DNA of 64,000 nt. It comes from Patescibacteria group bacterium. GTDB lineage: Bacteria; Patescibacteriota; Microgenomatia; UBA1400; PJMF01. The notes under the pieces are model-generated. The model searched no databases. It saw nothing but the letters and a program-made list of their open reading frames with translations, and was not told the DNA's origin. How positions within the stretch are numbered: the stretch's first letter is position 1; every line of letters starts with the position of its first letter. Shown one piece after another: positions 1 to 64,000 of the stretch. The translations under genes and the position numbers were made by a program. Where the stretch lies: positions 328,539-392,538 of the forward strand of contig BOKX01000001.1 of the NCBI GenBank assembly GCA_016861205.1. Reading direction: 5' to 3'.

Positions 1-489
1 CCACTGCACATGTGATACGAACAACATACTACCCATGCTGGCTAGATAAACAATCAGCGTCCCCAAATCAGGTTCAAGGGCAACCAAGATGGCGGGCACT
101 CCAATTACTACGCCCAAACCCACAAAATCTTTGACTTGGAGTTTGGTTTTCGTTACCAACTCAGCAACAACCAACCCCACAAAGGGAATAGCCAACTGGG
201 AAGGCTGGATCGAGAACCAACCACCGATATCGATCCAAGCTGCGATACCTCGAGTGGTTTGGCCGATGGCTAAAGGAATACACAACCCAATAACCAGTAG
301 CACATACAGTCCCCAGCGCCAGGCGCTCAAACGATGATATGACCACTGGCTTACAAAACTGAAAATGATCACACCCAGTACTAAATACACCAGCTGCTGA
401 ATAGCGAGCTGTGGGGCCACACTCCGCAGAGTCAGCACACCCAACAAACCCATCACTGTAATCACAAGAGGCAACAACCAACTCCGCAT
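1..489 (-). CDS. SEDS-family peptidoglycan glycosyltransferase (RodA/FtsW type), N-terminal 163 aa; 3' end truncated by the window edge. It is absent from the ORF track because it has no in-window stop. Probably RodA, since FtsW is encoded in the dcw cluster.
   Basis: I reverse-complemented 1..489 by hand: MRSWLLPLVITVMGLLGVLTLRS...GIAAWIDIGGWFSIQPSQLAIPFVGLVVAE...VALEPDLGTLIVYLASMG. The IQPS(E/Q) and EPDLGT motifs plus alternating TM helices are SEDS hallmarks. The ATG at 489 lies 7 nt from the ileS stop. Confidence 0.75.
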   Translation of the reverse strand, partial: MRSWLLPLVITVMGLLGVLTLRSVAPQLAIQQLVYLVLGVIIFSFVSQWSYHRLSAWRWGLYVLLVIGLCIPLAIGQTTRGIAAWIDIGGWFSIQPSQLAIPFVGLVVAELVTKTKLQVKDFVGLGVVIGVPAILVALEPDLGTLIVYLASMGSMLFVSHVQW

Positions 490-496
490 GGCGAAG

Positions 497-3310
497 CTAT
501 TGTAGCTGGAGGGTGTCACCTTTGACTAGCTTGGTCTTGGTTTTGGTTTCGATCTGTGTCTGCCACTCGGCTGGCCAACTTGGAAGTTGCACTGTCACTA
601 CATCGTCAGGTTGCAACTTGTGCGTCCGGCGCAGATTTTGAATGTCCCGCATCAACTCCCGGGCCTCGCCTTCGGCTTTCAACTCTGGGGTCAGCTGGGT
701 GTCAAGCTCGACATTCAGACCTTCAGCGGCTGTTAACCACTCAATTTGTTTGATATTGACCTCAGCGGCCAAAATAGCCAGGGCCTCGCTACTTGGTTTT
801 GGCTGCGAGGTTGACACTGTCACCTTGGCCAGCGGTTGGCGGACTTTCAAAGCAGCCTGTTTGCGGGCAGCATGGATCGCCTCGGTGGCTGTCTGGATAG
901 CTGCCATTTCGGTTTCAAGTTGCTCTGAGACCCATGTCTCGTTTGCCGTCGGCCAATCAGTGTGATGGATAGAGGTGTCAGCATCAACCATAGCTTGATG
1001 GATCACCTCACTAAAAAATGGTGTGATTGGCGCAAACAACTGTGCCAAAGTATAGAGAGCATACCCAAACACTTGGCTGACCTCGGATCGGCTGTCGCCT
1101 TTCAAGCGATCTCGGCTTAGGCGGAGATACCAAGTTGAAAGTTGGTCAACAAAAGCCATCAGCGTACGACTGGCCCGAACAACATCGTAACCATCCAGTT
1201 GTTCTGTGACTTGCTGAATAGTGTGCTCAACACGACTGAGTAGCCATTTGTCCAAAATATGCTTTGGCGGCACTTCGGGTTTAGCCACTCCAGCGGTTGT
1301 GTCAGCAAACTGTCGGTAAAAGCCCAGCATGTTCCACCACACCACGAATACTTTTCGGCGAATGTCGGCAACCTCTTTTTCAGCAAAGTTTAAGTTCTCA
1401 GACTTCATGACTGTTGAGCTCATCAAGTACAGCCGTAGACTGTCAACCCCATAGGTATTGATCAAAATCATTGGATCGGGGTAGTTTTGTTTCGACTTAC
1501 TCATTTTGCTACCGTCTTCAGCCAAAATGGTCCCCGTGGTCAAGACATTTTCAAATGGTGGCTTGCCAAAGATACCAGTTGAGATAACGTGCATGGTGTA
1601 AAACCAAGCCCGTGTTTGAGCAATGTACTCACTGACAAATTGTGCGGGGTAGTTTTGCTCAAACTCGTCTTTGTGTTCAAACGGATAGTGGATGGCGGCA
1701 AACGGCATGGAACCTGACTCCACCCAGCAATCAAACACTTCAGGAATACGCCGCCCTTTGATCGTCTTGGCCTCGTCAACCCAAACTTCGATCGCATCGA
1801 GGTATTCTCGGTGAATGTCACTGAGTTCTGCCTTAGCGGGATTGACGGCCCATTGTTTCAACTCGGCAACCGAACCAATCACTCGACGCTGCTTGCCGTC
1901 CGCTGACTGCCAAATTGGCATGGGTGTTCCCCAATAGCGAGACCGTGAAATGTTCCAGTCCGGCGCATTTTCTAAACCTTTTTGGAACCGACCATGTTTA
2001 AGATGAGCTGGAAACCAGTTGATCTGCTCATTGTTGGCTAACAACTTGTCGCGCAACTGAGCGATATCGATAAACCAAGCCGGTAGGGGTGCGTAGTACA
2101 AACGGGTACCACAGCGATAACACGTCGCCACACTATGGGTGTGGGGTTCATCACGATAGATCAAGTTGCGTTGAGCTAACTCAGCATTCACCAAAGGATT
2201 AACAGCTAAAATATCCATGCCTGCCCAAGGTTTTACCTCTGCTCTCAACTTACCTTCCTCATCGACGTGTTCAACCAACTGAATGTGGTGGTCAGTCATG
2301 ACTCGGTAGTCGTCTTCACCATAAATGGCGAGTGTTACGATACCCGTACCTTCTTCAGCGGTCACAAACTCGTCAGCCACCACCACCCCAAACTGTTCGT
2401 CGCCAATGCGCTCAGGATAGAAATCAAAGTGGGGTGTAAACGTCACCTCAGCCAGCTCTCGCCCACTCATGGTCGCAACCACTTCATAGGGCTCATCTTT
2501 TAACTCACTAAGTCTGGTCTCGGCCAAGATGTACTGTTCGCCACCTTGTTTGACTTTGACGTACTTGAGGTCTGGATTGACAGCTAAAGCTGGCGTCGCC
2601 AGTTTGTTCCAAGGCGTGGTCGACCAAGCAAGTAAGTACGTATCTTGTTCACCAACAACGGGATATTTATACGTGGTCCCAGGCTCAGTCACCTCTTGGT
2701 AACTGTTGTCCATGGCAATCTCAAAATTGGACAGAGGCGTGGCGCAACGAGGACAGTACAAAATCACTTTGCGGCCTTCGTACACGAGACCCTTATCCCA
2801 GAGCTGTTGAAAACCCCACCACACTGACTCCATGAATGTGGCATCCATGGTTTTGTAGTTGTGTTCAAAATCAACCCAGCGCCCGAGACGCCCAATGATC
2901 TTCTCCCACTCTTTGTCTAGTCGCATCACTTCAGCCCGGCAGGCGTCGTTAAACTTGTCGATACCGAGGCTTTCGATGCCTTTTTTGCCATTTTTGATCT
3001 CGAGCTTTTTCTCGATCATGTTTTCGATTGGCAGACCATGGCAATCCCAACCCCAAACCCGCTCCACACGGTAGCCTTTCATGGTCCAGTAGCGAGGAAT
3101 CACATCTTTGGTAGTTGAAGCGAGTAAATGCCCATAATGAGGCATCCCAGTTGCAAACGGGGGCCCGTCATAGAACACGTATGACTTGTCGGCTGACCGT
3201 TGCTCAACTGATTTCTCAAAAGCTTGCGTGTTCTGCCAAAATGTCAAAACCGCTTCCTCAAGCTCAGGGAAAGCTGGCGGCTGGGTAAAGGTGTGGGTTT
3301 TAGTTGGCAT
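497..3310 (-). CDS. ileS: Isoleucyl-tRNA synthetase, type 2 (eukaryote/archaeal-like class I aaRS)
   Basis: 937 aa. The HIGH motif appears as PHYGH near the N-terminus (FYDGPPFATGMPHYGHLL), and there is a KMSKS motif (GSKMSKSKQNYPDP). Length and WCISR-like editing-domain architecture fit IleRS. Confidence 0.9.
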   Translation of the reverse strand: MPTKTHTFTQPPAFPELEEAVLTFWQNTQAFEKSVEQRSADKSYVFYDGPPFATGMPHYGHLLASTTKDVIPRYWTMKGYRVERVWGWDCHGLPIENMIEKKLEIKNGKKGIESLGIDKFNDACRAEVMRLDKEWEKIIGRLGRWVDFEHNYKTMDATFMESVWWGFQQLWDKGLVYEGRKVILYCPRCATPLSNFEIAMDNSYQEVTEPGTTYKYPVVGEQDTYLLAWSTTPWNKLATPALAVNPDLKYVKVKQGGEQYILAETRLSELKDEPYEVVATMSGRELAEVTFTPHFDFYPERIGDEQFGVVVADEFVTAEEGTGIVTLAIYGEDDYRVMTDHHIQLVEHVDEEGKLRAEVKPWAGMDILAVNPLVNAELAQRNLIYRDEPHTHSVATCYRCGTRLYYAPLPAWFIDIAQLRDKLLANNEQINWFPAHLKHGRFQKGLENAPDWNISRSRYWGTPMPIWQSADGKQRRVIGSVAELKQWAVNPAKAELSDIHREYLDAIEVWVDEAKTIKGRRIPEVFDCWVESGSMPFAAIHYPFEHKDEFEQNYPAQFVSEYIAQTRAWFYTMHVISTGIFGKPPFENVLTTGTILAEDGSKMSKSKQNYPDPMILINTYGVDSLRLYLMSSTVMKSENLNFAEKEVADIRRKVFVVWWNMLGFYRQFADTTAGVAKPEVPPKHILDKWLLSRVEHTIQQVTEQLDGYDVVRASRTLMAFVDQLSTWYLRLSRDRLKGDSRSEVSQVFGYALYTLAQLFAPITPFFSEVIHQAMVDADTSIHHTDWPTANETWVSEQLETEMAAIQTATEAIHAARKQAALKVRQPLAKVTVSTSQPKPSSEALAILAAEVNIKQIEWLTAAEGLNVELDTQLTPELKAEGEARELMRDIQNLRRTHKLQPDDVVTVQLPSWPAEWQTQIETKTKTKLVKGDTLQLQ

Positions 3311-3947
3311 GGGCAGTTTCCTTTGGCAGAACTAGTTTCATTCTGGCATTGATTTCATGCGTCTCACGCTGCAACTCACCCAAGTATGCCTGAAGGATGG
3401 CTGCTTCTTGGCGAGTGACCAAATCTGAGCTCTCTAAAGTCCCGGCCAGCGGTCGACCTTCTTCATCATAGCGTTGATACACGGCACTGTCATGAGAAAT
3501 ACCCAGTCGGGTTGGTCGCACATCAAGAGTGAGCAGGTGTCGCTGATCTATGATGTCTCTAATTACTAGCCGTCGAGAGATGTTGTTTGGCTCAAACTTG
3601 CCGGCAACTTGGTCATTTTGCCAAGTTGCCTCATAACGCAACTGTGCCTTTTTGAAGTCAAACCCAAACTGGACGGGCGTTGAGAGTGGAATATCTCTAG
3701 CGCCCAGTGCTCGCCAGTCATGCAGCCAAAAGGCGTTTTTGACGATGGCCTCTAAAATGGTCACTAAGTTGAAGGTGATACCTTCTTGAGCGGTCTCCTT
3801 ATCTCGGAAGAGTCGTGTACTATCGGTTTCATCACTAAAGATTGATACAGCGGCCAAGCCGTCAAAGCTGGTCAGATCGTACTCTTCCAGCCAAGCCTCG
3901 AGCTCGGCTTTGTTCAACTGCGGTCTGTTTTCAAAAGGCACTGACAT
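3300..3947 (-). CDS. Hypothetical protein, paralog A of a tandem pair. Its stop overlaps the ileS start by 11 nt (translational coupling).
   Basis: 215 aa. Clear similarity to the adjacent 200-aa ORF in three blocks: FDGLAAVSIF vs FEGFAALSLF; ITFNLVTILEAI vs VSFNLATVLEEI; AAILQAYLGEL vs AAILQAYLGRL. I recognise no known family. Confidence 0.6.
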   Translation of the reverse strand: MSVPFENRPQLNKAELEAWLEEYDLTSFDGLAAVSIFSDETDSTRLFRDKETAQEGITFNLVTILEAIVKNAFWLHDWRALGARDIPLSTPVQFGFDFKKAQLRYEATWQNDQVAGKFEPNNISRRLVIRDIIDQRHLLTLDVRPTRLGISHDSAVYQRYDEEGRPLAGTLESSDLVTRQEAAILQAYLGELQRETHEINARMKLVLPKETAHAN

Positions 3948-3968
3948 ATGTTCTCTCCATTAGTAATA

Positions 3969-4571
3969 CTATTGTGGTTGGTTTGAGCTTGGTAGTTCTC
4001 TAGCGCGTTGAAGCAAGCGCCCGAGATACGCTTGTAAAATAGCTGCCTCTTTGGTGGTTAGGCTTGTTTCAGCTGATTGGGTTTTAACCTCACCGGTCTC
4101 GTTAAAGAATGAGTAGGCTGTTTCACGTTTGGAGTAGAGATCCTTTGTCGCTCTCAAATCAATACAAAACAAAAATGCCCCGGTGACTGCATCGGTAATT
4201 TTTAAACGACGATACTCAGCTTCAGAACCAGATTTTTGACCCAACCAAGTGGCTTGATAACGATCACAGTTGGTAACTGGATCGAACCCAAACGTGACTG
4301 ATTCGCCAAATTTAACTGAGATGCCACCTTGCTCTTGGCTGTAGCGACTCAATTTCGTCCCTTGCCGCATAATCTCTTCTAAGACAGTAGCTAGATTAAA
4401 ACTCACCGCATTAGCTTCTGGCTCTGTGAACACGTGTTCTGCCTCACTAGTGAACAAACTTAACGCCGCAAACCCTTCGAAAGCATCTAGTCCACGCTGA
4501 CCGGTATAAACTTCGTTTTCATAACCTGTTAGTTGCTTTGATGTTTCCACTATCGGCATTGGCATGGTCAA
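3969..4571 (-). CDS. Hypothetical protein, paralog B of the tandem pair. The ORF-track start is TTG; an ATG 6 nt downstream (MPMPIVE) is an alternative start.
   Basis: 200 aa, paralogous to 3300..3947. It is the first gene downstream of the T-box-like leader. Confidence 0.6.
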   Translation of the reverse strand: MTMPMPIVETSKQLTGYENEVYTGQRGLDAFEGFAALSLFTSEAEHVFTEPEANAVSFNLATVLEEIMRQGTKLSRYSQEQGGISVKFGESVTFGFDPVTNCDRYQATWLGQKSGSEAEYRRLKITDAVTGAFLFCIDLRATKDLYSKRETAYSFFNETGEVKTQSAETSLTTKEAAILQAYLGRLLQRARELPSSNQPQ

Positions 4572-4773
4572 ATCTTTCTCTTTTAACTACTAAAAAAGCC
4601 TCGATCAATCACGCTTAAGCATGATCAATCAAGGCTTTTCTCAAGAAGAGAAAAAGGTACCAACCTTGTGTACTTACTTCCAGCTGTTACGGGCTTGCCC
4701 GGCGCCATCTACTGCAGGTATGAACTGGTTCTCGGCGCACCTTGTTTGGTGATAGCCAAACTCGAGCGGTGTT
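4572..4773 (-). promoter_or_regulatory. Candidate T-box riboswitch leader, Ile-specific, with ultrashort stem I. It controls the operon paralogB-paralogA-ileS-(rodA).
   Basis: Read on the minus strand. A hairpin GUUUGG-CUAUCA-CCAAAC presents AUC (the Ile codon) followed by A in its terminal loop. The antiterminator has helix A1 CAAGG/CCUUG, a 7-nt bulge UGGUACC (canonical UGGNACC, with N=U pairing the tRNA-Ile discriminator A73), and helix A2 CUUUUUCUC/GAGAAAAG. The A1 and A2 3' strands overlap the 5' arm of the downstream terminator hairpin. A sigma70-like promoter sits upstream (see next feature). Confidence 0.6.
4588..4639 (-). terminator. Intrinsic terminator hairpin of the T-box leader
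   Basis: Arms AAAAGCCUUGAUUGAUCA / UGAUUGAUCGAGGCUUUU on the minus strand (15 of 18 complementary; nested TGATCA and GCTTAAGC palindromes), followed by a U6 run. It lies 20-25 nt upstream of the paralog B start. Confidence 0.5.
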
Positions 4774-4779
4774 AGCGCG

Positions 4780-4812
4780 ATTATACGTCAGATAGCTTGT
4801 TTGAGCAATTTC
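4780..4812 (-). promoter_or_regulatory. Sigma70-like promoter for the T-box leader/ileS operon. It overlaps the 3' end of the 316-aa gene.
   Basis: Minus strand: TTGCTC (-35, 4807..4812), a 17-nt spacer, then TATAAT (perfect -10, 4780..4785). Confidence 0.5.
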
Positions 4813-5738
4813 TGCTTACTTGTCACAAGTATGTCACGAGCTGCTTGGTATCGAGTTTGCCATGCTGGCAAGTAACTTTGCAACCATTTCTCAGTGGACT
4901 TTGGCGAAGTTTCCCAGGTACTTAATTGGCCATTAACCATGACCAAACTGGCGTAGTACTTCTCTAGTTGGTCATAAAACTGGGTTGCTTCATCCAAGTA
5001 GCGATTGGTAATCAGCCACTCAACACATACCGTGCTAAGCCGGTTGGTGTTAATTGAACCTTCATTCCCTTTGTTCTCTTTTTCAAGGTCACTATTTGTT
5101 TTGAGTGTGGACAAAATTGAGTCCAAAGCTTTGATGTTTGACTCACACTCATTGAGCAGTGCCTCCAGACGGCGGATGTTTTGGTCACGGTCAAGCGTTT
5201 GCACTAAGCTACCCCTGCCCCCTATTACTTCCAGTACAGTACTGTCGATGCCTTGCGGATTATGAACACAATCAGTTAAGGCTGTTTTAAAGGCCTTTCG
5301 AAATTCCTCCATCTTGATGTGGTCATTCGGGTAGTAAGTAAGTGTTCCTTTATTACTGATGTCGAATGGTAGTGGTTTAGGGCTGTTCACATCTCGGATA
5401 GTGATTGTGCCATGTTTAAAACTTTGTCGAACGCCCAGTTCCCAAAAGACGTTGGCGTTGTTATCTGTTGTGTCGACAACAACCACTGGGGCATTAACTA
5501 ACTCTAAGATAATTTCAGCTTGTAGATTGCCTCTTACCGCTTCAGAGCGTTTTACCTTCAGTTGTGTGTTTTCTTCGATCAAGGGTTTGAGGAATTTTTC
5601 GTAATGTTCCGTCCAGTAACTTTCGGTGTGCTCCTCGGTTGTTTTGCTGAATGGCATCACCACAAAACACGTGTTACTTGTGACTTGTGTGCTCTGTGGC
5701 AAATTTGCTGCTTTTGGGGCACGTTTCTTCCTTGCCAT
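4788..5738 (-). CDS. Hypothetical protein: N-terminal Rossmann-like nucleotide-binding domain of TIR/NDT(SLOG)-like flavour plus a C-terminal coiled-coil. It starts 30 nt downstream of ftsZ.
   Basis: 316 aa. It has a basic N-terminus, then a beta-strand-MPF motif (CFVVMPFS), and later VVVVDTTDNNANVFWELGVRQSFKHGTITI, typical of TIR/nucleoside-2-deoxyribosyltransferase-like folds. The C-terminal third is heptad-rich (IRRLEALLNECESNIKALDSILSTLK...). The family call is from pattern memory only. Confidence 0.5.
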   Translation of the reverse strand: MARKKRAPKAANLPQSTQVTSNTCFVVMPFSKTTEEHTESYWTEHYEKFLKPLIEENTQLKVKRSEAVRGNLQAEIILELVNAPVVVVDTTDNNANVFWELGVRQSFKHGTITIRDVNSPKPLPFDISNKGTLTYYPNDHIKMEEFRKAFKTALTDCVHNPQGIDSTVLEVIGGRGSLVQTLDRDQNIRRLEALLNECESNIKALDSILSTLKTNSDLEKENKGNEGSINTNRLSTVCVEWLITNRYLDEATQFYDQLEKYYASLVMVNGQLSTWETSPKSTEKWLQSYLPAWQTRYQAARDILVTSKQKLLKQAI

Positions 5739-5768
5739 ATAATGCTTTCTGGGGCAGGAAAATGTGGT

Positions 5769-7073
5769 CTACTTTTGTCTCAAAAAAGCCGGGATCTCAA
5801 ACTCGTCATCAAACGAGTCGTCACTCTGAGCCTGATCAGCTGGTTGACCAGCTGGCGGTGCGGCACCAGTTAAGACTGGTGGATTAACTGAATCACCAAA
5901 AGCTTGTGATTTGACAAATGGTTGATGACCACTCATGGCCGACACGTTTTGTGCTGGCATAGAAGCAGCAGGCAGTGGTTGGGTAAATGAACCTGGTGCC
6001 CGGTCAATTTTAGGAGCAGCTGGTTCTTCTTTTGCAGGTGCTGGTGTCAAACGCCGTTGCGAGTCACGACCGTAGGCTCCAAAAATTGGTCGAGTCGCGG
6101 CTGCATAGCCCATTTGGCGCTCATCAAAACCAGTCGCAATGACACTGATTTTGATCTTCGAGCCCATGTTCTCATCAATGGTAGCTCCGAAAATAATGTT
6201 GGCTTCTGGGTGGGCAGCATTCGCAATCAGCGCCGAGGCGTCAGAAACTTCACTCATGGTCATGTCCGGACCACCGATGATGTTGTAGAGAATACCTCGA
6301 GCGCCATCAATGGAAACTTCCAATAATGGTGAAGAGATTGCCATGCGAGCCGCTGTTGAAGCTCGATTCTCACCAGTGGCTTCACCAATCCCCATCAATG
6401 CTGAACCAGAGTCCAACATAATGGTCTTTACATCGGCAAAGTCGACGTTAATTAAGCCTGGGACAGTAATCAAATCAGAGATACCTTGTACACCTTGTCC
6501 TAAAACATTGTCAGCTAAACGGAACGCGTCCAACAAGGTCATTTTCTTATCGACGACATCCATGAGACGTTGGTTGGGGATCACAATGAGGGTATCAACG
6601 TGGTCTTTCAAACTGTCGATACCTTCTTCAGCAGACTGCATCCTGCGAATACCTTCAAAAGCAAATGGCTTGGTAACCACTGCCACGGTCAGAGCACCAG
6701 ATTCTTTGGCGATTTCAGCAATAATTGGTGAGGCCCCGGTTCCGGTGCCACCACCCATACCGGCGGTGATAAAAACCATGTCAGTATCAAAAAGCAGTTC
6801 TTTAATTTTTTCACGACTTTCTTCGGCTGCAGTTCGGCCAACGTCAGGGTCAGCACCCGAACCAAGCCCTTTGGTAAAGTTATTGCCGATTTGGAGTTTT
6901 GTTTCTGCTTTGGAGGTTAAAAGCGCCTGTGCATCAGTGTTAACAGTGATGAACTCAACACCTTGAATTTGATTGGAAGAGATCATGGAGTTGACGGCGT
7001 TACCACCACCACCACCAACACCGATAACTTTAATCTTGGCAAACGTAGTATTTGAGGGTTTAACAAGTCCCAT
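5769..7073 (-). CDS. ftsZ: Cell division GTPase FtsZ
   Basis: GGGGGNAVN and [18 protein letters not shown] tubulin-signature motifs; C-terminal Pro/Ala-rich linker and [11 protein letters not shown] tail. Confidence 0.95.
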
Positions 7074-7168
7074 ATCGCATCCTTACCATTGGGCGGCTAT
7101 CTGGTGCTAGTCCAAAGTGTATCATACTTTGCCCGCTGATGGTGAGTGCCAAATCAGCAGCGCATTAT

Positions 7169-8479
7169 TTAAGGAATCAGTGACCGAATCAAGTGGGTAA
7201 TTTTGCCGAGTAACTGGTCTGGCTTTGCCCCACTAAACATTGAACCCAAGGCCAGACTTGGTGAAGCTGAACGAGTGTTTCCTTGACGACGACCGTACTC
7301 TAACAAACCGACCGCAGCCGCGTAGCTTGGCTTGTGAATGTCAGCAATCATGCCCTGCAGCTCGACAGGCTTCCCAACCCGAGCGGGCAAGTTTAAAACT
7401 CGTTTCGCAACCTCAACCATGCCGACGGTTTCGGCACCGCCACCTGTCAAGACCAATCCAGCCGGAACCAACTCAAGAAGATGGTGGTTTGTCAGGTGTT
7501 GGCCAACCATGGTCATGATTTCCTTCATGCGAGGCACCATAATGCCTTCTACTAAGGCTTTCTTTGACAAAACATCGACTTGTTCGTCAATGCCAAGCAC
7601 CGAGATATCGAGTTGGTCAGCTTTCTTGCGACGCTTAGCCAACTCTTCTTTTGACTCACCAGGAATAGGTGTCACCGCATTTAACTCTTCGTTACCCAAG
7701 GCGAGTTTGATTTTTTCTGCTGAATCAAGGCTTATACGACACCCGAGGGCAATGTCCTGAGTGATATGTCTAGCGCCGATCGGCAACGACGCGGTATACG
7801 CTAATGAACCATCAACAAACACACAAATCGAAGTTGAACCAGCTCCAATATCCACTGCAACTACGCCCAACTCCTTTTCTGTTTCCGACAAAATCACTTC
7901 GCTACTTGCCAAACCCGTAAATACAAATCCATCAACGGTTAACCCCACATCATGAACACACTTCTCAATGTTACGGAGAGCCGTAGTCATGGCTGTGATT
8001 ATATGAGCCTCAGACTCCAAACGAACGCCAGTCATCCCAACTGGGTCTTTAATACCATCCTGTGAGTCAACTTTAAAGTTTTTGGGGATGACGTGGATAA
8101 TCTCCCGATCAGCCGGCAGTGAAACAGCGCGAGCCGCCTCGATCACTCGAGCTACGTCTTCTTTGATTATTTCTTGATTGGGTGCAGCAACTGCCACCAC
8201 ACCTTTGGAGTTTTGAGACGCGATGTGATTACCACCGATGGCCACAAAAGCACTCTTCACTTCAAAACCGGCCATCCGCTCCGCAGCGTCTAAACTCTCA
8301 GTGATAGTTTCCAGGACTTGTTCTAGATCTACGATTGTACTTTTACGCATTCCCCGCGATGAAGCTGCGGCAGCTCCAACTACCCGCAGTTGCTTAGTAG
8401 CTTCATCAAACGTCGCAATCAAGGTGACACATTTGTCTGTGCCTAAATCGATAGCGGTAATAGGTGTAACGCGCGACAT
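7169..8479 (-). CDS. ftsA: Cell division protein FtsA (actin-like ATPase)
   Basis: 436 aa. ITAIDLGTDKC N-terminal phosphate-1 motif, DIGAGSTS, actin-fold organisation; sits between ftsQ and ftsZ. Confidence 0.85.
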   Translation of the reverse strand: MSRVTPITAIDLGTDKCVTLIATFDEATKQLRVVGAAAASSRGMRKSTIVDLEQVLETITESLDAAERMAGFEVKSAFVAIGGNHIASQNSKGVVAVAAPNQEIIKEDVARVIEAARAVSLPADREIIHVIPKNFKVDSQDGIKDPVGMTGVRLESEAHIITAMTTALRNIEKCVHDVGLTVDGFVFTGLASSEVILSETEKELGVVAVDIGAGSTSICVFVDGSLAYTASLPIGARHITQDIALGCRISLDSAEKIKLALGNEELNAVTPIPGESKEELAKRRKKADQLDISVLGIDEQVDVLSKKALVEGIMVPRMKEIMTMVGQHLTNHHLLELVPAGLVLTGGGAETVGMVEVAKRVLNLPARVGKPVELQGMIADIHKPSYAAAVGLLEYGRRQGNTRSASPSLALGSMFSGAKPDQLLGKITHLIRSLIP

Positions 8480-8560
8480 AGTATGGATACCTTACAGCAT
8501 AGCAAACTATCTTCACTACTGTCGAGTATTGCGACTGGCGCATTTATCCAGTCAACTACT

Positions 8561-9304
8561 CTAGTTTGATGTAGTTCTTACTACTGGCAGCTTGTAACGA
8601 ACATCAAACTCCATCACTCCACTCGGTAACTGTTCCAAATCCCTGGCCTGTAACAGAAGCTCTAACCGTTGGACTTGTAACTTTGGCTGATCACTATCGA
8701 TAACACCTCGGCCACCAGATTCTAGGTGAACAATGACTAAGTTATCGTTCATTAACTCTAAGCCTTTGAGTGGAATTTGGCTTTGCTCCAAGGCGGAGAC
8801 CAGCTCCCATAGAAAAGTGTGCAAACTTGGTTTAACTGCGTCACTAGCAATCACTGAACCCAAATCTTGTTGCGTTACAACTATCGGAGCTGTTAAAGCA
8901 CCATTCCACACCATCGGAAAAACTCGACCTTGTTGATTAACAACCCAACCCTCACTTGCACCTGTTTGCGAAATTCCATACGCAATTGATTTGATTTCGG
9001 CATGTAGTCGCAAGGTGCTCGGCAACTCTCTTGTCAACCCAACTACAGAGAAACCTCCGGCTCCCAACTCAGAACGCAAGTTTTCAACGTTCTTGGGCCA
9101 GAGTAACCACTGTCCCTTATGTCCTTTTGCGATGTCTAAGGCCGCCGGTGGACATGGTTGTTGATCGACCCGACAAATGATTGTTTCGATTCGAAACGTG
9201 CTCACCCAGCCCAAAGCAATGATGGCTGGGAGCAACCACCAGACTTGCCTCACCCCCAGGAGGAGTTTTGACCCCGATGAACCATCTGTAGGCAGTTTGG
9301 ACAT
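8561..9304 (-). CDS. ftsQ: FtsQ/DivIB-like cell division protein (single N-terminal TM + POTRA-like periplasmic domain)
   Basis: 247 aa, N-terminal TM (WWLLPAIIALGWV). Position between murG and ftsA. Sequence conservation is weak, as is usual for FtsQ. Confidence 0.55.
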   Translation of the reverse strand: MSKLPTDGSSGSKLLLGVRQVWWLLPAIIALGWVSTFRIETIICRVDQQPCPPAALDIAKGHKGQWLLWPKNVENLRSELGAGGFSVVGLTRELPSTLRLHAEIKSIAYGISQTGASEGWVVNQQGRVFPMVWNGALTAPIVVTQQDLGSVIASDAVKPSLHTFLWELVSALEQSQIPLKGLELMNDNLVIVHLESGGRGVIDSDQPKLQVQRLELLLQARDLEQLPSGVMEFDVRYKLPVVRTTSN

Positions 9305-9308
9305 ACCC

Positions 9309-10427
9309 TTATCGGCTGGCTTTGGCTACCACTTCATACAAAGCTTTTGCAGCATCTTTGGTTTTGGGAACCTGGGCTAAACTAGCCAGGTAATTAGCTC
9401 GATGATTTTTAACATAGTGGAGTGCGGCAACTAACGCAGCAGCGGTGACCTGCTTTTGGGGAATGACGTATGTACCACCTACCCCAGCCAACCACTCGGC
9501 GTTTCGCTGTTGCTCATTACCATGTGAGAACGGTAAAGGAATAACCACACTGGGAAGTTCGAAAGTAATAAGTTCTGCCAAGGTGTTTGCACCTGCTCTG
9601 GCCACTACTACTTGGGCATTTTGGTAAATCCATGCCAAATCTGGCTCTGAAAACCATTCCGAAACAAAGTAGGCACCTTGTTGTGCAGCCGGTAACTTCG
9701 CTTTACTTCTCTCCAGTTGCTTTCGATAGTTCGTCGTCGCGGATTTGTTCCCGCACTGATGAATTACTAGCCACATTTTGGTGAGCGCCGGTAGCGACTG
9801 TTCAATCAGGGTGTTAATAACTTGCGAGCCTTGATTACCACCGGTGACGTACAAAATTGGCTTCCGGGTAGTACTTGGTAGCCAGTTGGGTCGACTCGGT
9901 TTGGGCGTGAATAAAACTGGACGCAAAGGATTACCGGTCACCACGACTTTCCGACCAGGCAGATCTCCGGTCGTGTCTGAAAATGACACTGCTACCGTCG
10001 TTGCGACCTTACTGATGAGCTTAGTGGCTGTGCCAACTACTCTGGTTTGCTCATGTGTCACAATCGGAACTCTCAGCAACCAAGCCGCCAAAGCTAAAGG
10101 CACTGCTAAGTACCCGCCAAACGACACATAAACCGTTGGCCGGTGTCGCAGGCAAATGTATAGAGCCTTCAGCCATGACCACGCAAACTGAAGTGGGAAG
10201 AGCAAAATCCATAAGCCTAGACCACTTTGCCACCGGGGTGCCCAGAACTCTACAAATGTTAAACCTCGGTTGGTGATTTCCTGATACTCATGCGCCAGCT
10301 GTTTGGTTTGGTCTTGTGAGTAGCGACGACCAGCGAACACCAACTCATCGGCCGTAGATTGTGACCGAATGTAGTCGCACAGTGCTAAAGCTGGGGTCAA
10401 GTGACCACCGGATAATAATATCTTCAT
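9309..10427 (-). CDS. murG: UDP-GlcNAc:lipid I N-acetylglucosaminyltransferase MurG (GT28)
   Basis: MKILLSGGHLTPALAL N-terminus, GGNQGS motif, 372 aa, dcw context. Confidence 0.85.
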   Translation of the reverse strand: MKILLSGGHLTPALALCDYIRSQSTADELVFAGRRYSQDQTKQLAHEYQEITNRGLTFVEFWAPRWQSGLGLWILLFPLQFAWSWLKALYICLRHRPTVYVSFGGYLAVPLALAAWLLRVPIVTHEQTRVVGTATKLISKVATTVAVSFSDTTGDLPGRKVVVTGNPLRPVLFTPKPSRPNWLPSTTRKPILYVTGGNQGSQVINTLIEQSLPALTKMWLVIHQCGNKSATTNYRKQLERSKAKLPAAQQGAYFVSEWFSEPDLAWIYQNAQVVVARAGANTLAELITFELPSVVIPLPFSHGNEQQRNAEWLAGVGGTYVIPQKQVTAAALVAALHYVKNHRANYLASLAQVPKTKDAAKALYEVVAKASR

Positions 10428-10438
10428 AGTTCACACTT

Positions 10439-11533
10439 CTATTTTTTGCTCGGTTTGGCAGACTTCGTTGCCGGTAGTGTTTGACGCCTGATAGCGATCA
10501 GGATACCTGTGGCCAACAATACCATGACTAGCGATGATCCTCCATACGAAAAAAATGGCAACGGCACACCAGTCAGGGGAACCAACGCGACGACCGCAGC
10601 CAAGTTGAGAACTGTTTGAAACGCAATCCATAACAATAGACCGACGGCCAACAGGTACTCAAAACTACCTGGTTCTGTCCCTTTAATGATTCGAACGCCA
10701 GTTGCTAAGTACAATCCGAACAGACTTATTAACGCCAATGATCCAATAAAACCAACCTCTTCGGCAATGATGGCAAAGATTGAGTCGGTACTGGCTTCAG
10801 GTATGTATGCATATTTTTGTCGGGAGTTGCCCAGCCCCTGACCAAACCAGTGACCATTTCCCAATGCTAAGGTAATTTGCCGAATGTGAAAGCCTGCTCC
10901 CAGTGGGTCACTCTCAGGATTCAAATAGGTGGTCACCCGAGCTAAGCGGTATGGCGAAGCAATAATGGCTAAACTAACGAGTACCAAGCCAGCGGCCACG
11001 ATCCCCATTATGTACTTGAGTTGTCCGCCAGCCACAAAGTAGAGAGCGAACGAGATGCCAACGAGCACCAACAGAGAGCCCAAGTCTGGCTGTAAAATCA
11101 CAAGGGCAGCCGGTACCCCGGTTAAAAAGAGCCATGGCAGTACGCGACGATGTTGAGTCAGCCAGGTAGCAAAAAACATAATGAGGGATAGCTTCATAAA
11201 CTCAACAGGTTGAAATACTGCTCCCCCGAGTGATATCCAGCGTCGTGCGCCATTGAGATCTAAACCTATCCCTGGCACAAATACTGCCAGTAGCAGTACG
11301 ACGCTCAAGCCAAACGCAATGGGACTAATCGTTCGCCACCATTTCAAGGGAACTTGAGTAGCAATCGCCAGAGCCACTACTCCAATACCCGCCCGGACCA
11401 CTTGTTGTTTGAGAAAAAAATAAGGATCTCCAACCATGTTGAAGGCTTCCGCCACCGACGCCTCAAACACAAACACCAGCCCGACGATCACGAGTAAAGC
11501 AGTAATACCAAGAAAACGCCAAGTGAGTGACAT
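10439..11533 (-). CDS. ftsW: SEDS family lipid II polymerase FtsW
   Basis: 10 TM. Motifs IPEASTDSIFA, FSYGGSSLV and PLTGVPLPF are conserved in FtsW/RodA; dcw context between mraY and murG. Confidence 0.85.
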   Translation of the reverse strand: MSLTWRFLGITALLVIVGLVFVFEASVAEAFNMVGDPYFFLKQQVVRAGIGVVALAIATQVPLKWWRTISPIAFGLSVVLLLAVFVPGIGLDLNGARRWISLGGAVFQPVEFMKLSLIMFFATWLTQHRRVLPWLFLTGVPAALVILQPDLGSLLVLVGISFALYFVAGGQLKYIMGIVAAGLVLVSLAIIASPYRLARVTTYLNPESDPLGAGFHIRQITLALGNGHWFGQGLGNSRQKYAYIPEASTDSIFAIIAEEVGFIGSLALISLFGLYLATGVRIIKGTEPGSFEYLLAVGLLLWIAFQTVLNLAAVVALVPLTGVPLPFFSYGGSSLVMVLLATGILIAIRRQTLPATKSAKPSKK

Positions 11534-11552
11534 AGAATGTCCTGCTGTTGCC

Positions 11553-12596
11553 CTAGATCATGGCTAGCCACACTCCAAAAAGGGTGAGCATCACCTGCAC
11601 TAGCCAGGCTCGTTGAACAATTTTGGGCTCTTCCCAACCGTACTGCTGTAGGAATAAATGAAACGGAGCCGCCGGCATAATTTTTTTGCCACGGAATCGC
11701 TTCGACATCAGTTGAATAAATGAACTACCAATTTCAAACACAAAGATAAAACCAATCACCACTAGGGCGATCACTTTCCCCAGCAATAAACCTACTACGG
11801 CCAACGTGGCTCCAAACGCTAATGCGCCAACATCTCCCATAAACATCCGCGCTGGGTACACATTAAAGTACAAAAACGAGACGAGTGACCCAATCCAAAG
11901 CGCCAAAAAGAGTGAAAGGGGTACATCCAAAATTGAAGCTGACAAAAACCACAAACCAAACAGTGAAATCATCAGCGTTCCTGAAGCCAAACCATCCAAG
12001 CCATCGGTGATGTTAACCGCATTTGCAAATGCAACGATAACAAAAGTGGCAAACGGCACATACAACCAACCCAAATGGAAGGTACCAATGAATGGAATAT
12101 GGACAAACGAAATGCCTAAGTCTAAATGGAGAAGCAAGGCAATTCCGAAAGCGAGCAGGATCTGAAGCACTAGTTTGTGTTTAAGCCTCAAACCAAAAAA
12201 AGCTTCTTTCTCAAACCGAAAAAATTTCTTGACATCATCATACAAACCCAACAAACCAAACGACAAAAAAGTCAAAAAGATAACGTTGATCTCGGCTTGT
12301 GCATCTTTGTACACCCCGGTCACTTCCACTCCAAAAATCCTAAACAGCGGCAGCAAGAGTGCAAAAATGAGTGACACCACAATAATCACCAATAAACCGC
12401 CCCCGACAGGCACACCAGCTTTTTGCCGATGAAACTTGTCAAAAATCGGTGTCAACATGCCAAATGCGTCGCGGGTTTTTTGCTCGGCTCGTTGGAAACG
12501 AAGGGCGTAAAGAGTGTTAATAAACGGCACAATCAGGACACTCGTTACAATGAACGAAAACAACAATACACCCAAAACTAAGGCTAGTGATCCCAT
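11553..12596 (-). CDS. mraY: Phospho-N-acetylmuramoyl-pentapeptide transferase MraY
   Basis: NAVNITDGLDGLA and MGDVGALAFG motifs; 10 TM. Confidence 0.9.
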   Translation of the reverse strand: MGSLALVLGVLLFSFIVTSVLIVPFINTLYALRFQRAEQKTRDAFGMLTPIFDKFHRQKAGVPVGGGLLVIIVVSLIFALLLPLFRIFGVEVTGVYKDAQAEINVIFLTFLSFGLLGLYDDVKKFFRFEKEAFFGLRLKHKLVLQILLAFGIALLLHLDLGISFVHIPFIGTFHLGWLYVPFATFVIVAFANAVNITDGLDGLASGTLMISLFGLWFLSASILDVPLSLFLALWIGSLVSFLYFNVYPARMFMGDVGALAFGATLAVVGLLLGKVIALVVIGFIFVFEIGSSFIQLMSKRFRGKKIMPAAPFHLFLQQYGWEEPKIVQRAWLVQVMLTLFGVWLAMI

Positions 12597-12603
12597 ACGT
12601 CCT

Positions 12604-13929
12604 TTACGTTTCTCGCCGATCGATGGTGGCTCCCATCACTCGGAACTGCTGATCCAACTCTTCATAGCCTCGGTCAATCTGATGGCTGGGATCGTGCAGT
12701 ATGGTTTGACCTGATGCAATCATACCAGCAATCATCAAGGTCGCACCATGACGTAAATCTTTCACTTCAAACTCACCTGGCTTTAAAGCTGCAGGACCAG
12801 TAATCGCAATAGCGTGCGGAGCTGCTAGTGCTTCTGGTGTCAGATTAAAGTTGTACACCGACTCTGGATTATCAACCTTCATATCTAAGTACTCAATTTT
12901 CGCCCCCATTGCTTGGAGTGAAGGGACATACCCGAAACGCTTTTCGTAGATGGTCTCGTGGAGTTGACTGGTTCCAGTTGCTTGTGTCATCAACGTGACC
13001 CACAGTGGCTGCCAGTCCGTCATAAAACCAGGATGCGGTAGGGTTGTAACCTGAGTAGCTTGGAGTGGTTCTTGGTAGTAAAACCGAATACCATACTGAC
13101 CAACTTCGTACCCAGCCTTTGCTTCGCTCAAAGCGTCCAAAAATGCTGTTAAATCTTTAGCTCGAGCGTCCTCCACAATGACATCACCTTTGGTGGCCAA
13201 AGCGGCACAAGCGAAACTAACCACTTGGTTGCGATCAGGCATAATTTTGAACACCACACCGTGTAAACTCTGCACGCCTTTGATGACAATGGTGCGCGGC
13301 TCCACCCGCTTGATGTCAGCACCCATTTGGTTTAAGTAGCTTATTAATTCATCAACTTCAGTTTCCTGAGCGGCATTCTCAAGCGTGGTAGTGCCCTCGG
13401 CTAAAACGGAAGCCATCAAAAGTGTTTCAGTGCCGGTGTGCGAATTTTTTGCAAATCGATAGGTTGTGCCAATGAGCTTCTCAGCAACTACCTCAATCAT
13501 GTCTCCGTCTTGTGAGACTTTGGCACCAAGTGCTGTTAAACCTTCAAAGTGACGTTCGAGTGACCGCTTGCCAATTTTGTCACCGCCTGGGAACGGGACT
13601 CGAGCTCGACCAAATTTGTGCAATAAAATTGGGATGAACATGGTTGATGCTCGCGATGCTTCACCGTGCTCAGCCGAGATTTCACTCTTACTGAGATTTT
13701 TGGGATCAATCATGTAAGCACGCTCACCCACTTGTTGTGCTTGACCACCTAAGTTTCGGATCAGCTGAGCAACTAACTCAACATCACTAATTTTGCTAAA
13801 GTTCAACAACCGTGACGGGGTACTTGCCAACAAGGCCGAGATCATCAACTTGTATGATGCGTTTTTGGCACCACCTACTCGGACTGAACCATACAAGGGT
13901 GTACCACCGGTGATCACATATGTTGGCAT
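12604..13929 (-). CDS. murA: UDP-N-acetylglucosamine 1-carboxyvinyltransferase MurA
   Basis: 441 aa. VRVGGAKNA motif near the N-terminus; EPSP-synthase-like fold length. Confidence 0.85.
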   Translation of the reverse strand: MPTYVITGGTPLYGSVRVGGAKNASYKLMISALLASTPSRLLNFSKISDVELVAQLIRNLGGQAQQVGERAYMIDPKNLSKSEISAEHGEASRASTMFIPILLHKFGRARVPFPGGDKIGKRSLERHFEGLTALGAKVSQDGDMIEVVAEKLIGTTYRFAKNSHTGTETLLMASVLAEGTTTLENAAQETEVDELISYLNQMGADIKRVEPRTIVIKGVQSLHGVVFKIMPDRNQVVSFACAALATKGDVIVEDARAKDLTAFLDALSEAKAGYEVGQYGIRFYYQEPLQATQVTTLPHPGFMTDWQPLWVTLMTQATGTSQLHETIYEKRFGYVPSLQAMGAKIEYLDMKVDNPESVYNFNLTPEALAAPHAIAITGPAALKPGEFEVKDLRHGATLMIAGMIASGQTILHDPSHQIDRGYEELDQQFRVMGATIDRRET

Positions 13930-13938
13930 AAAAATCCT

Positions 13939-16338
13939 CTAGCCCAAGTAAAAGACTTCCTCCTGCAACTCGACTTGGAATCGCTCTTTGACTCTCGCTT
14001 TTACCAGAGCAATTAGTTCTTTAACTTGAGCCGCAGTACCACCGCCTTTATTGATCATAAAGGCTGCATGTTTATGACTGACTTCAATTGGACCACAGTG
14101 TTCACCTTTCAGTCCAGCTTGATCAATCAGGAAACCACCTGAGATATGTTCTCGATCAACAAACTGAGGAAAAAGTTTTTTGAGCTCAGGGGTGTTCGGG
14201 ACGTTTTGAAAAATACAACCTGAGCTGGGTTCTCCTAATGGCTGGGTTGTGGCTCGATATTGAGTCGCCTTTTTAACTAACTCAGCTGAGGTCTGTGGAT
14301 CACCAGGTGGCAATGCAAACTCTACTGCCACAACCACTTCACCGCTTGTCTGGAAACGAGAGTGATCGTACGCAAAGTCACATTCGGACTGATCGAGCCA
14401 AGTTAGTTGAAATTGTTTATCAAGAACTTGTACTCGGTGGATGTGACTACCAATCAAATCAGCTAAATAATGCGCGTTGTTCACAACCGCGCCACCCAAC
14501 GTGCCTGGCACTCCCAAAAAGTACTCTAACCCCGCCAGCTTCCAATCAATCGCCTGTCGGACCAGCAAACCCATTCGGGTACCGGCACCGGCTCGGATCA
14601 CCCGTTTCTCGTCAACATAGGTATCAGTCAGCTCCACACCAGAGTTGGCCAGGCGGATAACTATGCCACGAATCCCTTCATCAGCTACGATGACATTGCT
14701 TGCCCCGCCCAACATGGTAATCGGTATCCCGCGGCGCTGGCTCCACGCCCAGATTTGACCAAGTTGTTCGGCCTGTGTTATTTCGGCCAATACGTCAGCT
14801 GGGCCACCGATCTTAAAGTACGTCACACTGGCCATTGGCACTGAAAAACGCCACTCTATATCAGGGAAAACCTCAGCCAATTCCTTTGCCCACTCAGTTG
14901 GATAGAGCTGGTCATGGATTTGGTAAATGTCCCCAGCACCAACTGTCAGCACCACATCGCCTGCCGCTAGTTGGGTTCGACAAAAAGCAACAACCGCTGC
15001 ATTCGTTTTTAGGTTTTCTACCTTGGACTGTGGGTAGCGCTCCCGAATCGCCTGACATAGTGTGTCACTGCTGATTGTGTCATCAAACTGCTCCCGGGCT
15101 GATGGGAAAATGTCTGTCATAACCACTTGGTCAGCTTGCTCAAATGCTGTCACGAACTCATCAAACAAGGCTTTCGTTCGTGAAAAGGTGTGACTTTGAA
15201 AAGCCACGACCAGTTTCTGATCTGGAAACCACTCTTTGTACGCTTTGATGACTTCAGCAACTTCGTGCGGATGATGTGCATAGTCATCATAGTAACGAAC
15301 CCCGGCTTTTTCACCCTTGAACTCGGCTCGCCGCTGCGTGGATCGAAATGTGGCTAAGGCATCGACGATGTCTGAAATGCTCAGCCCTAGTTGGTGGCAT
15401 GCTGCGACGGCGGCAACTGCATTCATCATGTTGTACTTACCAGGCAACTGCAGTCTCAGAGGATAGTTTTGACCTTGATACGTCAGCATACCGGCACTGA
15501 CACCTCGGATCACTTGATACTGTGTTAACTCAAACACCGCATTTGATCCTTGCCCGTAGTAAACGATCTGAGCTTTAAGCTGTGGCTCTCGCCGAAGCAT
15601 CATTTCAATATGTGGCCGGTCATCACTGTTGACGACTAAAAGTCCGTCAGTTGGCAGTTGCGCAAAAAATGTTTGAAAAACTTCCAGTGTGTGGTCAAAA
15701 TCTCGATAGACATCTGGATGGTCGAAACGCAAGTTGGTACACACCGTGAGATGTGGCTTAAGGAAGGAAAACCGTGGGGTGATCGCTTCTTGCCGGCTGG
15801 GGGCAGCGGGATCTACAACGTACTCATCAGCCTCGGCCACGAAATAGGGACTGTCACTCGACCATTGACCAGACTTGTTTAACCCAATAATATTTCCGAC
15901 CCCAATCGCAAAACTGGGTTTTTTGCCTACTTTCTCTAACACCCACGCAATCATGGCACTCGTGGTTGATTTGCCCCCCACACCACAAACAGCGATGCCA
16001 TGTTTGGCATTAAATAGTTGTCCCAAAGCTTCAGCGTGGGACCACGTTGGTAAACCTTGGTGTTGAGCTTGTTTGACTAATGGATTTGCTGGTCCTTGAT
16101 GTGCGGCTGTGTACACCACCGCTTCAATATCACTCGGCAAAACTTGTTCAAAACCTGTGTCTATCACCACTCCCAATCGGTTTAACATCGGTTGGGTAAC
16201 GAACTCTTCAGCCACGTCACAACCTCTGACTTGAATGCCAGCTTCAGCGAGACACTGTGCCAGGGCAGTCATAGCTACCCCTTTAATACCAATCAAATAG
16301 ACCGATTTGGCTGTTAGTAGTTCCATAGACCGCTGCAC
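13939..16338 (-). CDS. murC-murB: Bifunctional fusion: UDP-N-acetylmuramate--L-alanine ligase (MurC) + UDP-N-acetylenolpyruvoylglucosamine reductase (MurB)
   Basis: 799 aa. N-terminal half: GIKGVAMTALAQ Rossmann motif, CGVGGKSTTSAM Mur-ligase P-loop, DDYAHHPHEV (MurC motif). C-terminal ~300 aa: FKIGGPADVLAEI...LGGASNVIVADEG (MurB FAD-binding domain). Confidence 0.85.
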   Translation of the reverse strand: MQRSMELLTAKSVYLIGIKGVAMTALAQCLAEAGIQVRGCDVAEEFVTQPMLNRLGVVIDTGFEQVLPSDIEAVVYTAAHQGPANPLVKQAQHQGLPTWSHAEALGQLFNAKHGIAVCGVGGKSTTSAMIAWVLEKVGKKPSFAIGVGNIIGLNKSGQWSSDSPYFVAEADEYVVDPAAPSRQEAITPRFSFLKPHLTVCTNLRFDHPDVYRDFDHTLEVFQTFFAQLPTDGLLVVNSDDRPHIEMMLRREPQLKAQIVYYGQGSNAVFELTQYQVIRGVSAGMLTYQGQNYPLRLQLPGKYNMMNAVAAVAACHQLGLSISDIVDALATFRSTQRRAEFKGEKAGVRYYDDYAHHPHEVAEVIKAYKEWFPDQKLVVAFQSHTFSRTKALFDEFVTAFEQADQVVMTDIFPSAREQFDDTISSDTLCQAIRERYPQSKVENLKTNAAVVAFCRTQLAAGDVVLTVGAGDIYQIHDQLYPTEWAKELAEVFPDIEWRFSVPMASVTYFKIGGPADVLAEITQAEQLGQIWAWSQRRGIPITMLGGASNVIVADEGIRGIVIRLANSGVELTDTYVDEKRVIRAGAGTRMGLLVRQAIDWKLAGLEYFLGVPGTLGGAVVNNAHYLADLIGSHIHRVQVLDKQFQLTWLDQSECDFAYDHSRFQTSGEVVVAVEFALPPGDPQTSAELVKKATQYRATTQPLGEPSSGCIFQNVPNTPELKKLFPQFVDREHISGGFLIDQAGLKGEHCGPIEVSHKHAAFMINKGGGTAAQVKELIALVKARVKERFQVELQEEVFYLG

Positions 16339-16343
16339 CTGCT

Positions 16344-17336
16344 TTACTTGGCTTTCAAAATTCGTGCCAGTACCTGCTCAACTTTCTGGGTATCGTGGCG
16401 CAACAACGACCGATGAGCAGTATCGTACGCCACTTTGGCTACCAATTCATCACTAATCAGTGGGGTGCGAATCACTCGGGGATCATCGCCGAGATCATCC
16501 TCAACCGGGAACTCACCTTCATGAGCATAAACTTCCAGTGTCTCTGGTGGAATTGGCTGGTTGTTGACCACAACAATGTCCACTTTTTGACCGATTGATT
16601 TCTCGATACCGGCTAAGTGTTCACTAGCGGTCATGTCTGGGGTCTGAGTCAAACGCGTCATCAGGTTCATCATGTACACAACTTTACCTGCTGAGCTGTT
16701 GACAGCTTTGCCTAAACCTTTAGCAACTAGAACGGCTTGAACACTAGCGTAGTAATCTCCTGGGCCGATCACAATCAAGTCAGCTTCTTTAATATCGTGT
16801 GCTGCACTCGGGTTGATTGGGGCAGATGGCACGAGTGATACATGGGTAACTCTGCGTGGCTGCGTCGGTGTTTCATCTAAAATGTGCTCACCAATCTGGA
16901 CAGTACCATCGGCGTAATGAATCTCCAAGTTCACCAAGTCTTGCGTCACAGGAATCACAGAGCCGTCGATCCGGAACACTTTTTCAGCGATTTCCAAAGC
17001 ACGTGTCGTGTCGCCGGTCATGTCCTGTAAAGCGGTCAAAATTAAGTTACCCAAATTGTGCCCTTTGAGACCTTCACCTTTAGCGAAACGATACAGCAAA
17101 ATTCGCTTAATCCACTCTTGGCCTTCACTCTCAGCCATGGCCGCAAGTGATTGGCGGAGGTCACCCACCGGTTGAAAACCAAATTCATCACGAATCCGGC
17201 CAGTCGACCCACCTGAGTCAGAAACACAAACCACTGTTGAAACTGAAGCGTTGAGGCGTTTCAGGGCGGTAATTACTGGGAACGTACCTGTTCCACCACC
17301 CATTACTACTGCTTTGGTTTGGGTTGCCATAGCCAC
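16344..17336 (-). CDS. yvcK: YvcK/CofD-family (UPF0052) protein, gluconeogenesis-factor/GlmR-like
   Basis: VVMGGGTGTFPVITALK...VVCVSDSGGSTGRIRDEFGFQPVGDLRQ matches the YvcK/CofD signature (GGGTG...DDGGSSGRLR). Confidence 0.75.
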   Translation of the reverse strand: MAMATQTKAVVMGGGTGTFPVITALKRLNASVSTVVCVSDSGGSTGRIRDEFGFQPVGDLRQSLAAMAESEGQEWIKRILLYRFAKGEGLKGHNLGNLILTALQDMTGDTTRALEIAEKVFRIDGSVIPVTQDLVNLEIHYADGTVQIGEHILDETPTQPRRVTHVSLVPSAPINPSAAHDIKEADLIVIGPGDYYASVQAVLVAKGLGKAVNSSAGKVVYMMNLMTRLTQTPDMTASEHLAGIEKSIGQKVDIVVVNNQPIPPETLEVYAHEGEFPVEDDLGDDPRVIRTPLISDELVAKVAYDTAHRSLLRHDTQKVEQVLARILKAK

Positions 17337-17339
17337 TTT

Positions 17340-18563
17340 CTATTTAGTTGCTACTAAGGCTGTGTCCACAGCCACTCGGTCACTCCAAGGATACTCCTGA
17401 TGACCATAGGCCATACTCTGTTCGTGGCCCTTGCCTAGGATCGCAATCGTATCACCTTTTTTGGCCAAAGTCCGAATCGCGAAGGTAATCGCTTCTTGAC
17501 GATCTGCGATAGAAACAACGTTCCGGTGTTGAGCACTTAGATCAGACTTCATTTGTCGAATAATAGACCAGATGTCTTCGGTCCGAGGATCCTCAGCCGT
17601 AAAAACCGCTACATCAGCAATTTCCGCACCATACCGGCCCATTTTTGGTCGCTTTTGCGTGTCACGAAGACCGGCGCACCCAAAAACCGCAATCAATTTT
17701 TGGCCGGTTTTTAGTTCCTGTTTGAGCGTAGTTAAGACAGCTTTAACAGCTTGAGGTGTATGGGCAAAATCTATCACGATCTTCAAACCACGCCGGTTGG
17801 TAACAGTCTCCATTCGACCTGGCACACCTCGAAACTGTTCGAGCGCTTGAATGAGGGCCTTGTTCGGCAAACCGAGTTCATCAGCTATTGTAGCCACCAA
17901 ACTAGCGTTGCGTTGGTTGTAGTCCTGCGTGAATCGCTCTTTGATGGCAGCGCGCACGCTTCGGGGCAGTTCAGCAGGGGTGGTATAGGTACGCAGGTGT
18001 TGGTTGTGACCGATGTATTTTTTGAGCTTTCCAAAAGACTCGTCATCAGCATTGAGCACGACCGTCTTAGCCTGCTTGAGCAGTAATGCTTTGGCAGCCA
18101 CATACTTTTCGTACGTTAAGTGATAATCGAGATGCTCATAGTTGATGTTCGTTACCCCCACAACTAAAGGTTTGATACCCCAGGTTCGATACTGATACAC
18201 CCCGTGTGAAGTAGCCTCCAGTACTAAGTATTCATAGCCTTCATCAACCAACTGACGCATGAAACCATAGAGTTGTTCTGGCTCTGGTGATGTGACATGA
18301 AAACCCGTATCAACTGCAGTATCGCCGGCATAGGCAGCTACCGTTGACACCAGTCCGACTTTCAAACCTGCGGCTTTCAAGGTCTCGTAGAGTAATGTTG
18401 ACGAAGTCGTTTTGCCGTCAGTCCCGGTTATAGCCAGAATTTTGAGGTGTCTTTCGGGGAACCGGTAGCGCCACTGGGCGCGAGCACCTTGCAGCAAGCC
18501 TGTTTTAAAAAAATGATACGGACGTTTGAGATAGTAGATCGAGGTGGCCACGATAGAGCTCAT
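17340..18563 (-). CDS. Mur ligase family protein, MurE-like but lacking most of the N-terminal UDP-binding domain
   Basis: 407 aa. The P-loop ITGTDGKTTSS is already at residue ~45 (MurC/D/E/F have it at ~110). C-terminal EDPR resembles the MurE DNPR motif. Its position after ftsI is where murE usually sits. Confidence 0.6.
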   Translation of the reverse strand: MSSIVATSIYYLKRPYHFFKTGLLQGARAQWRYRFPERHLKILAITGTDGKTTSSTLLYETLKAAGLKVGLVSTVAAYAGDTAVDTGFHVTSPEPEQLYGFMRQLVDEGYEYLVLEATSHGVYQYRTWGIKPLVVGVTNINYEHLDYHLTYEKYVAAKALLLKQAKTVVLNADDESFGKLKKYIGHNQHLRTYTTPAELPRSVRAAIKERFTQDYNQRNASLVATIADELGLPNKALIQALEQFRGVPGRMETVTNRRGLKIVIDFAHTPQAVKAVLTTLKQELKTGQKLIAVFGCAGLRDTQKRPKMGRYGAEIADVAVFTAEDPRTEDIWSIIRQMKSDLSAQHRNVVSIADRQEAITFAIRTLAKKGDTIAILGKGHEQSMAYGHQEYPWSDRVAVDTALVATK

Positions 18564-18583
18564 AGCAATCCATTATAGCGCAC

Positions 18584-20359
18584 CTAATTCTTATCTGGTG
18601 GCATTTCAAGCATCAGAAATAATTTTTCGGCTAGTTGGTACCATAGGGGTGCGGCTGTCTCGGCTGCCCAGACAGAACTGGTGGGTTCAGTTAACTTGAC
18701 CAGCATAATGAACTTAGGGTTTTCTGGTGGGGCGAAACCAATAAAACTGGCCACAGTTTTGGTCTCATCGTACGTACCATCTATCGCAATTTGAGACGTG
18801 CCTGTTTTAGCCGCCACCCGATGTGTTTTAGCAGCCGTCCATTTTGCCTCGCCTGAGGCTGCGGCGACTTCCATCATTTGCGTGACGAGCTGAGCAGTCT
18901 CTGGTCTGATCGCCACTTGCTCGACGATTGGCTGAGCCACAAGTTCTTCACCAGTGACAGGATCCTCAACTTTTTCCACAATCATTGGTCGCATTACCAC
19001 CCCATGATTGGCAATAGCGTTGATAGCTTTAACCAACTGAAGGCTCGTCGTACTTATTCCTTGCCCAAATGAAATCGTAGCTAACTCGACAGGCCCCCAT
19101 TTGCTTGGGAATGGTGGTGACGAGTCCTCTTGCCAGTCAGCGTATGTCCGCTCACCAACTCCAAACTTACGTAAATAGTCTTTAAACAAATCAGCCCCGA
19201 GTAAGTCAGTCACAAAAATCATGGCTGTATTATCTGATTTGGCCAGTGCTTCAGTCATAGTGATATTCGGGTGGTACTCATTGTTCCAGGTTTTGATACT
19301 GTACTTGCCGATCTGACGGGGGCCATCGCAAACTGGGCAAGGTGTATCAGGCTTAATGACACCCGCATCGATACCAGCCGCCACCGTAAGAGTTTTAAAG
19401 GTAGAACCAGGTTCATAAGCGTCACTTACACTTGGTAACTTGTACACTTCACCAGGAAACTCGTTAAAGTACGTAGGATCATAATTAGGATACGTGGCCA
19501 AGGCCAAAATTTTACCCGTGGCAGGCTCCATAATAATGATTTCACCTGCTTTGGCCCCATAACGCTCAATACCGCGATATAACATCTGAACTGCCAATCG
19601 CTGAATGTCCCGGCGGATCGTCAGAACCACATTCCGACCTGCCGGACGATCGGTCACAGCACTTTGACCCCAAAGATGAAAACCTAAAGCATCCTTTTCC
19701 ACAATTCGTTTGCTCGAGCGAGACTGGAGTTCTTTGTCGAGTGCCCCTTCAATTCCAAAGTAGCCGGTCGGTTGATCAGCATCATTGCGCCCCACAAAAC
19801 CAGTAATGTGTGCTGCAAGCGACGCTTCAGGGTAAAAACGAACTTCGCCAGGTTCAAACCCCAAGCCAGCAATATCCAGCTGAGCCAGTTGGGCCCTAGT
19901 ATCAGCAGACAAACCTGGCATCAGTGACACCCACTTGCTGTCACTCTTGCCCAAACGAGCCAGGAGCTGGTTCTTGAGTGTTTCAGCAATCACTTGCCGG
20001 TCCGCCGATTCTGTAGCTTGCTGATACTCACGCCAGTTGGCCAGCAACACTGGCAAAACTTGTTCAGTGATTTCTTGTGGTGACTTTTCAAGCAACTGTG
20101 GTTGAGCAAATAAACGATATACGGTTTGGTTCCCAACCAACAAACTACCATCTGATGTGAAAATTTGTCCACGTGATCCTGAAATCGTTTGCGTGCGCTG
20201 GTACTGATCTTGCGCTTGAGCTTGGAGGGCTGTGCCCTTAATAATCTGCCAGTAAAATAACCGGGTAACAATCAAGCCTAGGCACACATAAACACTAATC
20301 CAAACGATCCGAAGTCGTCGCGTGTGAACGTGTGGTTCAAGTGAAGTGGTTTCTGACAT
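18584..20359 (-). CDS. ftsI: Class B penicillin-binding protein (transpeptidase) FtsI/PBP
   Basis: N-terminal TM; SxxK (EPGSTFK), SxN (KSDNTA), KTG (KTGTSQ). Confidence 0.9.
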   Translation of the reverse strand: MSETTSLEPHVHTRRLRIVWISVYVCLGLIVTRLFYWQIIKGTALQAQAQDQYQRTQTISGSRGQIFTSDGSLLVGNQTVYRLFAQPQLLEKSPQEITEQVLPVLLANWREYQQATESADRQVIAETLKNQLLARLGKSDSKWVSLMPGLSADTRAQLAQLDIAGLGFEPGEVRFYPEASLAAHITGFVGRNDADQPTGYFGIEGALDKELQSRSSKRIVEKDALGFHLWGQSAVTDRPAGRNVVLTIRRDIQRLAVQMLYRGIERYGAKAGEIIIMEPATGKILALATYPNYDPTYFNEFPGEVYKLPSVSDAYEPGSTFKTLTVAAGIDAGVIKPDTPCPVCDGPRQIGKYSIKTWNNEYHPNITMTEALAKSDNTAMIFVTDLLGADLFKDYLRKFGVGERTYADWQEDSSPPFPSKWGPVELATISFGQGISTTSLQLVKAINAIANHGVVMRPMIVEKVEDPVTGEELVAQPIVEQVAIRPETAQLVTQMMEVAAASGEAKWTAAKTHRVAAKTGTSQIAIDGTYDETKTVASFIGFAPPENPKFIMLVKLTEPTSSVWAAETAAPLWYQLAEKLFLMLEMPPDKN

Positions 20360-20646
20360 TACCGAACAGCAACAGTGGTGTTCAGTTTGACTATAAGAGG
20401 TTTCGTAATTGATTCATAGCCTGAGTCTTGAGCAGGTACCACAGCGGCCAACGCTGTTTTCTCTGCCAATTCAAGGCCAAGTTCTTGACGCTTAGCAGCT
20501 AGAACTCGATAATCGTGCTCCAGCTTGCTCAGCTTTTGAGCTTGAAACAAAAATAAACTCCCTTGATAGAGTGTGAAGGCCACCGCAGTGACCACCACCA
20601 CTCCTAAGCAGGAGTAAAAAGTGACGATGTTAAAACGTTGTTTCAT
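20359..20646 (-). CDS. ftsL: FtsL-like small bitopic cell-division protein
   Basis: 95 aa, one TM followed by a short coiled-coil (KLSKLEHDYRVLAAKRQELGLELAEK). Canonical position between rsmH and ftsI; start overlaps the ftsI stop. Confidence 0.6.
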   Translation of the reverse strand: MKQRFNIVTFYSCLGVVVVTAVAFTLYQGSLFLFQAQKLSKLEHDYRVLAAKRQELGLELAEKTALAAVVPAQDSGYESITKPLIVKLNTTVAVR

Positions 20647-21542
20647 ACTTCAAAAATGCGCAGCTTGGCGCTTCTAGATCGAGAGTTAACAGCTAGTTCT
20701 CGATCACCGGCCGTGACCGGATGCTTGGTTATGACTTTGCCTTTACCTTGACGTTCCCAGGTGTTAAACATTTGTTTAACCACTCGGTCTTCACCCTCAT
20801 GGAAAGCGATCGTGACAACTCGGGCAGGTGTTGTCAGAATCTCGAGGGCTTGTGGTAAAGCGCTGCGAATTGCGGTTAACTCATCATTCACGGCAATTCG
20901 CAAAGCTTGGAAAACTTTCGTGGCTGGGTGCAAGTGACCTCGTGGCTCTCGCTTCGTAGCCATAATGACTGCGACCAAGCCACTTACAGAATCGAGCTGA
21001 GTCATGTCGCCAGTCTGGCGAATCTCAACAATAGCGCGAGCAATTTTACGAGCCTCTCGTTCGCCACCATACTCAAAGAAAACTTGACTCAACTGTTTCT
21101 CACTCAGCAACTTGAGCAAGTCTTTGGCTTTTACTCCCAGTCGATCATCCATCCGCATGTCTAAGTCCCCGTCGCCAGCGAAGCTAAATCCGCGTTCCGC
21201 TGACATGAGTTGTTCGGTGCTGGTCCCAAAGTCAAATAAAGCACCTCTGATGTCACCAACTTGGCCAGAATCACGCAGAGTAGATACCACTTTGGCCAGG
21301 CGTTCAAAGTTTTCTCGAACGAGAATCAGTCGATTTTGGGCCAGCTCTGCGGCAAACGTGGTTTGACCATACTCAATCGCACCTTGATCGACATCGAGAG
21401 CAATAACTTTCGCCTGACGTGCCAAGATAGCTTGCGTATGTCCCCCGCGGCCAAATGTGCCATCGAGATACCACTCGCCAGCTTGCGGTTGTAAACCCGA
21501 GATGGCTTCATCAAGTAGGACTGGTATATGTTTACTCGTCAT
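20643..21542 (-). CDS. rsmH: 16S rRNA (cytosine1402-N4)-methyltransferase RsmH/MraW
   Basis: HIPVLLDEAISGL...YLDGTFGRGGHTQAIL N-terminus is diagnostic of RsmH. Confidence 0.9.
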   Translation of the reverse strand: MTSKHIPVLLDEAISGLQPQAGEWYLDGTFGRGGHTQAILARQAKVIALDVDQGAIEYGQTTFAAELAQNRLILVRENFERLAKVVSTLRDSGQVGDIRGALFDFGTSTEQLMSAERGFSFAGDGDLDMRMDDRLGVKAKDLLKLLSEKQLSQVFFEYGGEREARKIARAIVEIRQTGDMTQLDSVSGLVAVIMATKREPRGHLHPATKVFQALRIAVNDELTAIRSALPQALEILTTPARVVTIAFHEGEDRVVKQMFNTWERQGKGKVITKHPVTAGDRELAVNSRSRSAKLRIFEV

Positions 21543-21966
21543 AGGTTGGTGCCACTAATCGTTCTGCAATGGCTTCGGCTTGATCTTCAAGAGTGTCTCG
21601 ATACTGGTGATACTTGGTGACATCCCAAATTTCGATCCAGCGATAACTACCTAAAATCACGATGTCTTTACTCAAACCGGCAAAATCGATCAAGTACTCA
21701 GGCAGTTGCACTCGACCATTGTTGTCCACCGAAATTTGGCTGGCCTCATTCGTCATTAAACGAATGAAGTCTCGATTCATTTTTTTTGTCAAAGAGCGCT
21801 CTTCGAGCTCCTGCAAGTGCTGACCAAACTGACTCTCTCGAAACACAAACAATCCGCCGTCTAATCCTCTGGTCACAATCCAGTTGGTCTCTTGCTCTCG
21901 AAACTTTTTGGGGAGTGAAACTCTGCCTTTGGCTTCGAGATGGTGATAGAAAGTGCCGATAAACAT
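21532..21966 (-). CDS. mraZ: Transcriptional regulator MraZ. I moved the start to the MFIGTF... ATG at 21966; the ORF-track 10-codon extension overlaps the operator repeats.
   Basis: MFIGTFYHHLEAKGRVSLPKKFRE matches the MraZ N-terminus (MFxG....D.KGR...P); two DUF-MraZ repeats fit in ~145 aa. Confidence 0.85.
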   Translation of the reverse strand: MFIGTFYHHLEAKGRVSLPKKFREQETNWIVTRGLDGGLFVFRESQFGQHLQELEERSLTKKMNRDFIRLMTNEASQISVDNNGRVQLPEYLIDFAGLSKDIVILGSYRWIEIWDVTKYHQYRDTLEDQAEAIAERLVAPTYDE

Positions 21967-21977
21967 TTTATAAGATA

Positions 21978-22008
21978 ATTTACCACTTTTTACCACTCAA
22001 TTACATAC
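21978..22008 (-). promoter_or_regulatory. Candidate MraZ operator: 10-bp-phased direct repeats GTGGTAAA
   Basis: Minus strand: TGAGTGGTAAAAAGTGGTAAATT. Two perfect GTGGTAAA repeats lie exactly 10 bp apart, with a degenerate third (TATGTAAT) one more helical turn upstream. All are within 12-40 nt of the mraZ ATG. Confidence 0.5.
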
Positions 22009-22089
22009 TAATTAATCATGTTTGAGACCTCAAGTAAATACCCAGTTTTACCGAAACCATGCCTCCCGACCCTACCGGCAAACCAAAAA

Positions 22090-22116
22090 CTTATAATGTC
22101 TATGTGAATAGGTCAA
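22090..22116 (-). promoter_or_regulatory. Putative sigma70-like promoter of the mraZ/dcw operon
   Basis: Minus strand TTGACC (-35), 15-nt spacer, TATAAG (-10), immediately downstream of the terminator T-run. The spacer is suboptimal. Confidence 0.3.
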
Positions 22117-22145
22117 AAAAAGCCCCCCGCCAACGGCGAGGGGCT
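22112..22145 (-). terminator. Rho-independent terminator ending the upstream co-directional gene array and insulating the dcw promoter
   Basis: Minus-strand RNA GCCCCUCGCC-GUU-GGCGGGGGGC forms a 10-bp GC-rich stem (one G.U pair), followed by UUUUUUU. Confidence 0.75.
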
Positions 22146-22168
22146 AACTATGAGTTAAAACTGAGTGC

Positions 22169-22975
22169 TTACTTTTTGACTACCACATATAACTCAAGCA
22201 GAGGCACTTCGGCAGTCACAGACTTGCCATCCACGGTCCCTGTAAACTCTTGCCATTTACTGCCATCCCAGCCCATGATGGCCAGTGAGCCTTCTTCGTT
22301 GGCTCGCATGGTCAAGGTACCCTTACCACTCAGAGTTGATGACGCGGCTAAGGAATATGGATCAGATACTGGTGTTCCCTTCAAACCTGTTGGATAACCT
22401 GGGGTGTTGTACACCACAACGTATCTTTGAGACGCTAGACTGTCGGCAGTTAACTGAAACTTGGCATCTTTTGAGCCCATGGCTGTTTCTTTAGCCTGGT
22501 TGTCAATATAGCGCCAATCAGATTTGACTGCGTAATTTTCTTGACCAGCAAACTTGAGGAGCAAGCTGCCACCTTTCACGTCAGTGTGATATGTACAGGC
22601 ACCACCAGCGCTGCAGCTCCCCAACAGGACTTGCTTTTGGGCCGGAACTGCATCCAGCTTGATAGAGTCAAACGCACCTTGAAGCAAAGAACCCGCTTGG
22701 TACTCCAGCTCGTACTCTACCTCAGTAGCCGGCTTGTTCAAGCTTTTGACTACTAAGACCAAGTTACGACCGTCTGCCAACGGGGCAATCTGCACATACG
22801 GGCGATCCGTGACCGGGATGACGTTGACCGGTTCTGAGACTTTGCGTTTCTTTTGCTCAGTTGGTGCGTTTTCGGCTGGTTTTTTGCCCCACATCTTCCA
22901 GGCAACCAAACCACCACCGAGCACCAGCACAGCCAAAACTACACCGGCAATTATGATCTGCGTTTTTCTTGACAT
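22169..22975 (-). CDS. Hypothetical membrane-anchored extracytoplasmic protein
   Basis: 268 aa. N-terminal signal-anchor (IIIAGVVLAVLVLGGGLVAW), then a Lys/Pro-rich linker and a beta-rich C-terminal domain. No recognisable family. Confidence 0.45.
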   Translation of the reverse strand: MSRKTQIIIAGVVLAVLVLGGGLVAWKMWGKKPAENAPTEQKKRKVSEPVNVIPVTDRPYVQIAPLADGRNLVLVVKSLNKPATEVEYELEYQAGSLLQGAFDSIKLDAVPAQKQVLLGSCSAGGACTYHTDVKGGSLLLKFAGQENYAVKSDWRYIDNQAKETAMGSKDAKFQLTADSLASQRYVVVYNTPGYPTGLKGTPVSDPYSLAASSTLSGKGTLTMRANEEGSLAIMGWDGSKWQEFTGTVDGKSVTAEVPLLELYVVVKK

Positions 22976-22996
22976 GAAGCTCCTTTAGTTGTTCAA

Positions 22997-24403
22997 CTAC
23001 TCTATCATAGTCGTCAGTCGTGACTCAAGCTCAGCGATTGGCACCCGAACTTGCTCGCCAGTATCACGATCTCGCCAAGTGACGGTCTGATCTTCGAGCG
23101 TCTGGAAGTCGATAGTCAGACAAACTGGTGTCCCAATCTCATCTTGCGACAAGTACCGTTTACCAATGTTTCCACGATCATCCCAAACAATTGCAAATTT
23201 TTTGGCTAGTTTGGCATACACTTCGTCAGCCGCCGCCACCAGTTCAGGTTTATTCTTGAGGAGCGGAAAAACAGCTGCCTTGTACGGAGCCAACCTGGGG
23301 CTGAGTCGGAGCACCAACCTGCCTCGCTCGCTGTCTTGCCAGAGAGCGTCACTGAGCACCATCAAGAAAAGTCGATTTACCCCAACAGCCGGCTCGATCA
23401 CGTGCGGAATAAACTTCTCACCCGTGTGTGGGTCGGTGTACTCCAAACTTTGGCCTGAATGTTCTTGGTGTTGTTTCAAGTCATAGTCTGTCCGATATGC
23501 AACCCCCCACAGCTCCTTCCAACCGAATGCGAATTGGTAATCCAAGTCATAGGTGTCCTGACTGTAGTGGCTGCGCTCCTTGTCCGTATGTTGGCGCCAT
23601 CGCAAGTTTGACTCCTTGATACCCAATGTGTGCGTTACAAACTGCCACATGGCCTGTTTCCAGTCTTCCAACGTCTGTTGCCAGTTGGTCTGCGCCGGGT
23701 TGAAGAAGTACTCAATTTCAGCTTGTTCGAACTCGAGGGTACGGAACACAAATTGACCGGTGGTGATTTCATTTCGGAAACTTTTACCAATGTTCCCTAC
23801 TCCGAATGGCAGTTGCACTCGAGTGGAGTCAAGGATGTTTTTGAAGTTAGTAAAGATACCCTGGGCAGTCTCACCTCGCAAATAGACCACACTTTTTTCG
23901 CCGGCGACCGTTCCGATAGATGTCTCAAACAACAAGTTGAACGCTTTTGGTTCGGTAACCGGGTTCCCATCTGGACTCAAGACCTGGTGCTCGGCGATAA
24001 AGGTGGCCATGTCTGGCAACTGCATGTTTTCTACAGCCACCGGTTCGCTCAGCTTGTCAGAGTGTTTTTCCAACCATGCCTCGATCAAGTGGTCAGCCCG
24101 GTATCGTTTGTGGGTTACCACATCTTCTACCAGTGGATCACTAAACGAGCCGACGTGACCAGACGCTACCCAAGTTTCGGGATGCTGCAAAATTTGGGTA
24201 TCAAGACCGATCATATCTCGCCGGGTGGTAATAAACTCGTGCCACCACAAGTTGCGGAGGTTGCGCAGCAGCTCCGTTCCCAAAGGCCCGTAATCATAGG
24301 AATTGGCTAAACCACCATAGATAACAGAAGTGGGATACACAAAACCACGTCGCTTAGCTAAAGACACTACGTCATCTAATGTGAACCGAGTTTGATCAGA
24401 CAT
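22997..24403 (-). CDS. glyQS: Glycyl-tRNA synthetase, homodimeric alpha2 type. Start set at MSDQTRF (24403); the ORF track extends 18 codons further upstream.
   Basis: FVYPTSVIYGGLANSYDYGPLGTELLRNL is the conserved class II GlyRS (alpha2) N-terminal motif; ~468 aa. The T-box leader ends right at this ATG. Confidence 0.85.
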   Translation of the reverse strand: MSDQTRFTLDDVVSLAKRRGFVYPTSVIYGGLANSYDYGPLGTELLRNLRNLWWHEFITTRRDMIGLDTQILQHPETWVASGHVGSFSDPLVEDVVTHKRYRADHLIEAWLEKHSDKLSEPVAVENMQLPDMATFIAEHQVLSPDGNPVTEPKAFNLLFETSIGTVAGEKSVVYLRGETAQGIFTNFKNILDSTRVQLPFGVGNIGKSFRNEITTGQFVFRTLEFEQAEIEYFFNPAQTNWQQTLEDWKQAMWQFVTHTLGIKESNLRWRQHTDKERSHYSQDTYDLDYQFAFGWKELWGVAYRTDYDLKQHQEHSGQSLEYTDPHTGEKFIPHVIEPAVGVNRLFLMVLSDALWQDSERGRLVLRLSPRLAPYKAAVFPLLKNKPELVAAADEVYAKLAKKFAIVWDDRGNIGKRYLSQDEIGTPVCLTIDFQTLEDQTVTWRDRDTGEQVRVPIAELESRLTTMIE

Positions 24404-24597
24404 GCTGACCTTTCCGCTGTTTGGAGAAACAAAAACCGTCTCTCCACAGCACTTCAAGTATGAACTACTGTAGAGGGACGGTTCAAGACGAATCGCGGTT
24501 CCACCCTCTTTAGTGCATCATGTTTATCCAGTTAACGCACTCACTTTTGGGTTGATCTGTGACTCAGTGGCTGCCAACCACTTCATCATCAACAGAC
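24404..24597 (-). promoter_or_regulatory. Glycine-specific T-box riboswitch leader of glyQS
   Basis: Minus strand contains AAAGAGGGUGGAACCGCG, a 14/18 match to the T-box consensus AAUUAGGGUGGNACCGCG. The UGGA bulge matches the tRNA-Gly discriminator U73. An upstream stem I has GGC followed by A in the loop (GUGG-UUGGCAGC-CACU). The leader ends in a 14-bp terminator followed by UUUUUGUUU. Upstream promoter TTGTGT-17-TATACT (-10 at 24605..24610). Confidence 0.8.
24425..24481 (-). terminator. T-box expression-platform terminator (attenuator) of glyQS
   Basis: Minus-strand arms CCGUCCCUCUACAG / CUGUGGAGAGACGG: 13 of 14 pairs including one G.U, followed by a U-run, 20 nt before the glyQS ATG. Confidence 0.7.
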
Positions 24598-24653
24598 TGG
24601 CGACAGTATAATCTATGCGTCACCTAAACACAAGTCAGCTACCACCATTTGAG

Positions 24654-25199
24654 TTATCTTTTAACGTGCAAGTAACTCCAACTTTTGAGTGGTTTATCAG
24701 CCAAAGCTGATACATACTCATTTAAGTTTTGATACTTGGTTTCAGACGGATGTTGGTAACCTAACTCAACCAGCAACTGTTCTAACTGAGCAGTTACACT
24801 TGCGGGCGTTGGCTGAGGTGAGACGATTTGACGCCGAATCTTGATGATGGTTTGGTATAACGTGTCATCGAGCTCTTCTTCCACGAACAACAGCTCGATC
24901 ATCTCAAGAACTTGACTCAGCTGGCGAAGTTTGGCCAAACTGCCACGAATGGGCGAACAATCAGACACCAACGTGGCCTGGGTTAACAAAGGCATGGATC
25001 GCGTCGAAATGAGTTGGCACTTAATGACGTTTCCCGGCTCTAAACTGGCGGCTCGACTGGAAGTTAACTTACGAACACCTTTAGCCAAACAGGCCACTTT
25101 ACCTTGGTCACGAACCAATAGGGTGACAACTCGGTCAGCTTCGCCGATATTATGTCGTTTCAAAACGAGGGCTTCTGTGGAATGGGCCCGACTTGGCAT
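24654..25199 (-). CDS. recO: DNA repair protein RecO (short form)
   Basis: The N-terminal OB-fold region STEALVLKRHNIGEADRVVTLLVRDQGKVACLAKGVRKL matches the RecO consensus (EAIVLR..DYGE.DRIv.llT...Gkl...AKGaRr). Only 181 aa. Confidence 0.6.
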   Translation of the reverse strand: MPSRAHSTEALVLKRHNIGEADRVVTLLVRDQGKVACLAKGVRKLTSSRAASLEPGNVIKCQLISTRSMPLLTQATLVSDCSPIRGSLAKLRQLSQVLEMIELLFVEEELDDTLYQTIIKIRRQIVSPQPTPASVTAQLEQLLVELGYQHPSETKYQNLNEYVSALADKPLKSWSYLHVKR

Positions 25200-27227
25200 C
25201 TAGAACGCAATTTCTACCTGCTTGTCCTTATCCATCGTCACTACTTCTTCGCCACCATTGACGTCCAAGGTGTGTTGAATCGGTCCGATGCCACCCTGTT
25301 TCCATAGCTTAAGGCGGTAAGTAGTTGCATCGCTGTAAGGTACTGAGTAGGTGATTTTAAGCTTTGCTTGACTCATTGGTTCTAGAATAAAGTAACCGTC
25401 AACTACTTGGAAACCGTTTTCCTCGTACTCCTTGGGCTGTTGAGTGAAACCTTGGGCTTCAATCAGTTGAGAACCCTTGGGCAAGTACAAACGATGCCAG
25501 TCTCGTAGTGTGGAGTTCAAACACAGCAAACCTGCCTCTAGGTTACAGTTATCACCGCGACGGCTGTTTTTATAGGTAATCTCAACCGTCTTAGTAAGCC
25601 GACCATTCTCGGGTGTGGACACCACCTGTTTGACCTCATAATCAGTGAACAAGTTAGATTTTGCACCACCCAAATTAGCATCAACTATTGCTAAGAAATC
25701 TTGACCTTCCGTGGGCGGCACCATTTCTCCAGTAGCGTTGATCTTGGTCAAGGCTGCCTGGGCATCAGTATCAAACAAGTAGAACTGGGCATGACGATCC
25801 GCAATCGATGCGAGCCCTGTCTCAAACAACTGTGGCCACTGCTGTTTTGGCGCAGTATAGGCTTTGGTCAAAATTGCCCGCATCAAAGGTCCGATGATCC
25901 CTTTTCGATCTTCCCGAATGTACGGCGTCGGCCGAGTAATAATTTCTGAGAGGGCCAAAATAATTTGTGGACAATCACACTTAGGATCATTTTCGGCCGA
26001 GAATGTACCGTAACCCTCAACTTGCACCGGGCCAAGTACCTTCAACAAATCAGTCAAAACATGGGTATCAACGGCGATGATGCCATCAATATCTTGCGGC
26101 TCACCTTTAACCAATTTGTAGTTGGCATAAAACTGATCCATCGAGACTTTGAAATCAGGCGAGATGTTCATGTCTCGTAGGTTCCAGTACTTCTCGGTGG
26201 TTAGGTAACGGCCGAGCGCCTCGGGAATAGCAATTTGCTTGTTGAACTTCTTATCAAGCTCGTAGATATCGTCAGATTTCTCTGGTGCCACCTTACCGTC
26301 CTCGATGTAAATAATCGAGTATGCAGTCAAGAATCCGCCGGTTGGTCGAAGCTCATTGTCGTTTTGAAACAGGATGAGGTATTTTTTGCGCTCACCTCTG
26401 CCACCCGCAATGGAAGGCAGCTGTTCGATAACAGGTCTGAACTCTGTCAGAGCCGTCACCGCTCCGGTGCTGAGCTCTTGCGCCTTCACTAAACTCGGTC
26501 TAACTGTGTAACCTTGAAAAGTCTCTGGATAGCGACCCGGCTCAATTGCCGCCAGCTCTGTCTCGACAACCTTCAGCTCACCAGTAATATCATCCATAGC
26601 TGGTGCCACCTTATCGAGCGTCTGCAACAGGAGCTTCAGCCGATCTTCTGCTGTTCCTCCAGCAAATGTTCCCTCACCGGTAAAACCAAGGACGTCTGCA
26701 TATGGAGTTACAGCTTGAATTGATTTCAAACCAGCCCGCAAACCGGCGTCGGCTGCGTTCAGACCATGCTCGCCATCAAGATAGTAGCTGCGAGCAACTG
26801 GGATCGCCTTGTAAAAAGATAGGCGGTTGTACGTACCGCGCATAGCTGTCACTTGGTCTTGGAGTTTCTTGAGCTCGGCCTCAGAACCAGGCAAGTTCTG
26901 GGCTTTGAACGTGTCATATGCTACTTGAGCCTGGACCTTAGCTTCGAGAGCCTGAGACTTAAGTTCGAAAACCACCTGGTACGTATAGAAAGCCATAACG
27001 CCACCAAGTGAGGCAAACAACACCAGTACCACGAGTACCCCGGCGAGCACTTTCTGCCACGGTTTACTTAAAAATCCGCGACGTGATGGGGCCAAAGGGG
27101 CTTCAGAACTCGCAGTTGCGGTGGCTGCGGCTGCAGACTGGTCTGAGTAGAGTGATTCAGTTACTTGATCAATCACTTGATCGTTCAATTGAGGGTCAGT
27201 ATTGGGGGCAGATGGCACAACAGACAT
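25200..27227 (-). CDS. DUF4012-like membrane-anchored extracytoplasmic protein
   Basis: 675 aa. N-terminal TM after a Ser/Ala-rich cytoplasmic stretch, a long coiled-coil segment, and a motif YLILFQNDNELRPTGGF resembling the DUF4012 signature (N.E.R.TGG). Adjacent to recO with no gap. Confidence 0.5.
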   Translation of the reverse strand: MSVVPSAPNTDPQLNDQVIDQVTESLYSDQSAAAATATASSEAPLAPSRRGFLSKPWQKVLAGVLVVLVLFASLGGVMAFYTYQVVFELKSQALEAKVQAQVAYDTFKAQNLPGSEAELKKLQDQVTAMRGTYNRLSFYKAIPVARSYYLDGEHGLNAADAGLRAGLKSIQAVTPYADVLGFTGEGTFAGGTAEDRLKLLLQTLDKVAPAMDDITGELKVVETELAAIEPGRYPETFQGYTVRPSLVKAQELSTGAVTALTEFRPVIEQLPSIAGGRGERKKYLILFQNDNELRPTGGFLTAYSIIYIEDGKVAPEKSDDIYELDKKFNKQIAIPEALGRYLTTEKYWNLRDMNISPDFKVSMDQFYANYKLVKGEPQDIDGIIAVDTHVLTDLLKVLGPVQVEGYGTFSAENDPKCDCPQIILALSEIITRPTPYIREDRKGIIGPLMRAILTKAYTAPKQQWPQLFETGLASIADRHAQFYLFDTDAQAALTKINATGEMVPPTEGQDFLAIVDANLGGAKSNLFTDYEVKQVVSTPENGRLTKTVEITYKNSRRGDNCNLEAGLLCLNSTLRDWHRLYLPKGSQLIEAQGFTQQPKEYEENGFQVVDGYFILEPMSQAKLKITYSVPYSDATTYRLKLWKQGGIGPIQHTLDVNGGEEVVTMDKDKQVEIAF

Positions 27228-27271
27228 GAAGAGAAGTATACCTATGTCTCGGGCTAAAATGCAAGCTTTGA

Positions 27272-27595
27272 TCAGGATTTTAAGCGACGCCCAGACTGAG
27301 CGTGCTGCTTGAGTTGGGCTTCAGCTATCAAACTTAGACCTTCAGTAGCCAAACCGGTTGCTACCGCTGCTACTAACGTGACTAACGTCATCGGGATTTC
27401 TTGAATAGGTACTTTAAAAAACTCACTGGCTACTACGCCTTGACCACCAGCCAAAAACAAAGCCATAATTTCAGCGCTCATGAGCAGTCTTGAGTTTGCC
27501 ACATTCCGTTTAAAGCGCTCACCTTTGGCTTCCCATTCGGCACGTTGAGATTGCCGGCGACGGTTGTATATGTCAGGTCGAGTTACCATACACAA
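27272..27595 (-). CDS. Hypothetical small membrane protein (2 TM); true start may be internal
   Basis: Basic N-terminus, then LLMSAEIMALFLAGGQGVVASEFF and MTLVTLVAAVATGLATEGL helices. Immediately upstream of the initiating phosphoglycosyltransferase. Confidence 0.3.
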   Translation of the reverse strand: MCMVTRPDIYNRRRQSQRAEWEAKGERFKRNVANSRLLMSAEIMALFLAGGQGVVASEFFKVPIQEIPMTLVTLVAAVATGLATEGLSLIAEAQLKQHAQSGRRLKS

Positions 27596-27620
27596 AGTAT
27601 ATCACATGGTCTCGGGATCA

Positions 27621-28241
27621 CTACCATTTTGAGATCATTGCCCGTGGCGTTCTAGCTAAAATCTTCAAATCATTCCAAATTGAACGCTGACGAGCGTACT
27701 CAGCATCCATCTTGGCACGTGTCACAAAGGGCACTTCATTACGACCACCTGTTTGCCAGGGGCCAGTGATTCCGGGCTTAACAGACAAAATATCGTTGGC
27801 GTATGACTTCGTTTCGGGGTAGCGACTCGTCTGCTCATCGAGCTCACGCTTCACGTAGGCACGTGGTCCAACCATGCTCATTTCTCCCTTGAGCACGTTG
27901 TAGAGCTGCGGAAACTCGTCAATCGTTAACGATCGCAAAATCTTGCCCAACTTTGTAATCCGCGGGTCATTTTTGACTTTCCAGTCGTTTTTCTTAAACT
28001 CTTCGAGTAGCTTTTTGTCGTGTTTGTGCAAGATGTCATCGGCATCTTTGACCATCGACCGAAACTTGTACAAGTTAAATTCTTCACCCTGCTGTCCAAC
28101 TCGTTTGTGTTTGAAAATGACCGGCCAACCTGAATCAAAGTAGATTAAAACCGGTACGATAAACCAAAACGGTAAGAAAAGTATCGTCAGTGTCAGGGCC
28201 ACAACCAAATCAAGAATTCGTTTTTGCTGTTCGTAGTGCAT
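27621..28241 (-). CDS. Monotopic polyprenyl-phosphate phosphoglycosyltransferase (PglC/WecA-alternative 'bacterial sugar transferase' family); glycan initiation
   Basis: 206 aa. Single re-entrant helix (LTLTILFLPFWFIVPVLIYF), then KRVGQQGEEFNLYKFRSM and DEFPQLYNVLKGEMSMVGPR, the signature of the small PGT family. Confidence 0.85.
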   Translation of the reverse strand: MHYEQQKRILDLVVALTLTILFLPFWFIVPVLIYFDSGWPVIFKHKRVGQQGEEFNLYKFRSMVKDADDILHKHDKKLLEEFKKNDWKVKNDPRITKLGKILRSLTIDEFPQLYNVLKGEMSMVGPRAYVKRELDEQTSRYPETKSYANDILSVKPGITGPWQTGGRNEVPFVTRAKMDAEYARQRSIWNDLKILARTPRAMISKW

Positions 28242-28249
28242 GGCAGGCT

Positions 28250-29356
28250 TTACAAGTACTCTTTCTGGTCACGCTCTTTCAGTTGCTCAACCAGCTTTTT
28301 AACATCTTGGCTTCTGGATTTGGGAGCGATCATGATGACATCAGGTGTATCAACCACAATCATCTCTGACATTCCCACCATAGCCACCAACTTGTCACCA
28401 ACGTGGATTAAGTTGTTGTGTGAGTCGATCACCAATGTCTTAGACTCTGGCTCTTTGTTATCACCTATAATGACATTTCCATCGGTGTTTTTCTCACCTA
28501 AATCATACACGACTTTCCACTCACCGATATCATCCCAACCAAAATCGCCCGCGATCAGCAGCAAGTTATCCGCCTTTTCAGAAATTGCGTAGTCGATGGA
28601 AATACTTGGGACTGTCGCATACACATCAGGAAGCGCAATCGCAAAGTCTTTTTTCGACATCTCACCTAGGGCTTTCGTGGCCTCATGCATTTCAGGCATG
28701 TACTTGGCAAAAGCCGCCTCGAGTGCAGCTGCTGACCAGACATAGTTATTGGCGTTCCAAAAATACTTACCTGTTGAAATAAAAGCCCGAGCTGTTGCTA
28801 CGTTTGGCTTCTCAGTGAAACTATCAACTTTGAAAACAGGGGTGCTTTTAATTTTTTTGAGCTCCTGACCAACCTTGATATAGCCAAAAGCGCTTGATGG
28901 ATACGTTGGTGTAATGCCCACAGACACAAGTGACTCCTCATCACTAGCCACTTCGGCTGCCACTTTCATCAGTCGTAAAAACTCCTTCTCATTGATCACA
29001 ATATGATCGGCAGCATCATTCACCAAAATGGCGTGGGGGTCTTGAGCCTTAGCAAACAAAGCCGCTGACAACATGGCCATGGCTGTGTCTCGTTTTTCGG
29101 GCTCAGCAATGATGTTGCCCGCTGGAATTTCTGGGAGTTGGCTAGCAACATCATCGACATACTGCTTCGTAGTGACAACGATGATTTTTTCCCAAGGAAC
29201 TAACTTTGCAAACCGGTTGGCCGTCATCTGCAACATGGTGTCTTCACCATAGAGGCGCAGAAACTGCTTGGGGGTTTTGCTGCGAGATTTTGGCCATAAT
29301 CGGGTTCCGCCACCACCAGCCAGAATGACTGCAAAAGTATGATCTAAGGGATTCAT
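28250..29356 (-). CDS. manC: Mannose-1-phosphate guanylyltransferase (GDP-mannose pyrophosphorylase). Start set at MNPLDHTF; the ORF-track extension overlaps the upstream gene.
   Basis: AVILAGGGGTRLWPKSRSKTPKQF nucleotidyltransferase motif, ~368 aa with a C-terminal beta-helix-like domain. Confidence 0.75.
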   Translation of the reverse strand: MNPLDHTFAVILAGGGGTRLWPKSRSKTPKQFLRLYGEDTMLQMTANRFAKLVPWEKIIVVTTKQYVDDVASQLPEIPAGNIIAEPEKRDTAMAMLSAALFAKAQDPHAILVNDAADHIVINEKEFLRLMKVAAEVASDEESLVSVGITPTYPSSAFGYIKVGQELKKIKSTPVFKVDSFTEKPNVATARAFISTGKYFWNANNYVWSAAALEAAFAKYMPEMHEATKALGEMSKKDFAIALPDVYATVPSISIDYAISEKADNLLLIAGDFGWDDIGEWKVVYDLGEKNTDGNVIIGDNKEPESKTLVIDSHNNLIHVGDKLVAMVGMSEMIVVDTPDVIMIAPKSRSQDVKKLVEQLKERDQKEYL

Positions 29357-29357
29357 G

Positions 29358-30509
29358 TTATCCTTTCTGATGCTTTCGCCATGCCGTAGCAACCAGAGTC
29401 CGCCACTGCCGACAAAACTCATTTGTATCATATTTCTTTAGTTTTCGCTGGACAAGATCAGGGTCCACCTGACATGTCAGGAGTTTCGGCAAAGCTGCTA
29501 CCACGTCTGATGTGGTTTCGTCGGCAATCTCAACTTTTGCTGAGTCTGGAATGATCTCTGCTACTCCACTTCGGGCGTGAACTAGAACCGGAATTCCTCG
29601 CGTAACTGCCTCGGCAGCGGTAATCCCAAAGTCCTCTAAACCTGGCATCAACAGACCAGTTGCTTGTTCATAGTGCGTCTCTAGCTGCTGAGCCGTTACC
29701 TGCCCAACAAAAGTAATTAACTGATCTGCACCCGGCAGACTATTCACTAGCCGCTGGAGTCTTCGTCTGTCAGGACCGTCACCAATAATCTTCAAGCGAT
29801 AGCCAGAGATGGCACAAGCCTCAATGGCTAGATCAAGTCGTTTGTAAGCTACCAGCCGAGACACACAAATAAAGTTTGGCGTGGTAACTGGATGATCATA
29901 ATTTTTGGGGAGGGTTGCTGATATTGGTGGGTATATGACTGACTCGGTTGACCGCGAGTACGTTGCTACCACACGGTCAGCAACAAGATTTGAGATAGGT
30001 ATGACAAGATCTGGTCTCCAAGCTGAAACCTGATCAACTCGTCGCAAGTAAGCCAAAAGTGGTTGCGCTAACTTAGAGCTGAGCTTCGCCAGCGGCAGCT
30101 GCGCTTGATACGCCTGTTGATGACTGTATAAATAGCGAGGCGGTGTTAGCAGATAACAAACATGAAGTTGCTGTGGTTGCGTCAGAATACCTTTTGCGGG
30201 ACCACTCGTCACTGAAATCACAACCTCGTACTCTGACAGAGAGAGGCTTTCGGCTGCCAGCGGCAGTAAAGGTGCCAGCCACCGATGGGATCGCCACGGC
30301 AGTGGTAGCCGATTCAACCAGCTACTTACCACCTGCCAACTTTGCAACCAAGCGACTCGATCAGGTCGAGTTAATGTGGTGAAGAGGGGCGCGGTTGGAA
30401 AAGCCGCATGCAACGCTGAAAGTACTTGTTCAGCACCACCATATGGTGTAGTTGCCCAGTCATACACGATCGCGACGCGAGGTGATCTTGAGCGTGACTG
30501 GTTTGTCAT
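29358..30509 (-). CDS. GT4 (GT-B) glycosyltransferase
   Basis: 383 aa. C-terminal E-x7-E region (FGITAAEAVTRGIPVLVHARSGVAEII) typical of the Glycos_transf_1 family. Confidence 0.75.
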   Translation of the reverse strand: MTNQSRSRSPRVAIVYDWATTPYGGAEQVLSALHAAFPTAPLFTTLTRPDRVAWLQSWQVVSSWLNRLPLPWRSHRWLAPLLPLAAESLSLSEYEVVISVTSGPAKGILTQPQQLHVCYLLTPPRYLYSHQQAYQAQLPLAKLSSKLAQPLLAYLRRVDQVSAWRPDLVIPISNLVADRVVATYSRSTESVIYPPISATLPKNYDHPVTTPNFICVSRLVAYKRLDLAIEACAISGYRLKIIGDGPDRRRLQRLVNSLPGADQLITFVGQVTAQQLETHYEQATGLLMPGLEDFGITAAEAVTRGIPVLVHARSGVAEIIPDSAKVEIADETTSDVVAALPKLLTCQVDPDLVQRKLKKYDTNEFCRQWRTLVATAWRKHQKG

Positions 30510-31606
30510 ATGGCTAGTGCTTGGCGATACGTAACCAATGTCTGTTTTGTCATAGCGAGCCAGCTGTACTGCTTAACAAGCCGCGCCACCTGAGTTGAAG
30601 TTGGTTGATGAGTCGCAACTTCTGCCACAGCACGGACAAAATCTGCTGGTGAGTATGGGTCAAAGTAAACTGCTGCATCAGCATAGATTTCGTGAAAAAT
30701 AGGAATGTTTGAAGCTAGCACTGGTGCTCCAGCTGCCAAAGCCTCCACCCCAGTCAATCCAAAACCTTCGGAGAGTGAAGGCTGGACCAAAGCGGTGGCA
30801 GTTAGATAGCGGCGTCGAAGTTCGGCATCGGTTACGTACCCCACAAACTCAACACGATCACTGACATGTAGCTCACGAGCTAGCCGGCGGGTTTGATCCT
30901 GAAACACGTTTCTTGCCCCAACAAGCACCAGTTTATAGTCAGGCAACAGTCGCAACGCTTGAATGACCACTTGGATATTCTTGTGCGGATAGAGCGAACC
31001 AACATACAGCAGCTCTGGCTGTTTTTTGCCTGGGTGACGAGAGACAGGGGTTTTAAATGCTTCAGCAATTCCCTCTTTTGTAACAACCACCTTGGCCTCA
31101 GCCGAGGGATAGTGTCGGCTCAACGTGTGCTTGATTGTTTCGGCTGGAACCAAAACAGCAGTAGCTCGCTGTATGGCTGCCGTGGCTACCAAACGATAGG
31201 CCCAGTACTTGATCCAGTACCAGAGCGGCGATAAGGTGGTCACACGCTGACCACGATACTCATGCCACAACAAGTCATGAATGGTCACCACTAACTTTCC
31301 CCGATACAGCAACGGCACATTAAAATGTGGCACGTGGAGTAAATTAAGGTGAGCCTGATTTAAAACTCGAGGCCATTGCCACTGTTCAGCAAAGGAGTAA
31401 TGCCGGATCGGAGCAAACTTAACTTCCACATTTGCAGGTAAGTCAACACCACCCATCACCTGTTGGAGTTGTTTGGCATCATGAAAAAAATACACCCACG
31501 TCACGTCTTGACCGACTTGCGGCAAGCGTTGAACGAGATTCTCGATATATCGACCGATGCCGGCGTGACGTAATCCCGCCAGCCGGCAATCGACGCCTAT
31601 TCTCAT
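30506..31606 (-). CDS. GT4 (GT-B) glycosyltransferase, mannosyltransferase-like
   Basis: MRIGVDCRLAGLRHAGIGRY N-terminus and GFGLTGVEALAAGAPVLASN C-terminal motif. Confidence 0.75.
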   Translation of the reverse strand: MRIGVDCRLAGLRHAGIGRYIENLVQRLPQVGQDVTWVYFFHDAKQLQQVMGGVDLPANVEVKFAPIRHYSFAEQWQWPRVLNQAHLNLLHVPHFNVPLLYRGKLVVTIHDLLWHEYRGQRVTTLSPLWYWIKYWAYRLVATAAIQRATAVLVPAETIKHTLSRHYPSAEAKVVVTKEGIAEAFKTPVSRHPGKKQPELLYVGSLYPHKNIQVVIQALRLLPDYKLVLVGARNVFQDQTRRLARELHVSDRVEFVGYVTDAELRRRYLTATALVQPSLSEGFGLTGVEALAAGAPVLASNIPIFHEIYADAAVYFDPYSPADFVRAVAEVATHQPTSTQVARLVKQYSWLAMTKQTLVTYRQALAI

Positions 31607-31618
31607 AATAGTGATAGT

Positions 31619-31987
31619 TTACTTCTTAAACTTGGTTGCTTTTTTGGTACTAGCACTAACAGTAGCTACGCTGGGGCTGCATTGACAGTTTTCGCAATCA
31701 CAACCCATTTCCATCATCTGCATTTCCAGTTTTTTGGCTTTTGCGTCGCGCATAAAGTTACCAGCCATGGCGTACACAAAATAACCCACACCCACTACAA
31801 ACGCGGCGACTGGAATGTACTCTAAGAGCTTAGGTTGCTCGGTCAAATCCATGTTCGCGTAGTAGTACTTAAATAAGAGCTGTGGCAGCACTGACGCCAT
31901 GAAGAGTGCAAACACAAACACCGCGATGGACTCGACGGCTTTACTGATGTTTTGAGCTCGTAAAGATTGAGCTTGGAAATGATGCAT
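31619..31987 (-). CDS. Small 2-TM membrane protein with C-terminal Cys cluster (CDCENCQC); start set at the MHHFQ ATG, coupled to the upstream GT2 stop (TAATG)
   Basis: Two hydrophobic helices (IAVFVFALFMASVLPQLL; VAAFVVGVGYFVYAMAG), then ...EMGCDCENCQCSP.... The ATG at 31987..31985 overlaps the TAA stop of GT2 (31989..31987). Confidence 0.45.
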   Translation of the reverse strand: MHHFQAQSLRAQNISKAVESIAVFVFALFMASVLPQLLFKYYYANMDLTEQPKLLEYIPVAAFVVGVGYFVYAMAGNFMRDAKAKKLEMQMMEMGCDCENCQCSPSVATVSASTKKATKFKK

Positions 31988-32865
31988 TAGATGCCTCCCT
32001 TTTTGATAGTAATTACTGCATTGACCAACCAACGAACCCACTCTGGGTACTGCTGACGGTAGTGCTTATCATAATACTGGCTCATTGTATCGTAAAAGTA
32101 GTCACGTGTCTTGCGCCTGACAGAGTCCGAGTTACTCGACATACCAGACTTGTACTTGTGGTGAATCAAAACTACTTCGGGGTGAAAAATAATCTGGAAA
32201 CCTTGGGCTCGAAACCGATGACACCAATCTAAGTCTTCAGCATAGAAAAAGAACCGCTCGTCGAGTAAACCCACCTTGGCAATGGCTGTTTGGCGCACGA
32301 TCATAGCCGCACCTGAACACGCCTCGATCTCATGAACTTGAGTCAAATCTTGATAGGTTTGATGGTATTGTCCCAACCATTTTGAGGCTGGTGACAATTT
32401 GCTCAAACCAGTGAAGTACGTAAATGCGGCCCATAAGGTAGGTTCACCACGATGACAAGCCCAATCTAGTTCACCCGTTGATAGCACCAACTTTGGTGTC
32501 ACTACCGCCACCTGCTTGTTCGCATCGAGGTAGTCTAAGAGCACATCGAGGTTTGAGTCTGATGTGAACTCCACATCTGAGTTCAACAACATCACATAGC
32601 GCCCCTTGGCCTGCTTTAAACCCACGTTGTTTCCAGCCGAGAAACCCAGGTTTTCTTTAAGCGCGATAACCTTGACCCATTTATACTGCTTTTCCAGAAA
32701 CTGAACCGAGTCATCGCTGCTACCATTGTCCACCACTATCACATCCACTTTCCGTTTCGTCTTAGCCAGGTACTCTGCTTTGAGTGAGTTCAACGTTGTT
32801 TTCAACCAAAACTGACCGTTGTAGTTAACGATGATAATGCTTAAATCTGCGACAGCGGCCGACAT
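31987..32865 (-). CDS. GT2 (GT-A) glycosyltransferase
   Basis: LSIIIVNYNGQFWL...VVDNGSSDDS...LNSDVE: classic GT2 DxD architecture. Confidence 0.8.
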   Translation of the reverse strand: MSAAVADLSIIIVNYNGQFWLKTTLNSLKAEYLAKTKRKVDVIVVDNGSSDDSVQFLEKQYKWVKVIALKENLGFSAGNNVGLKQAKGRYVMLLNSDVEFTSDSNLDVLLDYLDANKQVAVVTPKLVLSTGELDWACHRGEPTLWAAFTYFTGLSKLSPASKWLGQYHQTYQDLTQVHEIEACSGAAMIVRQTAIAKVGLLDERFFFYAEDLDWCHRFRAQGFQIIFHPEVVLIHHKYKSGMSSNSDSVRRKTRDYFYDTMSQYYDKHYRQQYPEWVRWLVNAVITIKKGGI

Positions 32866-32876
32866 GCTGGTCTTTC

Positions 32877-34082
32877 TTAGTGATCTGACTTTGGTTTACT
32901 AAAACTACGATAAAGCCGATCTAGTTTTTTCGCAATCTGATCCCAGTCAAAATTCTTGCCTACAAACGCGTGCCCACGCTTGGCTAGCTCCGCCCTGAGT
33001 GCTGAATTCTTTAACAAACGGACTGTCTGGTCAGCTAGCTCCTGGGCATCAGCCCCTATTAAAACTTCTTGTTCGGGTTTTACAGCTAATCCTTCCACTG
33101 CGATCGGAGTGGCCACCACCGGAGTTTCTGAGGCTAAAGCTTCGAGAATTTTATAGCGGGTCCCTTTGCCACTAAATACTGGCGCTACCAAAACATGTGC
33201 TCCCTTGAAAGCATCGCGAATATCTGGGATTCCTCCTGTCACTGTAATCGAGGTATCTTTGTGTTGAAAAGCCACGACCTCTTTCGTCGGGGCATTACCT
33301 ACAATCCATAACCGCGCGTTGGGGACTTGTTGCTTAATGAGTGGCCAAACTTCGGCCACCAGGAAACTGACTGCTTCCACGTTTGGCAACCATTTAAAGG
33401 TTCCCACAGACAACACTGTCGGCTCCGTAGGTATGGCCGCCTTTTTCTCTTCAAACCACTCTAAATCAACGCCATTTGCAACAACTTCAATTTTGGTGTC
33501 ACTCCCGATTTCTTGCGCAATAAACTGCTTATCTTCCTCGCTCATGACCACCAGTTGCTGACACGCTTCCCAGTAGTACTTTTCCCAACGTTTAATCTTG
33601 TCAATGTCGATGCGCAACAACGGTCGCAACCACTTTTTTGCCCGGTTGGCATAACTTTCGTAGCCCAGATACTCGATCGTTTGCTCAACCAGCATCACAG
33701 GCACATCTGTCTTTGGCAGATGAGGCATCATGTAAAACGTTTCCGCGTGAATCAGATCGTACGCTCCATTTTGGAGCTCCGCTTGAATGGCCTTGGTAGC
33801 TGATGGGGCGTGATTGCGAATCACTAAGAACGGATAGGAAGAAATCGCAGTTTGCAAAATATTTTTGAGCGTGAATGGCTTGTGAGAGCGTTTAAAAAGC
33901 TTAACTTTAGCGCAGTACTTCTCGAGCTCAGCGATGTATTGACGCTCGCTGTTTTCTTTAATCAAGGCAAACAAGGTAATTTCGTGCTCTTGCGAAAGCT
34001 TTTTGAGTAAGTTGTACGTCCGAATCTGCCCACCCGATAACAATGGGTATGGCAAGTAGGGAGTCAGCATTAAAATTTTCAT
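32877..34082 (-). CDS. GT4 (GT-B) glycosyltransferase
   Basis: MKILMLTPYLPYPLLSGGQIRTYNL N-terminus; C-terminal KGTRYKILEALASETPVVATP. Confidence 0.75.
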   Translation of the reverse strand: MKILMLTPYLPYPLLSGGQIRTYNLLKKLSQEHEITLFALIKENSERQYIAELEKYCAKVKLFKRSHKPFTLKNILQTAISSYPFLVIRNHAPSATKAIQAELQNGAYDLIHAETFYMMPHLPKTDVPVMLVEQTIEYLGYESYANRAKKWLRPLLRIDIDKIKRWEKYYWEACQQLVVMSEEDKQFIAQEIGSDTKIEVVANGVDLEWFEEKKAAIPTEPTVLSVGTFKWLPNVEAVSFLVAEVWPLIKQQVPNARLWIVGNAPTKEVVAFQHKDTSITVTGGIPDIRDAFKGAHVLVAPVFSGKGTRYKILEALASETPVVATPIAVEGLAVKPEQEVLIGADAQELADQTVRLLKNSALRAELAKRGHAFVGKNFDWDQIAKKLDRLYRSFSKPKSDH

Positions 34083-34108
34083 AGTTCCTGACTAGTACTT
34101 AGAGCAAT

Positions 34109-36028
34109 CTAGCTTCGTCGGGTACGACGCGTTCGTGGTTTCGTTTTCGCACCTCGGGATCGCTTGCCTGCTTTTGATTTGGTCGCCGAAGCCGTCTTGA
34201 TGGCCTGAGCTAACGTCACTGATTCGGCATCCCCAGGTTGAACGGGAGATAGAGTAGCCAGCTTTTCATCTTTTTGGCGGCGGGTAATGTACAAGGCTGC
34301 CATCGCCAAACCGGCCAAACTCCAGTAGGTTTGAGCAACCTTCGAAGCCGCAAATACGTCGATGTAAATGGCGTTCAGCAGCAAACCAATACTGCCACCG
34401 ATAAAGCCAACCGCCACCGAGCTCACTAACCAGTCCGCATCTTTGATACGGCGGAAAGACTTAACGAGCAAGTACACGATTGCACCGTAGAAAACGATAA
34501 AGCCAATCGCGCCCGTCTCACCGAGTGTGCGCAGGTAGTTATTGTCAGTACTATCCGCTTCGGTAAAGATCTCGATCCCTTCTTTGGTAAGCGTCGCATA
34601 ACCCGTACCTAGGAACGGGTTGTACAAGAAACCTTCCAAAGCTCGTGGCCAGAGCGTTTCCAGCCGGATACATAGCGACAATTCTTTCTCAAGTGCACAT
34701 TCAGAGTAAACTCTTGGTCGCTGCACTTTTTTCACCACTTTCTCACCCTGTTCATCAACTGTGGTGACTTCTACCAAGTCAGGGATGTTCTCATATACAC
34801 CGGCCGGTAAGTGAGTGGGAGCCGGTGCCTTGAAAATTGGCGGTGCCGATACCAACGGTTTAGAACCATTATCACCTGTCGGTGTTGGTGGCTGATCTTT
34901 GCTACTGGCAACTTCTTGAGTCGCAGCCAACTCAGCGGCGATCTGGGCCGCAACTTGATCGGTTGAAACACCATTGGCGGGTTGCTTATCGGTTTTGGGC
35001 AACATTTCTTGCAAGCGCTTCGGCGACAGGGGCAAGCTGGCCACCTGCTCATCGCTGAGTACCACTCTTCGCCAGTCTGTTAGCTGCGCCGCAGCTGAGG
35101 CTAAGGTCGGGTTAGCATTGACCACATGTCCCAATCTTTCCGACAGGTCAGCTCCGAAGTAGTAAAACAGGACTAAGATGCCAAGCAGCGTCAGCGTTCC
35201 ACGACTCAAAGCAAACCTGATTCGCTGTGACCAATTAGTCTGTAGTAAGGCTGTAATTAAAACAACTAGACCAACACCTCCCAAGTAGGCGGCGAATGGC
35301 ATTCGAGATGCACTCAAGATAAGCAACCAACTCCCCAGCCAAAAAGTGAGCCACAAACCTCGCTTGGCCCAGGTATGGGCGGTTTTCAGGGCCAACGCCA
35401 AGATAAGTGGTAACACGGCCACCATGTAAGCTGCCATGTCGTAATGCCCGGCAAATGTTGACTGTACACGCGCGTACTGGGTCAGATATAAACGAATACC
35501 TTTGCTAAACTCTCGATTCATTGTCGAGTACACCGGCCAATAGTAGTATTTTTGACCATACCCATACGCTGCAATTGCAACTACGGTGGCCACGAGCAAG
35601 CCAAGGATAACCTTCAACTGCCAGCGGTGCTTAATAGAACTAAATGCAATAAAAAACAGCGTGAAGTACTCAAGGTAGCGGAAGTAATGGAGGATGGTTT
35701 TGCCTAAGTGCAAGGGCTGCAGCGGCACGGTCTGAGTAACGTACACAGCTGAGACTGTTGAGGCCGCTCCCACAATGGCATACGCCACTACCCACCAGAA
35801 GAAACCCACATTCCAAGTGATCTTTCGTCTCAAGGCTTGAACGAGCCATACTAGACTTGCTCCCAAGATTACAAAGTCCTCTAAGCGCACCCGAACGATG
35901 TACTGCTCGATTGGGCTCCACAGCGGAATCTTAGGATACAGAGGTACAAAAACGATGAGCAAACAGGCGAGCACAAACAACAGATACTCATCCAACCAAC
36001 GTCCAACTTTCGAAAGGGTGTGCCACAT
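34109..36028 (-). CDS. O-antigen ligase/polymerase family (Wzy_C) polytopic membrane protein with a large Pro-rich extracytoplasmic insertion and a basic C-terminal tail
   Basis: 639 aa, >10 TM. NNYLRTLGETGAIGFIVF matches the Wzy_C/WaaL motif (HN.yL..l.E.G..G). A ~170-aa insert (..PTPTGDNGSKPLVSAPPIFKAPAPTHLPAG..) precedes it. The C-terminus is KSKAGKRSRGAKTKPRTRRTRRS. Confidence 0.65.
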   Translation of the reverse strand: MWHTLSKVGRWLDEYLLFVLACLLIVFVPLYPKIPLWSPIEQYIVRVRLEDFVILGASLVWLVQALRRKITWNVGFFWWVVAYAIVGAASTVSAVYVTQTVPLQPLHLGKTILHYFRYLEYFTLFFIAFSSIKHRWQLKVILGLLVATVVAIAAYGYGQKYYYWPVYSTMNREFSKGIRLYLTQYARVQSTFAGHYDMAAYMVAVLPLILALALKTAHTWAKRGLWLTFWLGSWLLILSASRMPFAAYLGGVGLVVLITALLQTNWSQRIRFALSRGTLTLLGILVLFYYFGADLSERLGHVVNANPTLASAAAQLTDWRRVVLSDEQVASLPLSPKRLQEMLPKTDKQPANGVSTDQVAAQIAAELAATQEVASSKDQPPTPTGDNGSKPLVSAPPIFKAPAPTHLPAGVYENIPDLVEVTTVDEQGEKVVKKVQRPRVYSECALEKELSLCIRLETLWPRALEGFLYNPFLGTGYATLTKEGIEIFTEADSTDNNYLRTLGETGAIGFIVFYGAIVYLLVKSFRRIKDADWLVSSVAVGFIGGSIGLLLNAIYIDVFAASKVAQTYWSLAGLAMAALYITRRQKDEKLATLSPVQPGDAESVTLAQAIKTASATKSKAGKRSRGAKTKPRTRRTRRS

Positions 36029-36037
36029 AGATTGTTC

Positions 36038-37054
36038 CTAGTTACGGCCCTGCCACAACTCACGGTAAGCTTTCTGACGAGCCTTATGTTTACCCATTGT
36101 ACCAAATAACCACCATCTCCATAGGGCACCAAGTTTCAAAATGGCCTTGACCAACGGCAGTTGCCAGTGAGGCTTGTGTTTCGCCCAAACGTATAAATAC
36201 CCTTTGTATTCACCCTTTATAGCGTTGACCGAACTCGAGCTGGCACTACCAATGTGAGTAACTTGCGCCGCTGGTTGAATAACTACATCCCAGTGATGAT
36301 GCTTCGCCCTCATGCAAAACTCGATGTCTTCGCCATACATAAAGATTCGGTCATCAAGCAAACCAATCTCGTCAAACACACTCCGCCGAATAGCCATGGC
36401 GGTTCCCCCCACCCAATCTCTGACTGCCAACTCCTGACTCAGTTCGATGGCACGCTGACCCGTGTGCTGGGTCGAAGGCAACCACTTGCCCAACACCGGA
36501 ATGTCATCCAGCATCAGCCACTGGGCCGCCAGCGACAAGAGCGTAGGAAAAGAACCACCTTGGTGTTGAACTGTCCCATCAGTGTTGAGCAACAGCGCCG
36601 ACACAATTCCCAACCGGTCAATATCACCCTGCGTTCTAGCCAGCTGGGCGCGGCTTTCCTGAATTGGATGCGTATCGAATGTTTGCACAATCGCTTGTAA
36701 TGCCCCCGGTTTAATCTCGGTATCCGAGTTGAGCAACAAAATAATTTCGCCCTTGGCGGACTGAATACCTTGGTTGTTCGCTCCCGAAAAACCCAAGTTA
36801 TGATCATTGATAATCACCTTAAACTTCTTGGGCTGTTTTAGGGCCAACTGACGCAAGTACTTTGGTGAATCATCACTCGAATTATTATCAACAAAGATTA
36901 GCTCAGTGCGCTTAGCTAGATCCGGATAGTTCTTCAGATCACTCATCACTGACTCAACCGTTTGCTCCGTCAACATTCGCGTGTTGTACGACACGATAAT
37001 GATAGAAAGTTTGAGCGACTCTTCAGTCATAATTGTTGTACTTACTGAAACCAC
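36038..37054 (-). CDS. GT2 (GT-A) glycosyltransferase
   Basis: LSIIIVSYNTRML...FVDNNSSDDS...LNSDTE. Confidence 0.8.
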   Translation of the reverse strand: MVSVSTTIMTEESLKLSIIIVSYNTRMLTEQTVESVMSDLKNYPDLAKRTELIFVDNNSSDDSPKYLRQLALKQPKKFKVIINDHNLGFSGANNQGIQSAKGEIILLLNSDTEIKPGALQAIVQTFDTHPIQESRAQLARTQGDIDRLGIVSALLLNTDGTVQHQGGSFPTLLSLAAQWLMLDDIPVLGKWLPSTQHTGQRAIELSQELAVRDWVGGTAMAIRRSVFDEIGLLDDRIFMYGEDIEFCMRAKHHHWDVVIQPAAQVTHIGSASSSSVNAIKGEYKGYLYVWAKHKPHWQLPLVKAILKLGALWRWWLFGTMGKHKARQKAYRELWQGRN

Positions 37055-37659
37055 CTGGCTCGACCTAAACGATACTTCAGCTCGCCAGCTCGCTCGCCAA
37101 TTACTTTGGCTGGCACTCCAGCGGCGATACTATTGGCTGGCACCGACTTTGTCACCACTGCGCCTGCTCCGATCGCTGCACCACGACCAATACTCACACC
37201 CGGCAAAATAATCACTCTAGGTCCAATGAACACATAGTCTTCAATCACAACCGGCTCTTCAATAGCTCGGAAACGCTCATCAGTTAGGTCATGTTGACTG
37301 GTCCAAATCATAACTTCTGAGGCAATATCAACATGGTTACCAATAGTCACCCCGCTCTTTGAACTAGCGAGTTGCCGACGGCCGTCTATGGTAACTCGCT
37401 CACCAACAATGGTGTCATCACCAATCGTCACAAACCTCGGGTCAAAAAATCGCCCCATCATGTGAATCGTCGAGCCATGGCCAATCTTCATACCAGCTAA
37501 GCGATAGAAAAACCGCCTCAAGTGATGTGAGGGGACGTACCCGACTCCCCACCATAAAAAACCAGTCACAAACTCCAGCCAAATACTGCTTAGCCGGTTG
37601 AGTACCTTTGCGGTCAAGGACCGTCGACCTGTTTGGGAAACATCTGTTGAACCTGTCAT
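37042..37659 (-). CDS. Left-handed beta-helix (hexapeptide-repeat) sugar O-/N-acetyltransferase
   Basis: Repeating [LIV]GxxxxI hexapeptides (IGPRVIILPGVSIGRGAAIGAGAVVTKSV). Confidence 0.7.
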   Translation of the reverse strand: MTGSTDVSQTGRRSLTAKVLNRLSSIWLEFVTGFLWWGVGYVPSHHLRRFFYRLAGMKIGHGSTIHMMGRFFDPRFVTIGDDTIVGERVTIDGRRQLASSKSGVTIGNHVDIASEVMIWTSQHDLTDERFRAIEEPVVIEDYVFIGPRVIILPGVSIGRGAAIGAGAVVTKSVPANSIAAGVPAKVIGERAGELKYRLGRARWFQ

Positions 37660-37663
37660 ACCA

Positions 37664-38692
37664 TCATTGTACTAAATCTGGCTTAGTCTCGCCTACTGAT
37701 AATCCTAAATGTTGGTAAGCAGCTGGGGTAATGACGCGACCTTTCGGTGTTTTTTGGATAAAGCCGATCTGCAGCAGATATGGCTCCAAAACCTCTTCAA
37801 TTGTACCTGGATCTTCACTAAGGGTGGCCGCAATCGTACTCAACCCCACTGGTCCACCGCGGTGTTTATCAATAATAAGCTCCAAGAATCGACGGTCGTG
37901 ATCGCTCAAACCAGCTTGATCAATCGCGAGCAACCGCAAAGCTTGCTCAACAATGTTTTGATTAATGATCTCAATGGCTTGCACTTGAGCAACATCACGG
38001 ACTCGACGCAACAACTGTAGAGCAATCCGCGGTGTACCTCTGGCACGCTGGGCAATCAGGTCTGCGCTGGTAGTATCAAGCTTGATGCTGAGTTTATCGG
38101 CTGCTCGGGCCACAATTTGAGTTAGATCGGCTGGCTGGTAGTGAGTCAATCGGTGCGTCATCCCAAACCGGTCACGAAACGGACCGGCCAACGTGCCAAA
38201 CCGTGTCGTCGCGCCCACCAGGGTAAAGGGCGGGATGTCGAGCCGCACTGTTCGGGCCGACGGACCTTTTCCGATCACAATATCGAGGGCGAAGTCTTCC
38301 ATGACTGGATAGAGGGTTTCTTCGACTGCCTTGGGCAGACGATGAATCTCATCGATAAACAAAACGTCCCCTGGCTCCAGATTTGTAAGAATGGCGGCTA
38401 AGTCACCAGCCTTGGCTAGGGCAGTCCCTGAGGTCAATCGCACGTTCACACCCAGCTCTTTAGCAATCAAGTGCGATAAGGTGGTCTTACCTAAACCTGG
38501 CGGTCCATAGAGTAATGTGTGGTCGAGCGGTTCATGTCGTTGCTTGGCGGCTTCAATGGCAATCTGGAGGGACTGTTTGATGGCTGGCTGGCCGATAAAC
38601 TCATCCCAAGCCGCTGCCCGAAGTGAAACCAAGACAGGATCTTCATCAGTCGGAGAAGTGATAGTTACGGTGGGGTCAAATGCGTCGGTCAT
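37664..38692 (-). CDS. ruvB: Holliday junction branch-migration ATPase RuvB
   Basis: [22 protein letters not shown] Walker A, FIDEIHRL Walker B, AAA+ plus winged-helix C-terminus. Confidence 0.95.
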
Positions 38693-38708
38693 ATCTTGTC
38701 CGAATGGT

Positions 38709-39281
38709 CTAGCGAGGTTTACCTAGTAACTTCATAGCCTGTTTTAACAGCACTTTCAACTCAGAACTCTCTTTGGGTAACTCAGGAAGAACCTGGTAGA
38801 TCTCAGCCTCATCAAATCCCAGTGACTGCAAGGCAGCTACTAGATCTTGTTCGAGTTGCGAACGAGGACCAAGCGATAACTCTTGTAAACTACCCAGTTT
38901 CCCCTTTAGTTCAATAATAATTTTCTGGGCGAGCTTTGTACCAACTCGCGGAATTGAGGTAAAGTACTTAACATCGGCAGTTTGCACGGCTTGCACCAAT
39001 GACTCTGCCCCCCGATCAATAATCGTTAAAGCAATGCGTGGGCCGACGCCTGAGACATCTAGAAGTAACTCAAAAACTTCTTTTTCCCGATACGTCCCAA
39101 AACCAAATAAACTCAGCTGATCTTCTCGGACATGCGTGTGAATAAATAGCTCGGCTTCTTCCAGACTACCCAGTCGCTGGGCCGTGGAAGTACCGACTTC
39201 CACACCATAACCTACACCATGAACCACCAGGATAAAGTGTTGACCGATTAACTGTGGGCGACCTTTTAACCAAGCAATCAT
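38709..39281 (-). CDS. ruvA: Holliday junction DNA-binding protein RuvA (start set at MIAWLKG)
   Basis: [10 protein letters not shown]...[13 protein letters not shown]-fold N-terminus, then HhH motifs ([11 protein letters not shown]) and a C-terminal domain. Confidence 0.85.
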
Positions 39282-39335
39282 AGAATTGTAATTTCGTGTT
39301 TTTTGATCAGAAGTTCGGTGTTCTTTCGCCACCAA

Positions 39336-39854
39336 CTATACACGCTTTGGCCAGCGAACTGAAGCGGCGTGTGTAATCAGAAGTGCCAGTGCATCAAGAG
39401 TGTCGTCGAGCAGCTTGGCGGGGGGCAGCTGTTTACCCAGTTGGAGGCGAACCATTTTTTCGACTTGTGTTTTGGTCGCTTTACCATGACCGGCAGCCGC
39501 TAACTTGACGCTACCAGGATTGTACTCGTAGATCAGACAACCCTGCTGTGTAGCACAGGTTTTAAGAGCCCCGCGCACCTCAGCTACTGCCAACGCTGTA
39601 GTCTGGTTCTTGCTAAAAATGAGGGTCTCCAAGACAACCATTTCTGGTGCCAATTTCGTCATTAACTGCTCGACAGCCATAACCAGCTCACCCAACCGCT
39701 CATTAAAGCTGAGCTGCTTCTGCGTGGTAATACACCCCCAACCAAGAAGCTTGAGCTGGCCACCTTCAACTTCAGCTCCAGCCCAACCTAACCGATCGTA
39801 ACCTGGATCAAATGCCACTATGCGATGTTTTGCCATATTAGTTACCAACTCCAC
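39336..39854 (-). CDS. ruvC: Crossover junction endodeoxyribonuclease RuvC
   Basis: IVAFDPGYDRLGWAGAEV catalytic-Asp N-terminus, ...YEYNPGSVKLAAAGHGKATKTQVEKMV. Confidence 0.8.
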   Translation of the reverse strand: MELVTNMAKHRIVAFDPGYDRLGWAGAEVEGGQLKLLGWGCITTQKQLSFNERLGELVMAVEQLMTKLAPEMVVLETLIFSKNQTTALAVAEVRGALKTCATQQGCLIYEYNPGSVKLAAAGHGKATKTQVEKMVRLQLGKQLPPAKLLDDTLDALALLITHAASVRWPKRV

Positions 39855-40714
39855 CAGGGACGCTCTTGAGGAGACTCAATTCGAAAACCCAAGGGATAGT
39901 ATTCTGGCTGAAAAATCACTTTTTCAAACTGAGTCTTGATCACCCAACGGTAGTGTCCTGTCGACTCATCATAGCTGTACTCCATCGGGGCACAACTTGT
40001 AATTTGTCGGAACAACTTGGGGTTAAAAGCCTTCAGTTGGGACAAGTTACGAGGACACAAACTAGGGTCATCTGACTCGACACACAAAGCCTTGAGGTGT
40101 GCATTAAAATGATGATACTGTCGAACTTGATCTTCGCATCGCATAAGTAGCAAAAATCCACCCACCGCGGTTAAAACTGAGATCGTGAAACTCAGACCCA
40201 ATAAGGCGAGTGACCAGTTTAGCCAAATCCGAACTTTCGCCCAAGTGTGTCGCGAAGCCAACCTAATCATCAACACCCCACCCAGGACAATCAAGGGAAA
40301 AGAAATCAAGAGCGCCAGCGGCACAAAGTACAGTACGATGCTGACTGGCCAAAAAGCAGTTGCTATGTCTGAAGGCGCCACGACCTCTGACCACCGTCCC
40401 GCTAGATAACCCAGGGCCAACCAAACTGGTCGAGTAGCCACATAGAGACCATGTATCAGCCAATACCAAGGATGGTCAGCTTCGGCACTCGATACTTCTA
40501 GTAACCAAATACTGGTCAGAGCCAAGATGGTAGGCCAGATTCCAAAGACTACTGCCACTAAGCCTAACCCTCGATTTTTGAGTTTGGCAGCTGGTTTTTG
40601 CCCCGCATTGATGCGCATCGCCACAACCGTCGTGAACACCGAGCTACATACAATTACCACAGCAACGACACCCCAAATCCCGCTCTGATACAGCCAGCCG
40701 AGTGGAGTCATCAT
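39842..40714 (-). CDS. Hypothetical polytopic membrane protein with a Cys-containing C-terminal soluble domain
   Basis: ~6 TM in the first 200 aa, then a hydrophilic tail (CEDQV...CVESDDPSLCP...). No family recognised. Confidence 0.45.
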   Translation of the reverse strand: MMTPLGWLYQSGIWGVVAVVIVCSSVFTTVVAMRINAGQKPAAKLKNRGLGLVAVVFGIWPTILALTSIWLLEVSSAEADHPWYWLIHGLYVATRPVWLALGYLAGRWSEVVAPSDIATAFWPVSIVLYFVPLALLISFPLIVLGGVLMIRLASRHTWAKVRIWLNWSLALLGLSFTISVLTAVGGFLLLMRCEDQVRQYHHFNAHLKALCVESDDPSLCPRNLSQLKAFNPKLFRQITSCAPMEYSYDESTGHYRWVIKTQFEKVIFQPEYYPLGFRIESPQERPWWSW

Positions 40715-41874
40715 GATTTTTTGGCTGAGGTAGCCACCTCCTCAAGTGTTTGCAGTACTACAGCTGCACTGCTTGACCAATCAAACTTTCTCAGCTGCTG
40801 CCGGGCTAGTCGTTGCAACCGCAGTCTCTCGCTTGCTCGCAAAGTAACAGCCTGATATAAGCCTCGAGCAATATCGTTAATGTCTAGGGGATCAACCAGT
40901 ATCCCTGCCTGCCCCACCACTTCAGGTAAACTGGTGGTATTGGACACCACTGGGACTGTACCAAACTGCATTGCCTCAAGGGGTGGCATCCCAAACCCCT
41001 CATACAAACCAACTAACACACTGGCGGTGGCTGTTTGGTACAGGGCTGCCTTAGCTTGATCATCGATAAAACCTGGTAGCACAATCCGCGACCGGTATGG
41101 TGACTCATTAATCCTGGCTAAGATACCATCTGCCAACCAACCAACCTTGCCTGCTATTACTAGTTGTAGCTGCGGCTGGCTGGAACGTCCTACTTCATGG
41201 TCTAGTCGAGTCGCCAACTTTTCAAAAGCCGCCACGAGCCGCTCCAAGTTCTTACGCGGCTGCAAAGTTCCGACATAGAGAAGGTATGGACCAGTAATCC
41301 CCATAGCCTTCAAAATTGCTTTTGATCTCGTGAGTGGGACCTTAGCTACCTGACTTGTGGTGGCTGGGTAGGCCACAACCACTTCTTTGGCCCGGCGACG
41401 ATACTGTTTCACCACGTCCTTTTTGGTCGCCTGACTAATCGCAACGACTCTTTGGGCATGGCGAACACTGTATGCCGTCCAGTGTTTCAGTTGAATATAG
41501 TCGCGCCGTTTAAATTGGGTCGGGAACTCCAAGAAAGCCAGATCCATCACCGAAGAAACATAGGGCACCACTGACAGTCTTGGTGCATAGTGACCCGGCG
41601 TGAAAAGCACATCGTACCGAGGAGCGTGTGTGAAAAGATGCCAGGGCAAAGCCAACTGTGTCCAAAGTGGATGTGGACCTACAACCTCGTACTGCCAGTT
41701 TGGTCCGGGTTGAGGCAGATCAGATTGGGGAGTATCTGCCAGCAACACGGTCACTTCAATATCTGGCCGGTGACGAGTTAGTTGGGCCAAAGCTGAAATG
41801 AGCTGGTACGCATACACATTGCTACCAACACGGTTTGAGACATTGGCTTCGTTGCCATCAATTGCAATCCGCAT
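40711..41874 (-). CDS. GT4 (GT-B) glycosyltransferase (start set at MRIAIDG)
   Basis: MRIAIDGNEANVSNRVGSNVYAYQ; C-terminal EGFGMPPLEAMQFGTVPVVSN. Confidence 0.75.
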   Translation of the reverse strand: MRIAIDGNEANVSNRVGSNVYAYQLISALAQLTRHRPDIEVTVLLADTPQSDLPQPGPNWQYEVVGPHPLWTQLALPWHLFTHAPRYDVLFTPGHYAPRLSVVPYVSSVMDLAFLEFPTQFKRRDYIQLKHWTAYSVRHAQRVVAISQATKKDVVKQYRRRAKEVVVAYPATTSQVAKVPLTRSKAILKAMGITGPYLLYVGTLQPRKNLERLVAAFEKLATRLDHEVGRSSQPQLQLVIAGKVGWLADGILARINESPYRSRIVLPGFIDDQAKAALYQTATASVLVGLYEGFGMPPLEAMQFGTVPVVSNTTSLPEVVGQAGILVDPLDINDIARGLYQAVTLRASERLRLQRLARQQLRKFDWSSSAAVVLQTLEEVATSAKKS

Positions 41875-41878
41875 AGTT

Positions 41879-43018
41879 TTATCTTCCGCCAGCTGCTTGA
41901 TGATAAACTCGGGTGGTTTCCAAGGCCACTCGGTTCCAGTCAAATAAATGTAACCTAACAATCATTTGTTGTGCCCGGCGTTGCTGGGCTGTGGGTGACT
42001 CACTCAAAATTGCCTTGAGTCCATCACGGATACTCTCGACGGATTCGGGGTTAACTAGTACAGCCGCATTGCCAGCTACTTCAGGCAAACTGGATACGTT
42101 GGAAGTGACTACGGGCGTACCATGATGGAAAGCTTCCAAAATAGGCAAGCCAAAGCCCTCGTACAATGACGGATAAGCAAAAGCCTCAGCCTGACTATAG
42201 AGCACTGCCAGTTCCTGATCTGTGACCTTACCCAGCAACCGCAACTGACCTTTACTTTCAGCTAGCCACTTGTCACTGTCATCCCAGCCAGCTGCACCAG
42301 CAATCAACAGTTGGTACTCTTTAGCCAAAGGTAGCCAAGCTTTAATCAGTCGATCCATGTTTTTGCGCGGCTCCCGAGTCCCAACAGCCAAAATGTACGG
42401 TCGATCGAGTTTGAGCCGATGGACCACTGCTGCTTCGACCTCCTCAGTGATGCTTTGGCTAGCCGCTACAACTTCTTGAGGTAAAGCCTCGTGAATCACG
42501 GTAATCTGCTCACTCGGGATATCGAGATACTCCATGATGTCAAGCTTGGTAGCTCGACTAACAGCAATAATGTGCGCACGACGCGCTTTGAGTGTTTTCC
42601 AAGCTCGTTGGTGATGAGCTAAGATCTCGGGATGGGCTGTCTCGGGAAACTTTAACATCGCCAAATCATGGATTGTCGAAACCAGCGGCAGATCCTCATC
42701 GGGTGGCTGCACCCAGTCCCAGCTGTGAAAAACCTGCAGCCTGGGCCAGAAACTCCGTACCGAGTTCAAGGTGGTGTGTGACCACAACCAGCTCAAAGCC
42801 CGTGGTGGCAACGACTGAATATGGCTGGCGGCTGGTTTAAGCTCTGATACCAAGTTGGTTAGTTTCGATTTTTGCCGCAGCGATGAGCCATAGAGATGGA
42901 CCGCCACATCAGGTTGCTGCCCCAGACATCTCACTAGATTAGTAGTGTATCTAGACACTCCCCGACCGTACACCACTGACGAGATGTCGACACCAACTGC
43001 TAAACGTGTATTGCTCAC
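41879..43018 (-). CDS. GT4 (GT-B) glycosyltransferase
   Basis: RLAVGVDISSVVYGRGVSRYT N-terminus; EGFGLPILEAFHHGTPVVTSN. Confidence 0.75.
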   Translation of the reverse strand: MSNTRLAVGVDISSVVYGRGVSRYTTNLVRCLGQQPDVAVHLYGSSLRQKSKLTNLVSELKPAASHIQSLPPRALSWLWSHTTLNSVRSFWPRLQVFHSWDWVQPPDEDLPLVSTIHDLAMLKFPETAHPEILAHHQRAWKTLKARRAHIIAVSRATKLDIMEYLDIPSEQITVIHEALPQEVVAASQSITEEVEAAVVHRLKLDRPYILAVGTREPRKNMDRLIKAWLPLAKEYQLLIAGAAGWDDSDKWLAESKGQLRLLGKVTDQELAVLYSQAEAFAYPSLYEGFGLPILEAFHHGTPVVTSNVSSLPEVAGNAAVLVNPESVESIRDGLKAILSESPTAQQRRAQQMIVRLHLFDWNRVALETTRVYHQAAGGR

Positions 43019-43039
43019 AGGTATCCTTCTAAACTACTG

Positions 43040-44521
43040 TCAGTTACTACTTATTCTGCCACTTGGTTTTGACCAGATTCTGACAAATCCCACACCAGGC
43101 CAGCTACGCAGTTCCACCTCGGTATAACCCAAGCTGCGCAAAACTTGGTTGACTTTCCGCGCTGGATCACTCAAGTCATTCAGGTAGTCAAAGGTCACCA
43201 CATACTCATACTCAGTGACTGGCTTGAGCACCTCAGCTAGATCGGGGACTTGATCAACGTGGAGCTGACCAGTAGCTATGACCGAGTACCCGTCATCATC
43301 ATACCATCGCCAGGGTGCAAAGGCCTCTGGGAAGGCAAACACCGCCACCGTTTTGGTAGCAGGATATCGGCTACGCACCCAAGTCTGAACCGCTCGCCAG
43401 TCTTCGCGTTGATACTGTGGCTGCCGATAGTAGGCCAAGGTTCCCCATACATTTATAACTAGCAACAATCCTAAGCCAAAACTACCCCATTTAACCTTCG
43501 ATTGCGTTCCTAACCAGCCAACCAATAGGTACCAGGCTGGCAGAGAAAATAACACCCGCTTCGGCTGCAAAACTGGAATCACAAACGACACCAGCCAGGC
43601 ACCGAGAATCGGCAACACCAACCACACACTCGCGATAACCACGGGATGATTCCAAGACCAGCGGCCGACTTTCCGCAGCTGCCAGCTGACCACCCCAAAC
43701 CAAGCACCTATCCCGACCAAGCCTGCTATAAACGGCCAGCTCACCTCAACATCCAAGACCCCAAACACAAACTTGGCCACCACCAGTGGCAAGGATTTCA
43801 GCTGCGGCACACTGACAACCGCTGACCAACCAGGCAACTGAGCTTGAACGTCTCCGCCTGCTGCCAGCTGCAAGCTAAAAATTGGCAGCCAGGGCACCAT
43901 CGCTAGAGCCATTCCGACCGCTGTTATGATGCTCGCTCGTCGCCAAGTCGGCCGGCTAAGCCATAGATACCCCAGCTGGGTCGCTAGCAAAAAAGGATAT
44001 AAGTATGAACTGTACATACCAGCCACGCCCATCACTCCCCACAGACCCCACCATCGAGCCACTGGCACTCGCGAGGTACTCTGTTTTACTAACCACCACC
44101 AACTCAACATAGCCCAAAAGGTAGGTAGTGAGTACTGACGCAACTCCTGTGAATAAAAAATATGGAACGAGCTGGTAGCCAGCAACCCAGCACTCCACCA
44201 TGCAGCTTTAGGACCCGTTATTTTTTCAGCGATCTTAAAACATAGATAAACGCTCAAGACACCCGGCACCAAGGCTCCCCAGAACCGCAGCCACCACTCA
44301 GCGTGACTCACGTACTGAACTACATGAAGTATCAAGTGCAGTAAGGGTGGTTGGAAATCAGGAATGATTTCAAACTGTTGCCACCAGGGCCGAGAACTCT
44401 CGAGTGCTTGGGCTGCCTCGTCGAGCCAAAATGAGCCAGTCAACAGCGGTAACCGCAGCAACAAACTCAGGCCAACTACCATCAGCCATCCCCACTTCAC
44501 CCAAAAAGACTGTTTGCTCAT
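43040..44521 (-). CDS. GT-C fold glycosyltransferase of the ArnT/PMT_2 (GT83/GT39-like) type. It uses a polyprenyl-phosphate-sugar donor. An alternative TTG start is at 44557.
   Basis: ~12 TM. The first periplasmic loop carries LDEAAQALESSR and FQPPLLHLILHVV, matching the GT83/GT39 signature (DE.ryae.a..m / KPPL.yWl). Confidence 0.65.
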   Translation of the reverse strand: MSKQSFWVKWGWLMVVGLSLLLRLPLLTGSFWLDEAAQALESSRPWWQQFEIIPDFQPPLLHLILHVVQYVSHAEWWLRFWGALVPGVLSVYLCFKIAEKITGPKAAWWSAGLLATSSFHIFYSQELRQYSLPTFWAMLSWWWLVKQSTSRVPVARWWGLWGVMGVAGMYSSYLYPFLLATQLGYLWLSRPTWRRASIITAVGMALAMVPWLPIFSLQLAAGGDVQAQLPGWSAVVSVPQLKSLPLVVAKFVFGVLDVEVSWPFIAGLVGIGAWFGVVSWQLRKVGRWSWNHPVVIASVWLVLPILGAWLVSFVIPVLQPKRVLFSLPAWYLLVGWLGTQSKVKWGSFGLGLLLVINVWGTLAYYRQPQYQREDWRAVQTWVRSRYPATKTVAVFAFPEAFAPWRWYDDDGYSVIATGQLHVDQVPDLAEVLKPVTEYEYVVTFDYLNDLSDPARKVNQVLRSLGYTEVELRSWPGVGFVRIWSKPSGRISSN

Positions 44522-44556
44522 AGTCAGTAACCAATTACAATCATGGTATAGTAACA

Positions 44557-44574
44557 ACTATCTCGTGCGATAGT
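44557..44574. promoter_or_regulatory. Palindrome ACTATC-N6-GATAGT in the divergent promoter region between the GT-C gene and the UDP-GlcA decarboxylase gene; candidate operator
   Basis: Perfect 6-bp inverted repeat with a 6-nt spacer, flanked by AT-rich TAGT-rich sequence. Confidence 0.25.
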
Positions 44575-44613
44575 TTAGTATATACAGGTTGCGCCTGTCC
44601 CTGAAAGTAGAGT

Positions 44614-45594
44614 ATGTCATCAGGAACTGTCATTATTACCGGAGCCGCTGGCTTTGTTGGGTCACACTTAACTGATCGTTTTCTATCTGACGGCTGGCGT
44701 GTCGTGGGGGTCGATAACTTGATCACTGGTCGCGATGAAAACCTCGCCCACCTTCAGGGAAATCCCAGCTTTACACTCATTAAGGCAGATGCGAGCCAAG
44801 ATCCAGCCGGCTACCTCCCCGCTGACGTGCAACCCGACTTGGTTCTCCATTTCGCTTCTCCGGCCAGTCCACCTGTTTACCAAGCCCATCCCGTTGAGAC
44901 GTATCTTGTTAACAGTCTTGGCACTCATTTCTGGCTGGAGTGGCTTCGCGAAGCTCATCCTCAAGCCCGGTTTGTGTTTGCCAGTACCTCTGAAGTGTAT
45001 GGGGATCCTGAAGTCCATCCCCAAGTTGAGTCATACTGGGGCCGGGTCAATCCGAATGGTCTTCGATCATGTTATGACGAGAGTAAACGGCTTGGGGAAA
45101 CCATTTGTGGCGTCCACCAACGTGACTTCGGCATGGATGTGCGAATCGTTCGCATTTTCAATACCTATGGCCCCCGAATGAATCCAGCCGATGGCCGGGT
45201 GATCCCTGATTTCATCGCTCACATTCTTAAAAATGAACCAGTGGTCATTCATGGAACTGGTGACCAAACTCGATCGTATTGTTATGTGTCTGACTTGGTA
45301 GATGGCATCGTGGCATTAGCGACCCAAGAGGGACATAGTGGTCTGACAGTGAACCTCGGCAACCCCGAGGAGTTCACCATCAATGAAACCGCTCAAATCA
45401 CATTTGAAGTGGCCAAGGAGTTAGGACTGACTATCTCGGATACACTCCAAACCACCTTCAAACCACTCCCAAGTGACGACCCGACCCGGCGGCAACCTGA
45501 TATAACATGTGCCCGCCAAAAACTAGACTGGTTTCCGACCGTTTCGTTCCGAACTGGTTTGCGAAAAACTATCGGGGCATGGCACTCTCAGTAG
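44614..45594 (+). CDS. UDP-glucuronate decarboxylase / UDP-xylose synthase-like SDR (ArnA-C-terminal-domain type)
   Basis: VIITGAAGFVGSHL Rossmann motif, ASTSEVYGDP, and SCYDESKRLGET (the UXS YDEGKR motif rather than the YxxxK of 4,6-dehydratases). Confidence 0.75.
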   Translation: MSSGTVIITGAAGFVGSHLTDRFLSDGWRVVGVDNLITGRDENLAHLQGNPSFTLIKADASQDPAGYLPADVQPDLVLHFASPASPPVYQAHPVETYLVNSLGTHFWLEWLREAHPQARFVFASTSEVYGDPEVHPQVESYWGRVNPNGLRSCYDESKRLGETICGVHQRDFGMDVRIVRIFNTYGPRMNPADGRVIPDFIAHILKNEPVVIHGTGDQTRSYCYVSDLVDGIVALATQEGHSGLTVNLGNPEEFTINETAQITFEVAKELGLTISDTLQTTFKPLPSDDPTRRQPDITCARQKLDWFPTVSFRTGLRKTIGAWHSQ

Positions 45595-47179
45595 CCAACT
45601 TGAGCAAATACACGTCACACACATGATCACATCCTTCGGATACTGGTACAAAAATAAAAGTTGATTTGTACCGTTCGTAATCACGGATTACTTGCTGCGC
45701 ATGGGTAATATAGGCATTACTAATATACAGCTCTTTGCCTTCGGCAACCCACGCTGCATAACCCTGAATTAAATCTGAATACATTATGTCATCACCCCAG
45801 ATGTATTCTCCCTTCTGCAAAAACTCTTGAGCTGTAGATAGTGGTACCACCCGATAGGCACCCACTTGATACGCATCAACTAAGAAAGGTGGTAAAGCTG
45901 TAATCAGTATGGCAGTAGGTTTATTCGTGAAAACCTGATTGAAGTGCTGAATGGATTCAAACTGCCAGGCTCGTGAGCGGTGCAACACGTTGGCGGCTAA
46001 GATTTCTTTAGCCAATCCAACTTGGCTGTTCAGCTGCCCCAATCCAACCACCATTAACCCAATTATTAGGACAACCATTATCTTTCTATGAGATTTTTGT
46101 AGCAGTTGATCGAAAAACCAAGTCACAACTAGACACAATATCGGAATACTGTAGATGATATATCTGGCATCCACCACATAAAAAACTAAGGCTATCGGCC
46201 AGAGTGCCAACCAAACTGCTGCCATCCCCCGCCACGCACCGCGAAGTTTATCGCTCACCAGGAGGCCGTACCCAAAACCTCCCATGGCTAAAACGAAGAA
46301 CAATCCCGAGCTGAACGGATATCGCTGCCACAAGAATTGATTAGCTCCGCCCAAAACTATTGCAAGATATGCGAGACTGTTACCAGGAATATGAGCTAAG
46401 TTGTAAAACTGCCCGCCATGGAGTAACTGGTCAAAAGCCACCTTAAAAAATGCCCCCACCGGCACTTTGGCCACCAGGAAGTAAGTCCAAAAAAGGACCA
46501 CCATGGCGATCATGACACTCACAAAAGCTACCCGAATCCGCTGGGTTTGGGTAAACCAAATGCGCACCATCAGCCACGTTGCTAGGACTCCCACCAAGCT
46601 GATAGCTGCAAACCTGGTCAATAATAATCCGCCGATACCTATGGCTGTCAAAACCAGCTGCTTCAAGCTTGGCTTAGGCACCACCAAACCATAAAGTGAC
46701 AACAAGAAGAGGGGAACAGCTATATTTTCTGACATCGGGAGGGTCGGCAGCCACCAGATGAAAGCATGACTAGCTAAACACACAACCACCAAACTCGGTG
46801 CCCACCAGTGTTTGGTGGTCACCCGTGCAATCAGCCACATCAGCCCAAAGCTGGTCAAGCCTAACATGGTGTTGACTATCACAAACGAACTAGGTGACTT
46901 ATTGATCAGATAGCCCAAGCTCAAAACTACCGCATATAAAGGCGGCACCCAGAGTCGGACAGTCTCACCTAAATACTCGAGCTGTAATCCCCTGCCCATG
47001 ACTGCATTGCGGGCAGACAACGTATACAGCAACCCATCTGGATATGGTTCTAGATTGAATAAAAAATGATGTGTCGAAACTATGCTAAGAAGTGAAACTA
47101 CCAAAAAACTGATTAGAACTAGCCCGAGGACCCCATACGTTTTTAACCAGTCCAAGTTATGTCGCATGAACACTCTCAT
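45569..47179 (-). CDS. Second polytopic membrane protein, probably also a GT-C fold glycosyltransferase
   Basis: 536 aa, >10 TM. N-terminal loop EPYPDGLLYTLSARNAVMG and VPPLYAVVLSLGYL resemble the GT-C DE/PPL loop motifs. Its 3' end overlaps the convergent UXS gene by 26 nt. Confidence 0.45.
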   Translation of the reverse strand: MRVFMRHNLDWLKTYGVLGLVLISFLVVSLLSIVSTHHFLFNLEPYPDGLLYTLSARNAVMGRGLQLEYLGETVRLWVPPLYAVVLSLGYLINKSPSSFVIVNTMLGLTSFGLMWLIARVTTKHWWAPSLVVVCLASHAFIWWLPTLPMSENIAVPLFLLSLYGLVVPKPSLKQLVLTAIGIGGLLLTRFAAISLVGVLATWLMVRIWFTQTQRIRVAFVSVMIAMVVLFWTYFLVAKVPVGAFFKVAFDQLLHGGQFYNLAHIPGNSLAYLAIVLGGANQFLWQRYPFSSGLFFVLAMGGFGYGLLVSDKLRGAWRGMAAVWLALWPIALVFYVVDARYIIYSIPILCLVVTWFFDQLLQKSHRKIMVVLIIGLMVVGLGQLNSQVGLAKEILAANVLHRSRAWQFESIQHFNQVFTNKPTAILITALPPFLVDAYQVGAYRVVPLSTAQEFLQKGEYIWGDDIMYSDLIQGYAAWVAEGKELYISNAYITHAQQVIRDYERYKSTFIFVPVSEGCDHVCDVYLLKLATESAMPR

Positions 47180-48449
47180 CGGTTAGATGTCGATAGTACC
47201 ACCAAGCAACGACAACCGTACCCAAAAATAAGATACCGCGAGTAACGAGCCTCGTCCAGACGGTGGCTTCAAGCCCATAGATCGGCAAAAACCAGAAATT
47301 TCCCCCAATAGTGAGTGCCAACTGCAGTAAGCCCGAAACTGAAAAATACCATGGGGCTTCAAAACTAAAGAAAACCGCAATAAATGGAATCACAGCAATT
47401 GTTAAAAATGCAGCCCCCAAAAGCCCAACTAAGAGTGGTAAGCCCGGCAAATACTCGGCACCGATGGTCAAAATAATTAGCCACTTGGCACTCACCGCCG
47501 TGACCACAAATCCCAGACAACTAGCTACCACCACAGCCCAAGCTTTCTTGAAGTAGCTTCGTAAATGAGCTTTGCTGTGATACTTTGCCACTCGGGCATT
47601 CAGTACATTTCCCAGTGAGTAGGCAATCAAAGTAAACAGCATTGCAATTCTGGAGGCACCGCTTAACAAGCCTGCTTCATATGTTGAAAGGTAACCTTGA
47701 ACAAATAATACATCCAAATTTTCAACCAAGCCGGCTGCAATAAACGCCACCGCAGAGTGACTGGCCATGCTTCTGATCAGCTGACGTTCAGCCTTAAACT
47801 CACCCTGTACTGAAAACGTTACCCAAACAGGCAAAAACCGTCGCCAAATGAGTACTGGCAGTAAGGGCGCTACCAAATACCAAACAAGGAAACCACTCGT
47901 CGTAGTCAACGACGTGATTGTCAATACCACGATGCCAATCAGTTTGGCAGTTGCTTGCATTACATTAATCACCACTAGCTTAGAAAAAAGGTGGAGAGAC
48001 TGTAACATAGCCTGCAGATGCTCATAGAGTACCGCGCAGCTACTGAGTATAAATGCCAACAACACGATCGTCGGCGAATCGAAGTTTAACCAACTGCTGA
48101 TAAATCGGTGTGCGAATAACCCTACCACAGCTACCACTAGAATCGCGCCAAACTTTAATCGAGTTGTATACGAAAATAACCGGTTAATACCCACCCGATC
48201 ATTACTCCGAGCACCATATTTTTGAACGGCATTACTCAAACCAAGATCAGTCACCCGATTTAAAATCAAAGCCAGAGAAAATCCAATACTGAACTCACCA
48301 AATTTTTCGGGACCCAAAATTCGAGAGACCAAAATCATCGCTAGAGCTGAGATACTCATGGAAACGGTATTCCCAATTAGCACACCCGCGCTTTGTCGCA
48401 ACCCTTTTGATTGGCTCAAGGTTGCCAGACGACGTAACGGTGAATTCAT
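47157..48449 (-). CDS. wzx: MOP-superfamily polysaccharide flippase (Wzx-like)
   Basis: 430 aa, ~12 TM; the N-terminal region (GNTVSMSISALAMILVSRILGPEKFGEFSIGFSLALIL) is typical of the Polysacc_synt family. Confidence 0.7.
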   Translation of the reverse strand: MNSPLRRLATLSQSKGLRQSAGVLIGNTVSMSISALAMILVSRILGPEKFGEFSIGFSLALILNRVTDLGLSNAVQKYGARSNDRVGINRLFSYTTRLKFGAILVVAVVGLFAHRFISSWLNFDSPTIVLLAFILSSCAVLYEHLQAMLQSLHLFSKLVVINVMQATAKLIGIVVLTITSLTTTSGFLVWYLVAPLLPVLIWRRFLPVWVTFSVQGEFKAERQLIRSMASHSAVAFIAAGLVENLDVLFVQGYLSTYEAGLLSGASRIAMLFTLIAYSLGNVLNARVAKYHSKAHLRSYFKKAWAVVVASCLGFVVTAVSAKWLIILTIGAEYLPGLPLLVGLLGAAFLTIAVIPFIAVFFSFEAPWYFSVSGLLQLALTIGGNFWFLPIYGLEATVWTRLVTRGILFLGTVVVAWWYYRHLTDESVHAT

Positions 48450-48571
48450 ACCCTTAGTATAGCAACAACTTTGCTACCAAACAGGTCAAGATATCAACGA
48501 GCTACCCATCAATCCGTTCACGCTCCTTATTGCCCACCACATTCTGTGTTAGTATTGGTGCAGAAAGATCT

Positions 48572-49396
48572 ATGTCGTTCGAAGTTGTTATCAAAGCCAG
48601 ACCTCAGTGGCGATTATTTGATTGGCGCGAGCTGTGGCGTTTTCGCGAGCTACTCTATATCTTTGGTTGGCGGGATATAAAAGTTCGGTACAAACAGACA
48701 GCAATTGGTATTTTGTGGGTTGTGCTTCAACCTGTGGTTAACACGGTTATTTTCACCATTTTTTTTGGTAACTTTGCTCATATCCCCTCAGGCCCGCTGC
48801 CATATCCCATTTTTGTACTCTTGGGTTTGTTGTTTTGGGGGTTTTTTTCTGCTGCTTTGAGCCGGGAAGCCAATAGTTTTATTGAAAATGAACAACTTGT
48901 TAAAAAAGTCTACTTCCCCCGTGAGATCCTACCAATCTCGGCCATCGGAGCTGTTTTGGTGGACTTTTTAGTAACGCTCGGCCTCTTCATACTCATGTTG
49001 CTTATCTATAAAGTGCCTGTTCCATGGCTCTTTATTCCTTACTTTATTGTCGGGATTTTGATCACTATCACCACTTGTATCGGCCTGGGCTTGCTTTTGG
49101 CAGCCATAAACATAAAGTATCGCGATGTTCGCTATGTTATCCCTTTTTTCTTGCAAACGTTGATTTTTGTGACACCGGTGATTTACCCAACGAGCTTAGT
49201 CCGCCCATCATTTCAGTTGTTACTTAGCTTGAACCCCATGACAGGCGTTATCGATTCCTTGCGGTCAATACTCGGGACTAATTCCAATCCACACCCCGAA
49301 TACCTGCTTATCTCAGCATTCTCGAGTATTATCTTACTTTTAATAGGGTTCATGTACTTCAGAAGAACTGAACGTTACTTCGCTGACATCCTATGA
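48572..49396 (+). CDS. wzm: ABC-2 type glycan export permease Wzm (start set at MSFEV)
   Basis: WRELWRFRELLYIFGWRDIKVRYKQTAIGILWVVLQP is the diagnostic ABC-2 N-terminal motif; 6 TM. Confidence 0.85.
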   Translation: MSFEVVIKARPQWRLFDWRELWRFRELLYIFGWRDIKVRYKQTAIGILWVVLQPVVNTVIFTIFFGNFAHIPSGPLPYPIFVLLGLLFWGFFSAALSREANSFIENEQLVKKVYFPREILPISAIGAVLVDFLVTLGLFILMLLIYKVPVPWLFIPYFIVGILITITTCIGLGLLLAAINIKYRDVRYVIPFFLQTLIFVTPVIYPTSLVRPSFQLLLSLNPMTGVIDSLRSILGTNSNPHPEYLLISAFSSIILLLIGFMYFRRTERYFADIL

Positions 49397-50604
49397 AACC
49401 AATCATTGAAGTCTCTCATCTTAGCAAGAAGTATCGCCTTGGAGAGCGTCAGGCGTATATTACCCTGCGTGACAGTGTGAGTGCCCTCCTCAAAAACCCC
49501 TTTCAGCAATTTTCAGCCCACTTGAACCCTGATGAATTTTGGGCATTAGATGATGTTTCATTCTCAGTGAATCAAGGCGAAGTACTCGGCGTGGTTGGTC
49601 AAAATGGGGCAGGAAAAAGTACCCTGCTGAAAATTCTCAGTCAAATTACCCCGCCGACTCAAGGTCAAGTCACGTTGCGCGGACGAGTCGGTAGTTTGCT
49701 GGAAGTTGGCACCGGCTTTCATGCTGAGCTGACTGGTCGTGAAAACATCTACCTGAACGGGGCTGTATTAGGAATGAAACGACATGAAATCAAAGCCAAG
49801 TTTGATGAGATCGTCGCCTTTGCCGATGTGGAACGATTTTTAGATACCCCGCTCAAACATTTCTCAAGTGGTATGTACATGAGACTAGCTTTTGCAGTAG
49901 CTGCCCACCTTGATCCAGAGGTTCTAATTGTTGATGAAGTTTTAGCAGTCGGTGATGCCCAGTTCCAGAAAAAAGCCTTAGGTAAAATGAGTCAGGTGAC
50001 TTCCCAGGGGAGAACGGTCTTATTTGTTAGTCACAACCTGACCGCGGTCAGAAGCTTGTGCCAGAAGGCGATTTTGCTCGATAAAGGTAAACTCATCCAA
50101 CACGGCGACGTCGAACATGTGTTGAATCACTACAATGCAGATGCTAAAACTCAACTCGAAAAAAGTTGGGACTCGGCCGCTACCGCACCTGGCAATTCAG
50201 AAATTAAGCTCAAGTCAGCGCATCTTAAACCACACGGCACTGACACCATAACTGTTGCGACACAATTGACTCTGTCACTCCAGTTTTGGAACTTCATGTC
50301 AAAAGCAAAACTCAATATCAGCTTAGTGGTATCAACAGTTGACGGCCAAGTAGCTTTCAATAGCATCTCACCAACACAAGATTGCTCAGAGGGCGTGATT
50401 AGCTGCACCTGCCACATCCCTTCCAACCTCCTCAATGATGAGCATTACCGTCTCAGAATTCTCGTCGTTCACGACCGGGCTCACATTGTGGCCAGTTTTG
50501 ACGATGTTTTGACATTTGAAGTCAAAGACACCATTCGGGAAGCTGGCTGGCAGGGAAAATGGGTCGGGGTAGTGCGGCCACAGCTTGACTGGAGCTTTTC
50601 TTAG
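49393..50604 (+). CDS. wzt: ABC glycan export ATPase Wzt with a C-terminal (~150 aa) carbohydrate-binding extension
   Basis: Walker A GQNGAGKSTLLKIL, signature FSSGM, Walker B LIVDEVLAVGD. The extra C-terminal beta-rich domain fits a Wzt O-antigen-binding module. Confidence 0.85.
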   Translation: MKPIIEVSHLSKKYRLGERQAYITLRDSVSALLKNPFQQFSAHLNPDEFWALDDVSFSVNQGEVLGVVGQNGAGKSTLLKILSQITPPTQGQVTLRGRVGSLLEVGTGFHAELTGRENIYLNGAVLGMKRHEIKAKFDEIVAFADVERFLDTPLKHFSSGMYMRLAFAVAAHLDPEVLIVDEVLAVGDAQFQKKALGKMSQVTSQGRTVLFVSHNLTAVRSLCQKAILLDKGKLIQHGDVEHVLNHYNADAKTQLEKSWDSAATAPGNSEIKLKSAHLKPHGTDTITVATQLTLSLQFWNFMSKAKLNISLVVSTVDGQVAFNSISPTQDCSEGVISCTCHIPSNLLNDEHYRLRILVVHDRAHIVASFDDVLTFEVKDTIREAGWQGKWVGVVRPQLDWSFS

Positions 50605-50618
50605 ATTGTGACCGCACT

Positions 50619-51464
50619 ATGCGAACTCGATTATCTTCTTTAAAAAAACACCTACCACCAAGCTTAGTCTTAGCACTTGCTAACAGTCGCCAATACATTA
50701 CCCACCGCAGCTACCTAGGGTTCGAGAAGCGCTGTCCAATTTGCCTAGCACCGCTGCGCAAATTCATCCCCCTGAGCGCGATTGCTGACGGCATTTTTAT
50801 GCAAACACTTCAGATCCGCGGCCACCGATACACAGTTAATAATTATGAAACACTGAATGTCGAACACTTTCTTTGCCCGATCTGCGGCTCACAAGATAAA
50901 GCTCGCCTGTATGCTCTTTATTTAAAAAAGATTTTTGACAAGCTCAATCGCCAGCCACCCAAGCGTTTTCGGCTGGTGCACTTTGCCCCAGAAGGTGGAC
51001 TGCCAGAATTAATTCGCCGTTATCCTTGGATACAGTACCGGTCTGCGGATCTTGAAAGGCAAGATGTTGATGACCAAGCCGATCTGACAGCCCTACCGTA
51101 TCGTGACCAGTACTTTGATGCCTTTATCTGCTCCCATATTCTCGAACACATACCAGACGACAAACTGGCCCTTCATGAGCTGCATCGTATTCTCAAACCA
51201 GGTGGTTGGGGTATCTTAATGGTTCCGATCATGAAAAAACTACCTAGAACCTACCAAAACGCCACAATCACTGACCCAGAGGACCGCTTGCGTCACTTCG
51301 GCCAACGAGATCATGTTCGTGTCTATGCCAAACCCAGCTTTTTAGCCATGATTCGAAAGTCCGGTTTCCATTGCCAGCAAGTAACTGCCGTCGATTTTCC
51401 AGAAGTGAACTTTAATTCAATGGGCATCGACCCCAAAAGTGTGTTATACGTAGTGCATAAGTGA
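50619..51464 (+). CDS. Class I SAM-dependent methyltransferase with an N-terminal 2xCxxC zinc-ribbon; candidate glycan chain-terminating methyltransferase
   Basis: CPICLAP...CPICGSQ, then the methyltransferase fold (LVHFAPEGG...ILKPGGWGILMVP). Confidence 0.6.
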   Translation: MRTRLSSLKKHLPPSLVLALANSRQYITHRSYLGFEKRCPICLAPLRKFIPLSAIADGIFMQTLQIRGHRYTVNNYETLNVEHFLCPICGSQDKARLYALYLKKIFDKLNRQPPKRFRLVHFAPEGGLPELIRRYPWIQYRSADLERQDVDDQADLTALPYRDQYFDAFICSHILEHIPDDKLALHELHRILKPGGWGILMVPIMKKLPRTYQNATITDPEDRLRHFGQRDHVRVYAKPSFLAMIRKSGFHCQQVTAVDFPEVNFNSMGIDPKSVLYVVHK

Positions 51465-52039
51465 ACAGCATGCCATCCACACCCCAAACCAGTTTTTATT
51501 CCGAAACTGAGTTAGCGACTCTTGGATTAAAAGCGTACGGCCAAGAGGTACTAATCAGCCGGAAAGCTTCCCTTCTATCACCGAGCCAAATCAGCGTCGG
51601 TGATCATGTGCGGATTGACGACTTCGCGCTTTTATCTGGCGAAATCAGACTTGGCTCTTATGTACACCTCTCTGCTTTTGTAGCACTCTACGGCACCAAC
51701 GGCATACACTTGGAAGACTACTGTGGTATTTCTGCCCACTCAACAGTGTACAGCGTCACCGACGATTTTAGCGGCAAGTCATTGATCGGGCCGATGGTAC
51801 CATCAGCACTTAGAAATGTTTCTGGTGGGCTTGTCCATTTTCAGTCGCACACGCAGCTGGGCGCCCACAACGTAGTTATGCCGGGGGTAACGCTTCATGA
51901 AGGGGCAGTCACAGGCGCACTTTGTTTTGTAAACTCTGATTTACCTGCCTGGACAATCTCAGTCGGAATTCCCAACCGCGTCTTAAAGAAACGACAGCAA
52001 ACAGTCTTATCACTGGTTAAAAGAGACCCTCAATCATGA
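51461..52039 (+). CDS. Hexapeptide-repeat (LbH) acetyltransferase, likely aminosugar N-acetyltransferase
   Basis: ISVGDHVRIDDFALLSGEIRLGSYVHLSAFVAL hexapeptide repeats; ~190 aa, overlapping the downstream aminotransferase. Confidence 0.65.
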   Translation: MNSMPSTPQTSFYSETELATLGLKAYGQEVLISRKASLLSPSQISVGDHVRIDDFALLSGEIRLGSYVHLSAFVALYGTNGIHLEDYCGISAHSTVYSVTDDFSGKSLIGPMVPSALRNVSGGLVHFQSHTQLGAHNVVMPGVTLHEGAVTGALCFVNSDLPAWTISVGIPNRVLKKRQQTVLSLVKRDPQS

Positions 52040-53202
52040 CACAAACCATCCGGCCTTTCAAAAAACCCATCTACGTCACCAGGCCACTACTGCCTGACCT
52101 AGATGTGTTCAAACGACAGCTAGAACACGTCTGGGAGAGTCAATGGTTAACAAACAACGGCCATCAGCATCAGCTCCTGGAGCAGCGGATTGTGGAAACG
52201 TTACGAGTCCCCCATGCTTCATTATTTAATAATGGCACAATTGCACTGATTACTGCCTGCCAAGCCTTGGGACTGACAGGTGAGGTGATCACCACCCCGT
52301 TTACGTTCGCTGCCACCCCACACGTCTTAGCTTGGAATAACCTAACCCCAGTTTTTTGTGATATCGATCCAGTTACCATGAATATTGACCCGTCAAAAAT
52401 CGAGGCACTGATCACTCCCAGAACATCTGCCATCCTGGCTGTCCACGTGTTTGGTCATCCCTGTGATGTTGCGGCCATTGAAACCATAGCCCATCGCCAC
52501 AAACTGAAAGTCATCTATGACGCCGCTCACGCTTTTGGTGCAGAATTGACAGTGACTGATGAAACCTCAAAAAAGTTGCCCACCAAAAAAGGGATTGGCA
52601 CTTTTGGTGACATTACTATGTTCAGTTTCCATGCCACAAAACTCTTTCATTCTGGTGAGGGTGGCGCCTTGACCTTTAATGACCCCAACTTAAAACCGTA
52701 CATCGATTTGCTCAAAAACTTTGGCATCAAGAATGAAGATGAGGTCATCCTACCCGGTATCAATGGCAAAATGAACGAGATACAGGCCGCGTTGGGGTTG
52801 GTTGTCTTAGATGAGGTTCAGGCAGAGCGTCGTCGCCGGCAGAAAATCTTAGCTCGCTATCATCATTGGCTGACTGGTGTACCAGGTATTGAGTTCACCA
52901 AAGTACCATCGTCAGTAACGCCGAGTTATCAATACTTCGTGATCAGAATTAATAAACAGAAATTTGGTAAAAGCCGAGATGAGGTCCATAGCGAGTTTAA
53001 AAACTACAATATCATCACTCGCAAGTACTTCTATCCCCTGTGCAGTCAATATGATTGCTACCGTGATCTGCCATCAGCATCACCGGCTCAACTTCCGGTA
53101 GCAAACACCATTGGCCAACAGGTCCTGTCCATGCCCTTTTACGGTGGTCTCAGCTTGAAATCTGTCGACAAAATTTGCCAAATATTGCTCAATCTAAGAT
53201 AA
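52036..53202 (+). CDS. DegT/DnrJ/EryC1/StrS-family PLP-dependent sugar aminotransferase
   Basis: 388 aa. N-terminal PIYVTRPLLPDLDVFKRQLEHVWESQWLTNNG and the fold-type I AT length; the DAAHAFGA context holds the conserved Lys region. Confidence 0.75.
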   Translation: MTQTIRPFKKPIYVTRPLLPDLDVFKRQLEHVWESQWLTNNGHQHQLLEQRIVETLRVPHASLFNNGTIALITACQALGLTGEVITTPFTFAATPHVLAWNNLTPVFCDIDPVTMNIDPSKIEALITPRTSAILAVHVFGHPCDVAAIETIAHRHKLKVIYDAAHAFGAELTVTDETSKKLPTKKGIGTFGDITMFSFHATKLFHSGEGGALTFNDPNLKPYIDLLKNFGIKNEDEVILPGINGKMNEIQAALGLVVLDEVQAERRRRQKILARYHHWLTGVPGIEFTKVPSSVTPSYQYFVIRINKQKFGKSRDEVHSEFKNYNIITRKYFYPLCSQYDCYRDLPSASPAQLPVANTIGQQVLSMPFYGGLSLKSVDKICQILLNLR

Positions 53203-53208
53203 GAAACC

Positions 53209-54930
53209 ATGTTAAAGCCAGTTGTTAGCGTCCTGATTATCACCTATAACCAAGAGCGCTTCATTGCCCAGGCTGTTCACAGCGCACTCAATCAGCAAAC
53301 CACATTTCCGTACGAAATCGTGATTGGTGACGATGGTTCTACTGATACCACCAGGAAGATACTCACTGATCTCAGAAACCAATATCCTGACCGAATTAAA
53401 CTCATCTTTCAAACCAAAAACCTTAAACCTGTCCGAAATTTGATGAGCGTGTACAAAGCCTGTAAAGGCAAATTCATCGCCCTCCTAGAGGGTGACGACT
53501 ACTGGACTTCACCTTTAAAATTAGCTCGCCAAGTTGAGTATCTAGAAACACATCCCGATGCAGCTATTTGTTACCACAGCACCACGCTTGTTAACGAACA
53601 TGGTCAGCCAATGGTTGTACTCCCGGTACCTCGTTTCAAAAAGCCAGTCTCAACACTGACTGATCTGATCAGAAATGGTAGCTTTATGGCAACTTGTAGC
53701 ACTATGTTTCGAAACAAGCTCTTTGGAGCATTTCCCGATTGGTTTTCCGAATTAACCTATATTGCCGACCTACCACTCAATGTTTTGAATGCCCAGCATG
53801 GAAAAATTGGCTACATCGACCAAAACATGGCCGTGTATCGATCATGTTCGTCAGCGCTAGCATTTACGTCTCAGAAACTGGAGTTGGTTTATCAGGAGCA
53901 CATCACCGTTTTTCAAAAACTCCTCACCCACCTTCCCCAACAGTACACCACTATCATTCAGGACCATCTAGCCCAATTCTATTTCTGGTTGGCTGAAGTA
54001 CAGTTGCGTCAAAATCAGGCCAAAATAGCCTGGAAACAATACCGCAGTTTTCTTCAGCTGCGATCGAGCTACTCCTATATCTCGCTCAGTCGTGAGCTGC
54101 GTTTTCTCGCCAAGTTCAAACTTGTCATCTGGCTCGATCGAATCAAACGAATGATGCGAAACCAGTGGTCAGCCACAATGTATCTGCTCTCAATCAGCTG
54201 GGTGCATTCAAAAGTGAACCAAAAACTGCACTCCCAAAGAGTAATTCTCGGCAGAGTATCCTGCATCGGCCGAGCCATTGTCCAACTTCACGAAGCTGAT
54301 CACTCATATGTTCTGGTTAATCAACAAAAGGTTCGAGCAGATTTGTGGACTGACTGGCTGGGCAGCTGCCCTCGTCCCAAAGCTAACTCGGTGAGTGGCT
54401 GGATTCGACGGCCTGATGTCTATCCTCTTATTATCGAACAGGCCCAGTTGCCGTGGCTGAACCAGCGCAAACCGAGCTACATAGTTTTTGATTCATACAG
54501 CGAGCTGACTGATAAAAAGTTTACCCATCGCAATCAAGGTTGGTCGTTCGCAGCACATTATGCTGATGTTGCGCTAGATCCCGATTTTGAGACAGAGTTT
54601 ATTGGGCACGACCTACTTGATGTGCATGACCTGACAAGTGCATACGACCGCTGTTTTGCCGACCTCACCCACCGCTTTCCTGGTACCCCTATCTACTTTA
54701 TTCACGCATCCACCGCTCATGACTCTCGATCGTTGTACCGATCCAGGGCGAAGACAATTAAAAAAGCTATCACGTCTCTGCTGCCTCGGTACTCAAACTT
54801 ACACAGCATCACCGTGCCAGACTCAGCAGTTAACATGTCTGACGATGGACTTCCCTATCACTATCACCCTGAAACTCTCCGACATTATCAGCAAGCATGG
54901 CTTCGACTTGACAAAGCGCTCGAGGCATAG
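53209..54930 (+). CDS. Two-domain protein: N-terminal GT2 glycosyltransferase fused to a ~320-aa C-terminal domain of unknown function
   Basis: VSVLIITYNQERFIAQAVHSALNQ...IVIGDDGSTDTT...EGDDYW (GT2), then a long C-terminal region with no recognised motif. Confidence 0.65.
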   Translation: MLKPVVSVLIITYNQERFIAQAVHSALNQQTTFPYEIVIGDDGSTDTTRKILTDLRNQYPDRIKLIFQTKNLKPVRNLMSVYKACKGKFIALLEGDDYWTSPLKLARQVEYLETHPDAAICYHSTTLVNEHGQPMVVLPVPRFKKPVSTLTDLIRNGSFMATCSTMFRNKLFGAFPDWFSELTYIADLPLNVLNAQHGKIGYIDQNMAVYRSCSSALAFTSQKLELVYQEHITVFQKLLTHLPQQYTTIIQDHLAQFYFWLAEVQLRQNQAKIAWKQYRSFLQLRSSYSYISLSRELRFLAKFKLVIWLDRIKRMMRNQWSATMYLLSISWVHSKVNQKLHSQRVILGRVSCIGRAIVQLHEADHSYVLVNQQKVRADLWTDWLGSCPRPKANSVSGWIRRPDVYPLIIEQAQLPWLNQRKPSYIVFDSYSELTDKKFTHRNQGWSFAAHYADVALDPDFETEFIGHDLLDVHDLTSAYDRCFADLTHRFPGTPIYFIHASTAHDSRSLYRSRAKTIKKAITSLLPRYSNLHSITVPDSAVNMSDDGLPYHYHPETLRHYQQAWLRLDKALEA

Positions 54931-54947
54931 CATAACAAAGGACACGT

Positions 54948-55562
54948 ATGATTAAGGCAGTCATTTTTGATCTCGATGGGGTGCTCGTTGATGCCACAGA
55001 GTGGCACTATGACGCTCTAAATCAAGCGCTCAATTTATTTGGATACACCATTACCCGGGCTGAACACCAGACCATTTACAATGGCCTGCCGACTGCCAAA
55101 AAATTGGAAATGATGAGTGAGCGAGTTGGCTTACCGCGGGGTTTGCATCCGATCATCCAACACATGAAGCGCCAGTTTACAGACGAAAAGGTTCGGACTC
55201 AGTGCCATCCAGATTACCAAAAGCAAATCATGCTGGCTCAACTTCAACGGCACGGCTATGCACTAGCTTGCTGCAGCAATGCGCAAAAATACTCAGTTCT
55301 CAACATGCTCCAACGGGCCCAAATTGACAACTACTTCAGTTTGATACTTGGTAATGATGAAGGTCTCCCCGCCAAACCACAACCTGATGTCTACCTCCAT
55401 GCGTTTAAACAACTAGGTATTCAGCCGCAGCAAGCCTGTATCGTAGAGGATGCCCCCCATGGTGTCCAAGCGGCCAAGGCAAGCGGAGCAAAAGTTCTGG
55501 CAGTCAAAGGTTACGAAGATGTAACACTAGATCTGTGTATTTCGGCAGGATTGATTTCATGA
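54948..55562 (+). CDS. HAD-superfamily phosphatase/phosphomutase
   Basis: Motif I VIFDLDGVLVD; C-terminal EDAPHGVQAAKASGAKV (motif IV region). Confidence 0.7.
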   Translation: MIKAVIFDLDGVLVDATEWHYDALNQALNLFGYTITRAEHQTIYNGLPTAKKLEMMSERVGLPRGLHPIIQHMKRQFTDEKVRTQCHPDYQKQIMLAQLQRHGYALACCSNAQKYSVLNMLQRAQIDNYFSLILGNDEGLPAKPQPDVYLHAFKQLGIQPQQACIVEDAPHGVQAAKASGAKVLAVKGYEDVTLDLCISAGLIS

Positions 55563-55879
55563 CAAAGTATCAAGCAAATAACTTCATGCGTGGTTGGTTC
55601 ATCGGCAATTTTGAACCAAGCCTACTAAAAAGCACTCAGTTTGAAGTTGCATTCAAGGAATACCAAACTGGCGACACAGAAGCCGCTCATACTCATCAGC
55701 TTGCAACCGAGTACACCGTTATCGCCAGTGGCGTCTTCCAGATAAATGATACTATCTGTCGAGCTGGTGATATCATTAAAATAGACGTCCAGGAGGCAGC
55801 TCGCTTTCTCTGCTTGGAGACAGGTACTACCGTGGTAATTAAGACGCCGTCTGTCCCAGGTGATAAGTATCTTATTTAA
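55559..55879 (+). CDS. Small cupin-fold protein, possibly a sugar-nucleotide ketoisomerase/epimerase (FdtA/QdtA-like)
   Basis: ~107 aa, His-containing EAAHTHQLATEYTVIASGVFQI typical of cupin metal/active-site strands. The functional call is contextual. Confidence 0.4.
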   Translation: MTKYQANNFMRGWFIGNFEPSLLKSTQFEVAFKEYQTGDTEAAHTHQLATEYTVIASGVFQINDTICRAGDIIKIDVQEAARFLCLETGTTVVIKTPSVPGDKYLI

Positions 55880-55881
55880 CT

Positions 55882-56619
55882 ATGAAAAAATTAAATATCA
55901 TCATCCCTATGGCCGGCGCCGGTTCACGATTTGCAGATGTCGGTTACAGCTTTCCCAAACCGCTGATCGATGTCAATGGTAAACCAATGATTCAGGTGGT
56001 TGTTGAAAACTTGAAACCAAAGGTACCGCATCGATTCATTTTTATTTGTCGTGATGAACATTACCATAAGTACTCACTCGCCCAAATCTATGCCAACTCA
56101 ACACAGAACAACTACGAATGCGTTCGTATTAACTCGCTTACCGCTGGTGCAGTGTGCACCGTACTGACCGCCACCGACTTTATCAATAACGATGATGACT
56201 TATTGATTGCAAATGCTGATCAAGTTGTCGACATTGATATTAACGAGTACATCGCATTTTCACGAAAAGGCAAACTGGACGGTAGTATTTTAACTTTCAA
56301 CGCTAGCCATCCGAAATGGAGTTATGCCCGGGTTGATAAACACAATTTAGTTTTAGAGACGGTTGAAAAGAAAGCCATCTCACCTCATGCAACAGTTGGA
56401 ATCTATTACTACCGCAAAGGGCGTGATTTTGTTTCGGCCGCTTTCAACATGATTGAGAAAAACATCCGGGTTAACAATGAATTCTACGTCTGCCCAGTCT
56501 ATAACGAGATGATCTTGGCAAACAAAAAAATATCGATTTACCCAATTAAAGTGAGTGAGATGCACGGCCTCGGCACCCCAGAAGATTTAAATCACTACCT
56601 TCAATTGACCCGCCAATGA
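55882..56619 (+). CDS. Sugar-phosphate nucleotidyltransferase (NTP_transferase fold)
   Basis: MKKLNIIIPMAGAGSRFADVGYSFPKPLIDVNGKPMIQ, the G-x-G-(S/T)-R nucleotidyltransferase motif; 245 aa. Confidence 0.65.
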   Translation: MKKLNIIIPMAGAGSRFADVGYSFPKPLIDVNGKPMIQVVVENLKPKVPHRFIFICRDEHYHKYSLAQIYANSTQNNYECVRINSLTAGAVCTVLTATDFINNDDDLLIANADQVVDIDINEYIAFSRKGKLDGSILTFNASHPKWSYARVDKHNLVLETVEKKAISPHATVGIYYYRKGRDFVSAAFNMIEKNIRVNNEFYVCPVYNEMILANKKISIYPIKVSEMHGLGTPEDLNHYLQLTRQ

Positions 56620-57482
56620 GCAAAGCCTGTACTGTCTTAACGCACCGTGGGCTCGAACCTGATGCTGACGTTCAGTACGGTGAGAGCAGTCAGGAAGCTT
56701 TTTTTTCACAGCTCCAGAGAGGCTTTGGGCTCGAGTTTGATTTCAATATAACCCTTGACCAACAGATAGTTTTATTACACGATGCCACCCTGACCAGATT
56801 GAGTCACGGTTCCGACCATCGGCATGTGTCGAGCATATCAAGCCCTGACCTGATGACCTATGATCTGAAACCAGGCCATGTCTGTTTTTGGACAGACTTG
56901 GCTCCACAACTAGCAAAAAGTCCCAGTCGGTACCACGCGTTCCATATAAAGGCTGCCTTTCAAACACCGGCTCTGCTTGATTTACTCGCTCAGACACTGT
57001 CTAACTGGCCTCAACTCTGGTCAAAACTGGTGCTATTTGATCTGTCAGTAGCTGCTGCTCGACAGCTGAAAGCCATGAATAAGCAGTTGCAGGTAATGGC
57101 TTCTGTTTCGCATCAGTTTGACAGGCTGCGTTACAACCAAGCGGTAGGTGGCACACTTCTGGCTGAATCTACTGTCCTCCAATCGGATCACCTGTATTCA
57201 GGTGTCTGGCTCGACGAATGGGATTTGAGTGACCTTGATGGAGCCACTAAGGAGTTCATTACAGCTGATTACATACACACCTGGCAAGGTAGAGGTTACT
57301 TAGTGGGAGTGGTCAGCCCAGAACTGCATGCCACCTCACCCGGCCTATTAGGTCAAGAGGCCCATCCAGATGCCAGTGACCCAGCACGGTGGCGTCGGCG
57401 GTTGGCAAAAATCCTGGCTGGACGACCTGATATGATTTGCACGGATCATCCAGAGTATGTTCGACAACAACTTGGTGCCTGA
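56616..57482 (+). CDS. Glycerophosphodiester phosphodiesterase (GDPD)-like protein
   Basis: LTHRG...E.....LEFDFNITLDQQIVLLHDATLTRL matches the GDPD motifs HRG / E.D / HD. Confidence 0.5.
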   Translation: MSKACTVLTHRGLEPDADVQYGESSQEAFFSQLQRGFGLEFDFNITLDQQIVLLHDATLTRLSHGSDHRHVSSISSPDLMTYDLKPGHVCFWTDLAPQLAKSPSRYHAFHIKAAFQTPALLDLLAQTLSNWPQLWSKLVLFDLSVAAARQLKAMNKQLQVMASVSHQFDRLRYNQAVGGTLLAESTVLQSDHLYSGVWLDEWDLSDLDGATKEFITADYIHTWQGRGYLVGVVSPELHATSPGLLGQEAHPDASDPARWRRRLAKILAGRPDMICTDHPEYVRQQLGA

Positions 57483-57485
57483 TAT

Positions 57486-58553
57486 ATGCGTGTAGCTTTT
57501 TATAAACTTGGACTTCAAAATCCAAATGTCAAAAAAATATTTGGCAGCATGTACCAAAGTTTTTTTGATGCCTTAAATCAATTGCCAGGCTTCACCGCCG
57601 AACTGGTCTTTGACCGCCTTCAGCTTCGCCAGTATGACCTAGTTGTGTTACCCATGGGGGATGGCCAAGAGGCGGATAGTTTGCGCGCCCTTCAGACTTT
57701 TGGTGGTCCAGCAATCCTGTATGTACCACCAGCTTCTGTTTGGTTTAAAAAGAAACTGCTCCACCGATGGTCATCAAGAATCATCTTCGCGTATGGCACT
57801 GATGTCTCAGGCCGGACCCAAAGTTGCTACCAAGACATCGGGATACCATTCCTCCACCTGCCCCTAGCTTCTGATCCCAGCGTTTTCAAACCATTGCGGC
57901 TTGCCAAAAAATGGGATGTCCTGTTCATCGGCAACCGCACGAGTGGTCGGGGTCGTGGTGAGTTTATCTCCAAGTTAGTAACCACCGCTCTTGAACGTGG
58001 TTGGCAGCTCAAGCTGTTGGGCACGGGCTGGGAAGAGTTTGGTTTCCCACCTAAGCTAGTTTCACATGGCCCAGCTCTGAATAGACTCTACAACCAAACC
58101 AAAGTTTGTGTCAATATTTCTAACCTAGAACAACTACAAGGTAAAAATCGCTGTCTTGATGCTAACAACCGCCTCTTTGACGTTGCCCTGGCTGGTGCGT
58201 GCCAAGTCAGCAATGGCCCGGAGTTGGTACAGCACTACTTTAGTAATGATGAAGTGCTAGCCGCAACCACCCCAGAACTCTGGATCAAGAAGATCGCCAA
58301 CTGTCTTCAACAGCCTGATTTGCGCTCAAAAATCGGTCGCGCGGCTCGGCGCAAAGCCCTAGCTGATCATTGTTGGTCAAATCGAGCTGAACTACTGATG
58401 CATACAATTAGTGCAAACTGGTCTTCGGAAATAAATAGTACTTTTCAGCCACTGACGGCACAGCATTATCTGGACATGTACGCACCTCCCGTTGACTACT
58501 ATATGCGACTCATTCGTTTAAGTATTAGAAAGTATGGCCATGCTTCTTCATAA
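57486..58553 (+). CDS. CgeB-like (DUF3880 / Glyco_trans_1_2) putative glycosyltransferase
   Basis: C-terminal region ...AATTPELWIKKIANCLQQPDLRSKIGRAARRKALADHCWSNRAELL resembles the CgeB C-terminus; paralogous to 60270..61352. Confidence 0.45.
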   Translation: MRVAFYKLGLQNPNVKKIFGSMYQSFFDALNQLPGFTAELVFDRLQLRQYDLVVLPMGDGQEADSLRALQTFGGPAILYVPPASVWFKKKLLHRWSSRIIFAYGTDVSGRTQSCYQDIGIPFLHLPLASDPSVFKPLRLAKKWDVLFIGNRTSGRGRGEFISKLVTTALERGWQLKLLGTGWEEFGFPPKLVSHGPALNRLYNQTKVCVNISNLEQLQGKNRCLDANNRLFDVALAGACQVSNGPELVQHYFSNDEVLAATTPELWIKKIANCLQQPDLRSKIGRAARRKALADHCWSNRAELLMHTISANWSSEINSTFQPLTAQHYLDMYAPPVDYYMRLIRLSIRKYGHASS

Positions 58554-59349
58554 AACCAATATCGACCAGTTAGTTAAAACAAAAATTTCGGGCAAAGTGG
58601 CTCGTGTCGGTGGTAGTGTTGATCAGCTAGTGTCGTACCAAGACTGCAGCATACAGGACTTTGATGTCCAAAACGGTGGGTATGGTGATATTCGACAGCT
58701 CTCGGGTATCAAAGACATTAAAAGCAGCTGGCTGACAGCTGTTCGGCAAACTTGGCAGGAACTCCGGCACATTCGTTATGGAGATCGAGTCAGACTAGAT
58801 AGAAATACCAAAGTACTGGATATCTTAGACGCCCATAAGCATCCCGAACTGCAGCATCGATATGACGCATGCATCACATCAAATGTGATTGAACATAGCC
58901 CCAATCCCATCTTCATGTTGCTAAATTACTACTTTTTAACCAAAATTGACGGGTGGCAATTTCATGCGATTCCACACTACAAATACACTTTCGATGTTTT
59001 TCGCCAGCCAACCCTCATTGATCACTTTTTAGTTGACTTCGAACAGCACACGGGTCCCGACGACTTGACGCATAATGCCGATTACTACAACTCTGCTGTC
59101 ATCAAGCACGGATACAAGCGCAGGTATCATCTTCACTATCCTGTTGCGTATCCCTATATTCATTTTCATGTTTTTGACGAGAAAAACGTCAGACAGCTCT
59201 TCTCAACTTTGTTTGAAGAGGTAACGGTTGATGTACTTCGAACGACACAGTTCTCTGACGTGGTCGTGTTAGCTAAAAATCGATTGAGACCAAGCTTTGT
59301 CAAAAAACACGCTGCCCTCATCGAGAGCTACTCGGCAAACTTCCTTTAG
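58534..59349 (+). CDS. Putative SAM-dependent methyltransferase-like protein
   Basis: ITSNVIEHSPNPIFML resembles the Methyltransf_11/23 motif (d.v.c..vlEHv.dp). Weak. Confidence 0.35.
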   Translation: MAMLLHKTNIDQLVKTKISGKVARVGGSVDQLVSYQDCSIQDFDVQNGGYGDIRQLSGIKDIKSSWLTAVRQTWQELRHIRYGDRVRLDRNTKVLDILDAHKHPELQHRYDACITSNVIEHSPNPIFMLLNYYFLTKIDGWQFHAIPHYKYTFDVFRQPTLIDHFLVDFEQHTGPDDLTHNADYYNSAVIKHGYKRRYHLHYPVAYPYIHFHVFDEKNVRQLFSTLFEEVTVDVLRTTQFSDVVVLAKNRLRPSFVKKHAALIESYSANFL

Positions 59350-60265
59350 CACAGAAAAAAAGATTCAAAAGCAGTAGCTTGACTACGTACCAATAAAAAT
59401 AACGGACATCCCACCATGTGCAGCCTGATCTACGTCGCAACATACTCCCGAGCAACACAACTTGTTGGATTGTCGTGAAGGCAAAGAGCTTATCAGGTTT
59501 GACTTGTGCCGGATTCAAGAATTGGGCCAAGGCCCGGGCATCAGCGAGTGTTAACTCAATTCCCAGTTTCGAGTACTCACGTTGATACAGAGCTGGTAAT
59601 ACTCGGGTAATAGTAGTAGTTGACCGAGCACTGGTACTTTCGCGGTGCAAACGATACTTAGTTAAATACTCTGGCACTAAAGCAACCTGACCGTGTTGAA
59701 GGGCTCTGAAACAAAAGTCGTAGTCTTCAGCTGGTTCAAACTCTGGTTGATAACCCAACCCGTAGGTAGCAACCAAACTTCGCCGAAATGTCAGCGATGA
59801 ATGCACCACCGGGAATTGAAGGTAAAACTGGGCTCTGAGCTGCTTGGGCCGAGCGGGAAACCGCCACCAAGCCAGGTGTTGACTGTCTGCATCGATGACC
59901 TCTGCCCAACTCCCAACCATCTGAATCGACTCATTATCACGAAGTAGGTCGAGCTGCTTTTCCAACCGGCTCGGCATAGCAATGTCATCAGCATCGAGAA
60001 TAGCTAAAAATTGACCCTTGGCTAACGCCACTGCTCGGTTGCGATTCCCAGCCAACCCTAATCTTTGTGCGTTGGTATGGAGATGGATACGTTGATCTTG
60101 ATTCGCAGCCTGACGGACAACTTCTCTGGTACCATCATCTGACGCATCATCAATGATGATCAGTTCCCAATCTGCAATGGTTTGGGCTTGTACACTCTTT
60201 ATGGAATCGAGAATGTACTGTTGCGCATTACAAGCTGGCATGAGGATTGAAATCAATGGTGGCAT
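59318..60265 (-). CDS. GT2 (GT-A) glycosyltransferase
   Basis: ISILMPACNAQQYILDSIKSVQAQT...IIIDDASDDGT...LDADD. Confidence 0.8.
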   Translation of the reverse strand: MPPLISILMPACNAQQYILDSIKSVQAQTIADWELIIIDDASDDGTREVVRQAANQDQRIHLHTNAQRLGLAGNRNRAVALAKGQFLAILDADDIAMPSRLEKQLDLLRDNESIQMVGSWAEVIDADSQHLAWWRFPARPKQLRAQFYLQFPVVHSSLTFRRSLVATYGLGYQPEFEPAEDYDFCFRALQHGQVALVPEYLTKYRLHRESTSARSTTTITRVLPALYQREYSKLGIELTLADARALAQFLNPAQVKPDKLFAFTTIQQVVLLGSMLRRRSGCTWWDVRYFYWYVVKLLLLNLFFCAKGSLPSSSR

Positions 60266-60269
60266 ACGA

Positions 60270-61352
60270 TTATCTCAGTCCTATTTGTTTAAAAAGCTCC
60301 GCAAATCGTCGCTGATAGGTGTGCCGTCGATGGGCAGCCAGATAACCATGGTCGGCACAGTCCTGACGTTCACCTTCATGTGCCAGATAATAACGAATTC
60401 TCTCTGCTAAATCTGATAGAGAGTCGTAGCAAACGAGATCTTCACCAATCGTAAAATAGTCAGCCAAATGCGGTACATTGTAAGTCAATAAAAAAGCTCC
60501 GCAGCCAGTGACCTCAAAAAAGCGGGCTTTAATGTCCTCTTGTCGTTTTCGTGAGAAAAGTGTGTCGTACAAACCAGGCATTATCGTGGTAACGGCATCT
60601 TTCCAACCTCGATGTAATTGGGGAGTATGAATCTGAGTCACATATGGCCAGTACCATTGGGTTGAGTTTGACAGGTTAATGACAATTTTCGCTTGATTAT
60701 AAATACTCACCATTTCTTGAGTAGTCACCCGACCATGTGGCCAACCTTGACCAAAACATGTCACATCGATACCCTGCTTGGACAAGTAGGAAATCACATA
60801 CGATCGCCACGGTGAAATTCCGCCCACAAAAACCACGGGGTATTTTTGGACTAATCGTTTTCGCTTAAAAACAGTTGGATCGTGGGCCCACTGTGACACA
60901 ACTGCCTGTTGATAGCCGATGCTCTGATACTTCATCTTTGCATCCGGATCAGTTGTGACCACGTAATCAAAATGAGGTGCCTGAAACTGCGAGTACTGAG
61001 ACCACCGCCACTTATCATCAGCCATCCAGGCGAGCGAGGTAGCTCGGCTATTCTTTTTCTTGAGCGCGTCAAGGCACTGTGCTGAAAATTGATGTTCTGA
61101 AGGAAAAGTAAAAATAAGATCAAACTGCCGTTTTTCTAAGACTTTCATCAAACCTACGTGAACGCCTGTCTGCCCACCTTGACGGTAAGCGGTACCGTAG
61201 TCAAAAAGACTCACTTGATGTCCCATTTTTTTGAAACCCAGAAAAAAAGTGTCATACTCAAACGAGGATCCTCTGGCTGGGTCACCGTAATCATAACGTT
61301 GGAGGTTAGCTAAAATTTTCAGCTTTGAGGCCATGGCAAAATTATAGCGCAC
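60270..61352 (-). CDS. CgeB-like (DUF3880 / Glyco_trans_1_2) putative glycosyltransferase
   Basis: C-terminal ...GCGAFLLTYNVPHLADYFTIGEDLVCYDSLSDLAERIRYYLAHEGERQDCADHGYLAAHRRHTYQRRFAELF matches the CgeB family C-terminal pattern. Confidence 0.5.
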   Translation of the reverse strand: MRYNFAMASKLKILANLQRYDYGDPARGSSFEYDTFFLGFKKMGHQVSLFDYGTAYRQGGQTGVHVGLMKVLEKRQFDLIFTFPSEHQFSAQCLDALKKKNSRATSLAWMADDKWRWSQYSQFQAPHFDYVVTTDPDAKMKYQSIGYQQAVVSQWAHDPTVFKRKRLVQKYPVVFVGGISPWRSYVISYLSKQGIDVTCFGQGWPHGRVTTQEMVSIYNQAKIVINLSNSTQWYWPYVTQIHTPQLHRGWKDAVTTIMPGLYDTLFSRKRQEDIKARFFEVTGCGAFLLTYNVPHLADYFTIGEDLVCYDSLSDLAERIRYYLAHEGERQDCADHGYLAAHRRHTYQRRFAELFKQIGLR

Positions 61353-61378
61353 TCGGCTCTGACTTGACTAAGTGATTC

Positions 61379-62407
61379 TTGACTGGCATGCTATCGTCCA
61401 TGGGTAACATCAGAGAACAGTTTTTTCATCTGTACCGTTGGTTTGAACTATTTCGAGGTACCAAAACCCATTTTTTAACCTACCATCAAAGGCCGCACAA
61501 CACTACCGACATCAATGTTTTTTCAGATGCCATCCGTCATCAACCCAAAACCGCAATTGTGCTCCAGGGTCCTATTGTCCATCACCGTGATTTCACCCTG
61601 CAAACTATTCAGCTCTACCACCGTCTATTTCCTGACTGCGAAATCATCCTGGCTACCTGGCAAACCGAAGATCAAGACTATCTGAAGTTATTTGACCTAC
61701 CAAAGACACATATCATTTTAAGTCAGCCGCCAAAACTAGCTGGGGTAGCCAATATCAACTACCAGCTCATTTCAAGTCAGGCAGGCACACAACTCGCACA
61801 AGATATTGGTTGTCAATACGTCCTAAAAACCAGAACCGACCAGCGCATGTACGCCCCCAATGTCATGGAGTTTCTCCTGCAAACTGTCCGTCACTTTGCT
61901 ATCCACCCTAAATATAAACCCCACCAGCGGATTGTCAGCATGAGCTTGAACAGTTTTAAATATCGATTGTACAGTTTATCTGACATGTTCATTTTTGGGC
62001 GGACGGATGACGTACTGCTCTACTTTTCAGCACCACTCGACACTCGCCGACGACCAAAAGCTGTCACCTCACTGCGTGATGTTTCTAAACAGAATTTTTG
62101 TGAAGTGTACTTAGCGACTCACTACTTGAAAGCAATTGGCTTCAAAGTCACTTGGAGTCTCCGCAATTCTTGGCAAGCACTGGCCGATTGCTTTGCGATT
62201 ATTGATAGCGAGTCATTAGATTTGTTTTGGCCAAAGTACCAACAGTGGCTTGAGTACCGATACCGAACATATGATCAGTTGTTAAACAAACAAACCCTTG
62301 ATTACAAAGAGTGGTTTATTATCTATACTGCCTTATCGAATAAAGCTGTAATACCAGAAAGAACGCTGGATTATTCGTTCGATCATCCAGTAGTACCGCA
62401 AAAATGA
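61379..62407 (+). CDS. Hypothetical glycan-biosynthesis protein (possibly WavE-like)
   Basis: 342 aa, no TM, no motif I can name with certainty. The WavE resemblance is from pattern memory only. Confidence 0.3.
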   Translation: MTGMLSSMGNIREQFFHLYRWFELFRGTKTHFLTYHQRPHNTTDINVFSDAIRHQPKTAIVLQGPIVHHRDFTLQTIQLYHRLFPDCEIILATWQTEDQDYLKLFDLPKTHIILSQPPKLAGVANINYQLISSQAGTQLAQDIGCQYVLKTRTDQRMYAPNVMEFLLQTVRHFAIHPKYKPHQRIVSMSLNSFKYRLYSLSDMFIFGRTDDVLLYFSAPLDTRRRPKAVTSLRDVSKQNFCEVYLATHYLKAIGFKVTWSLRNSWQALADCFAIIDSESLDLFWPKYQQWLEYRYRTYDQLLNKQTLDYKEWFIIYTALSNKAVIPERTLDYSFDHPVVPQK

Positions 62408-63345
62408 TAGTCACCATCCTTACCATTTTAATTGACTACGCCTGGACAGCTGTGGCTACCATCTACGTACAACTTGCCCCACCAACTCACAACCACCGTA
62501 GAGAAATCAAACAGCTGCGAGCCGCGGTCACCAAACTGAGGCTACGTAAACCAGCCCGCACTCAGACTGCACTGGAAACCTGGCACACCAATTTATACAT
62601 CTTGGGTCAAGAAATTTTGACGCGCGACCCACGGACGTTTTTAACTTGGTCAGTCATCAAAAACACGATGTTTGCTGGACATTCACCTGGAATTGCCACT
62701 GAACTGGCAACTTTAAGCGAAGCTGGCTGGTTAAGCAAAGCCCGGGAAAGTCAGGTCGGTTTGCCAACCCCATACCCCTTTTGCTGGTCAAGCAGTAGCA
62801 ACACGCTCCACCTAACATACCATCTGCTGCAACTCAAAAAAAAGCTGCAGACACCTATTGAGTCATTTCAAGTGGTTGTGGAGTTTGGCGGCGGTTATGG
62901 TAATCTGTGCCGATTAGCTAACCATCATGGGTTTCAGGGTGTGTATATCATCTATGACTTCCCACTCTTGTCAGCGTTGCAGTATTTTTATCTGACACTC
63001 AATGGTTTCTCAGTTAGCCAGTCAGTCGAAAAGTCTGCCCCAATTTACTGTTTAAGTGACTGGCGCTCAGTCGACACGATTCTGAAGCGCTCACAGAAGG
63101 CAGACCGACGGCTATTTGTGGGTACTTGGTCACTCAGCGAGGCCCCGCTAGCGGACCGGCTCAAAGCCTGGCCAAGCTTGAAGAAATGCACTCACTTTCT
63201 CATTGCATTTCAGCGCACTTTCGGCGAAGTTGATAACTTGCAGTACTTCAAGCAGTTAAAAAGTCGCCTTCATCTTAAAAAAGGCCATATTTCACCGATA
63301 ACACATCTGTCCGGCAGTTACTATTTGTTTGCGCAAAAAGACTAG
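62404..63345 (+). CDS. Putative SAM-dependent (sugar O-)methyltransferase
   Basis: VVVEFGGGYGNLCRLA is a motif-I-like E/DxGxGxG; downstream IIYDFP looks like the acidic beta-2 end. Confidence 0.4.
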   Translation: MIVTILTILIDYAWTAVATIYVQLAPPTHNHRREIKQLRAAVTKLRLRKPARTQTALETWHTNLYILGQEILTRDPRTFLTWSVIKNTMFAGHSPGIATELATLSEAGWLSKARESQVGLPTPYPFCWSSSSNTLHLTYHLLQLKKKLQTPIESFQVVVEFGGGYGNLCRLANHHGFQGVYIIYDFPLLSALQYFYLTLNGFSVSQSVEKSAPIYCLSDWRSVDTILKRSQKADRRLFVGTWSLSEAPLADRLKAWPSLKKCTHFLIAFQRTFGEVDNLQYFKQLKSRLHLKKGHISPITHLSGSYYLFAQKD

Positions 63346-63368
63346 TTGAGCCTTAAATATGCGGCCTA

Positions 63369-64000
63369 AAATCCTTTTCTCAGCCTACGCCTTCTACCCT
63401 AGTTTTGGTGGTCTAGAGCAACAGATATACCTCCTTGGACAAACATACCTGCGAGCGGGCTATCAAGTTGATGTCCTGACGGAAAAGACTGCCCCCGAAC
63501 TACCCGCTTACGAGGTGATTGACGGCATCAACGTGTATAGGATGCCGTATCAGCATCACCGAACACCTTGGTCGTACTTAGTGTTAGGCTACCACTTACT
63601 CCGCTTTCAGCTGTTACATGGCAGAAGGTATCAGCTTATGATTCTGAGAGCTGCTCTCACGTTCTATCCACTGATGTTCGGCGTGGGCAAGTGGTTGCAT
63701 CTCTATGACTGTCCAACCTTTGTGACAGCCGACACTGGTGGCACACAAGATGAAATCATTCGCGTCAAAAACTGGCCACTACACAAATTATTACTCTTTT
63801 TCTTCAACCAGCACACGGTGCTCAATAGTGCCTGCCAAGATAACTATCGGCATTATTTGGAGCTAGGTTTTCCACCATCTAAGTTAACTCAGATCGGTAA
63901 TGGTATTGATATTACTCCTTTTAATAAGGCTAAGTACCCTACTCGGGTCACAACTTTTCTCTTCTTGGCAAGGTTAATTAAAGAAAAAGGTATACGAGAA
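63369..64000 (+). CDS. GT4 (GT-B) glycosyltransferase, N-terminal part (runs off the window)
   Basis: MRPKILFSAYAFYPSFGGLEQQIYLLGQTYLRAGYQVDVLTEKT, the typical GT4 N-terminal domain. Confidence 0.65.

Follow-up and report, generated by a model that had tools for sequence, protein, structure and literature searches.

Strain-variable genes flanking a putative T-box-type ileS leader in the ftsZ-ileS interval of a Patescibacteria bacterium

The ftsZ-ileS interval and its variation among strains and species

The window analyzed here, a stretch of 64,000 nt from a Patescibacteria group bacterium (GCA_016861205.1), carries on its minus strand a variable slot anchored on the left by ftsZ (5769..7073; TIGR00065, E 2e-131), which closes the dcw cluster (murG-ftsQ-ftsA-ftsZ), and on the right by the isoleucyl-tRNA synthetase gene ileS (497..3310; TIGR00392, E 6e-239). 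In Firmicutes and Actinobacteria, the sepF-ylmE/G/H-divIVA block sits between ftsZ and ileS. An earlier note on this DNA had reported three ORFs in the interval, and its description of them was borne out exactly. The first, A316 (316 aa; 4788-5738), starts 30 nt past ftsZ and is probably co-transcribed with it, given the short spacing and the lack of predicted terminators. It is followed by a 216-nt spacer (4572-4787) containing an ileS leader with T-box features (4587..4771), by B200 (200 aa; 3969-4571, or 3969-4565 when counted from its ATGCCAA start), the first gene past the leader terminator, and by C215 (215 aa; 3300-3947), whose end overlaps the ileS start by 11 nt. The 5′ to 3′ order is thus ftsZ, A316, leader, B200, C215, ileS, all on the minus strand. 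This arrangement defines two separate insertion sites, one that extends from the end of ftsZ to the –10 box of the leader, occupied by A316, and another between the leader terminator and ileS, occupied by the orphan paralogs of B and C type, with the putative ileS promoter, leader and terminator lying between the two sites.

The comparison with related species was based on 80 species-level Pacebacteria/Patescibacteria loci carrying ftsA-ftsZ. In 68 of them ileS followed ftsZ on the same strand, with gaps ranging from 36 to 9161 nt, and 30 of these 68 syntenic relatives presented a gap shorter than 500 nt that held the RNA leader and no gene. None of A316, B200 and C215 had a tblastn match in any of the 80 loci. 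The gap ORFs of the other relatives were heterogeneous and mostly singletons, and SepF, DivIVA and Ylm proteins were absent among them. The ancestral ftsZ-ileS interval of the lineage is the ileS leader alone, devoid of genes, and the three genes of the window are neither a lineage-wide set nor one unit.

Moreover, three strains of a single species, identical in their FtsZ protein (100%), presented three slot layouts. The window strain carries A316, the leader, B and C; strain L001 carries A314, the counterpart of A316, the leader and a C-type gene (C′), B200 being absent; and strains L091 and L092 carry two unrelated ORFs replacing A316 (p152 and p180), the leader and C′, with no B200 in L091. 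The anchor proteins of these strains are nearly invariant, with FtsZ at 100% and IleS at 99.4-99.6% protein identity in L001 and L091, and FtsZ, FtsA and IleS of L091/L092 at 100%, 99.5% and 99.6% identity to those of the window. The C type was present in all three strains, overlapping the ileS start in each, and the three genes assort independently among strains. Both A316 and C were more diverged between strains than their flanks; for example, dS between the window and L001 reached 1.52 for C215, against 0.007 for ftsZ and 0.04 for ileS. The dS values of A316 and C215 differ 8-fold, and therefore these genes have different histories. The slot is hypervariable among near-clonal strains, in a genome of 1.15 Mb.

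The ileS leader

Two nucleotides past the A316 stop, a TATAAT hexamer (4780..4785, minus strand) was read from the sequence as the –10 box of an ileS-leader promoter, whose putative –35 element, TTGCTC, would lie 17 nt away, inside the 3′ end of A316. A TATAAT-type box is found equally far upstream of the leader in relatives (TATACT in L091), which is consistent with this promoter assignment. An nhmmer profile built from the relatives only had a single match in the window, at 4771-4587 (E 3.1e-31; 102.7 bits), and the relatives' alignment revealed compensatory changes in 21 of 25 pairs, with 187 compensatory cells versus 54 in shuffles. Paired cells amounted to 95.6% in this alignment; shuffles reached 70% and slid controls 35-52%. 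The predicted fold of the window leader reached –64.7 kcal/mol (z –3.9). The Rfam T-box model RF00230 had no match in the window at its gathering threshold, nor at E ≤10 on 251 nt, and likewise none in the leaders of 7 relatives.

The leader contains a specifier hairpin (GUUUGG-CUAUCA-CCAAAC; 4744..4761), the loop of which holds the isoleucine codon AUC (4751-4753) followed by a purine. Of 63 leaders preceding ileS, 57 have such an ATC[AG]-loop hairpin, with covarying stems and followed by [AG]AGG[TC]G. It forms a Stem I of only 4-7 bp, mostly with the specifier in the terminal loop; a few leaders have a short distal hairpin, and a long Stem I with a distal platform for the tRNA elbow was not found in the leaders compared. 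A 5-bp Stem II-like helix covaries (compensatory changes in 5/5 pairs), and an invariant CGG/CCG hairpin lies within CCGGGTAAGCCCGTAA. The bulge UGGUACC (4656..4662) is placed between the covarying helices A1 and A2, with UGGU as the putative pairing partner of the ACCA-3′ terminus of tRNA-Ile. The motif TGG[N]ACC was located 70-230 nt upstream of ileS in 57/68 relatives, for a chance expectation of about 0.02 per sequence, in the variants UGG[U/C/A]ACC and with UGGN flush to A1. The GG/CC pairs of helix A1 are invariant, and all six pairs of helix A2 show compensatory changes. The leader ends in an intrinsic terminator (4590..4640) composed of a long hairpin and a run of six U, with compensatory changes in 9/9 pairs of its helix and a nearly invariant T-run in relatives. 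The 5′ arm of the terminator overlaps the 3′ strand of the antiterminator helix A1, which is the mutually exclusive arrangement of T-boxes.

These features point to a T-box-type, isoleucine-specific leader that would bind tRNA and act by antitermination. It was previously unannotated, and its ancestral target is ileS. Its closest counterparts are the short-Stem-I T-boxes of Nocardia farcinica and Mycobacterium tuberculosis (PMC7583486), likewise placed upstream of ileS; both these actinobacterial T-boxes and the present leader carry the AUC-plus-purine specifier in a very short Stem I. The Stem II-like covarying helix precedes a conserved CCGGGUAAGCCCGUAA, which is similar to the F-box region (CCGUCA) of T-boxes, and, as in T-boxes, the 7-nt bulge UGGUACC stands with its UGGN flush to helix A1 and helix A2 following. 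In general, a long Stem I with an elbow-binding platform is required by transcriptional T-boxes, and a short Stem I goes with translational control (PMC7583486); unlike the short-Stem-I T-boxes of that review, the present leader has an intrinsic terminator with a U-run as its expression platform, a transcriptional one. This leader also differs from known T-boxes in not being scored by RF00230, and from known ileS T-boxes in the presence of one or two protein genes between leader and ileS in the strains of this species. No tRNA gene was found within the 64,000-nt window, and a literature search returned no report of a T-box in the host phylum Patescibacteria.

The genes flanking the leader

A316 is one of at least 555 members of an uncurated family, and its identity to those from WOR-3 bacteria and from the archaea Methanoperedens, Bathyarchaeota and Hodarchaeota is about 50%. 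It is composed of an N-terminal TIR/NDT-like domain and a compact C-terminal four-helix bundle, and presented a flavodoxin-like alpha/beta fold with a parallel beta-sheet. In an alignment of 26 family sequences (61% mean column identity), the glutamate E100 of the motif NV[YF]WELG was invariant (26/26), and its motif and position suggest that it is the equivalent of the TIR/NDT catalytic glutamate. The PADLOC TIR effector model PDLC00733 matched all 26 members (best E 4e-11). A316 and its homologs had no match at E ≤1 to the TIR, TIR_2, TIR-like, DUF4062 or NDT families of Pfam/NCBIfam, and PF13271 (DUF4062) in particular matched neither A316 nor 25 homologs. The best structural match was the CMP hydrolase MilB, so the substrate of A316 could be other than NAD+.

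Members of this family always occur as solo genes in variable contexts. In the window the neighbors of A316 are ftsZ and the ileS leader, and among six other homolog neighborhoods some contained toxin-antitoxin genes, an integrase, ORF6N or YhcG and some were housekeeping, only part of them being defence- or mobile-element-like. No family member was found on plasmids, phages or viral contigs in the collections searched. A conserved partner gene (ThsA, cyclase/CD-NTase) was found neither beside A316 nor in the six other genomes, and a multi-gene TIR system of the Thoeris, CBASS or Pycsar type was rejected for lack of such an adjacent partner. A316 is a horizontally acquired, stand-alone gene. 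Its N-terminal domain would cleave a nucleotide N-glycosidic bond, most likely that of NAD+, which would place the protein, as a single-gene effector in stress or defence, beside Swarozyc and other TIR-like NADases. Swarozyc is a DUF4062 TIR-like NADase defence system (bioRxiv 10.64898/2026.05.01.722283) that shares with A316 the one-gene organization, an N-terminal TIR-like alpha/beta domain, a conserved glutamate near residue 100 (E97 in KpSwz, E100 in A316), a helical C-terminal auxiliary domain, which in A316 is the compact bundle, and a patchy occurrence among bacteria and archaea that is suggestive of HGT; unlike Swarozyc, which carries DUF4062, A316 has no Pfam DUF4062 match. A comparison with the nucleoside 2-deoxyribosyltransferase superfamily, namely the CMP hydrolase MilB (4ohr), RCL/DNPH1 (2khz) and NDT (7o62), revealed that A316, unlike these enzymes, lacks a sequence-profile match, carries an extra helical domain of 150 residues and is accessory and strain-variable.

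B200 and C215 are paralogs (32% identity, E 5e-27). Among 5.8 billion proteins B200 matched only itself; a truncated homolog of the B type, P0124, shares 52% identity with it. C215 matched its own cluster and one 81%-identical cluster, and the B/C family was found nowhere else in the 5.8 billion proteins or in 1.8 billion representatives. B200 has a pI of 5.0 and no transmembrane segment. The members of this orphan family are acidic and soluble, with a length of about 200 aa. The AlphaFold model of C215 was poor (pLDDT 56) and gave no fold match. The C215 alleles are deeply diverged, with divergence edges sharp at the ORF borders, and purifying selection was observed between the window and L001 (dN/dS 0.076). 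The heptamer with which ileS starts, ATGCCAA (3304..3310), recurs where B200 begins (4559-4565). As the junction sequences of the three strains revealed, L001 and L091 have a longer version of this repeat, of about 22 nt, that takes in the Shine-Dalgarno sequence (AAAGGAA..ATGCCAAC); in relatives, ileS usually starts with ATGCCA. As a working guess, the B/C proteins are strain-variable accessory proteins riding the ileS operon, not division factors.

An accessory-gene site around an RNA regulator

The location of the three genes, which equals that of the sepF-ylm-divIVA block of Firmicutes, with ftsZ upstream and ileS downstream, had led the earlier note to suggest that they could be non-orthologous division or envelope factors replacing SepF, YlmE-H and DivIVA in this lineage, and the proximity and probable co-transcription of A316 with ftsZ would fit that reading. 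Against it, none of the three genes occurs in the 80 related species, the slot being gene-free in 30/68 syntenic ones; strains with an identical FtsZ lack A316 or B200; homologs of A316 are scattered among archaea and unrelated bacteria, in gene contexts other than division; and, unlike the members of the block, the three genes show no homology to it (no Pfam similarity to SepF, DivIVA or YlmE-H), no conservation in the lineage and strain variability. The division claim thus fails on the absence of the trio from relatives and on its variation among strains, and is highly improbable. The same note had called the genes lineage-specific, which does not apply to A316 with its homologs in two domains of life, and had treated them as a unit, which the leader splits into two sites and the strains break up. 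Its other observations agree with the present results: none of the three proteins resembles SepF or DivIVA (no Pfam/NCBIfam match), the tandem paralogs of about 200 aa belong to no recognizable family, and the 316-aa protein contains a TIR/NDT-like domain, its helical part being a four-helix bundle. As for its alternative proposal, a TIR-like module for nucleotide signalling or defence inserted at this hotspot, the results support it for A316 and not for B200 and C215. A single defence system, in which A316 would be the effector and B/C the sensor or immunity subunits, would be in keeping with the co-occurrence of all three genes in the window strain and of A316 and C in L001, and with the elevated divergence of both relative to their flanks. 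It is nonetheless very unlikely, as L091 keeps C′ without A316; no genome with an A316 homolog carries a B/C homolog, the latter family being absent elsewhere from the databases searched; a promoter, a riboswitch-like leader and a terminator stand between A316 and B/C; and these have an 8-fold gap in dS and no profile similarity.

Other alternatives concern individual genes. A316 could be a housekeeping or salvage nucleotide N-glycosidase of the MilB, DNPH1/RCL or NDT type rather than an immune NADase, which is a doubtful reading, though one of some weight: its patchy spread across domains at about 50% identity and its presence or absence among strains are unlike housekeeping genes, some homologs neighbor toxin-antitoxin, integrase, ORF6N and YhcG genes, and the consistent HMM match is to a TIR defence effector, the Pfam NDT families being unmatched. 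That B and C are chance ORFs or decaying pseudogenes would be compatible with their lack of homologs outside the species cluster and of a confident structure prediction, but it is hardly conceivable, considering that B200 and C215 are homologous as proteins in spite of their far diverged DNA, that C alleles combine a dN/dS of 0.076 with a dS of 1.5, that the C frame is intact in at least five alleles, and that a strong Shine-Dalgarno precedes C215. It was also considered whether B/C act on isoleucyl-tRNA synthetase or tRNA-Ile, for instance as a starvation-induced modulator or protective factor, which would explain their location inside a T-box-controlled ileS operon; their placement between the leader terminator and ileS, the overlap of C with ileS in all three strains and the purifying selection are in its favor. 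This action is nevertheless unlikely, since B/C are absent from every other species with the leader-ileS arrangement, B is dispensable at the strain level, the high dS of C beside an IleRS 99.4% identical argues against tight co-evolution, and B/C have no detectable homology to any aaRS-associated domain.

The explanation that we favor, and consider likely, is that the slot is an accessory-gene site around an RNA regulator, in which strain-specific passengers other than division genes flank the leader. The ancestor would have carried ftsZ, a short spacer, the promoter, the isoleucine T-box-type leader with its intrinsic terminator, and ileS. The ftsZ-proximal site would have taken in the horizontally acquired A316, in which cleavage by the N-terminal domain would be under control of the four-helix bundle. 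The site between the terminator and the ileS start would hold one or two B/C copies as a cassette bracketed by a duplicated ileS ribosome-binding site and start codon, and therefore the first passenger would use the apparent old ileS initiation region, with ileS restarting inside the last 11 nt of the passenger. B/C would share their mRNA with ileS and be coupled to it in translation; as the passengers lie past the terminator and ileS restarts within them, they would be made only when uncharged tRNA-Ile prevents termination. More speculatively, and with a low probability for the joint claim, B/C would represent a new kind of passenger that colonizes the space between a leader and its essential target by duplicating the translation start of the target, with expression gated by tRNA-Ile, and the A316 family an undescribed one-gene TIR-like NADase immunity of CPR bacteria and archaea. 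In this reading, the function of B/C may be tied to isoleucine starvation or IleRS, or else B/C may serve in antagonism or immunity at the strain level, which would maintain their deeply diverged alleles.

These results remove a wrong inference, that a position adjacent to ftsZ denotes a division function, in a phylum whose division machinery is poorly known. They add to the regulatory RNAs of Patescibacteria a T-box-like ileS leader, missed by current models, whose Stem I is very short and whose expression platform would be a transcription terminator, a combination that contradicts the generalization that transcriptional T-boxes need a long Stem I. The family with a TIR-like domain and a four-helix bundle, large, highly conserved and common to bacteria and archaea, is a candidate single-gene nucleotide-cleaving effector. 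Finally, an essential operon under riboswitch control would be able to accept passengers without being broken, by duplication of the start region and translational coupling.

Gene layout of the ftsZ-ileS locus and the ileS leader

The genes of the locus, called from the minus strand of window positions 1-10500, comprised murG (9309-10427), ftsQ (8561-9304), ftsA (7169-8479), ftsZ (5769-7073; TIGR00065, E 2e-131) and ileS (497-3310; TIGR00392, E 6e-239), all on the minus strand, as were the three ORFs between the last two. A316, encoding 316 aa (4788-5738), started 30 nt after the ftsZ stop, and no terminator-like sites were found between these two genes in the window. B200 (B), of 200 aa from a TTG (3969-4571) or alternatively 198 aa from an ATG at 4565, was followed after a 21-nt gap carrying a GGAGAG Shine-Dalgarno by C215 (C), of 215 aa (3300-3947), which overlapped the ileS start by 11 nt (ATGCCAACTAA). 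B and C were paralogs (32% identity, E 5e-27). The earlier note had described these ORFs correctly, including the 30-nt spacing, the paralogy and the coupling to ileS; it overlooked the non-coding 216-nt spacer (4572-4787) that lies between A316 and B and holds the key to the locus. A TATAAT box, the –10 element of a putative promoter (4780-4785, minus strand), started 2 nt past the A316 stop and about 10 nt ahead of the leader, and a similar box was present at the same position in relatives and in L091, another strain of the species. The order was ftsZ, A316, promoter-leader-terminator, B, C and ileS; A316 occupies one site (site 1, from the ftsZ stop to the –10 box) and B and C another (site 2, from the leader terminator to the ileS start). 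As a whole, the locus is best seen as a T-box-type ileS leader with an accessory-gene insertion site on either side.

Comparative evidence argues that the 216-nt spacer is the ileS leader of this lineage and of the T-box type. In 57 of 68 relatives, a TGG[N]ACC heptamer preceded ileS by 70-230 nt, with a chance expectation of about 0.02 per sequence. An nhmmer profile built from the aligned leaders of 30 relatives, leaving out the window, matched the 64-kb window once (4771-4587, minus strand, E 3.1e-31) and 64 of 83 loci, such as L005:9701-9861 and L081:11355-11535. RNAalifold yielded 25 pairs, 21 of them with compensatory changes. A controlled count on the leader alignment found 95.6% of cells paired vs 70.2% in shuffles, and 187 vs 54 cells with double changes; when the partners were slid by 1-3 columns, pairing fell to 35-52%. 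The leader elements were named by comparison with the T-box anatomy in PMC7583486: AUC plus a purine in the loop of a short hairpin (57 of 63 leaders), freely covarying specifier-hairpin stems followed by [AG]AGG[UC]G, a covarying helix and then the invariant, F-box-like CCGGGUAAGCCCGUAA, helix A1, the 7-nt bulge UGGUACC, helix A2, and a terminator made up of a long hairpin and a U-run, the 5′ arm of the hairpin overlapping A1. The folding energy of the window leader was –64.7 kcal/mol (z –3.9). From these features, the leader would be expected to bind tRNA and to switch.

The Rfam T-box model (RF00230) gave no match in the whole window, in segments 3200-5900 and 4550-4800, or in 7 relatives, the only Rfam matches being spurious miRNA hairpins on the terminator; the model probably misses the leader because its Stem I lacks the distal part. 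A long Stem I is generally needed by transcriptional T-boxes, the short form being characteristic of the translational ileS T-boxes of Actinobacteria (PMC7583486), whereas the leader of the window and its relatives pairs a very short Stem I with a terminator. The searchable literature yielded no description of T-boxes from either Patescibacteria or the Candidate Phyla Radiation.

The IleRS itself (window 497-3310) gave strong matches, below the model cut-offs, to MupA (E 1e-191) and MupB (E 2e-185), models of the mupirocin-resistant, eukaryote-like type 2; with these matches and a DUF5915 C-terminal domain, it is therefore a type-2 IleRS.

Variability of the slot among relatives and strains

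An FtsZ protein scan with one genome per GTDB species provided 80 loci, which were searched by tblastn with FtsA, FtsZ, A316, B200, C215 and IleS. Their record titles, where informative, named Pacebacteria/Paceibacterota or Patescibacteria group. Many GTDB-representative MAGs among them (L004-L083) were titled 'uncultured Pseudomonadales bacterium' and others 'Vitreimonas sp.', 'Limisphaerales' or 'Methylococcaceae'; these appear to have been submitted under the wrong label, since their FtsZ, FtsA and IleS sequences are clearly of the Patescibacteria type. Same-strand ftsA-ftsZ followed by ileS was widely conserved (68 loci), and homologs of A316, B200 or C215 were detected in 0 of the 80. The proposal that the three proteins are division or envelope factors of the lineage, which was to fall if they were absent from close relatives, is thereby refuted.

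The ftsZ-to-ileS distance ranged from 36 to 9161 nt in the 68 loci (median 808), and in 30 of them it was below 500 nt, leaving no room for a gene. Elsewhere the gap ORFs were heterogeneous, an all-against-all comparison yielding 68 singletons and only small clusters, with scattered Pfam matches (PNP/UDP phosphorylase, methyltransferases, NUDIX, RhuM, Bro-N, DUF3800, glyoxalase and others) and a few PADLOC defence candidates. SepF, DivIVA and Ylm families were absent from these ORFs in the Pfam and PADLOC searches. In this lineage, the interval is therefore a slot of variable accessory content rather than a home of division genes. That the gap ORFs might be distant homologs of B/C or A316 was dropped, as phmmer found none. 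In the nearest other species (L004, FtsZ 90% identical), an unrelated ORF without family match lay 21 nt after ftsZ (L004:3306-3779), incomplete as it extends past the contig end.

Contigs of other samples of the species were found by exact look-ups of C-type proteins. Taking as reference the window strain (L002 and L003 identical), with A316 in site 1 and B, then C, in site 2, strain L001 carried A314, a 95% identical protein, in site 1 and a single C-type gene (81%) in site 2, window 3936-4558, corresponding to B, being absent. L091/L092 likewise had a single C-type gene (81%) in site 2, and two unrelated overlapping ORFs of 152 and 180 aa in site 1, their identity to the window being 95% in the leader, 100% in FtsZ, 99.5% in FtsA and 99.6% in IleS. 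These two ORFs (L091:4728-5721, L092:1994-2987) overlapped by 8 nt, forming an orphan two-gene cassette at the A316 position with no Pfam or PADLOC match; a split A316 was discarded because similarity was absent. Across these strains, A316 thus varies independently of the B/C genes, and both A316 and B remain unfixed even in this one species; the three genes do not form a trio. The further suggestion of a TIR-like module inserted at a hotspot holds for A316 alone.

Between the window and L001, dS was 0.007 for ftsZ and 0.04 for ileS, 0.19 for A316 (dN/dS 0.12) and 1.52 for C215 (dN/dS 0.076). In a 100-nt identity profile, the flanks were 99-100% identical and the leader 96-98%; the C ORF was 65-81% identical (last 50 nt, 89%), with edges that coincided with the ORF borders. 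C is therefore a real gene under purifying selection, with alleles far older than the surrounding genome, and its divergence pattern is consistent with cassette exchange in which the conserved leader and ileS serve as recombination arms. The A316 gene ends were 99-100% identical and its middle (window 5000-5650, about residues 30-245) 85-96%, with a divergence peak at 5100-5399 (about residues 130-215, the linker and first bundle helix). Foreign composition was too weak alone as evidence of transfer (GC 0.44-0.45 in A316 and B200 vs 0.48).

Orphan paralogs and start duplication in site 2

As the earlier note had stated, B and C have no recognisable family, Pfam, NCBIfam, PHROGs and PADLOC all being blank. 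Word-indexed searches with C215 and with B200, together with an exhaustive profile search of 1.84 billion representatives, recovered nothing beyond alleles of the species itself, a single truncated B-type fragment and a low-complexity false positive, and the B/C profile had no match in metagenome contigs. A relationship to A316 was dropped (hhalign probability 0.1%). The truncated homolog, P0124, on a 909-bp contig, was 52% identical to B and 34% to C; being B-type, it indicates that the B/C duplication is older than these lineages and that B was most likely lost in L001 and L091.

In L001 and L091, the passenger gene starts with AAAGGAAC.GC.C-ATGCCAAC and the ileS start within the passenger 3′ end reads AAAGGAAACTGCCC-ATGCCAAC; window B starts ATGCCAA, and ATGCCA is a common ileS start in relatives too. 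These shared start sequences indicate that the ileS ribosome-binding site and start codon were duplicated and now lie at both ends of the cassette. The first passenger would use the apparent ancestral ileS initiation region, directly after the terminator, and ileS would re-initiate through coupling at the passenger stop, so that insertion at the 5′ end of an essential operon could be tolerated. B and C would be expressed only on leader read-through.

The A316 family

A316 had at least 555 database homologs (E up to 1e-3), with named ones in a WOR-3 bacterium, Methanoperedens, Methanomicrobia, Bathyarchaeota and Hodarchaeota. The best non-self matches were only 52-54% identical, compared with 70-90% for FtsZ among relatives; therefore, A316 was not vertically inherited with the dcw cluster. 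No homologs were found in plasmid, phage (tblastn) or IMG/VR viral-contig collections. In six other genomes, the homologs stood alone among unrelated genes: a TPR protein; a PIN/MazE pair; RHH, small ORFs and an integrase; nadB/nadC; ORF6N proteins; and YhcG with SWIM. In a Methanoperedens contig, the homolog (L085:9871-10848), adjoining the PIN/MazE pair, lay about 3 kb from an FtsZ/tubulin gene, a proximity that is probably a coincidence. A tandem array of at least nine paralogous 141-aa genes with weak SCP2 matches (L087:9136-12888) lay a few kb from another homolog.

An alignment of 26 sequences had a mean column identity of 61%, with invariant C24-F25..M28-P29.S31 and N96-V97.W99-E100-L101-G102. 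The PADLOC TIR effector model was matched by 26 of 26 members (best E 4e-11), and no Pfam family was consistently matched across them; A316 itself drew no match from Pfam or NCBIfam. Searches of PDB sequences with the A316 and B/C profiles returned nothing. A316 also matched PHROG 3634, of unknown function (E 1e-22), and was matched structurally by a 303-aa Siphoviridae protein annotated as CMP/hmCMP hydrolase. The closest analogue is Swarozyc (10.64898/2026.05.01.722283), a one-gene system whose DUF4062 TIR-like NADase carries a helical auxiliary domain and the catalytic residue E97, yet A316 is not a DUF4062 member. In L087 (6001-6888) and L088, the homolog lay between nadB (FAD_binding_2) and nadC (QRPTase), directly after nadA, and this setting in a de novo NAD biosynthesis operon, a single case, is suggestive of an NAD-related substrate. 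We infer that A316 is a nucleotide N-glycosidase and most probably acts as an NADase-type effector under the control of its helical domain. The main rival reading is that of a salvage hydrolase, MilB- or DNPH1-like.

The value for follow-up lies in the leader, in this uncurated TIR-like family and in the start-duplication mechanism, which would let orphan genes ride an essential riboswitch-controlled operon.

Follow-up and report, generated by a model that had tools for sequence, protein, structure and literature searches.

The RNA leader at the head of the ileS operon in the window, as we call the whole 64-kb stretch of DNA analyzed here, is very probably an isoleucine T-box riboswitch that combines class III decoding with a transcription-termination platform. 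It is followed by two paralogous genes (A and B), ileS and a SEDS gene, and has the following parts and surroundings:

4780..4808, minus strand: putative promoter, TTGCTC (4808-4803), 17-nt spacer and TATAAT (4785-4780), from sequence reading
4771..4592, minus strand: the whole leader, with its elements read directly in the sequence
4738..4771, minus strand: K-turn-like base, CACC-GCUC-GA (4771-4762) and AA-GGUG (4743-4738), around the ultrashort stem I, from sequence reading
4761-4756 and 4749-4744, minus strand: stem I of 6 bp, GUUUGG/CCAAAC, all six pairs with compensatory changes
4755-4750, minus strand: stem I apical loop CUAUCA, with the Specifier AUC (4753-4751) followed by the purine A 4750, from sequence reading
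4702..4738, minus strand: base of stem II, GCGCC (4738-4734)/GGCGC (4706-4702), all five pairs covarying
4733-4728 and 4713-4707, minus strand: S-turn strands of stem II, GAGAAC and AGUAGAU, from sequence reading
Within 4702..4738, minus strand: apical part of stem II, CAG/CUG with loop UUCAUAC, from sequence reading
4682..4701, minus strand: stem IIA/B pseudoknot sequence CGGGCAAGCCCGUAACAGCU, from sequence reading
Within the same segment, minus strand: IIA, CGG (4701-4699)/CCG (4692-4690), and IIB, AGC (4695-4693)/GCU (4684-4682)
4669..4681, minus strand: purine-rich linker of 13 nt, GGAAGUAAGUACA, occupying the stem III site of other T-boxes
4630..4668, minus strand: antiterminator, with helix A1 CAAGGU (4668-4663)/GCCUUG (4635-4630)
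4662-4656, minus strand: T-box bulge UGGUACC, 7 nt, between A1 and A2
4655-4648 and 4643-4636, minus strand: helix A2, UUUUUCUC/GAGAAAAG, with loop UUCUU
About 4592..4636, minus strand: intrinsic terminator hairpin of 18-21 bp with U6 (4597-4592), its 5' strand being the 3' strand of A1 (GCCUUG)
3969..4565, minus strand: paralog A, 198 aa, starting at ATG 4565 in public gene calls and at TTG 4571 in the list of open reading frames
3300..3947, minus strand: paralog B, 215 aa
497..3310, minus strand: ileS, 937 aa, with tRNA-synt_1, Anticodon_1 and a DUF5915 C-terminus
1..489, minus strand: N-terminal part of a SEDS (FtsW/RodA) gene that runs off the window, from its translation, tblastn with the SEDS gene of the related strain L147, and PF01098 on the L147 ortholog

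The ultrashort stem I and its terminal loop CUAUCA, both named in the preliminary description, can be read in the sequence, and all six base pairs of the stem covary. The isoleucine specificity proposed there is borne out by the homologous leaders (about 20, most of them located before ileS), where AUC plus purine is the sole invariant part of the apical loop. Their loops read NNAUCR, with variation in the flanking loop bases and in the stem, and the stem I hairpins of related leaders are 4-8 bp long with freely differing sequences. At the base of stem I the K-turn region of the window has a 4-nt bulge and an A.A where the consensus has A.G; canonical K-turns are found in several relatives, e.g. 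L014, L057 and L060. A longer stem I extending into the 316-aa gene upstream was considered and rejected, since the 6-bp stem is bordered immediately by the K-turn strands and since -10 boxes lie just upstream of the stem in relatives with different upstream genes.

Three traits of the leader had no place in the preliminary description, i.e. the S-turn of stem II, the IIA/B pseudoknot sequence and the absence of stem III. The S-turn motif GAAGAA...AGUAGAC is conserved across the leader family. One pair of IIB alternates between A-U and U-A in an alignment of 12 leaders; stem IIA is invariant and is therefore neutral as evidence, for or against. A pseudoknot sequence of the CGGGCAAGCCCGUAACAGCU type is also present in L057, a metagenomic leader of actinobacterial type. 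At the position of stem III the window leader has only the linker GGAAGUAAGUACA (4681-4669). The form without stem III recurs in at least eight diverged relatives, with a linker alone (AAGUA-type), as in the window, in L003, L004, L007, L009, L010, L021 and L120, and a hairpin is inserted at the same point in L006, L014, L018, L060, L083 and L102.

The decoding module was evaluated statistically by covariation and by covariance models. In the MAFFT alignment of 12 leaders, changes on both sides were seen at 6 of 6 stem I pairs and 5 of 5 stem II base pairs. The fraction of paired cells was 91%; shuffles gave 72% and sliding of the partner columns 27-40%, and none of 500 shuffles attained the observed covariation score. 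When 24 leaders were aligned to our covariance model (R1), 95.9% of the cells were paired vs. 67.4% in shuffles, with a covariation score of 0.722 vs. 0.184; this alignment is fitted to the model structure and so biased towards it, a bias from which the 12-leader MAFFT count is free. R1 was built from 10 other leaders of simple architecture, L057 among them, with the window and its nearest relative left out, and was restricted to these 10 because several leaders were misaligned in an 18-leader MAFFT alignment.

The preliminary description had suggested a covariance-model search as a check, and here the outcome was divided. The Rfam T-box model RF00230 did not match the leader, either at gathering threshold in the whole window or at E<=10 in positions 4400-5000, whereas R1 found it in the 64-kb window at 4679-4771 on the minus strand with 73.2 bits (E 2e-15), the next match scoring 8.8 bits. 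Among 33 related or pattern-matched loci, only the classical leader L017 (93.4 bits) reached the gathering score of RF00230. At that threshold the model also misses classical long-stem-I leaders with a Val Specifier, and a negative result with RF00230 is therefore not diagnostic of T-box identity. Read literally, the missing RF00230 match is one of the outcomes that the preliminary description had named as refuting; we attribute it to the model and not to the RNA. A metagenome search with the pattern TAGAYNNNNNCGGGYAAGCCCG mostly matched an unrelated repeat, and about 20 of 120 loci were T-boxes. Other short-stem-I leaders were also seen by pattern scan, one with the apical triplet GAC (L070) and one with AAC and a UGGC bulge (L071).

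Downstream of the linker, the bulge UGGUACC at 4662-4656 is flanked by both helices of the antiterminator, as had been described. In bacterial tRNA-Ile the discriminator base is A73, with which the bulge U would pair, as would UGGU as a whole with the ACCA at the 3' end of the tRNA. No tRNA-Ile gene, from which A73 and the predicted GAU anticodon could be read, was found in the 64-kb window or in any of the related loci examined. The competition proposed earlier between this antiterminator and a terminator with U6 agrees with the overlap of the strands and with the folding energies. The 3' strand of A1 (4635-4630) doubles as the 5' strand of the terminator, which makes the two conformers mutually exclusive, and the terminator, at -32.4 kcal/mol, is predicted to be much more stable than the antiterminator, at -12.3 kcal/mol when the bulge is kept open. 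The full leader folded with z = -3.3 relative to shuffled sequence. In a full-leader MAFFT alignment the 5' half was aligned well and the antiterminator/terminator half poorly, and the latter was for this reason folded leader by leader. In all 13 leaders an A1-UGGUACC-A2 antiterminator overlaps with a terminator that is more stable (-22 to -33 kcal/mol) and is followed by U6-U8, and the A1 pair adjoining the bulge varied among close relatives (U.G, C-G, U-A). The hairpin was missed by the terminator scan because it falls outside the stem and loop limits of that scan.

From the end of the U-tract there are 26 nt to ATG 4565, the start in public gene calls; the spacing of 20 nt given in the preliminary description applies only if translation starts at TTG 4571. 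The purine-rich stretch before the start codon, i.e. the ribosome-binding region, lies outside the terminator hairpin. Judged by its layout, the 3' platform of the window leader is a transcription attenuator.

The leader is preceded by a putative promoter, which overlaps the end of the 316-aa gene (stop codon TGA at 4790-4788). It had been called strong, which suits its -10 hexamer; the -35 hexamer TTGCTC, on the other hand, shares only three of its six positions with TTGACA, which explains why the site was not listed by the promoter scan. Related leaders that follow other genes have TATAAT-like boxes as well, 10-25 nt ahead of the K-turn. Transcription would start near 4773. Further downstream the genes are tightly packed, with a gap of 21 nt between A and B, an overlap of 11 nt between B and the start of ileS, and a gap of 7 nt between the ileS stop and the SEDS gene, whose identity as proposed earlier was confirmed by PF01098 on the L147 ortholog and by tblastn. 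The scan revealed no terminator-like sites on the coding strand of the operon. The tight spacing suggests one transcript for the paralogs, ileS and the SEDS gene, and from this spacing we infer that ileS and the SEDS gene are also controlled by the leader.

We propose the following mechanism. Transcription would begin just downstream of TATAAT, near 4773, and the nascent RNA would fold into a K-turn-like bend, stem I presenting AUC-A, the S-turn stem II and the IIA/B pseudoknot. Uncharged tRNA, by pairing of its 3' ACCA with UGGU in the 7-nt bulge, would stabilize the weak antiterminator (about -12 kcal/mol) and thereby let the RNA polymerase read through into A, B, ileS and probably the SEDS gene. 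With charged tRNA, the stronger terminator (about -32 kcal/mol) and its U6 would form, and transcription would stop 26 nt before the first gene. The switch itself would presumably be tRNA-dependent.

How far the control extends is a matter on which the earlier proposal, that the riboswitch gates the paralogs as well as ileS and the SEDS gene, was in part supported: the single tight operon agrees with it, and an internal promoter-like site in B may bypass the leader. This site, ATGACA-17-TATGAT at 3493..3465, has 10 of 12 matches and is located about 155 nt before ileS, and identical hexamers are found at the equivalent place in L147 even though synonymous divergence around them is saturated (dS 1.5). 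A working T-box would then control the cassette of A and B only, and ileS and the SEDS gene would mainly be expressed from within B. We consider this unlikely. The evidence for an internal promoter is weak, since promoter-like sites are at least as frequent in shuffled sequence and since the codons that contain the hexamers specify conserved residues (DSAVYQRYDE), whose conservation at the protein level may explain why the hexamers are identical. Furthermore, in 12 relatives the leader is the sole visible control element ahead of ileS, and the 11-nt overlap of B and ileS suggests coupled expression.

Because the decoding module matches a class that is said to 'mostly' regulate translation initiation (PMC10482949), the leader could in principle be a translational class III T-box whose 3' hairpin sequesters the ribosome-binding site. 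This is highly improbable given the U6 that follows the hairpin, its end 26 nt before the ATG and the exclusion of the purine-rich region from the hairpin; U6-U8 is also kept in 13 of 13 related leaders, and L057 provides the contrast, with GAGGAG paired and no U-tract. Least probable of all, and hardly to be expected, is a decaying or non-functional relic, or chance hairpins combined with a terminator that belongs to the 316-aa gene. The lacking RF00230 match and the missing stem III would fit such a view; against it stand the R1 match at E 2e-15, the intact state of every functional motif, the recurrence of the stem-III-less form in at least eight diverged relatives and the single difference in the aptamer between two strains. 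An attenuating isoleucine T-box, probably acting on the whole operon, is the reading we prefer.

The first two genes of the operon had been described as paralogs without a known family, and this was upheld by our searches. A and B share 32% identity (E 5e-27) and gave no family in Pfam, PADLOC or PHROGs. A profile of A and B run against 1.84 billion representative proteins matched only A and B themselves and one fragment of 97 aa, a type-A homolog with 51% identity on a metagenomic contig of 909 nt (L026). On L026 the homolog is also preceded by a leader (75 bits), which has the same stem I as the window, and the sequence upstream of that leader contains neither ftsZ nor the 316-aa gene. This indicates that the arrangement of leader followed by paralog exists in a second, diverged organism. 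The AlphaFold model was poor and the fold matches were weak.

L147 is a closely related strain, with an IleS that is 99.4% identical to that of the window (dS 0.042) and the gene order FtsZ, 314-aa gene, leader, type-B gene only, IleS, SEDS and L21; paralog A is missing. Up to the U-tract its leader is about 99% identical to the window leader and the aptamer differs at one position. Divergence begins right after the U-tract and stops about 40 nt before the ileS start, and the type-B genes of the two strains are only 81% identical, with dS 1.5 and dN/dS 0.076. These values show that B is a real gene under purifying selection, present as a deeply diverged allele. The cassette is absent in more distant relatives. 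Overall, the segment that separates the terminator from ileS is a mosaic cassette that varies between strains, and the paralogs are real, near-orphan genes under purifying selection. As the cassette sits between the terminator and ileS, expression of the paralogs is probably tied to the charging of tRNA-Ile. The 316-aa gene upstream of the leader encodes a TIR-like domain (PADLOC TIR effector, E 2.9e-7; phrog_3634, E 1.3e-22) and was absent from distant relatives.

The closest relatives of IleS come from metagenome-assembled genomes titled Candidatus Pacebacteria, Patescibacteria group or with generic labels, with up to 76% identity; the NCBI taxonomy places Pacebacteria under Minisyncoccota. 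The gene order FtsA-FtsZ-[leader]-IleS-SEDS-L21 is common to the window and nine related loci, and this synteny with loci of Pacebacteria/Patescibacteria type argues that the window belongs to this lineage by descent, and not to a Firmicute, and has not just taken up a foreign ileS. Sequence of the organism is contained in run DRR258780, and related strains are present in SRR23814898 and SRR27676190. Among the 13 relatives (loci with an IleS at least 56% identical to that of the window), 12 have the leader directly before ileS; L005 is without a leader, and L008 has a divergent leader without the pseudoknot sequence. Judged by this distribution, a leader of this kind is the normal and ancestral one for ileS in the Patescibacteria lineage of the window, and the unusual event is the insertion of the cassette. 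In the collection of full texts that we searched, no paper was found that links T-boxes with Patescibacteria or the candidate phyla radiation.

A motif search of the window revealed AGGGUGGAACC at 24507-24497 and with it a second minimal T-box, for glycine:

About 24595..24431: Gly leader, from sequence reading

It precedes the glycine--tRNA ligase gene glyS (NF003211, E 1.5e-175), whose true start is ATG 24403. The 5' part of the Gly leader consists of UGAUGA, followed by AGUGG, the loop UUGGCAG, CCACU and GAG, which is a K-turn with a 5-bp stem and GGC-A in the apical loop; the 3' part has an A-rich linker, stem III, a UGGA bulge and a terminator with U5. In a local search RF00230 matched the Gly leader with 29.9 bits (E 4.4e-5); the alignment has 7 nt against 76 stem I positions of the model and lacks stem II and IIA/B altogether. 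Of 6 metagenomic GlyRS relatives (73-79% identity), 5 have a leader of this layout, with stems that covary. A short stem I together with the lack of stem II is not provided for in any of the four published classes (PMC10482949).

More broadly, and only as a tentative proposal that we regard as somewhat less probable than its opposite, both leaders may belong to a minimal, transcription-terminating T-box family that is widespread in Patescibacteria and not described before, the Ile form retaining the anticodon clamp of class III without stem III and the Gly form being without elbow platform and stem II, and the Ile switch having captured an orphan cassette next to a TIR-like gene. If both forms work, co-transcriptional sensing of tRNA charging would need far less RNA than current models hold, and accessory orphan genes would respond to the charging of tRNA-Ile. 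Apart from that proposal, the orphan paralogs gain a predicted regulatory context, namely induction on deacylation of tRNA-Ile. The leader family also brings T-box regulation to the small-genome Patescibacteria, and since RF00230 misses the group, the number of T-boxes in such genomes is probably underestimated.

Four T-box classes are distinguished in PMC10482949. In class I, a long stem I carries an elbow-binding platform and stem II is present; class II, which is glycine-specific, also has a long stem I and has a linker where stem II would be; in class III, as exemplified by N. farcinica ileS, stem I is short, its apical loop of five or six nucleotides contains the Specifier, and stem II is required; in class IV the length of stem I is intermediate. 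Of classes III and IV it is said that they 'mostly regulate translation initiation', a wording that may imply that transcriptional class III leaders are known already. According to PMC7583486, transcriptional T-boxes generally need a long stem I, which is argued to serve quick capture of the tRNA, and in the T-boxes studied stem III is an essential component of the discriminator, needed for binding of the tRNA 3' end. A conserved family that pairs short-stem-I decoding with a terminator, often without stem III, makes it possible to test both ideas on an RNA of about 180 nt.

The likeness to the ultrashort-stem-I Ile T-boxes of Actinobacteria, pointed out earlier, is true of the decoding module and does not extend to the terminator platform or the missing stem III. 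Actinobacterial ileS leaders are those of Nocardia farcinica, Mycobacterium tuberculosis and M. smegmatis (Sherwood et al. 2015, as cited in PMC7583486), and our comparison is based on reviews and on L057, whose taxonomy was inferred from GC content and the IleS N-terminus. In common with these class III leaders, the window leader has a short stem I without tRNA-elbow platform, AUC plus purine in a hexanucleotide loop, the S-turn stem II, an IIA/B pseudoknot sequence of the CGGGUAAGCCCG type, the UGGUACC bulge and ileS as a regulated gene. The short stem I with its hexanucleotide apical Specifier loop and the S-turn stem II with the IIA/B sequence are thus those of class III, whereas the usual mode of that class, SD sequestration, is replaced by an intrinsic terminator with a U-tract (U6) that ends 26 nt upstream of the start codon. 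Stem III is lacking, the host is of Patescibacteria type, and two genes stand before ileS. L057, a high-GC leader before an actinobacterial-looking IleS that came from the metagenome pattern scan, shares a loop of this type (CCAUCA), the S-turn and the pseudoknot sequence with the window family; in its 3' helix the GAGGAG that immediately precedes the start codon is paired, and a U-tract is lacking. The SD pairing in L057 and the terminator in the window make it possible to compare two platforms on a common decoding module.

With class I leaders (B. subtilis tyrS type, RF00230) the window leader shares the antiterminator/terminator competition with a U-tract, the T-box sequence, the S-turn stem II, the IIA/B pseudoknot and a Specifier that matches the regulated synthetase. 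It differs from them by the lack of a long stem I, of an internal Specifier loop, of the distal platform of interdigitated T-loops and of stem III. The Gly leader similarly resembles class II (glyQS) leaders: its Specifier is GGC, its bulge UGGA, a linker replaces stem II, and stem III and a terminator are present. It differs from them in that stem I is shortened to 4-5 bp and presents the Specifier in its apical loop. What appears to be new in the class III-type Ile leader, then, is the terminator platform, the lack of stem III, the Patescibacteria host and the variable orphan cassette placed behind it.

The segment between the terminator of the isoleucine T-box leader and ileS is a mosaic when the window (3350-4591) is compared with the closely related strain L147 (1744-2360), while the IleS proteins of the two strains are 99.4% identical. 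In this two-strain comparison paralog A was found in the window only and is missing from L147, and paralog B has a dS of 1.5 vs. 0.04 in ileS, with a dN/dS of 0.076. In two relatives with an Ile-type leader, L007 (3668-3964) and L021 (3599-3960), about 300 nt separate the T-box terminator from ileS; no convincing ORF was found in this stretch of either relative, and the segment GTAG(G/A)TCGTGAGGATTTATTCCTTCAGGAGACAGCAACCAATAGTT is common to both. Paralog B of the window also contains a promoter-like site:

3465-3493, minus strand: promoter-like site ATGACA-17-TATGAT within paralog B, approximately 155 nt upstream of ileS

Both hexamers are identical in the L147 counterpart (2217-2245), although the nearby synonymous divergence is saturated. 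The site may be an internal ileS promoter, or the identity of the hexamers may simply follow from conserved codons.

On the other side of the leader lies an additional gene:

4788-5738, minus strand: 316-aa gene between ftsZ and the Ile leader

The N-terminal domain of its product is TIR-like (PADLOC TIR effector, E 2.9e-7; phrog_3634, E 1.3e-22), and more distant relatives lack the gene at the corresponding place in the synteny. It appears to be an accessory gene that was inserted here and may have a role in defence. The metagenomic contig L026 (909 nt) carries an Ile leader and a paralog-A homolog with other sequence upstream (1-200), where tblastn matched neither ftsZ nor the 316-aa gene. 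Read by eye, the reverse strand of this stretch seems to hold the beginning of an ORF in divergent orientation. The unit of leader and paralog-A homolog may therefore occupy a different locus in this organism; the contig stops before the position where ileS could be seen.

Most matches to the metagenome search pattern were an unrelated widespread repeat, GTAGATACCCACGGGCAAGCCCGTGGCAC(T), present in L028-L047 and many other loci and found twice on some contigs (L028, 79-100 and 614-635; two copies in L110). The scan loci also include three short-stem-I T-box leaders, each followed by a terminator:

L070, 4367-4600: apical triplet GAC (Asp)
L071, 4051-4300: apical triplet AAC (Asn), UGGC bulge
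L056, 991-1300: apical loop UCGUCA, UGGA bulge

These leaders carry non-Ile triplets, and therefore the short-stem-I design is not restricted to Ile. The ORF downstream of the L070 leader begins MRKIPTSMATQHPDN and presumably resembles archaeal-type PEP carboxylase.

Two further features of the window were annotated:

13939-16338, minus strand: single 799-aa ORF (MurC match, residues 13-478; MurB match, 493-799)
24431-24595, minus strand: predicted Gly-specific T-box leader, the second in the window, upstream of glyS (22997-24403)

The 799-aa ORF appears to be a MurC-MurB fusion, and it sits in a cell-wall and division gene cluster. The Gly leader has a K-turn and a stem I of 5 bp, whose apical loop is UUGGCAG (GGC followed by A). 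Stem II and the pseudoknot are absent from it, and in its 3' part stem III is followed by the bulge UGGA and by a terminator with U5. Its RF00230 score is low (29.9 bits), and stem I is collapsed in that match. The leader is kept with covarying stems in five of six GlyRS relatives (L149-L153). Compared with the four published T-box classes (I-IV, PMC10482949), the Gly leader matches none.

What the first reader, a model, noticed from the sequence alone, without database searches (positions are those of the whole stretch)
16344..21966. Non-canonical dcw cluster: murD, murF and ddl absent, a Mur ligase missing its N-terminal domain, and a YvcK/GlmR-like gene embedded
The cluster runs mraZ-rsmH-ftsL-ftsI-[Mur ligase]-[yvcK-like]-murCB-murA-mraY-ftsW-murG-ftsQ-ftsA-ftsZ. 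The only stand-alone Mur ligase (407 aa) has its P-loop at residue ~45, so it lacks most of the UDP-MurNAc-binding domain 1, yet it keeps a MurE-like DNPR-type motif (EDPR). YvcK/GlmR family proteins bind UDP-GlcNAc and regulate its supply; placing one beside murA and murCB suggests a precursor-control role. murA being inside the dcw cluster is also unusual.
Basis: partly seen in the sequence, partly recalled or inferred. Interest (0 to 1): 0.55.

Follow-up and report, generated by a model that had tools for sequence, protein, structure and literature searches.

The report
Microgenomatia cell-wall operon, truncated MurE
This is the usual cell-division and cell-wall operon of one class of ultra-small (CPR) bacteria, in which the third peptide-adding enzyme, MurE, has lost its nucleotide-binding front domain and a UDP-sugar-binding YvcK/GlmR gene sits inside the operon; the supposedly absent genes lie elsewhere in at least some relatives.

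Summary
On the minus strand, 5769-21996 reads mraZ-rsmH-ftsL-ftsI-[407-aa Mur ligase]-[YvcK/GlmR]-murC::murB-murA-mraY-ftsW-murG-ftsQ-like-ftsA-ftsZ. No murD, murF or ddl lies anywhere in the 64 kb.

The ligase is MurE without domain 1. It passes the MurE model cut-off from model position 72 onward. A single long helix stands where the UDP-binding domain would be.

This is not peculiar to this genome. Forty-six distinct loci from Microgenomatia (Candidate Phyla Radiation) carry the same short MurE, and 39 of the 40 with ftsI in view have it directly after ftsI. It is therefore the lineage's MurE ortholog, not a spare paralog. YvcK lies inside 20 of those clusters.

"Absent" means absent from the cluster. 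Cluster composition varies across the class. Sister lineages keep murD between mraY and ftsW. A relative with this exact arrangement has a divergent, also truncated, MurF-like gene about 8.5 kb upstream of mraZ. Ddl sits beside murF in others.

For this genome (a 1,149,156-bp contig) I could not locate murD, murF or ddl. No off-cluster murD was seen in its sub-clade, so real loss of murD is not excluded.

Verdict: a new variant of a known kind, of moderate interest.

The parts
21532..21996 (-). mraZ, the first gene of the operon. The likely true start is the ATG at 21966, which gives 144 aa as in relatives.
   Evidence: Pfam MraZ 92.8 bits. Relatives are 140-144 aa.
22121..22145 (-). Strong intrinsic-terminator-like hairpin (11-bp stem, 9 G-C pairs, T-run). 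It closes the upstream gene and marks the 5' boundary of the dcw transcription unit.
   Evidence: Only a consensus match; function is inferred.
20643..21542 (-). rsmH (mraW), 16S rRNA methyltransferase.
   Evidence: PF01795 271 bits.
20359..20646 (-). ftsL-like small membrane protein, assigned by position only.
   Evidence: No Pfam hit. An ORF of 86-115 aa sits in the same slot in relatives.
18584..20359 (-). ftsI, a class B penicillin-binding protein. The transpeptidase motifs STFK, SDN and KTG are present.
   Evidence: PBP_dimer plus Transpeptidase domains. Motifs read from the sequence.
17340..18563 (-). Short MurE, 407 aa. An N-terminal helix (residues 2-32) is followed by the central ATP-binding domain and the C-terminal domain. 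The UDP-binding domain 1 is absent.
   Evidence: TIGR01085 scores 322.9 bits against a cut-off of 257.3, matching model positions 72-471. The PDB alignment starts at Mtb MurE residue 128 and T. maritima MurE residue 87. The AlphaFold2 model has pLDDT 92.4. Foldseek top hits are MurE, TM about 0.8. Top 120 listed homologs are 399-441 aa with the M and C domains only; 7,980 candidates reach E<=1e-10.
16344..17336 (-). YvcK/GlmR-family (CofD-fold) protein, 328-330 aa.
   Evidence: TIGR01826 scores 258.7 bits against 196. E=8e-48 to B. halodurans YvcK, PDB 2HZB. Family motifs are conserved in 25 Microgenomatia orthologs.
13939..16338 (-). murC::murB fusion. The MurC ligase part keeps its N-terminal domain and is joined to UDP-N-acetylenolpyruvoylglucosamine reductase.
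   Evidence: TIGR01082 matches residues 13-478 at 363.6 bits against 335.1. MurB NF010480 matches residues 493-799. Five Pfam domains are found. Fused in 6 loci and separate in the others.
12604..13929 (-). murA.
   Evidence: TIGR01072 scores 400.7 bits against 392.7.
11553..12596 (-). mraY. It is followed after 19 nt by ftsW, so there is no murD in the usual slot.
   Evidence: Glycos_transf_4. Coordinates.
10439..11533 (-). ftsW (SEDS family).
   Evidence: PF01098 324 bits.
9309..10427 (-). murG.
   Evidence: Glyco_transf_28 N- and C-terminal domains.
8561..9304 (-). ftsQ-like, assigned by position only.
   Evidence: No Pfam or NCBIfam hit. Weakly conserved ORFs of 230-261 aa sit in the same slot in relatives.
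7169..8479 (-). ftsA.
   Evidence: SHS2_FTSA plus FtsA domains.
5769..7073 (-). ftsZ, the last gene of the cluster.
   Evidence: Tubulin plus FtsZ_C domains.
24458..24653 (.). 196-bp recO|glyS spacer. In relatives L011 and L088/L176 a MurF-like ligase gene sits between recO and glyS. Here the slot is empty.
   Evidence: tblastn finds no remnant.

Best explanation
The window comes from a Microgenomatia (Patescibacteria/CPR) genome. It carries that class's normal dcw operon, probably one transcription unit from mraZ to ftsZ.

The 407-aa ligase is the lineage's orthologous MurE. In the ancestor of this class it lost the roughly 90-residue UDP-binding domain 1. It keeps the ATP site, the lysine that aligns with the carbamylated lysine of M. 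tuberculosis MurE (K158), and an Arg-containing [ED]DPR motif. That motif suggests a diaminopimelate-type substrate.

Most likely it still adds the third residue to UDP-MurNAc-L-Ala-D-Glu. Substrate recognition would rest on domains 2 and 3, with help from a conserved N-terminal helix that carries an aromatic-His motif conserved in nearly all short MurEs. This step is inferred.

The YvcK/GlmR protein is a true family member recruited into the operon. It most likely binds UDP-GlcNAc, and may make it or regulate its supply, thereby feeding MurA and MurG. This step is inferred from homology and recurrent synteny.

murC and murB are fused, which is a known kind of chimera.

murD, murF and ddl are missing from the cluster because cluster membership varies within this class. 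murF, in a divergent and also domain-1-less form, is off-cluster in this sub-clade. murD and ddl are probably elsewhere in the 1.15-Mb genome. That last point is not shown.
For: Identity of the ligase:
- It passes the MurE model cut-off from model position 72 onward.
- Sequence and fold both match solved MurE structures, with domain 1 missing.
- K158 aligns with Mtb K262, and D325, P326 and R327 are invariant in 29 homologs.

Clade-wide trait:
- 46 distinct loci have the P-loop before residue 70 and no hit to a domain-1 HMM. All 41 Chloroflexota MurEs and 3 other long MurEs do hit it.
- 39 of the 40 loci with ftsI in view have the short MurE directly after ftsI.
- The N-terminal motif [KR]N-x-[YFW]-H ... 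Y-x-F-P is conserved across the short MurEs whose N-terminus is complete.

Same arrangement elsewhere: L001 (a 1.41-Mb contig), L006, L008-L011 and L176.

Variable cluster membership:
- mraY-murD-ftsW occurs in L013, L016, L090, L147, L156, L170 and L177.
- In-cluster MurF that also lacks domain 1 occurs in L017, L022 and L024.
- The Daviesbacteria cluster L024 shows no murA, murB, murC or murD in the stretch held (a weak 195-aa MurB-like ORF aside).
- Ddl lies next to murF in L028 and L047.

MurF off-cluster in this sub-clade:
- L011: MurF-like gene starts about 3.2 kb upstream of mraZ.
- L088 and L176 are one 227,128-bp contig. It has the identical cluster and the MurF-like gene about 8.5 kb upstream of mraZ.

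YvcK:
- It passes TIGR01826.
- Family motifs, including the C-terminal LRHD, are conserved.
- It is in 20 of 46 clusters, 11 times after murE and 9 times after murA.
- GlmR binds UDP-GlcNAc and has reported uridyltransferase activity (PMC7525490 abstract, as listed; PMC10128056).

MurC-MurB chimeras are a known class (PMC10214165).
Against: - No murD, murF or ddl was found in about 79 kb of this genome, that is the window plus two extensions.
- The syntenic recO|glyS slot that holds the MurF-like gene in relatives is empty here.
- Twenty MurF-like protein clusters were looked up, and none has a member on this genome's 1,149,156-bp contig.
- Every MurD context retrieved was mraY-murD-ftsW in other lineages.
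- No biochemical evidence exists for a MurE without domain 1.
- Two of the three residues mutated in the inactive Listeria GlmR triple mutant are not conserved here: D41 is Ser here, and the Asn I take to be N198 (mapped via the B. halodurans alignment) is Val. A uridyltransferase role is therefore uncertain.
Confidence: 0.6

Rival explanations
1. Truly reduced pathway. This sub-clade has lost murD, and this genome may also have lost murF and ddl. The stem peptide would then be built differently. One route is salvage of host-derived peptides or muropeptides. Another is that the domain-1-less MurE and MurF act on a substrate that is not UDP-linked, for example a lipid-linked one, as MurT does.
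For: - mraY and ftsW are adjacent in all seven members of the sub-clade seen, while sister lineages keep murD there.
- No off-cluster MurD was recovered.
- The MurF-like slot is empty in the window.
- Mur-superfamily enzymes that lack domain 1 (MurT, CapB, FolC) use substrates that are not UDP-linked. This rests on established knowledge.
- A 2026 review says complete peptidoglycan pathways are found only in some CPR bacteria (PMC13293708).
Against:
- ftsI keeps intact D,D-transpeptidase motifs, which need a D-Ala-D-Ala donor.
- MurC, MurE, MraY and MurG are all under strong conservation, and MurE keeps its catalytic residues.
- Relatives with the same cluster do have a MurF-like gene.
- Other Microgenomatia clusters lack murA, murB and murC, which must be elsewhere. 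Dispersal of these genes is therefore common.
Confidence: 0.15
2. The short ligase is not functionally MurE. It would be a neofunctionalised MurE-derived ligase for another acceptor, and the real MurE would be elsewhere.
For: - Domain 1 is missing.
- The equivalog-level MurE models are not reached: NF001126 scores 304.9 against 373.
- One locus labelled Woesebacteria (L026) has a full-length MurE.
Against: - It sits in the canonical murE slot after ftsI in 39 of 40 loci, with no other MurE in those loci.
- It passes the TIGR01085 cut-off.
- Its closest structures are all MurE.
- MurT, FolC, cyanophycin synthetase and the pseudomurein ligases all score far below their cut-offs.
Confidence: 0.1
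3. Artefact. The short ORF would result from a wrong start codon, a frameshift or a misassembly that cut off domain 1.
For: None found.
Against: - Only 20 nt separate it from the ftsI stop.
- The identical 407-aa product occurs on six independent contigs.
- The top 120 listed homologs are the same length (399-441 aa).
- The N-terminal helix is conserved and confidently modelled.
Confidence: 0.01

Closest known systems
MurE, UDP-MurNAc-L-Ala-D-Glu:meso-diaminopimelate ligase (E. coli 1E8C, M. tuberculosis 2WTZ, T. maritima 4BUB)
   Same: - Central ATP-binding and C-terminal domains, about 30% identity, TM about 0.8.
- P-loop present.
- A lysine aligned with the carbamylated lysine.
- An Arg-containing DNPR-type motif.
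- Genomic slot directly after ftsI.
   Different: The whole N-terminal UDP-binding domain, about 90 residues, is missing. A roughly 20-residue extension of the linker helix with a conserved aromatic-His motif takes its place. DNPR reads EDPR.
Mur-superfamily ligases that naturally lack domain 1: MurT (of MurT/GatD), CapB/PgsB, FolC and the C-terminal half of cyanophycin synthetase
   Same: Two-domain (M plus C) architecture with the P-loop near residue 45.
   Different: All score far below their family cut-offs: MurT 26.8 against 800, FolC 60.4 against 162.65, cyanophycin synthetase 100 against 850. The short ligase has no DUF1727, no zinc ribbon, and no GatD partner nearby. By sequence it is MurE.
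GlmR/YvcK (B. subtilis, L. monocytogenes) and CuvA (M. tuberculosis)
   Same: CofD fold. It passes TIGR01826. The motifs GGGTG, D-x-GGSTGR, GHNLGN, GPGD and the C-terminal LRHD are conserved.
   Different: - It is not in a yvcJ(rapZ)-glmR-whiA operon. It lies inside the dcw cluster, between murE and murC, or between murA and mraY in relatives.
- Listeria D41 is Ser here, and the residue aligned with the Asn taken to be Listeria N198 (mapped through the B. halodurans sequence) is Val.
MurC-MurB natural chimeras (about 11% of Mur chimeras, concentrated in Verrucomicrobia; PMC10214165)
   Same: A single polypeptide with a complete MurC and a complete MurB.
   Different: It occurs in a different phylum. 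Fusion is sporadic here: 6 of the loci examined are fused, and close relatives have separate genes.
Canonical and long 17-gene dcw clusters (PMC8871954)
   Same: The order mraZ-rsmH-ftsL-ftsI-murE ... mraY ... ftsW-murG ... ftsQ-ftsA-ftsZ, with murA and murB included.
   Different: murF, murD and ddl are missing. murC-murB-murA are moved ahead of mraY, and yvcK is inserted.

Membership tests
MurE (TIGR01085) | Family HMM score above the curated cut-off | tested here: met
   322.9 bits against 257.3, but only over model positions 72-471. The equivalog models are not reached: NF001126 scores 304.9 against 373.
MurE (TIGR01085) | Three-domain architecture with the N-terminal UDP-MurNAc-binding domain 1 | tested here: not met
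   No PF01225. No hit to a domain-1 HMM built from 30 full-length MurEs. PDB alignments start after domain 1. The model shows a single helix, residues 2-32.
MurE (TIGR01085) | ATP P-loop plus a lysine at the carbamylated-lysine position | tested here: met
   GTDGKT at residues 47-52. K158 aligns with Mtb K262. That Mtb K262 is carbamylated is from my own knowledge. Both are invariant in 29 homologs.
MurE (TIGR01085) | DNPR-type motif that selects the diamino acid | tested here: inconclusive
   EDPR at 324-327. D325, P326 and R327 are invariant. The Arg is kept, but Asn is replaced by Asp. Specificity cannot be read from sequence alone.
MurE (TIGR01085) | Catalyses addition of residue 3 to UDP-MurNAc-L-Ala-D-Glu | not testable with these tools
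   Needs an enzyme assay or complementation.
YvcK/GlmR (TIGR01826, CofD-related) | Family HMM above cut-off and CofD fold | tested here: met
   258.7 bits against 196. PF01933 scores 244.8 bits. E=8e-48 to PDB 2HZB.
YvcK/GlmR (TIGR01826, CofD-related) | yvcJ(rapZ)-glmR-whiA operon context | tested here: not met
   No RapZ or WhiA domain in any ORF scanned in the window. The gene lies between murE and murC::murB.
YvcK/GlmR (TIGR01826, CofD-related) | Residues implicated in Listeria GlmR uridyltransferase activity (D40, D41, N198; PMC10128056) | tested here: not met
   D40 is kept. D41 is Ser in most Microgenomatia orthologs. The residue aligned with the Asn is Val, Thr or Leu in this sub-clade. 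The N198 mapping is by alignment to the B. halodurans sequence and is therefore inferred.
YvcK/GlmR (TIGR01826, CofD-related) | UDP-GlcNAc-binding residues (B. subtilis Y265, R301) | tested here: inconclusive
   The C-terminal RS-x-LRHD motif is conserved in all 25 orthologs. Its equivalence to R301 is inferred, and Y265 was not mapped.
MurT, FolC, cyanophycin synthetase, pseudomurein ligases | Family HMM above cut-off | tested here: not met
   MurT 26.8 against 800. FolC 60.4 against 162.65. CphA 100 against 850. pMurC, pMurD and pMurE score 42-88 against 550-610.
MurC-MurB chimera | One ORF holding a complete MurC and a complete MurB | tested here: met
   TIGR01082 matches residues 13-478 and NF010480 matches residues 493-799. 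The same fused ORF is called on independent contigs.
Canonical dcw cluster | murF after murE, murD between mraY and ftsW, ddl before ftsQ | tested here: not met
   None of the three is in the cluster or in the 64-kb window.

The most novel reading that the evidence does not exclude
A heavily sampled Microgenomatia sub-clade has really lost MurD, and this genome has also lost the MurF-like gene from its syntenic site. It would make peptidoglycan by a non-canonical route, with domain-1-less MurE and MurF working on substrates that are not UDP-linked or are salvaged from the host. YvcK/GlmR might supply the UDP-sugar handling.
Probability: 0.12. Interest if true: 0.8.

Novelty: new variant of a known kind. 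Interest (0 to 1): 0.45.

Why it matters
Domain 1 of MurE and MurF is regarded as the UDP-binding module of these essential drug-target enzymes. A whole bacterial class that works without it is a natural experiment. It asks how much of substrate recognition depends on that domain, and it offers a minimal MurE for structural and enzymatic study.

GlmR/YvcK has a contested function, either GlmS activator or accessory uridyltransferase. Its repeated placement inside a peptidoglycan-precursor operon, next to MurA or MurE, is independent genomic evidence that it acts directly in precursor synthesis.

If murD proves to be truly absent from the sub-clade, that would point to an undescribed way of building or salvaging the stem peptide in episymbiotic CPR bacteria.

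Tried and rejected
1. Literature. Nine full-text searches found no paper that discusses domain-1-less MurE or missing murD/murF in Microgenomatia. The key dcw paper, Megrian et al. 2022, is not held.

- One true match was found, 227,128 bp, and confirmed.
- One match, 15,487 bp, was coincidental.
- The contig length shown in a homolog list belongs to the cluster representative only, so failure to match carries little weight.

3. Cluster-member look-ups for 20 MurF-like clusters. None has a member on this genome's 1,149,156-bp contig.

4. Metagenome scan with a MurD alignment. It was stopped at 600 pattern matches. All Microgenomatia-type hits were mraY-murD-ftsW. The stand-alone MurDs were only 33-37% identical to the seeds and were probably from other phyla.

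5. Extending the window by 5-10 kb on each side through contigs of the same population. No relevant genes were found.

6. The idea that YvcK replaces MurE domain 1 in trans. I rejected it as a general rule. 26 of 46 short-MurE loci show no YvcK, and L025 pairs YvcK with a full-length MurE.

7. A truncation artefact. Rejected.

8. A promoter scan inside the cluster found no more sites than chance would give.

Full report
**What is there.** All genes from 5769 to 21996 lie on the minus strand, separated by 3-20 nt gaps between ftsI and ftsQ. Profile searches give the following order:
- MraZ.
- RsmH.
- A 95-aa FtsL-like ORF.
- FtsI (PBP_dimer plus Transpeptidase domains).
- A 407-aa Mur ligase.
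- A YvcK-family protein.
- A 799-aa MurC::MurB fusion.
- MurA, MraY, FtsW and MurG.
- A 247-aa FtsQ-like ORF with no family hit.
- FtsA and FtsZ.

A strong terminator-like hairpin at 22121-22145 lies just upstream of mraZ. Inside the cluster, promoter- and terminator-like sites are no more frequent than chance. This fits a single operon.

Pfam scans of the larger ORFs outside the cluster (40 proteins scanned) found no MurD, MurF, Ddl or alanine racemase. tblastn of MurD, MurF, MurF-like, Ddl and PgeF seeds against the whole window hit only the murC part of the fusion and the short ligase.

**The ligase.**
- It scores 322.9 bits on TIGR01085 (MurE, cut-off 257.3), but only over model positions 72-471.
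- MurT, FolC, cyanophycin synthetase, MurD, MurF, MurC and the pseudomurein ligases all fall far below their cut-offs.
- Against solved structures it aligns with M. tuberculosis MurE from residue 128 and with T. maritima MurE from residue 87. Both points lie after domain 1.
- K158 aligns with Mtb K262. That K262 is the carbamylated lysine is from my own knowledge.
- An AlphaFold2 model (pLDDT 92.4) has one long helix, residues 2-32, followed by the central and C-terminal domains.
- Its best structural matches are all MurE, with TM about 0.8.
- Only 20 nt separate the gene from ftsI, and the same 407-aa product is called on six independent contigs. The truncation is real.

**It is a clade trait.**
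- The protein search gave 7,980 homologs. The best 120 are 399-441 aa long, have only the M and C domains, and where named are labelled Woesebacteria, Pacebacteria or Microgenomates, apart from one record labelled Vitreimonas.
- A scan of one genome per species returned 80 loci.
- Across all loci fetched, 46 distinct loci have the P-loop before residue 70 and no hit to a domain-1 HMM. These carry labels such as Davies-, Woese-, Gottesman-, Roizman-, Beckwith-, Levy- and Woykebacteria and CPR3.
- All 41 Chloroflexota MurEs and three other long MurEs do hit that HMM.
- 39 of the 40 short MurEs with ftsI in view lie directly after it.
- The N-terminal helix carries a motif, [KR]N-x-[YFW]-H ... 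Y-x-F-P, that is conserved across the short MurEs whose N-terminus is complete.

The short ligase is therefore the class's MurE ortholog, not a paralog of a full-length enzyme. MurF in several of these lineages is truncated in the same way, matching TIGR01143 only from model position 64. MurC and MurD keep their N-terminal domains.

**The "missing" genes.** The same order as in the window, ftsI-murE-yvcK-murC-murB-murA-mraY-ftsW-murG, occurs in L001 (a 1.41-Mb contig), L006, L008-L011 and L176.

Sister lineages differ:
- L013, L016, L090, L147, L156, L170 and L177 have murD between mraY and ftsW.
- The Daviesbacteria clusters have murE-murF-mraY-ftsW, and L024 shows no murA, murB, murC or murD in the stretch held, apart from a weak 195-aa MurB-like ORF.
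- Ddl lies next to murF in L028 and L047.
- Many lineages carry a PF02578 (PgeF/YlmD-type) gene where the window has yvcK.

Cluster membership is thus variable in this class.

In the window's own sub-clade there is a divergent MurF-like ligase of about 444 aa. It has the M and C domains only and scores 160-190 bits on TIGR01143, below the 288.6 cut-off. It lies off-cluster in three relatives:
- In L011, between recO and glyS, starting about 3.2 kb upstream of mraZ.
- In L088, in the same slot. L088 and L176 are the same 227,128-bp contig, which carries the identical cluster about 8.5 kb from the MurF-like gene.
- In L089, next to pbp2-mreDCB.

In the window, recO and glyS are adjacent, so that slot is empty.

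**What I could not settle.**
- The window's genome is a 1,149,156-bp NCBI contig.
- Extensions of 5-10 kb beyond each end showed no relevant gene.
- Twenty MurF-like clusters had no member on that contig.
- Every MurD context retrieved was in-cluster and from other lineages. None came from the sub-clade.

They do leave real loss of murD open. Against that reading, ftsI keeps its SxxK, SxN and KTG motifs. MurC, MurE, MraY and MurG are well conserved. Dispersal of mur genes is common in the class.

**YvcK.**
- The protein passes TIGR01826 (258.7 bits against 196) and matches B. halodurans YvcK at E=8e-48.
- Family motifs, including the C-terminal LRHD, are conserved in 25 Microgenomatia orthologs.
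- Of the three residues mutated in the inactive Listeria GlmR (D40, D41, N198; PMC10128056), only D40 is kept. A uridyltransferase role is uncertain, while UDP-sugar binding is plausible.
- The gene is found in 20 of 46 short-MurE clusters, 11 times after murE and 9 times after murA. It is never seen with rapZ or whiA.
- It does not track the loss of domain 1, so it is unlikely to be a stand-in for that domain.

Its recurrent placement beside MurA and MurE supports a direct role in supplying UDP-GlcNAc or the precursor.

**Comparison with what is known, and verdict.**
- MurC-MurB chimeras are a known class (PMC10214165).
- murA and murB belong to the long version of dcw clusters (PMC8871954).
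- Databases already name these short proteins MurE.
- I found no paper that notes the clade-wide loss of domain 1 in MurE and MurF, or the recruitment of YvcK into dcw clusters.

I rate the finding a new variant of a known kind, with moderate interest. The cluster is ordinary for its lineage. The lineage's way of making peptidoglycan precursors deviates structurally from the textbook, and the fate of murD in this sub-clade is worth a whole-genome check.

Noticed in passing
L017:11721-12941, L022:11701-12978, L024:11780-12976: MurF in Daviesbacteria-type clusters is also N-terminally truncated (398-425 aa). It matches TIGR01143 only from model position 64. Both MurE and MurF have therefore lost domain 1 in this class, while MurC and MurD keep theirs.
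   Followed up: partly
L011:2412-3746; L088:10001-11335; L089:10001-11332; L083:8587-9921: A divergent MurF-like ligase family of about 444 aa, with M and C domains only, scoring 160-190 bits on TIGR01143 (below cut-off). At least 593 homologs exist. Its position varies: recO-glyS, next to pbp2-mreDCB, or between ftsI and murE.
   Followed up: partly
L018:11196-11939, L013:11857-12537, and the same slot in 14 loci in all: A PF02578 (Cu-oxidase_4; PgeF/YlmD-type) gene of about 240 aa lies between murE and murC in many Microgenomatia clusters. The window has yvcK in that slot and no such gene.
   Followed up: partly
L018:18298-20557, L041:14666-16925, L177:3164-6105: A DegT-type aminotransferase and a FemAB-family gene follow murF in several Microgenomatia clusters. 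This hints at branched or cross-bridged stem peptides.
   Followed up: no
L018:16579-18294, L029:11388-12986, L085:19140-20591: These MurF homologs carry N-terminal extensions of 140-215 aa that do not match the MurF N-terminal domain.
   Followed up: no
window 3300-3947, 3969-4571, 4788-5738 (minus strand): Three ORFs without any family hit lie between ftsZ and ileS. The first two look like tandem paralogs and share a C-terminal EAAILQAYLG motif. They are also present on Logan contigs of the same population.
   Followed up: no
window 27600-63345, continuing in L174: A very large surface-glycan gene region. It holds more than 15 glycosyltransferases, Wzy_C, PMT_2, DUF4012, Bac_transf, DegT, hexapeptide transferases, an ABC-2 exporter pair, WavE and NTP transferases. 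It runs at least 10 kb beyond the window end.
   Followed up: no
L027-L087 (Chloroflexota loci): The nearest full-length relatives of the short MurE are the MurEs of Anaerolineae (Chloroflexota), at 37-42% identity. These stand alone, outside any dcw cluster.
   Followed up: partly
L012:10001-11215: A close relative (53% identity) has the short murE and murC as an isolated pair, away from ftsI and the rest of the cluster.
   Followed up: no
L010, L012, L014, L018, L029, L060 record titles; P0012: Several public MAG records that carry these Microgenomatia clusters are labelled Pseudomonadales, Gammaproteobacteria, Bathyarchaeia, Methanosarcinales or Vitreimonas. These are evidently taxonomic mislabels.
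   Followed up: no
L172:12837-13883 (just beyond the window's left end): A second SEDS gene (RodA-like, 348 aa) follows ileS. After it come L21, a UPF0020 methylase, L27 and parB.
   Followed up: no
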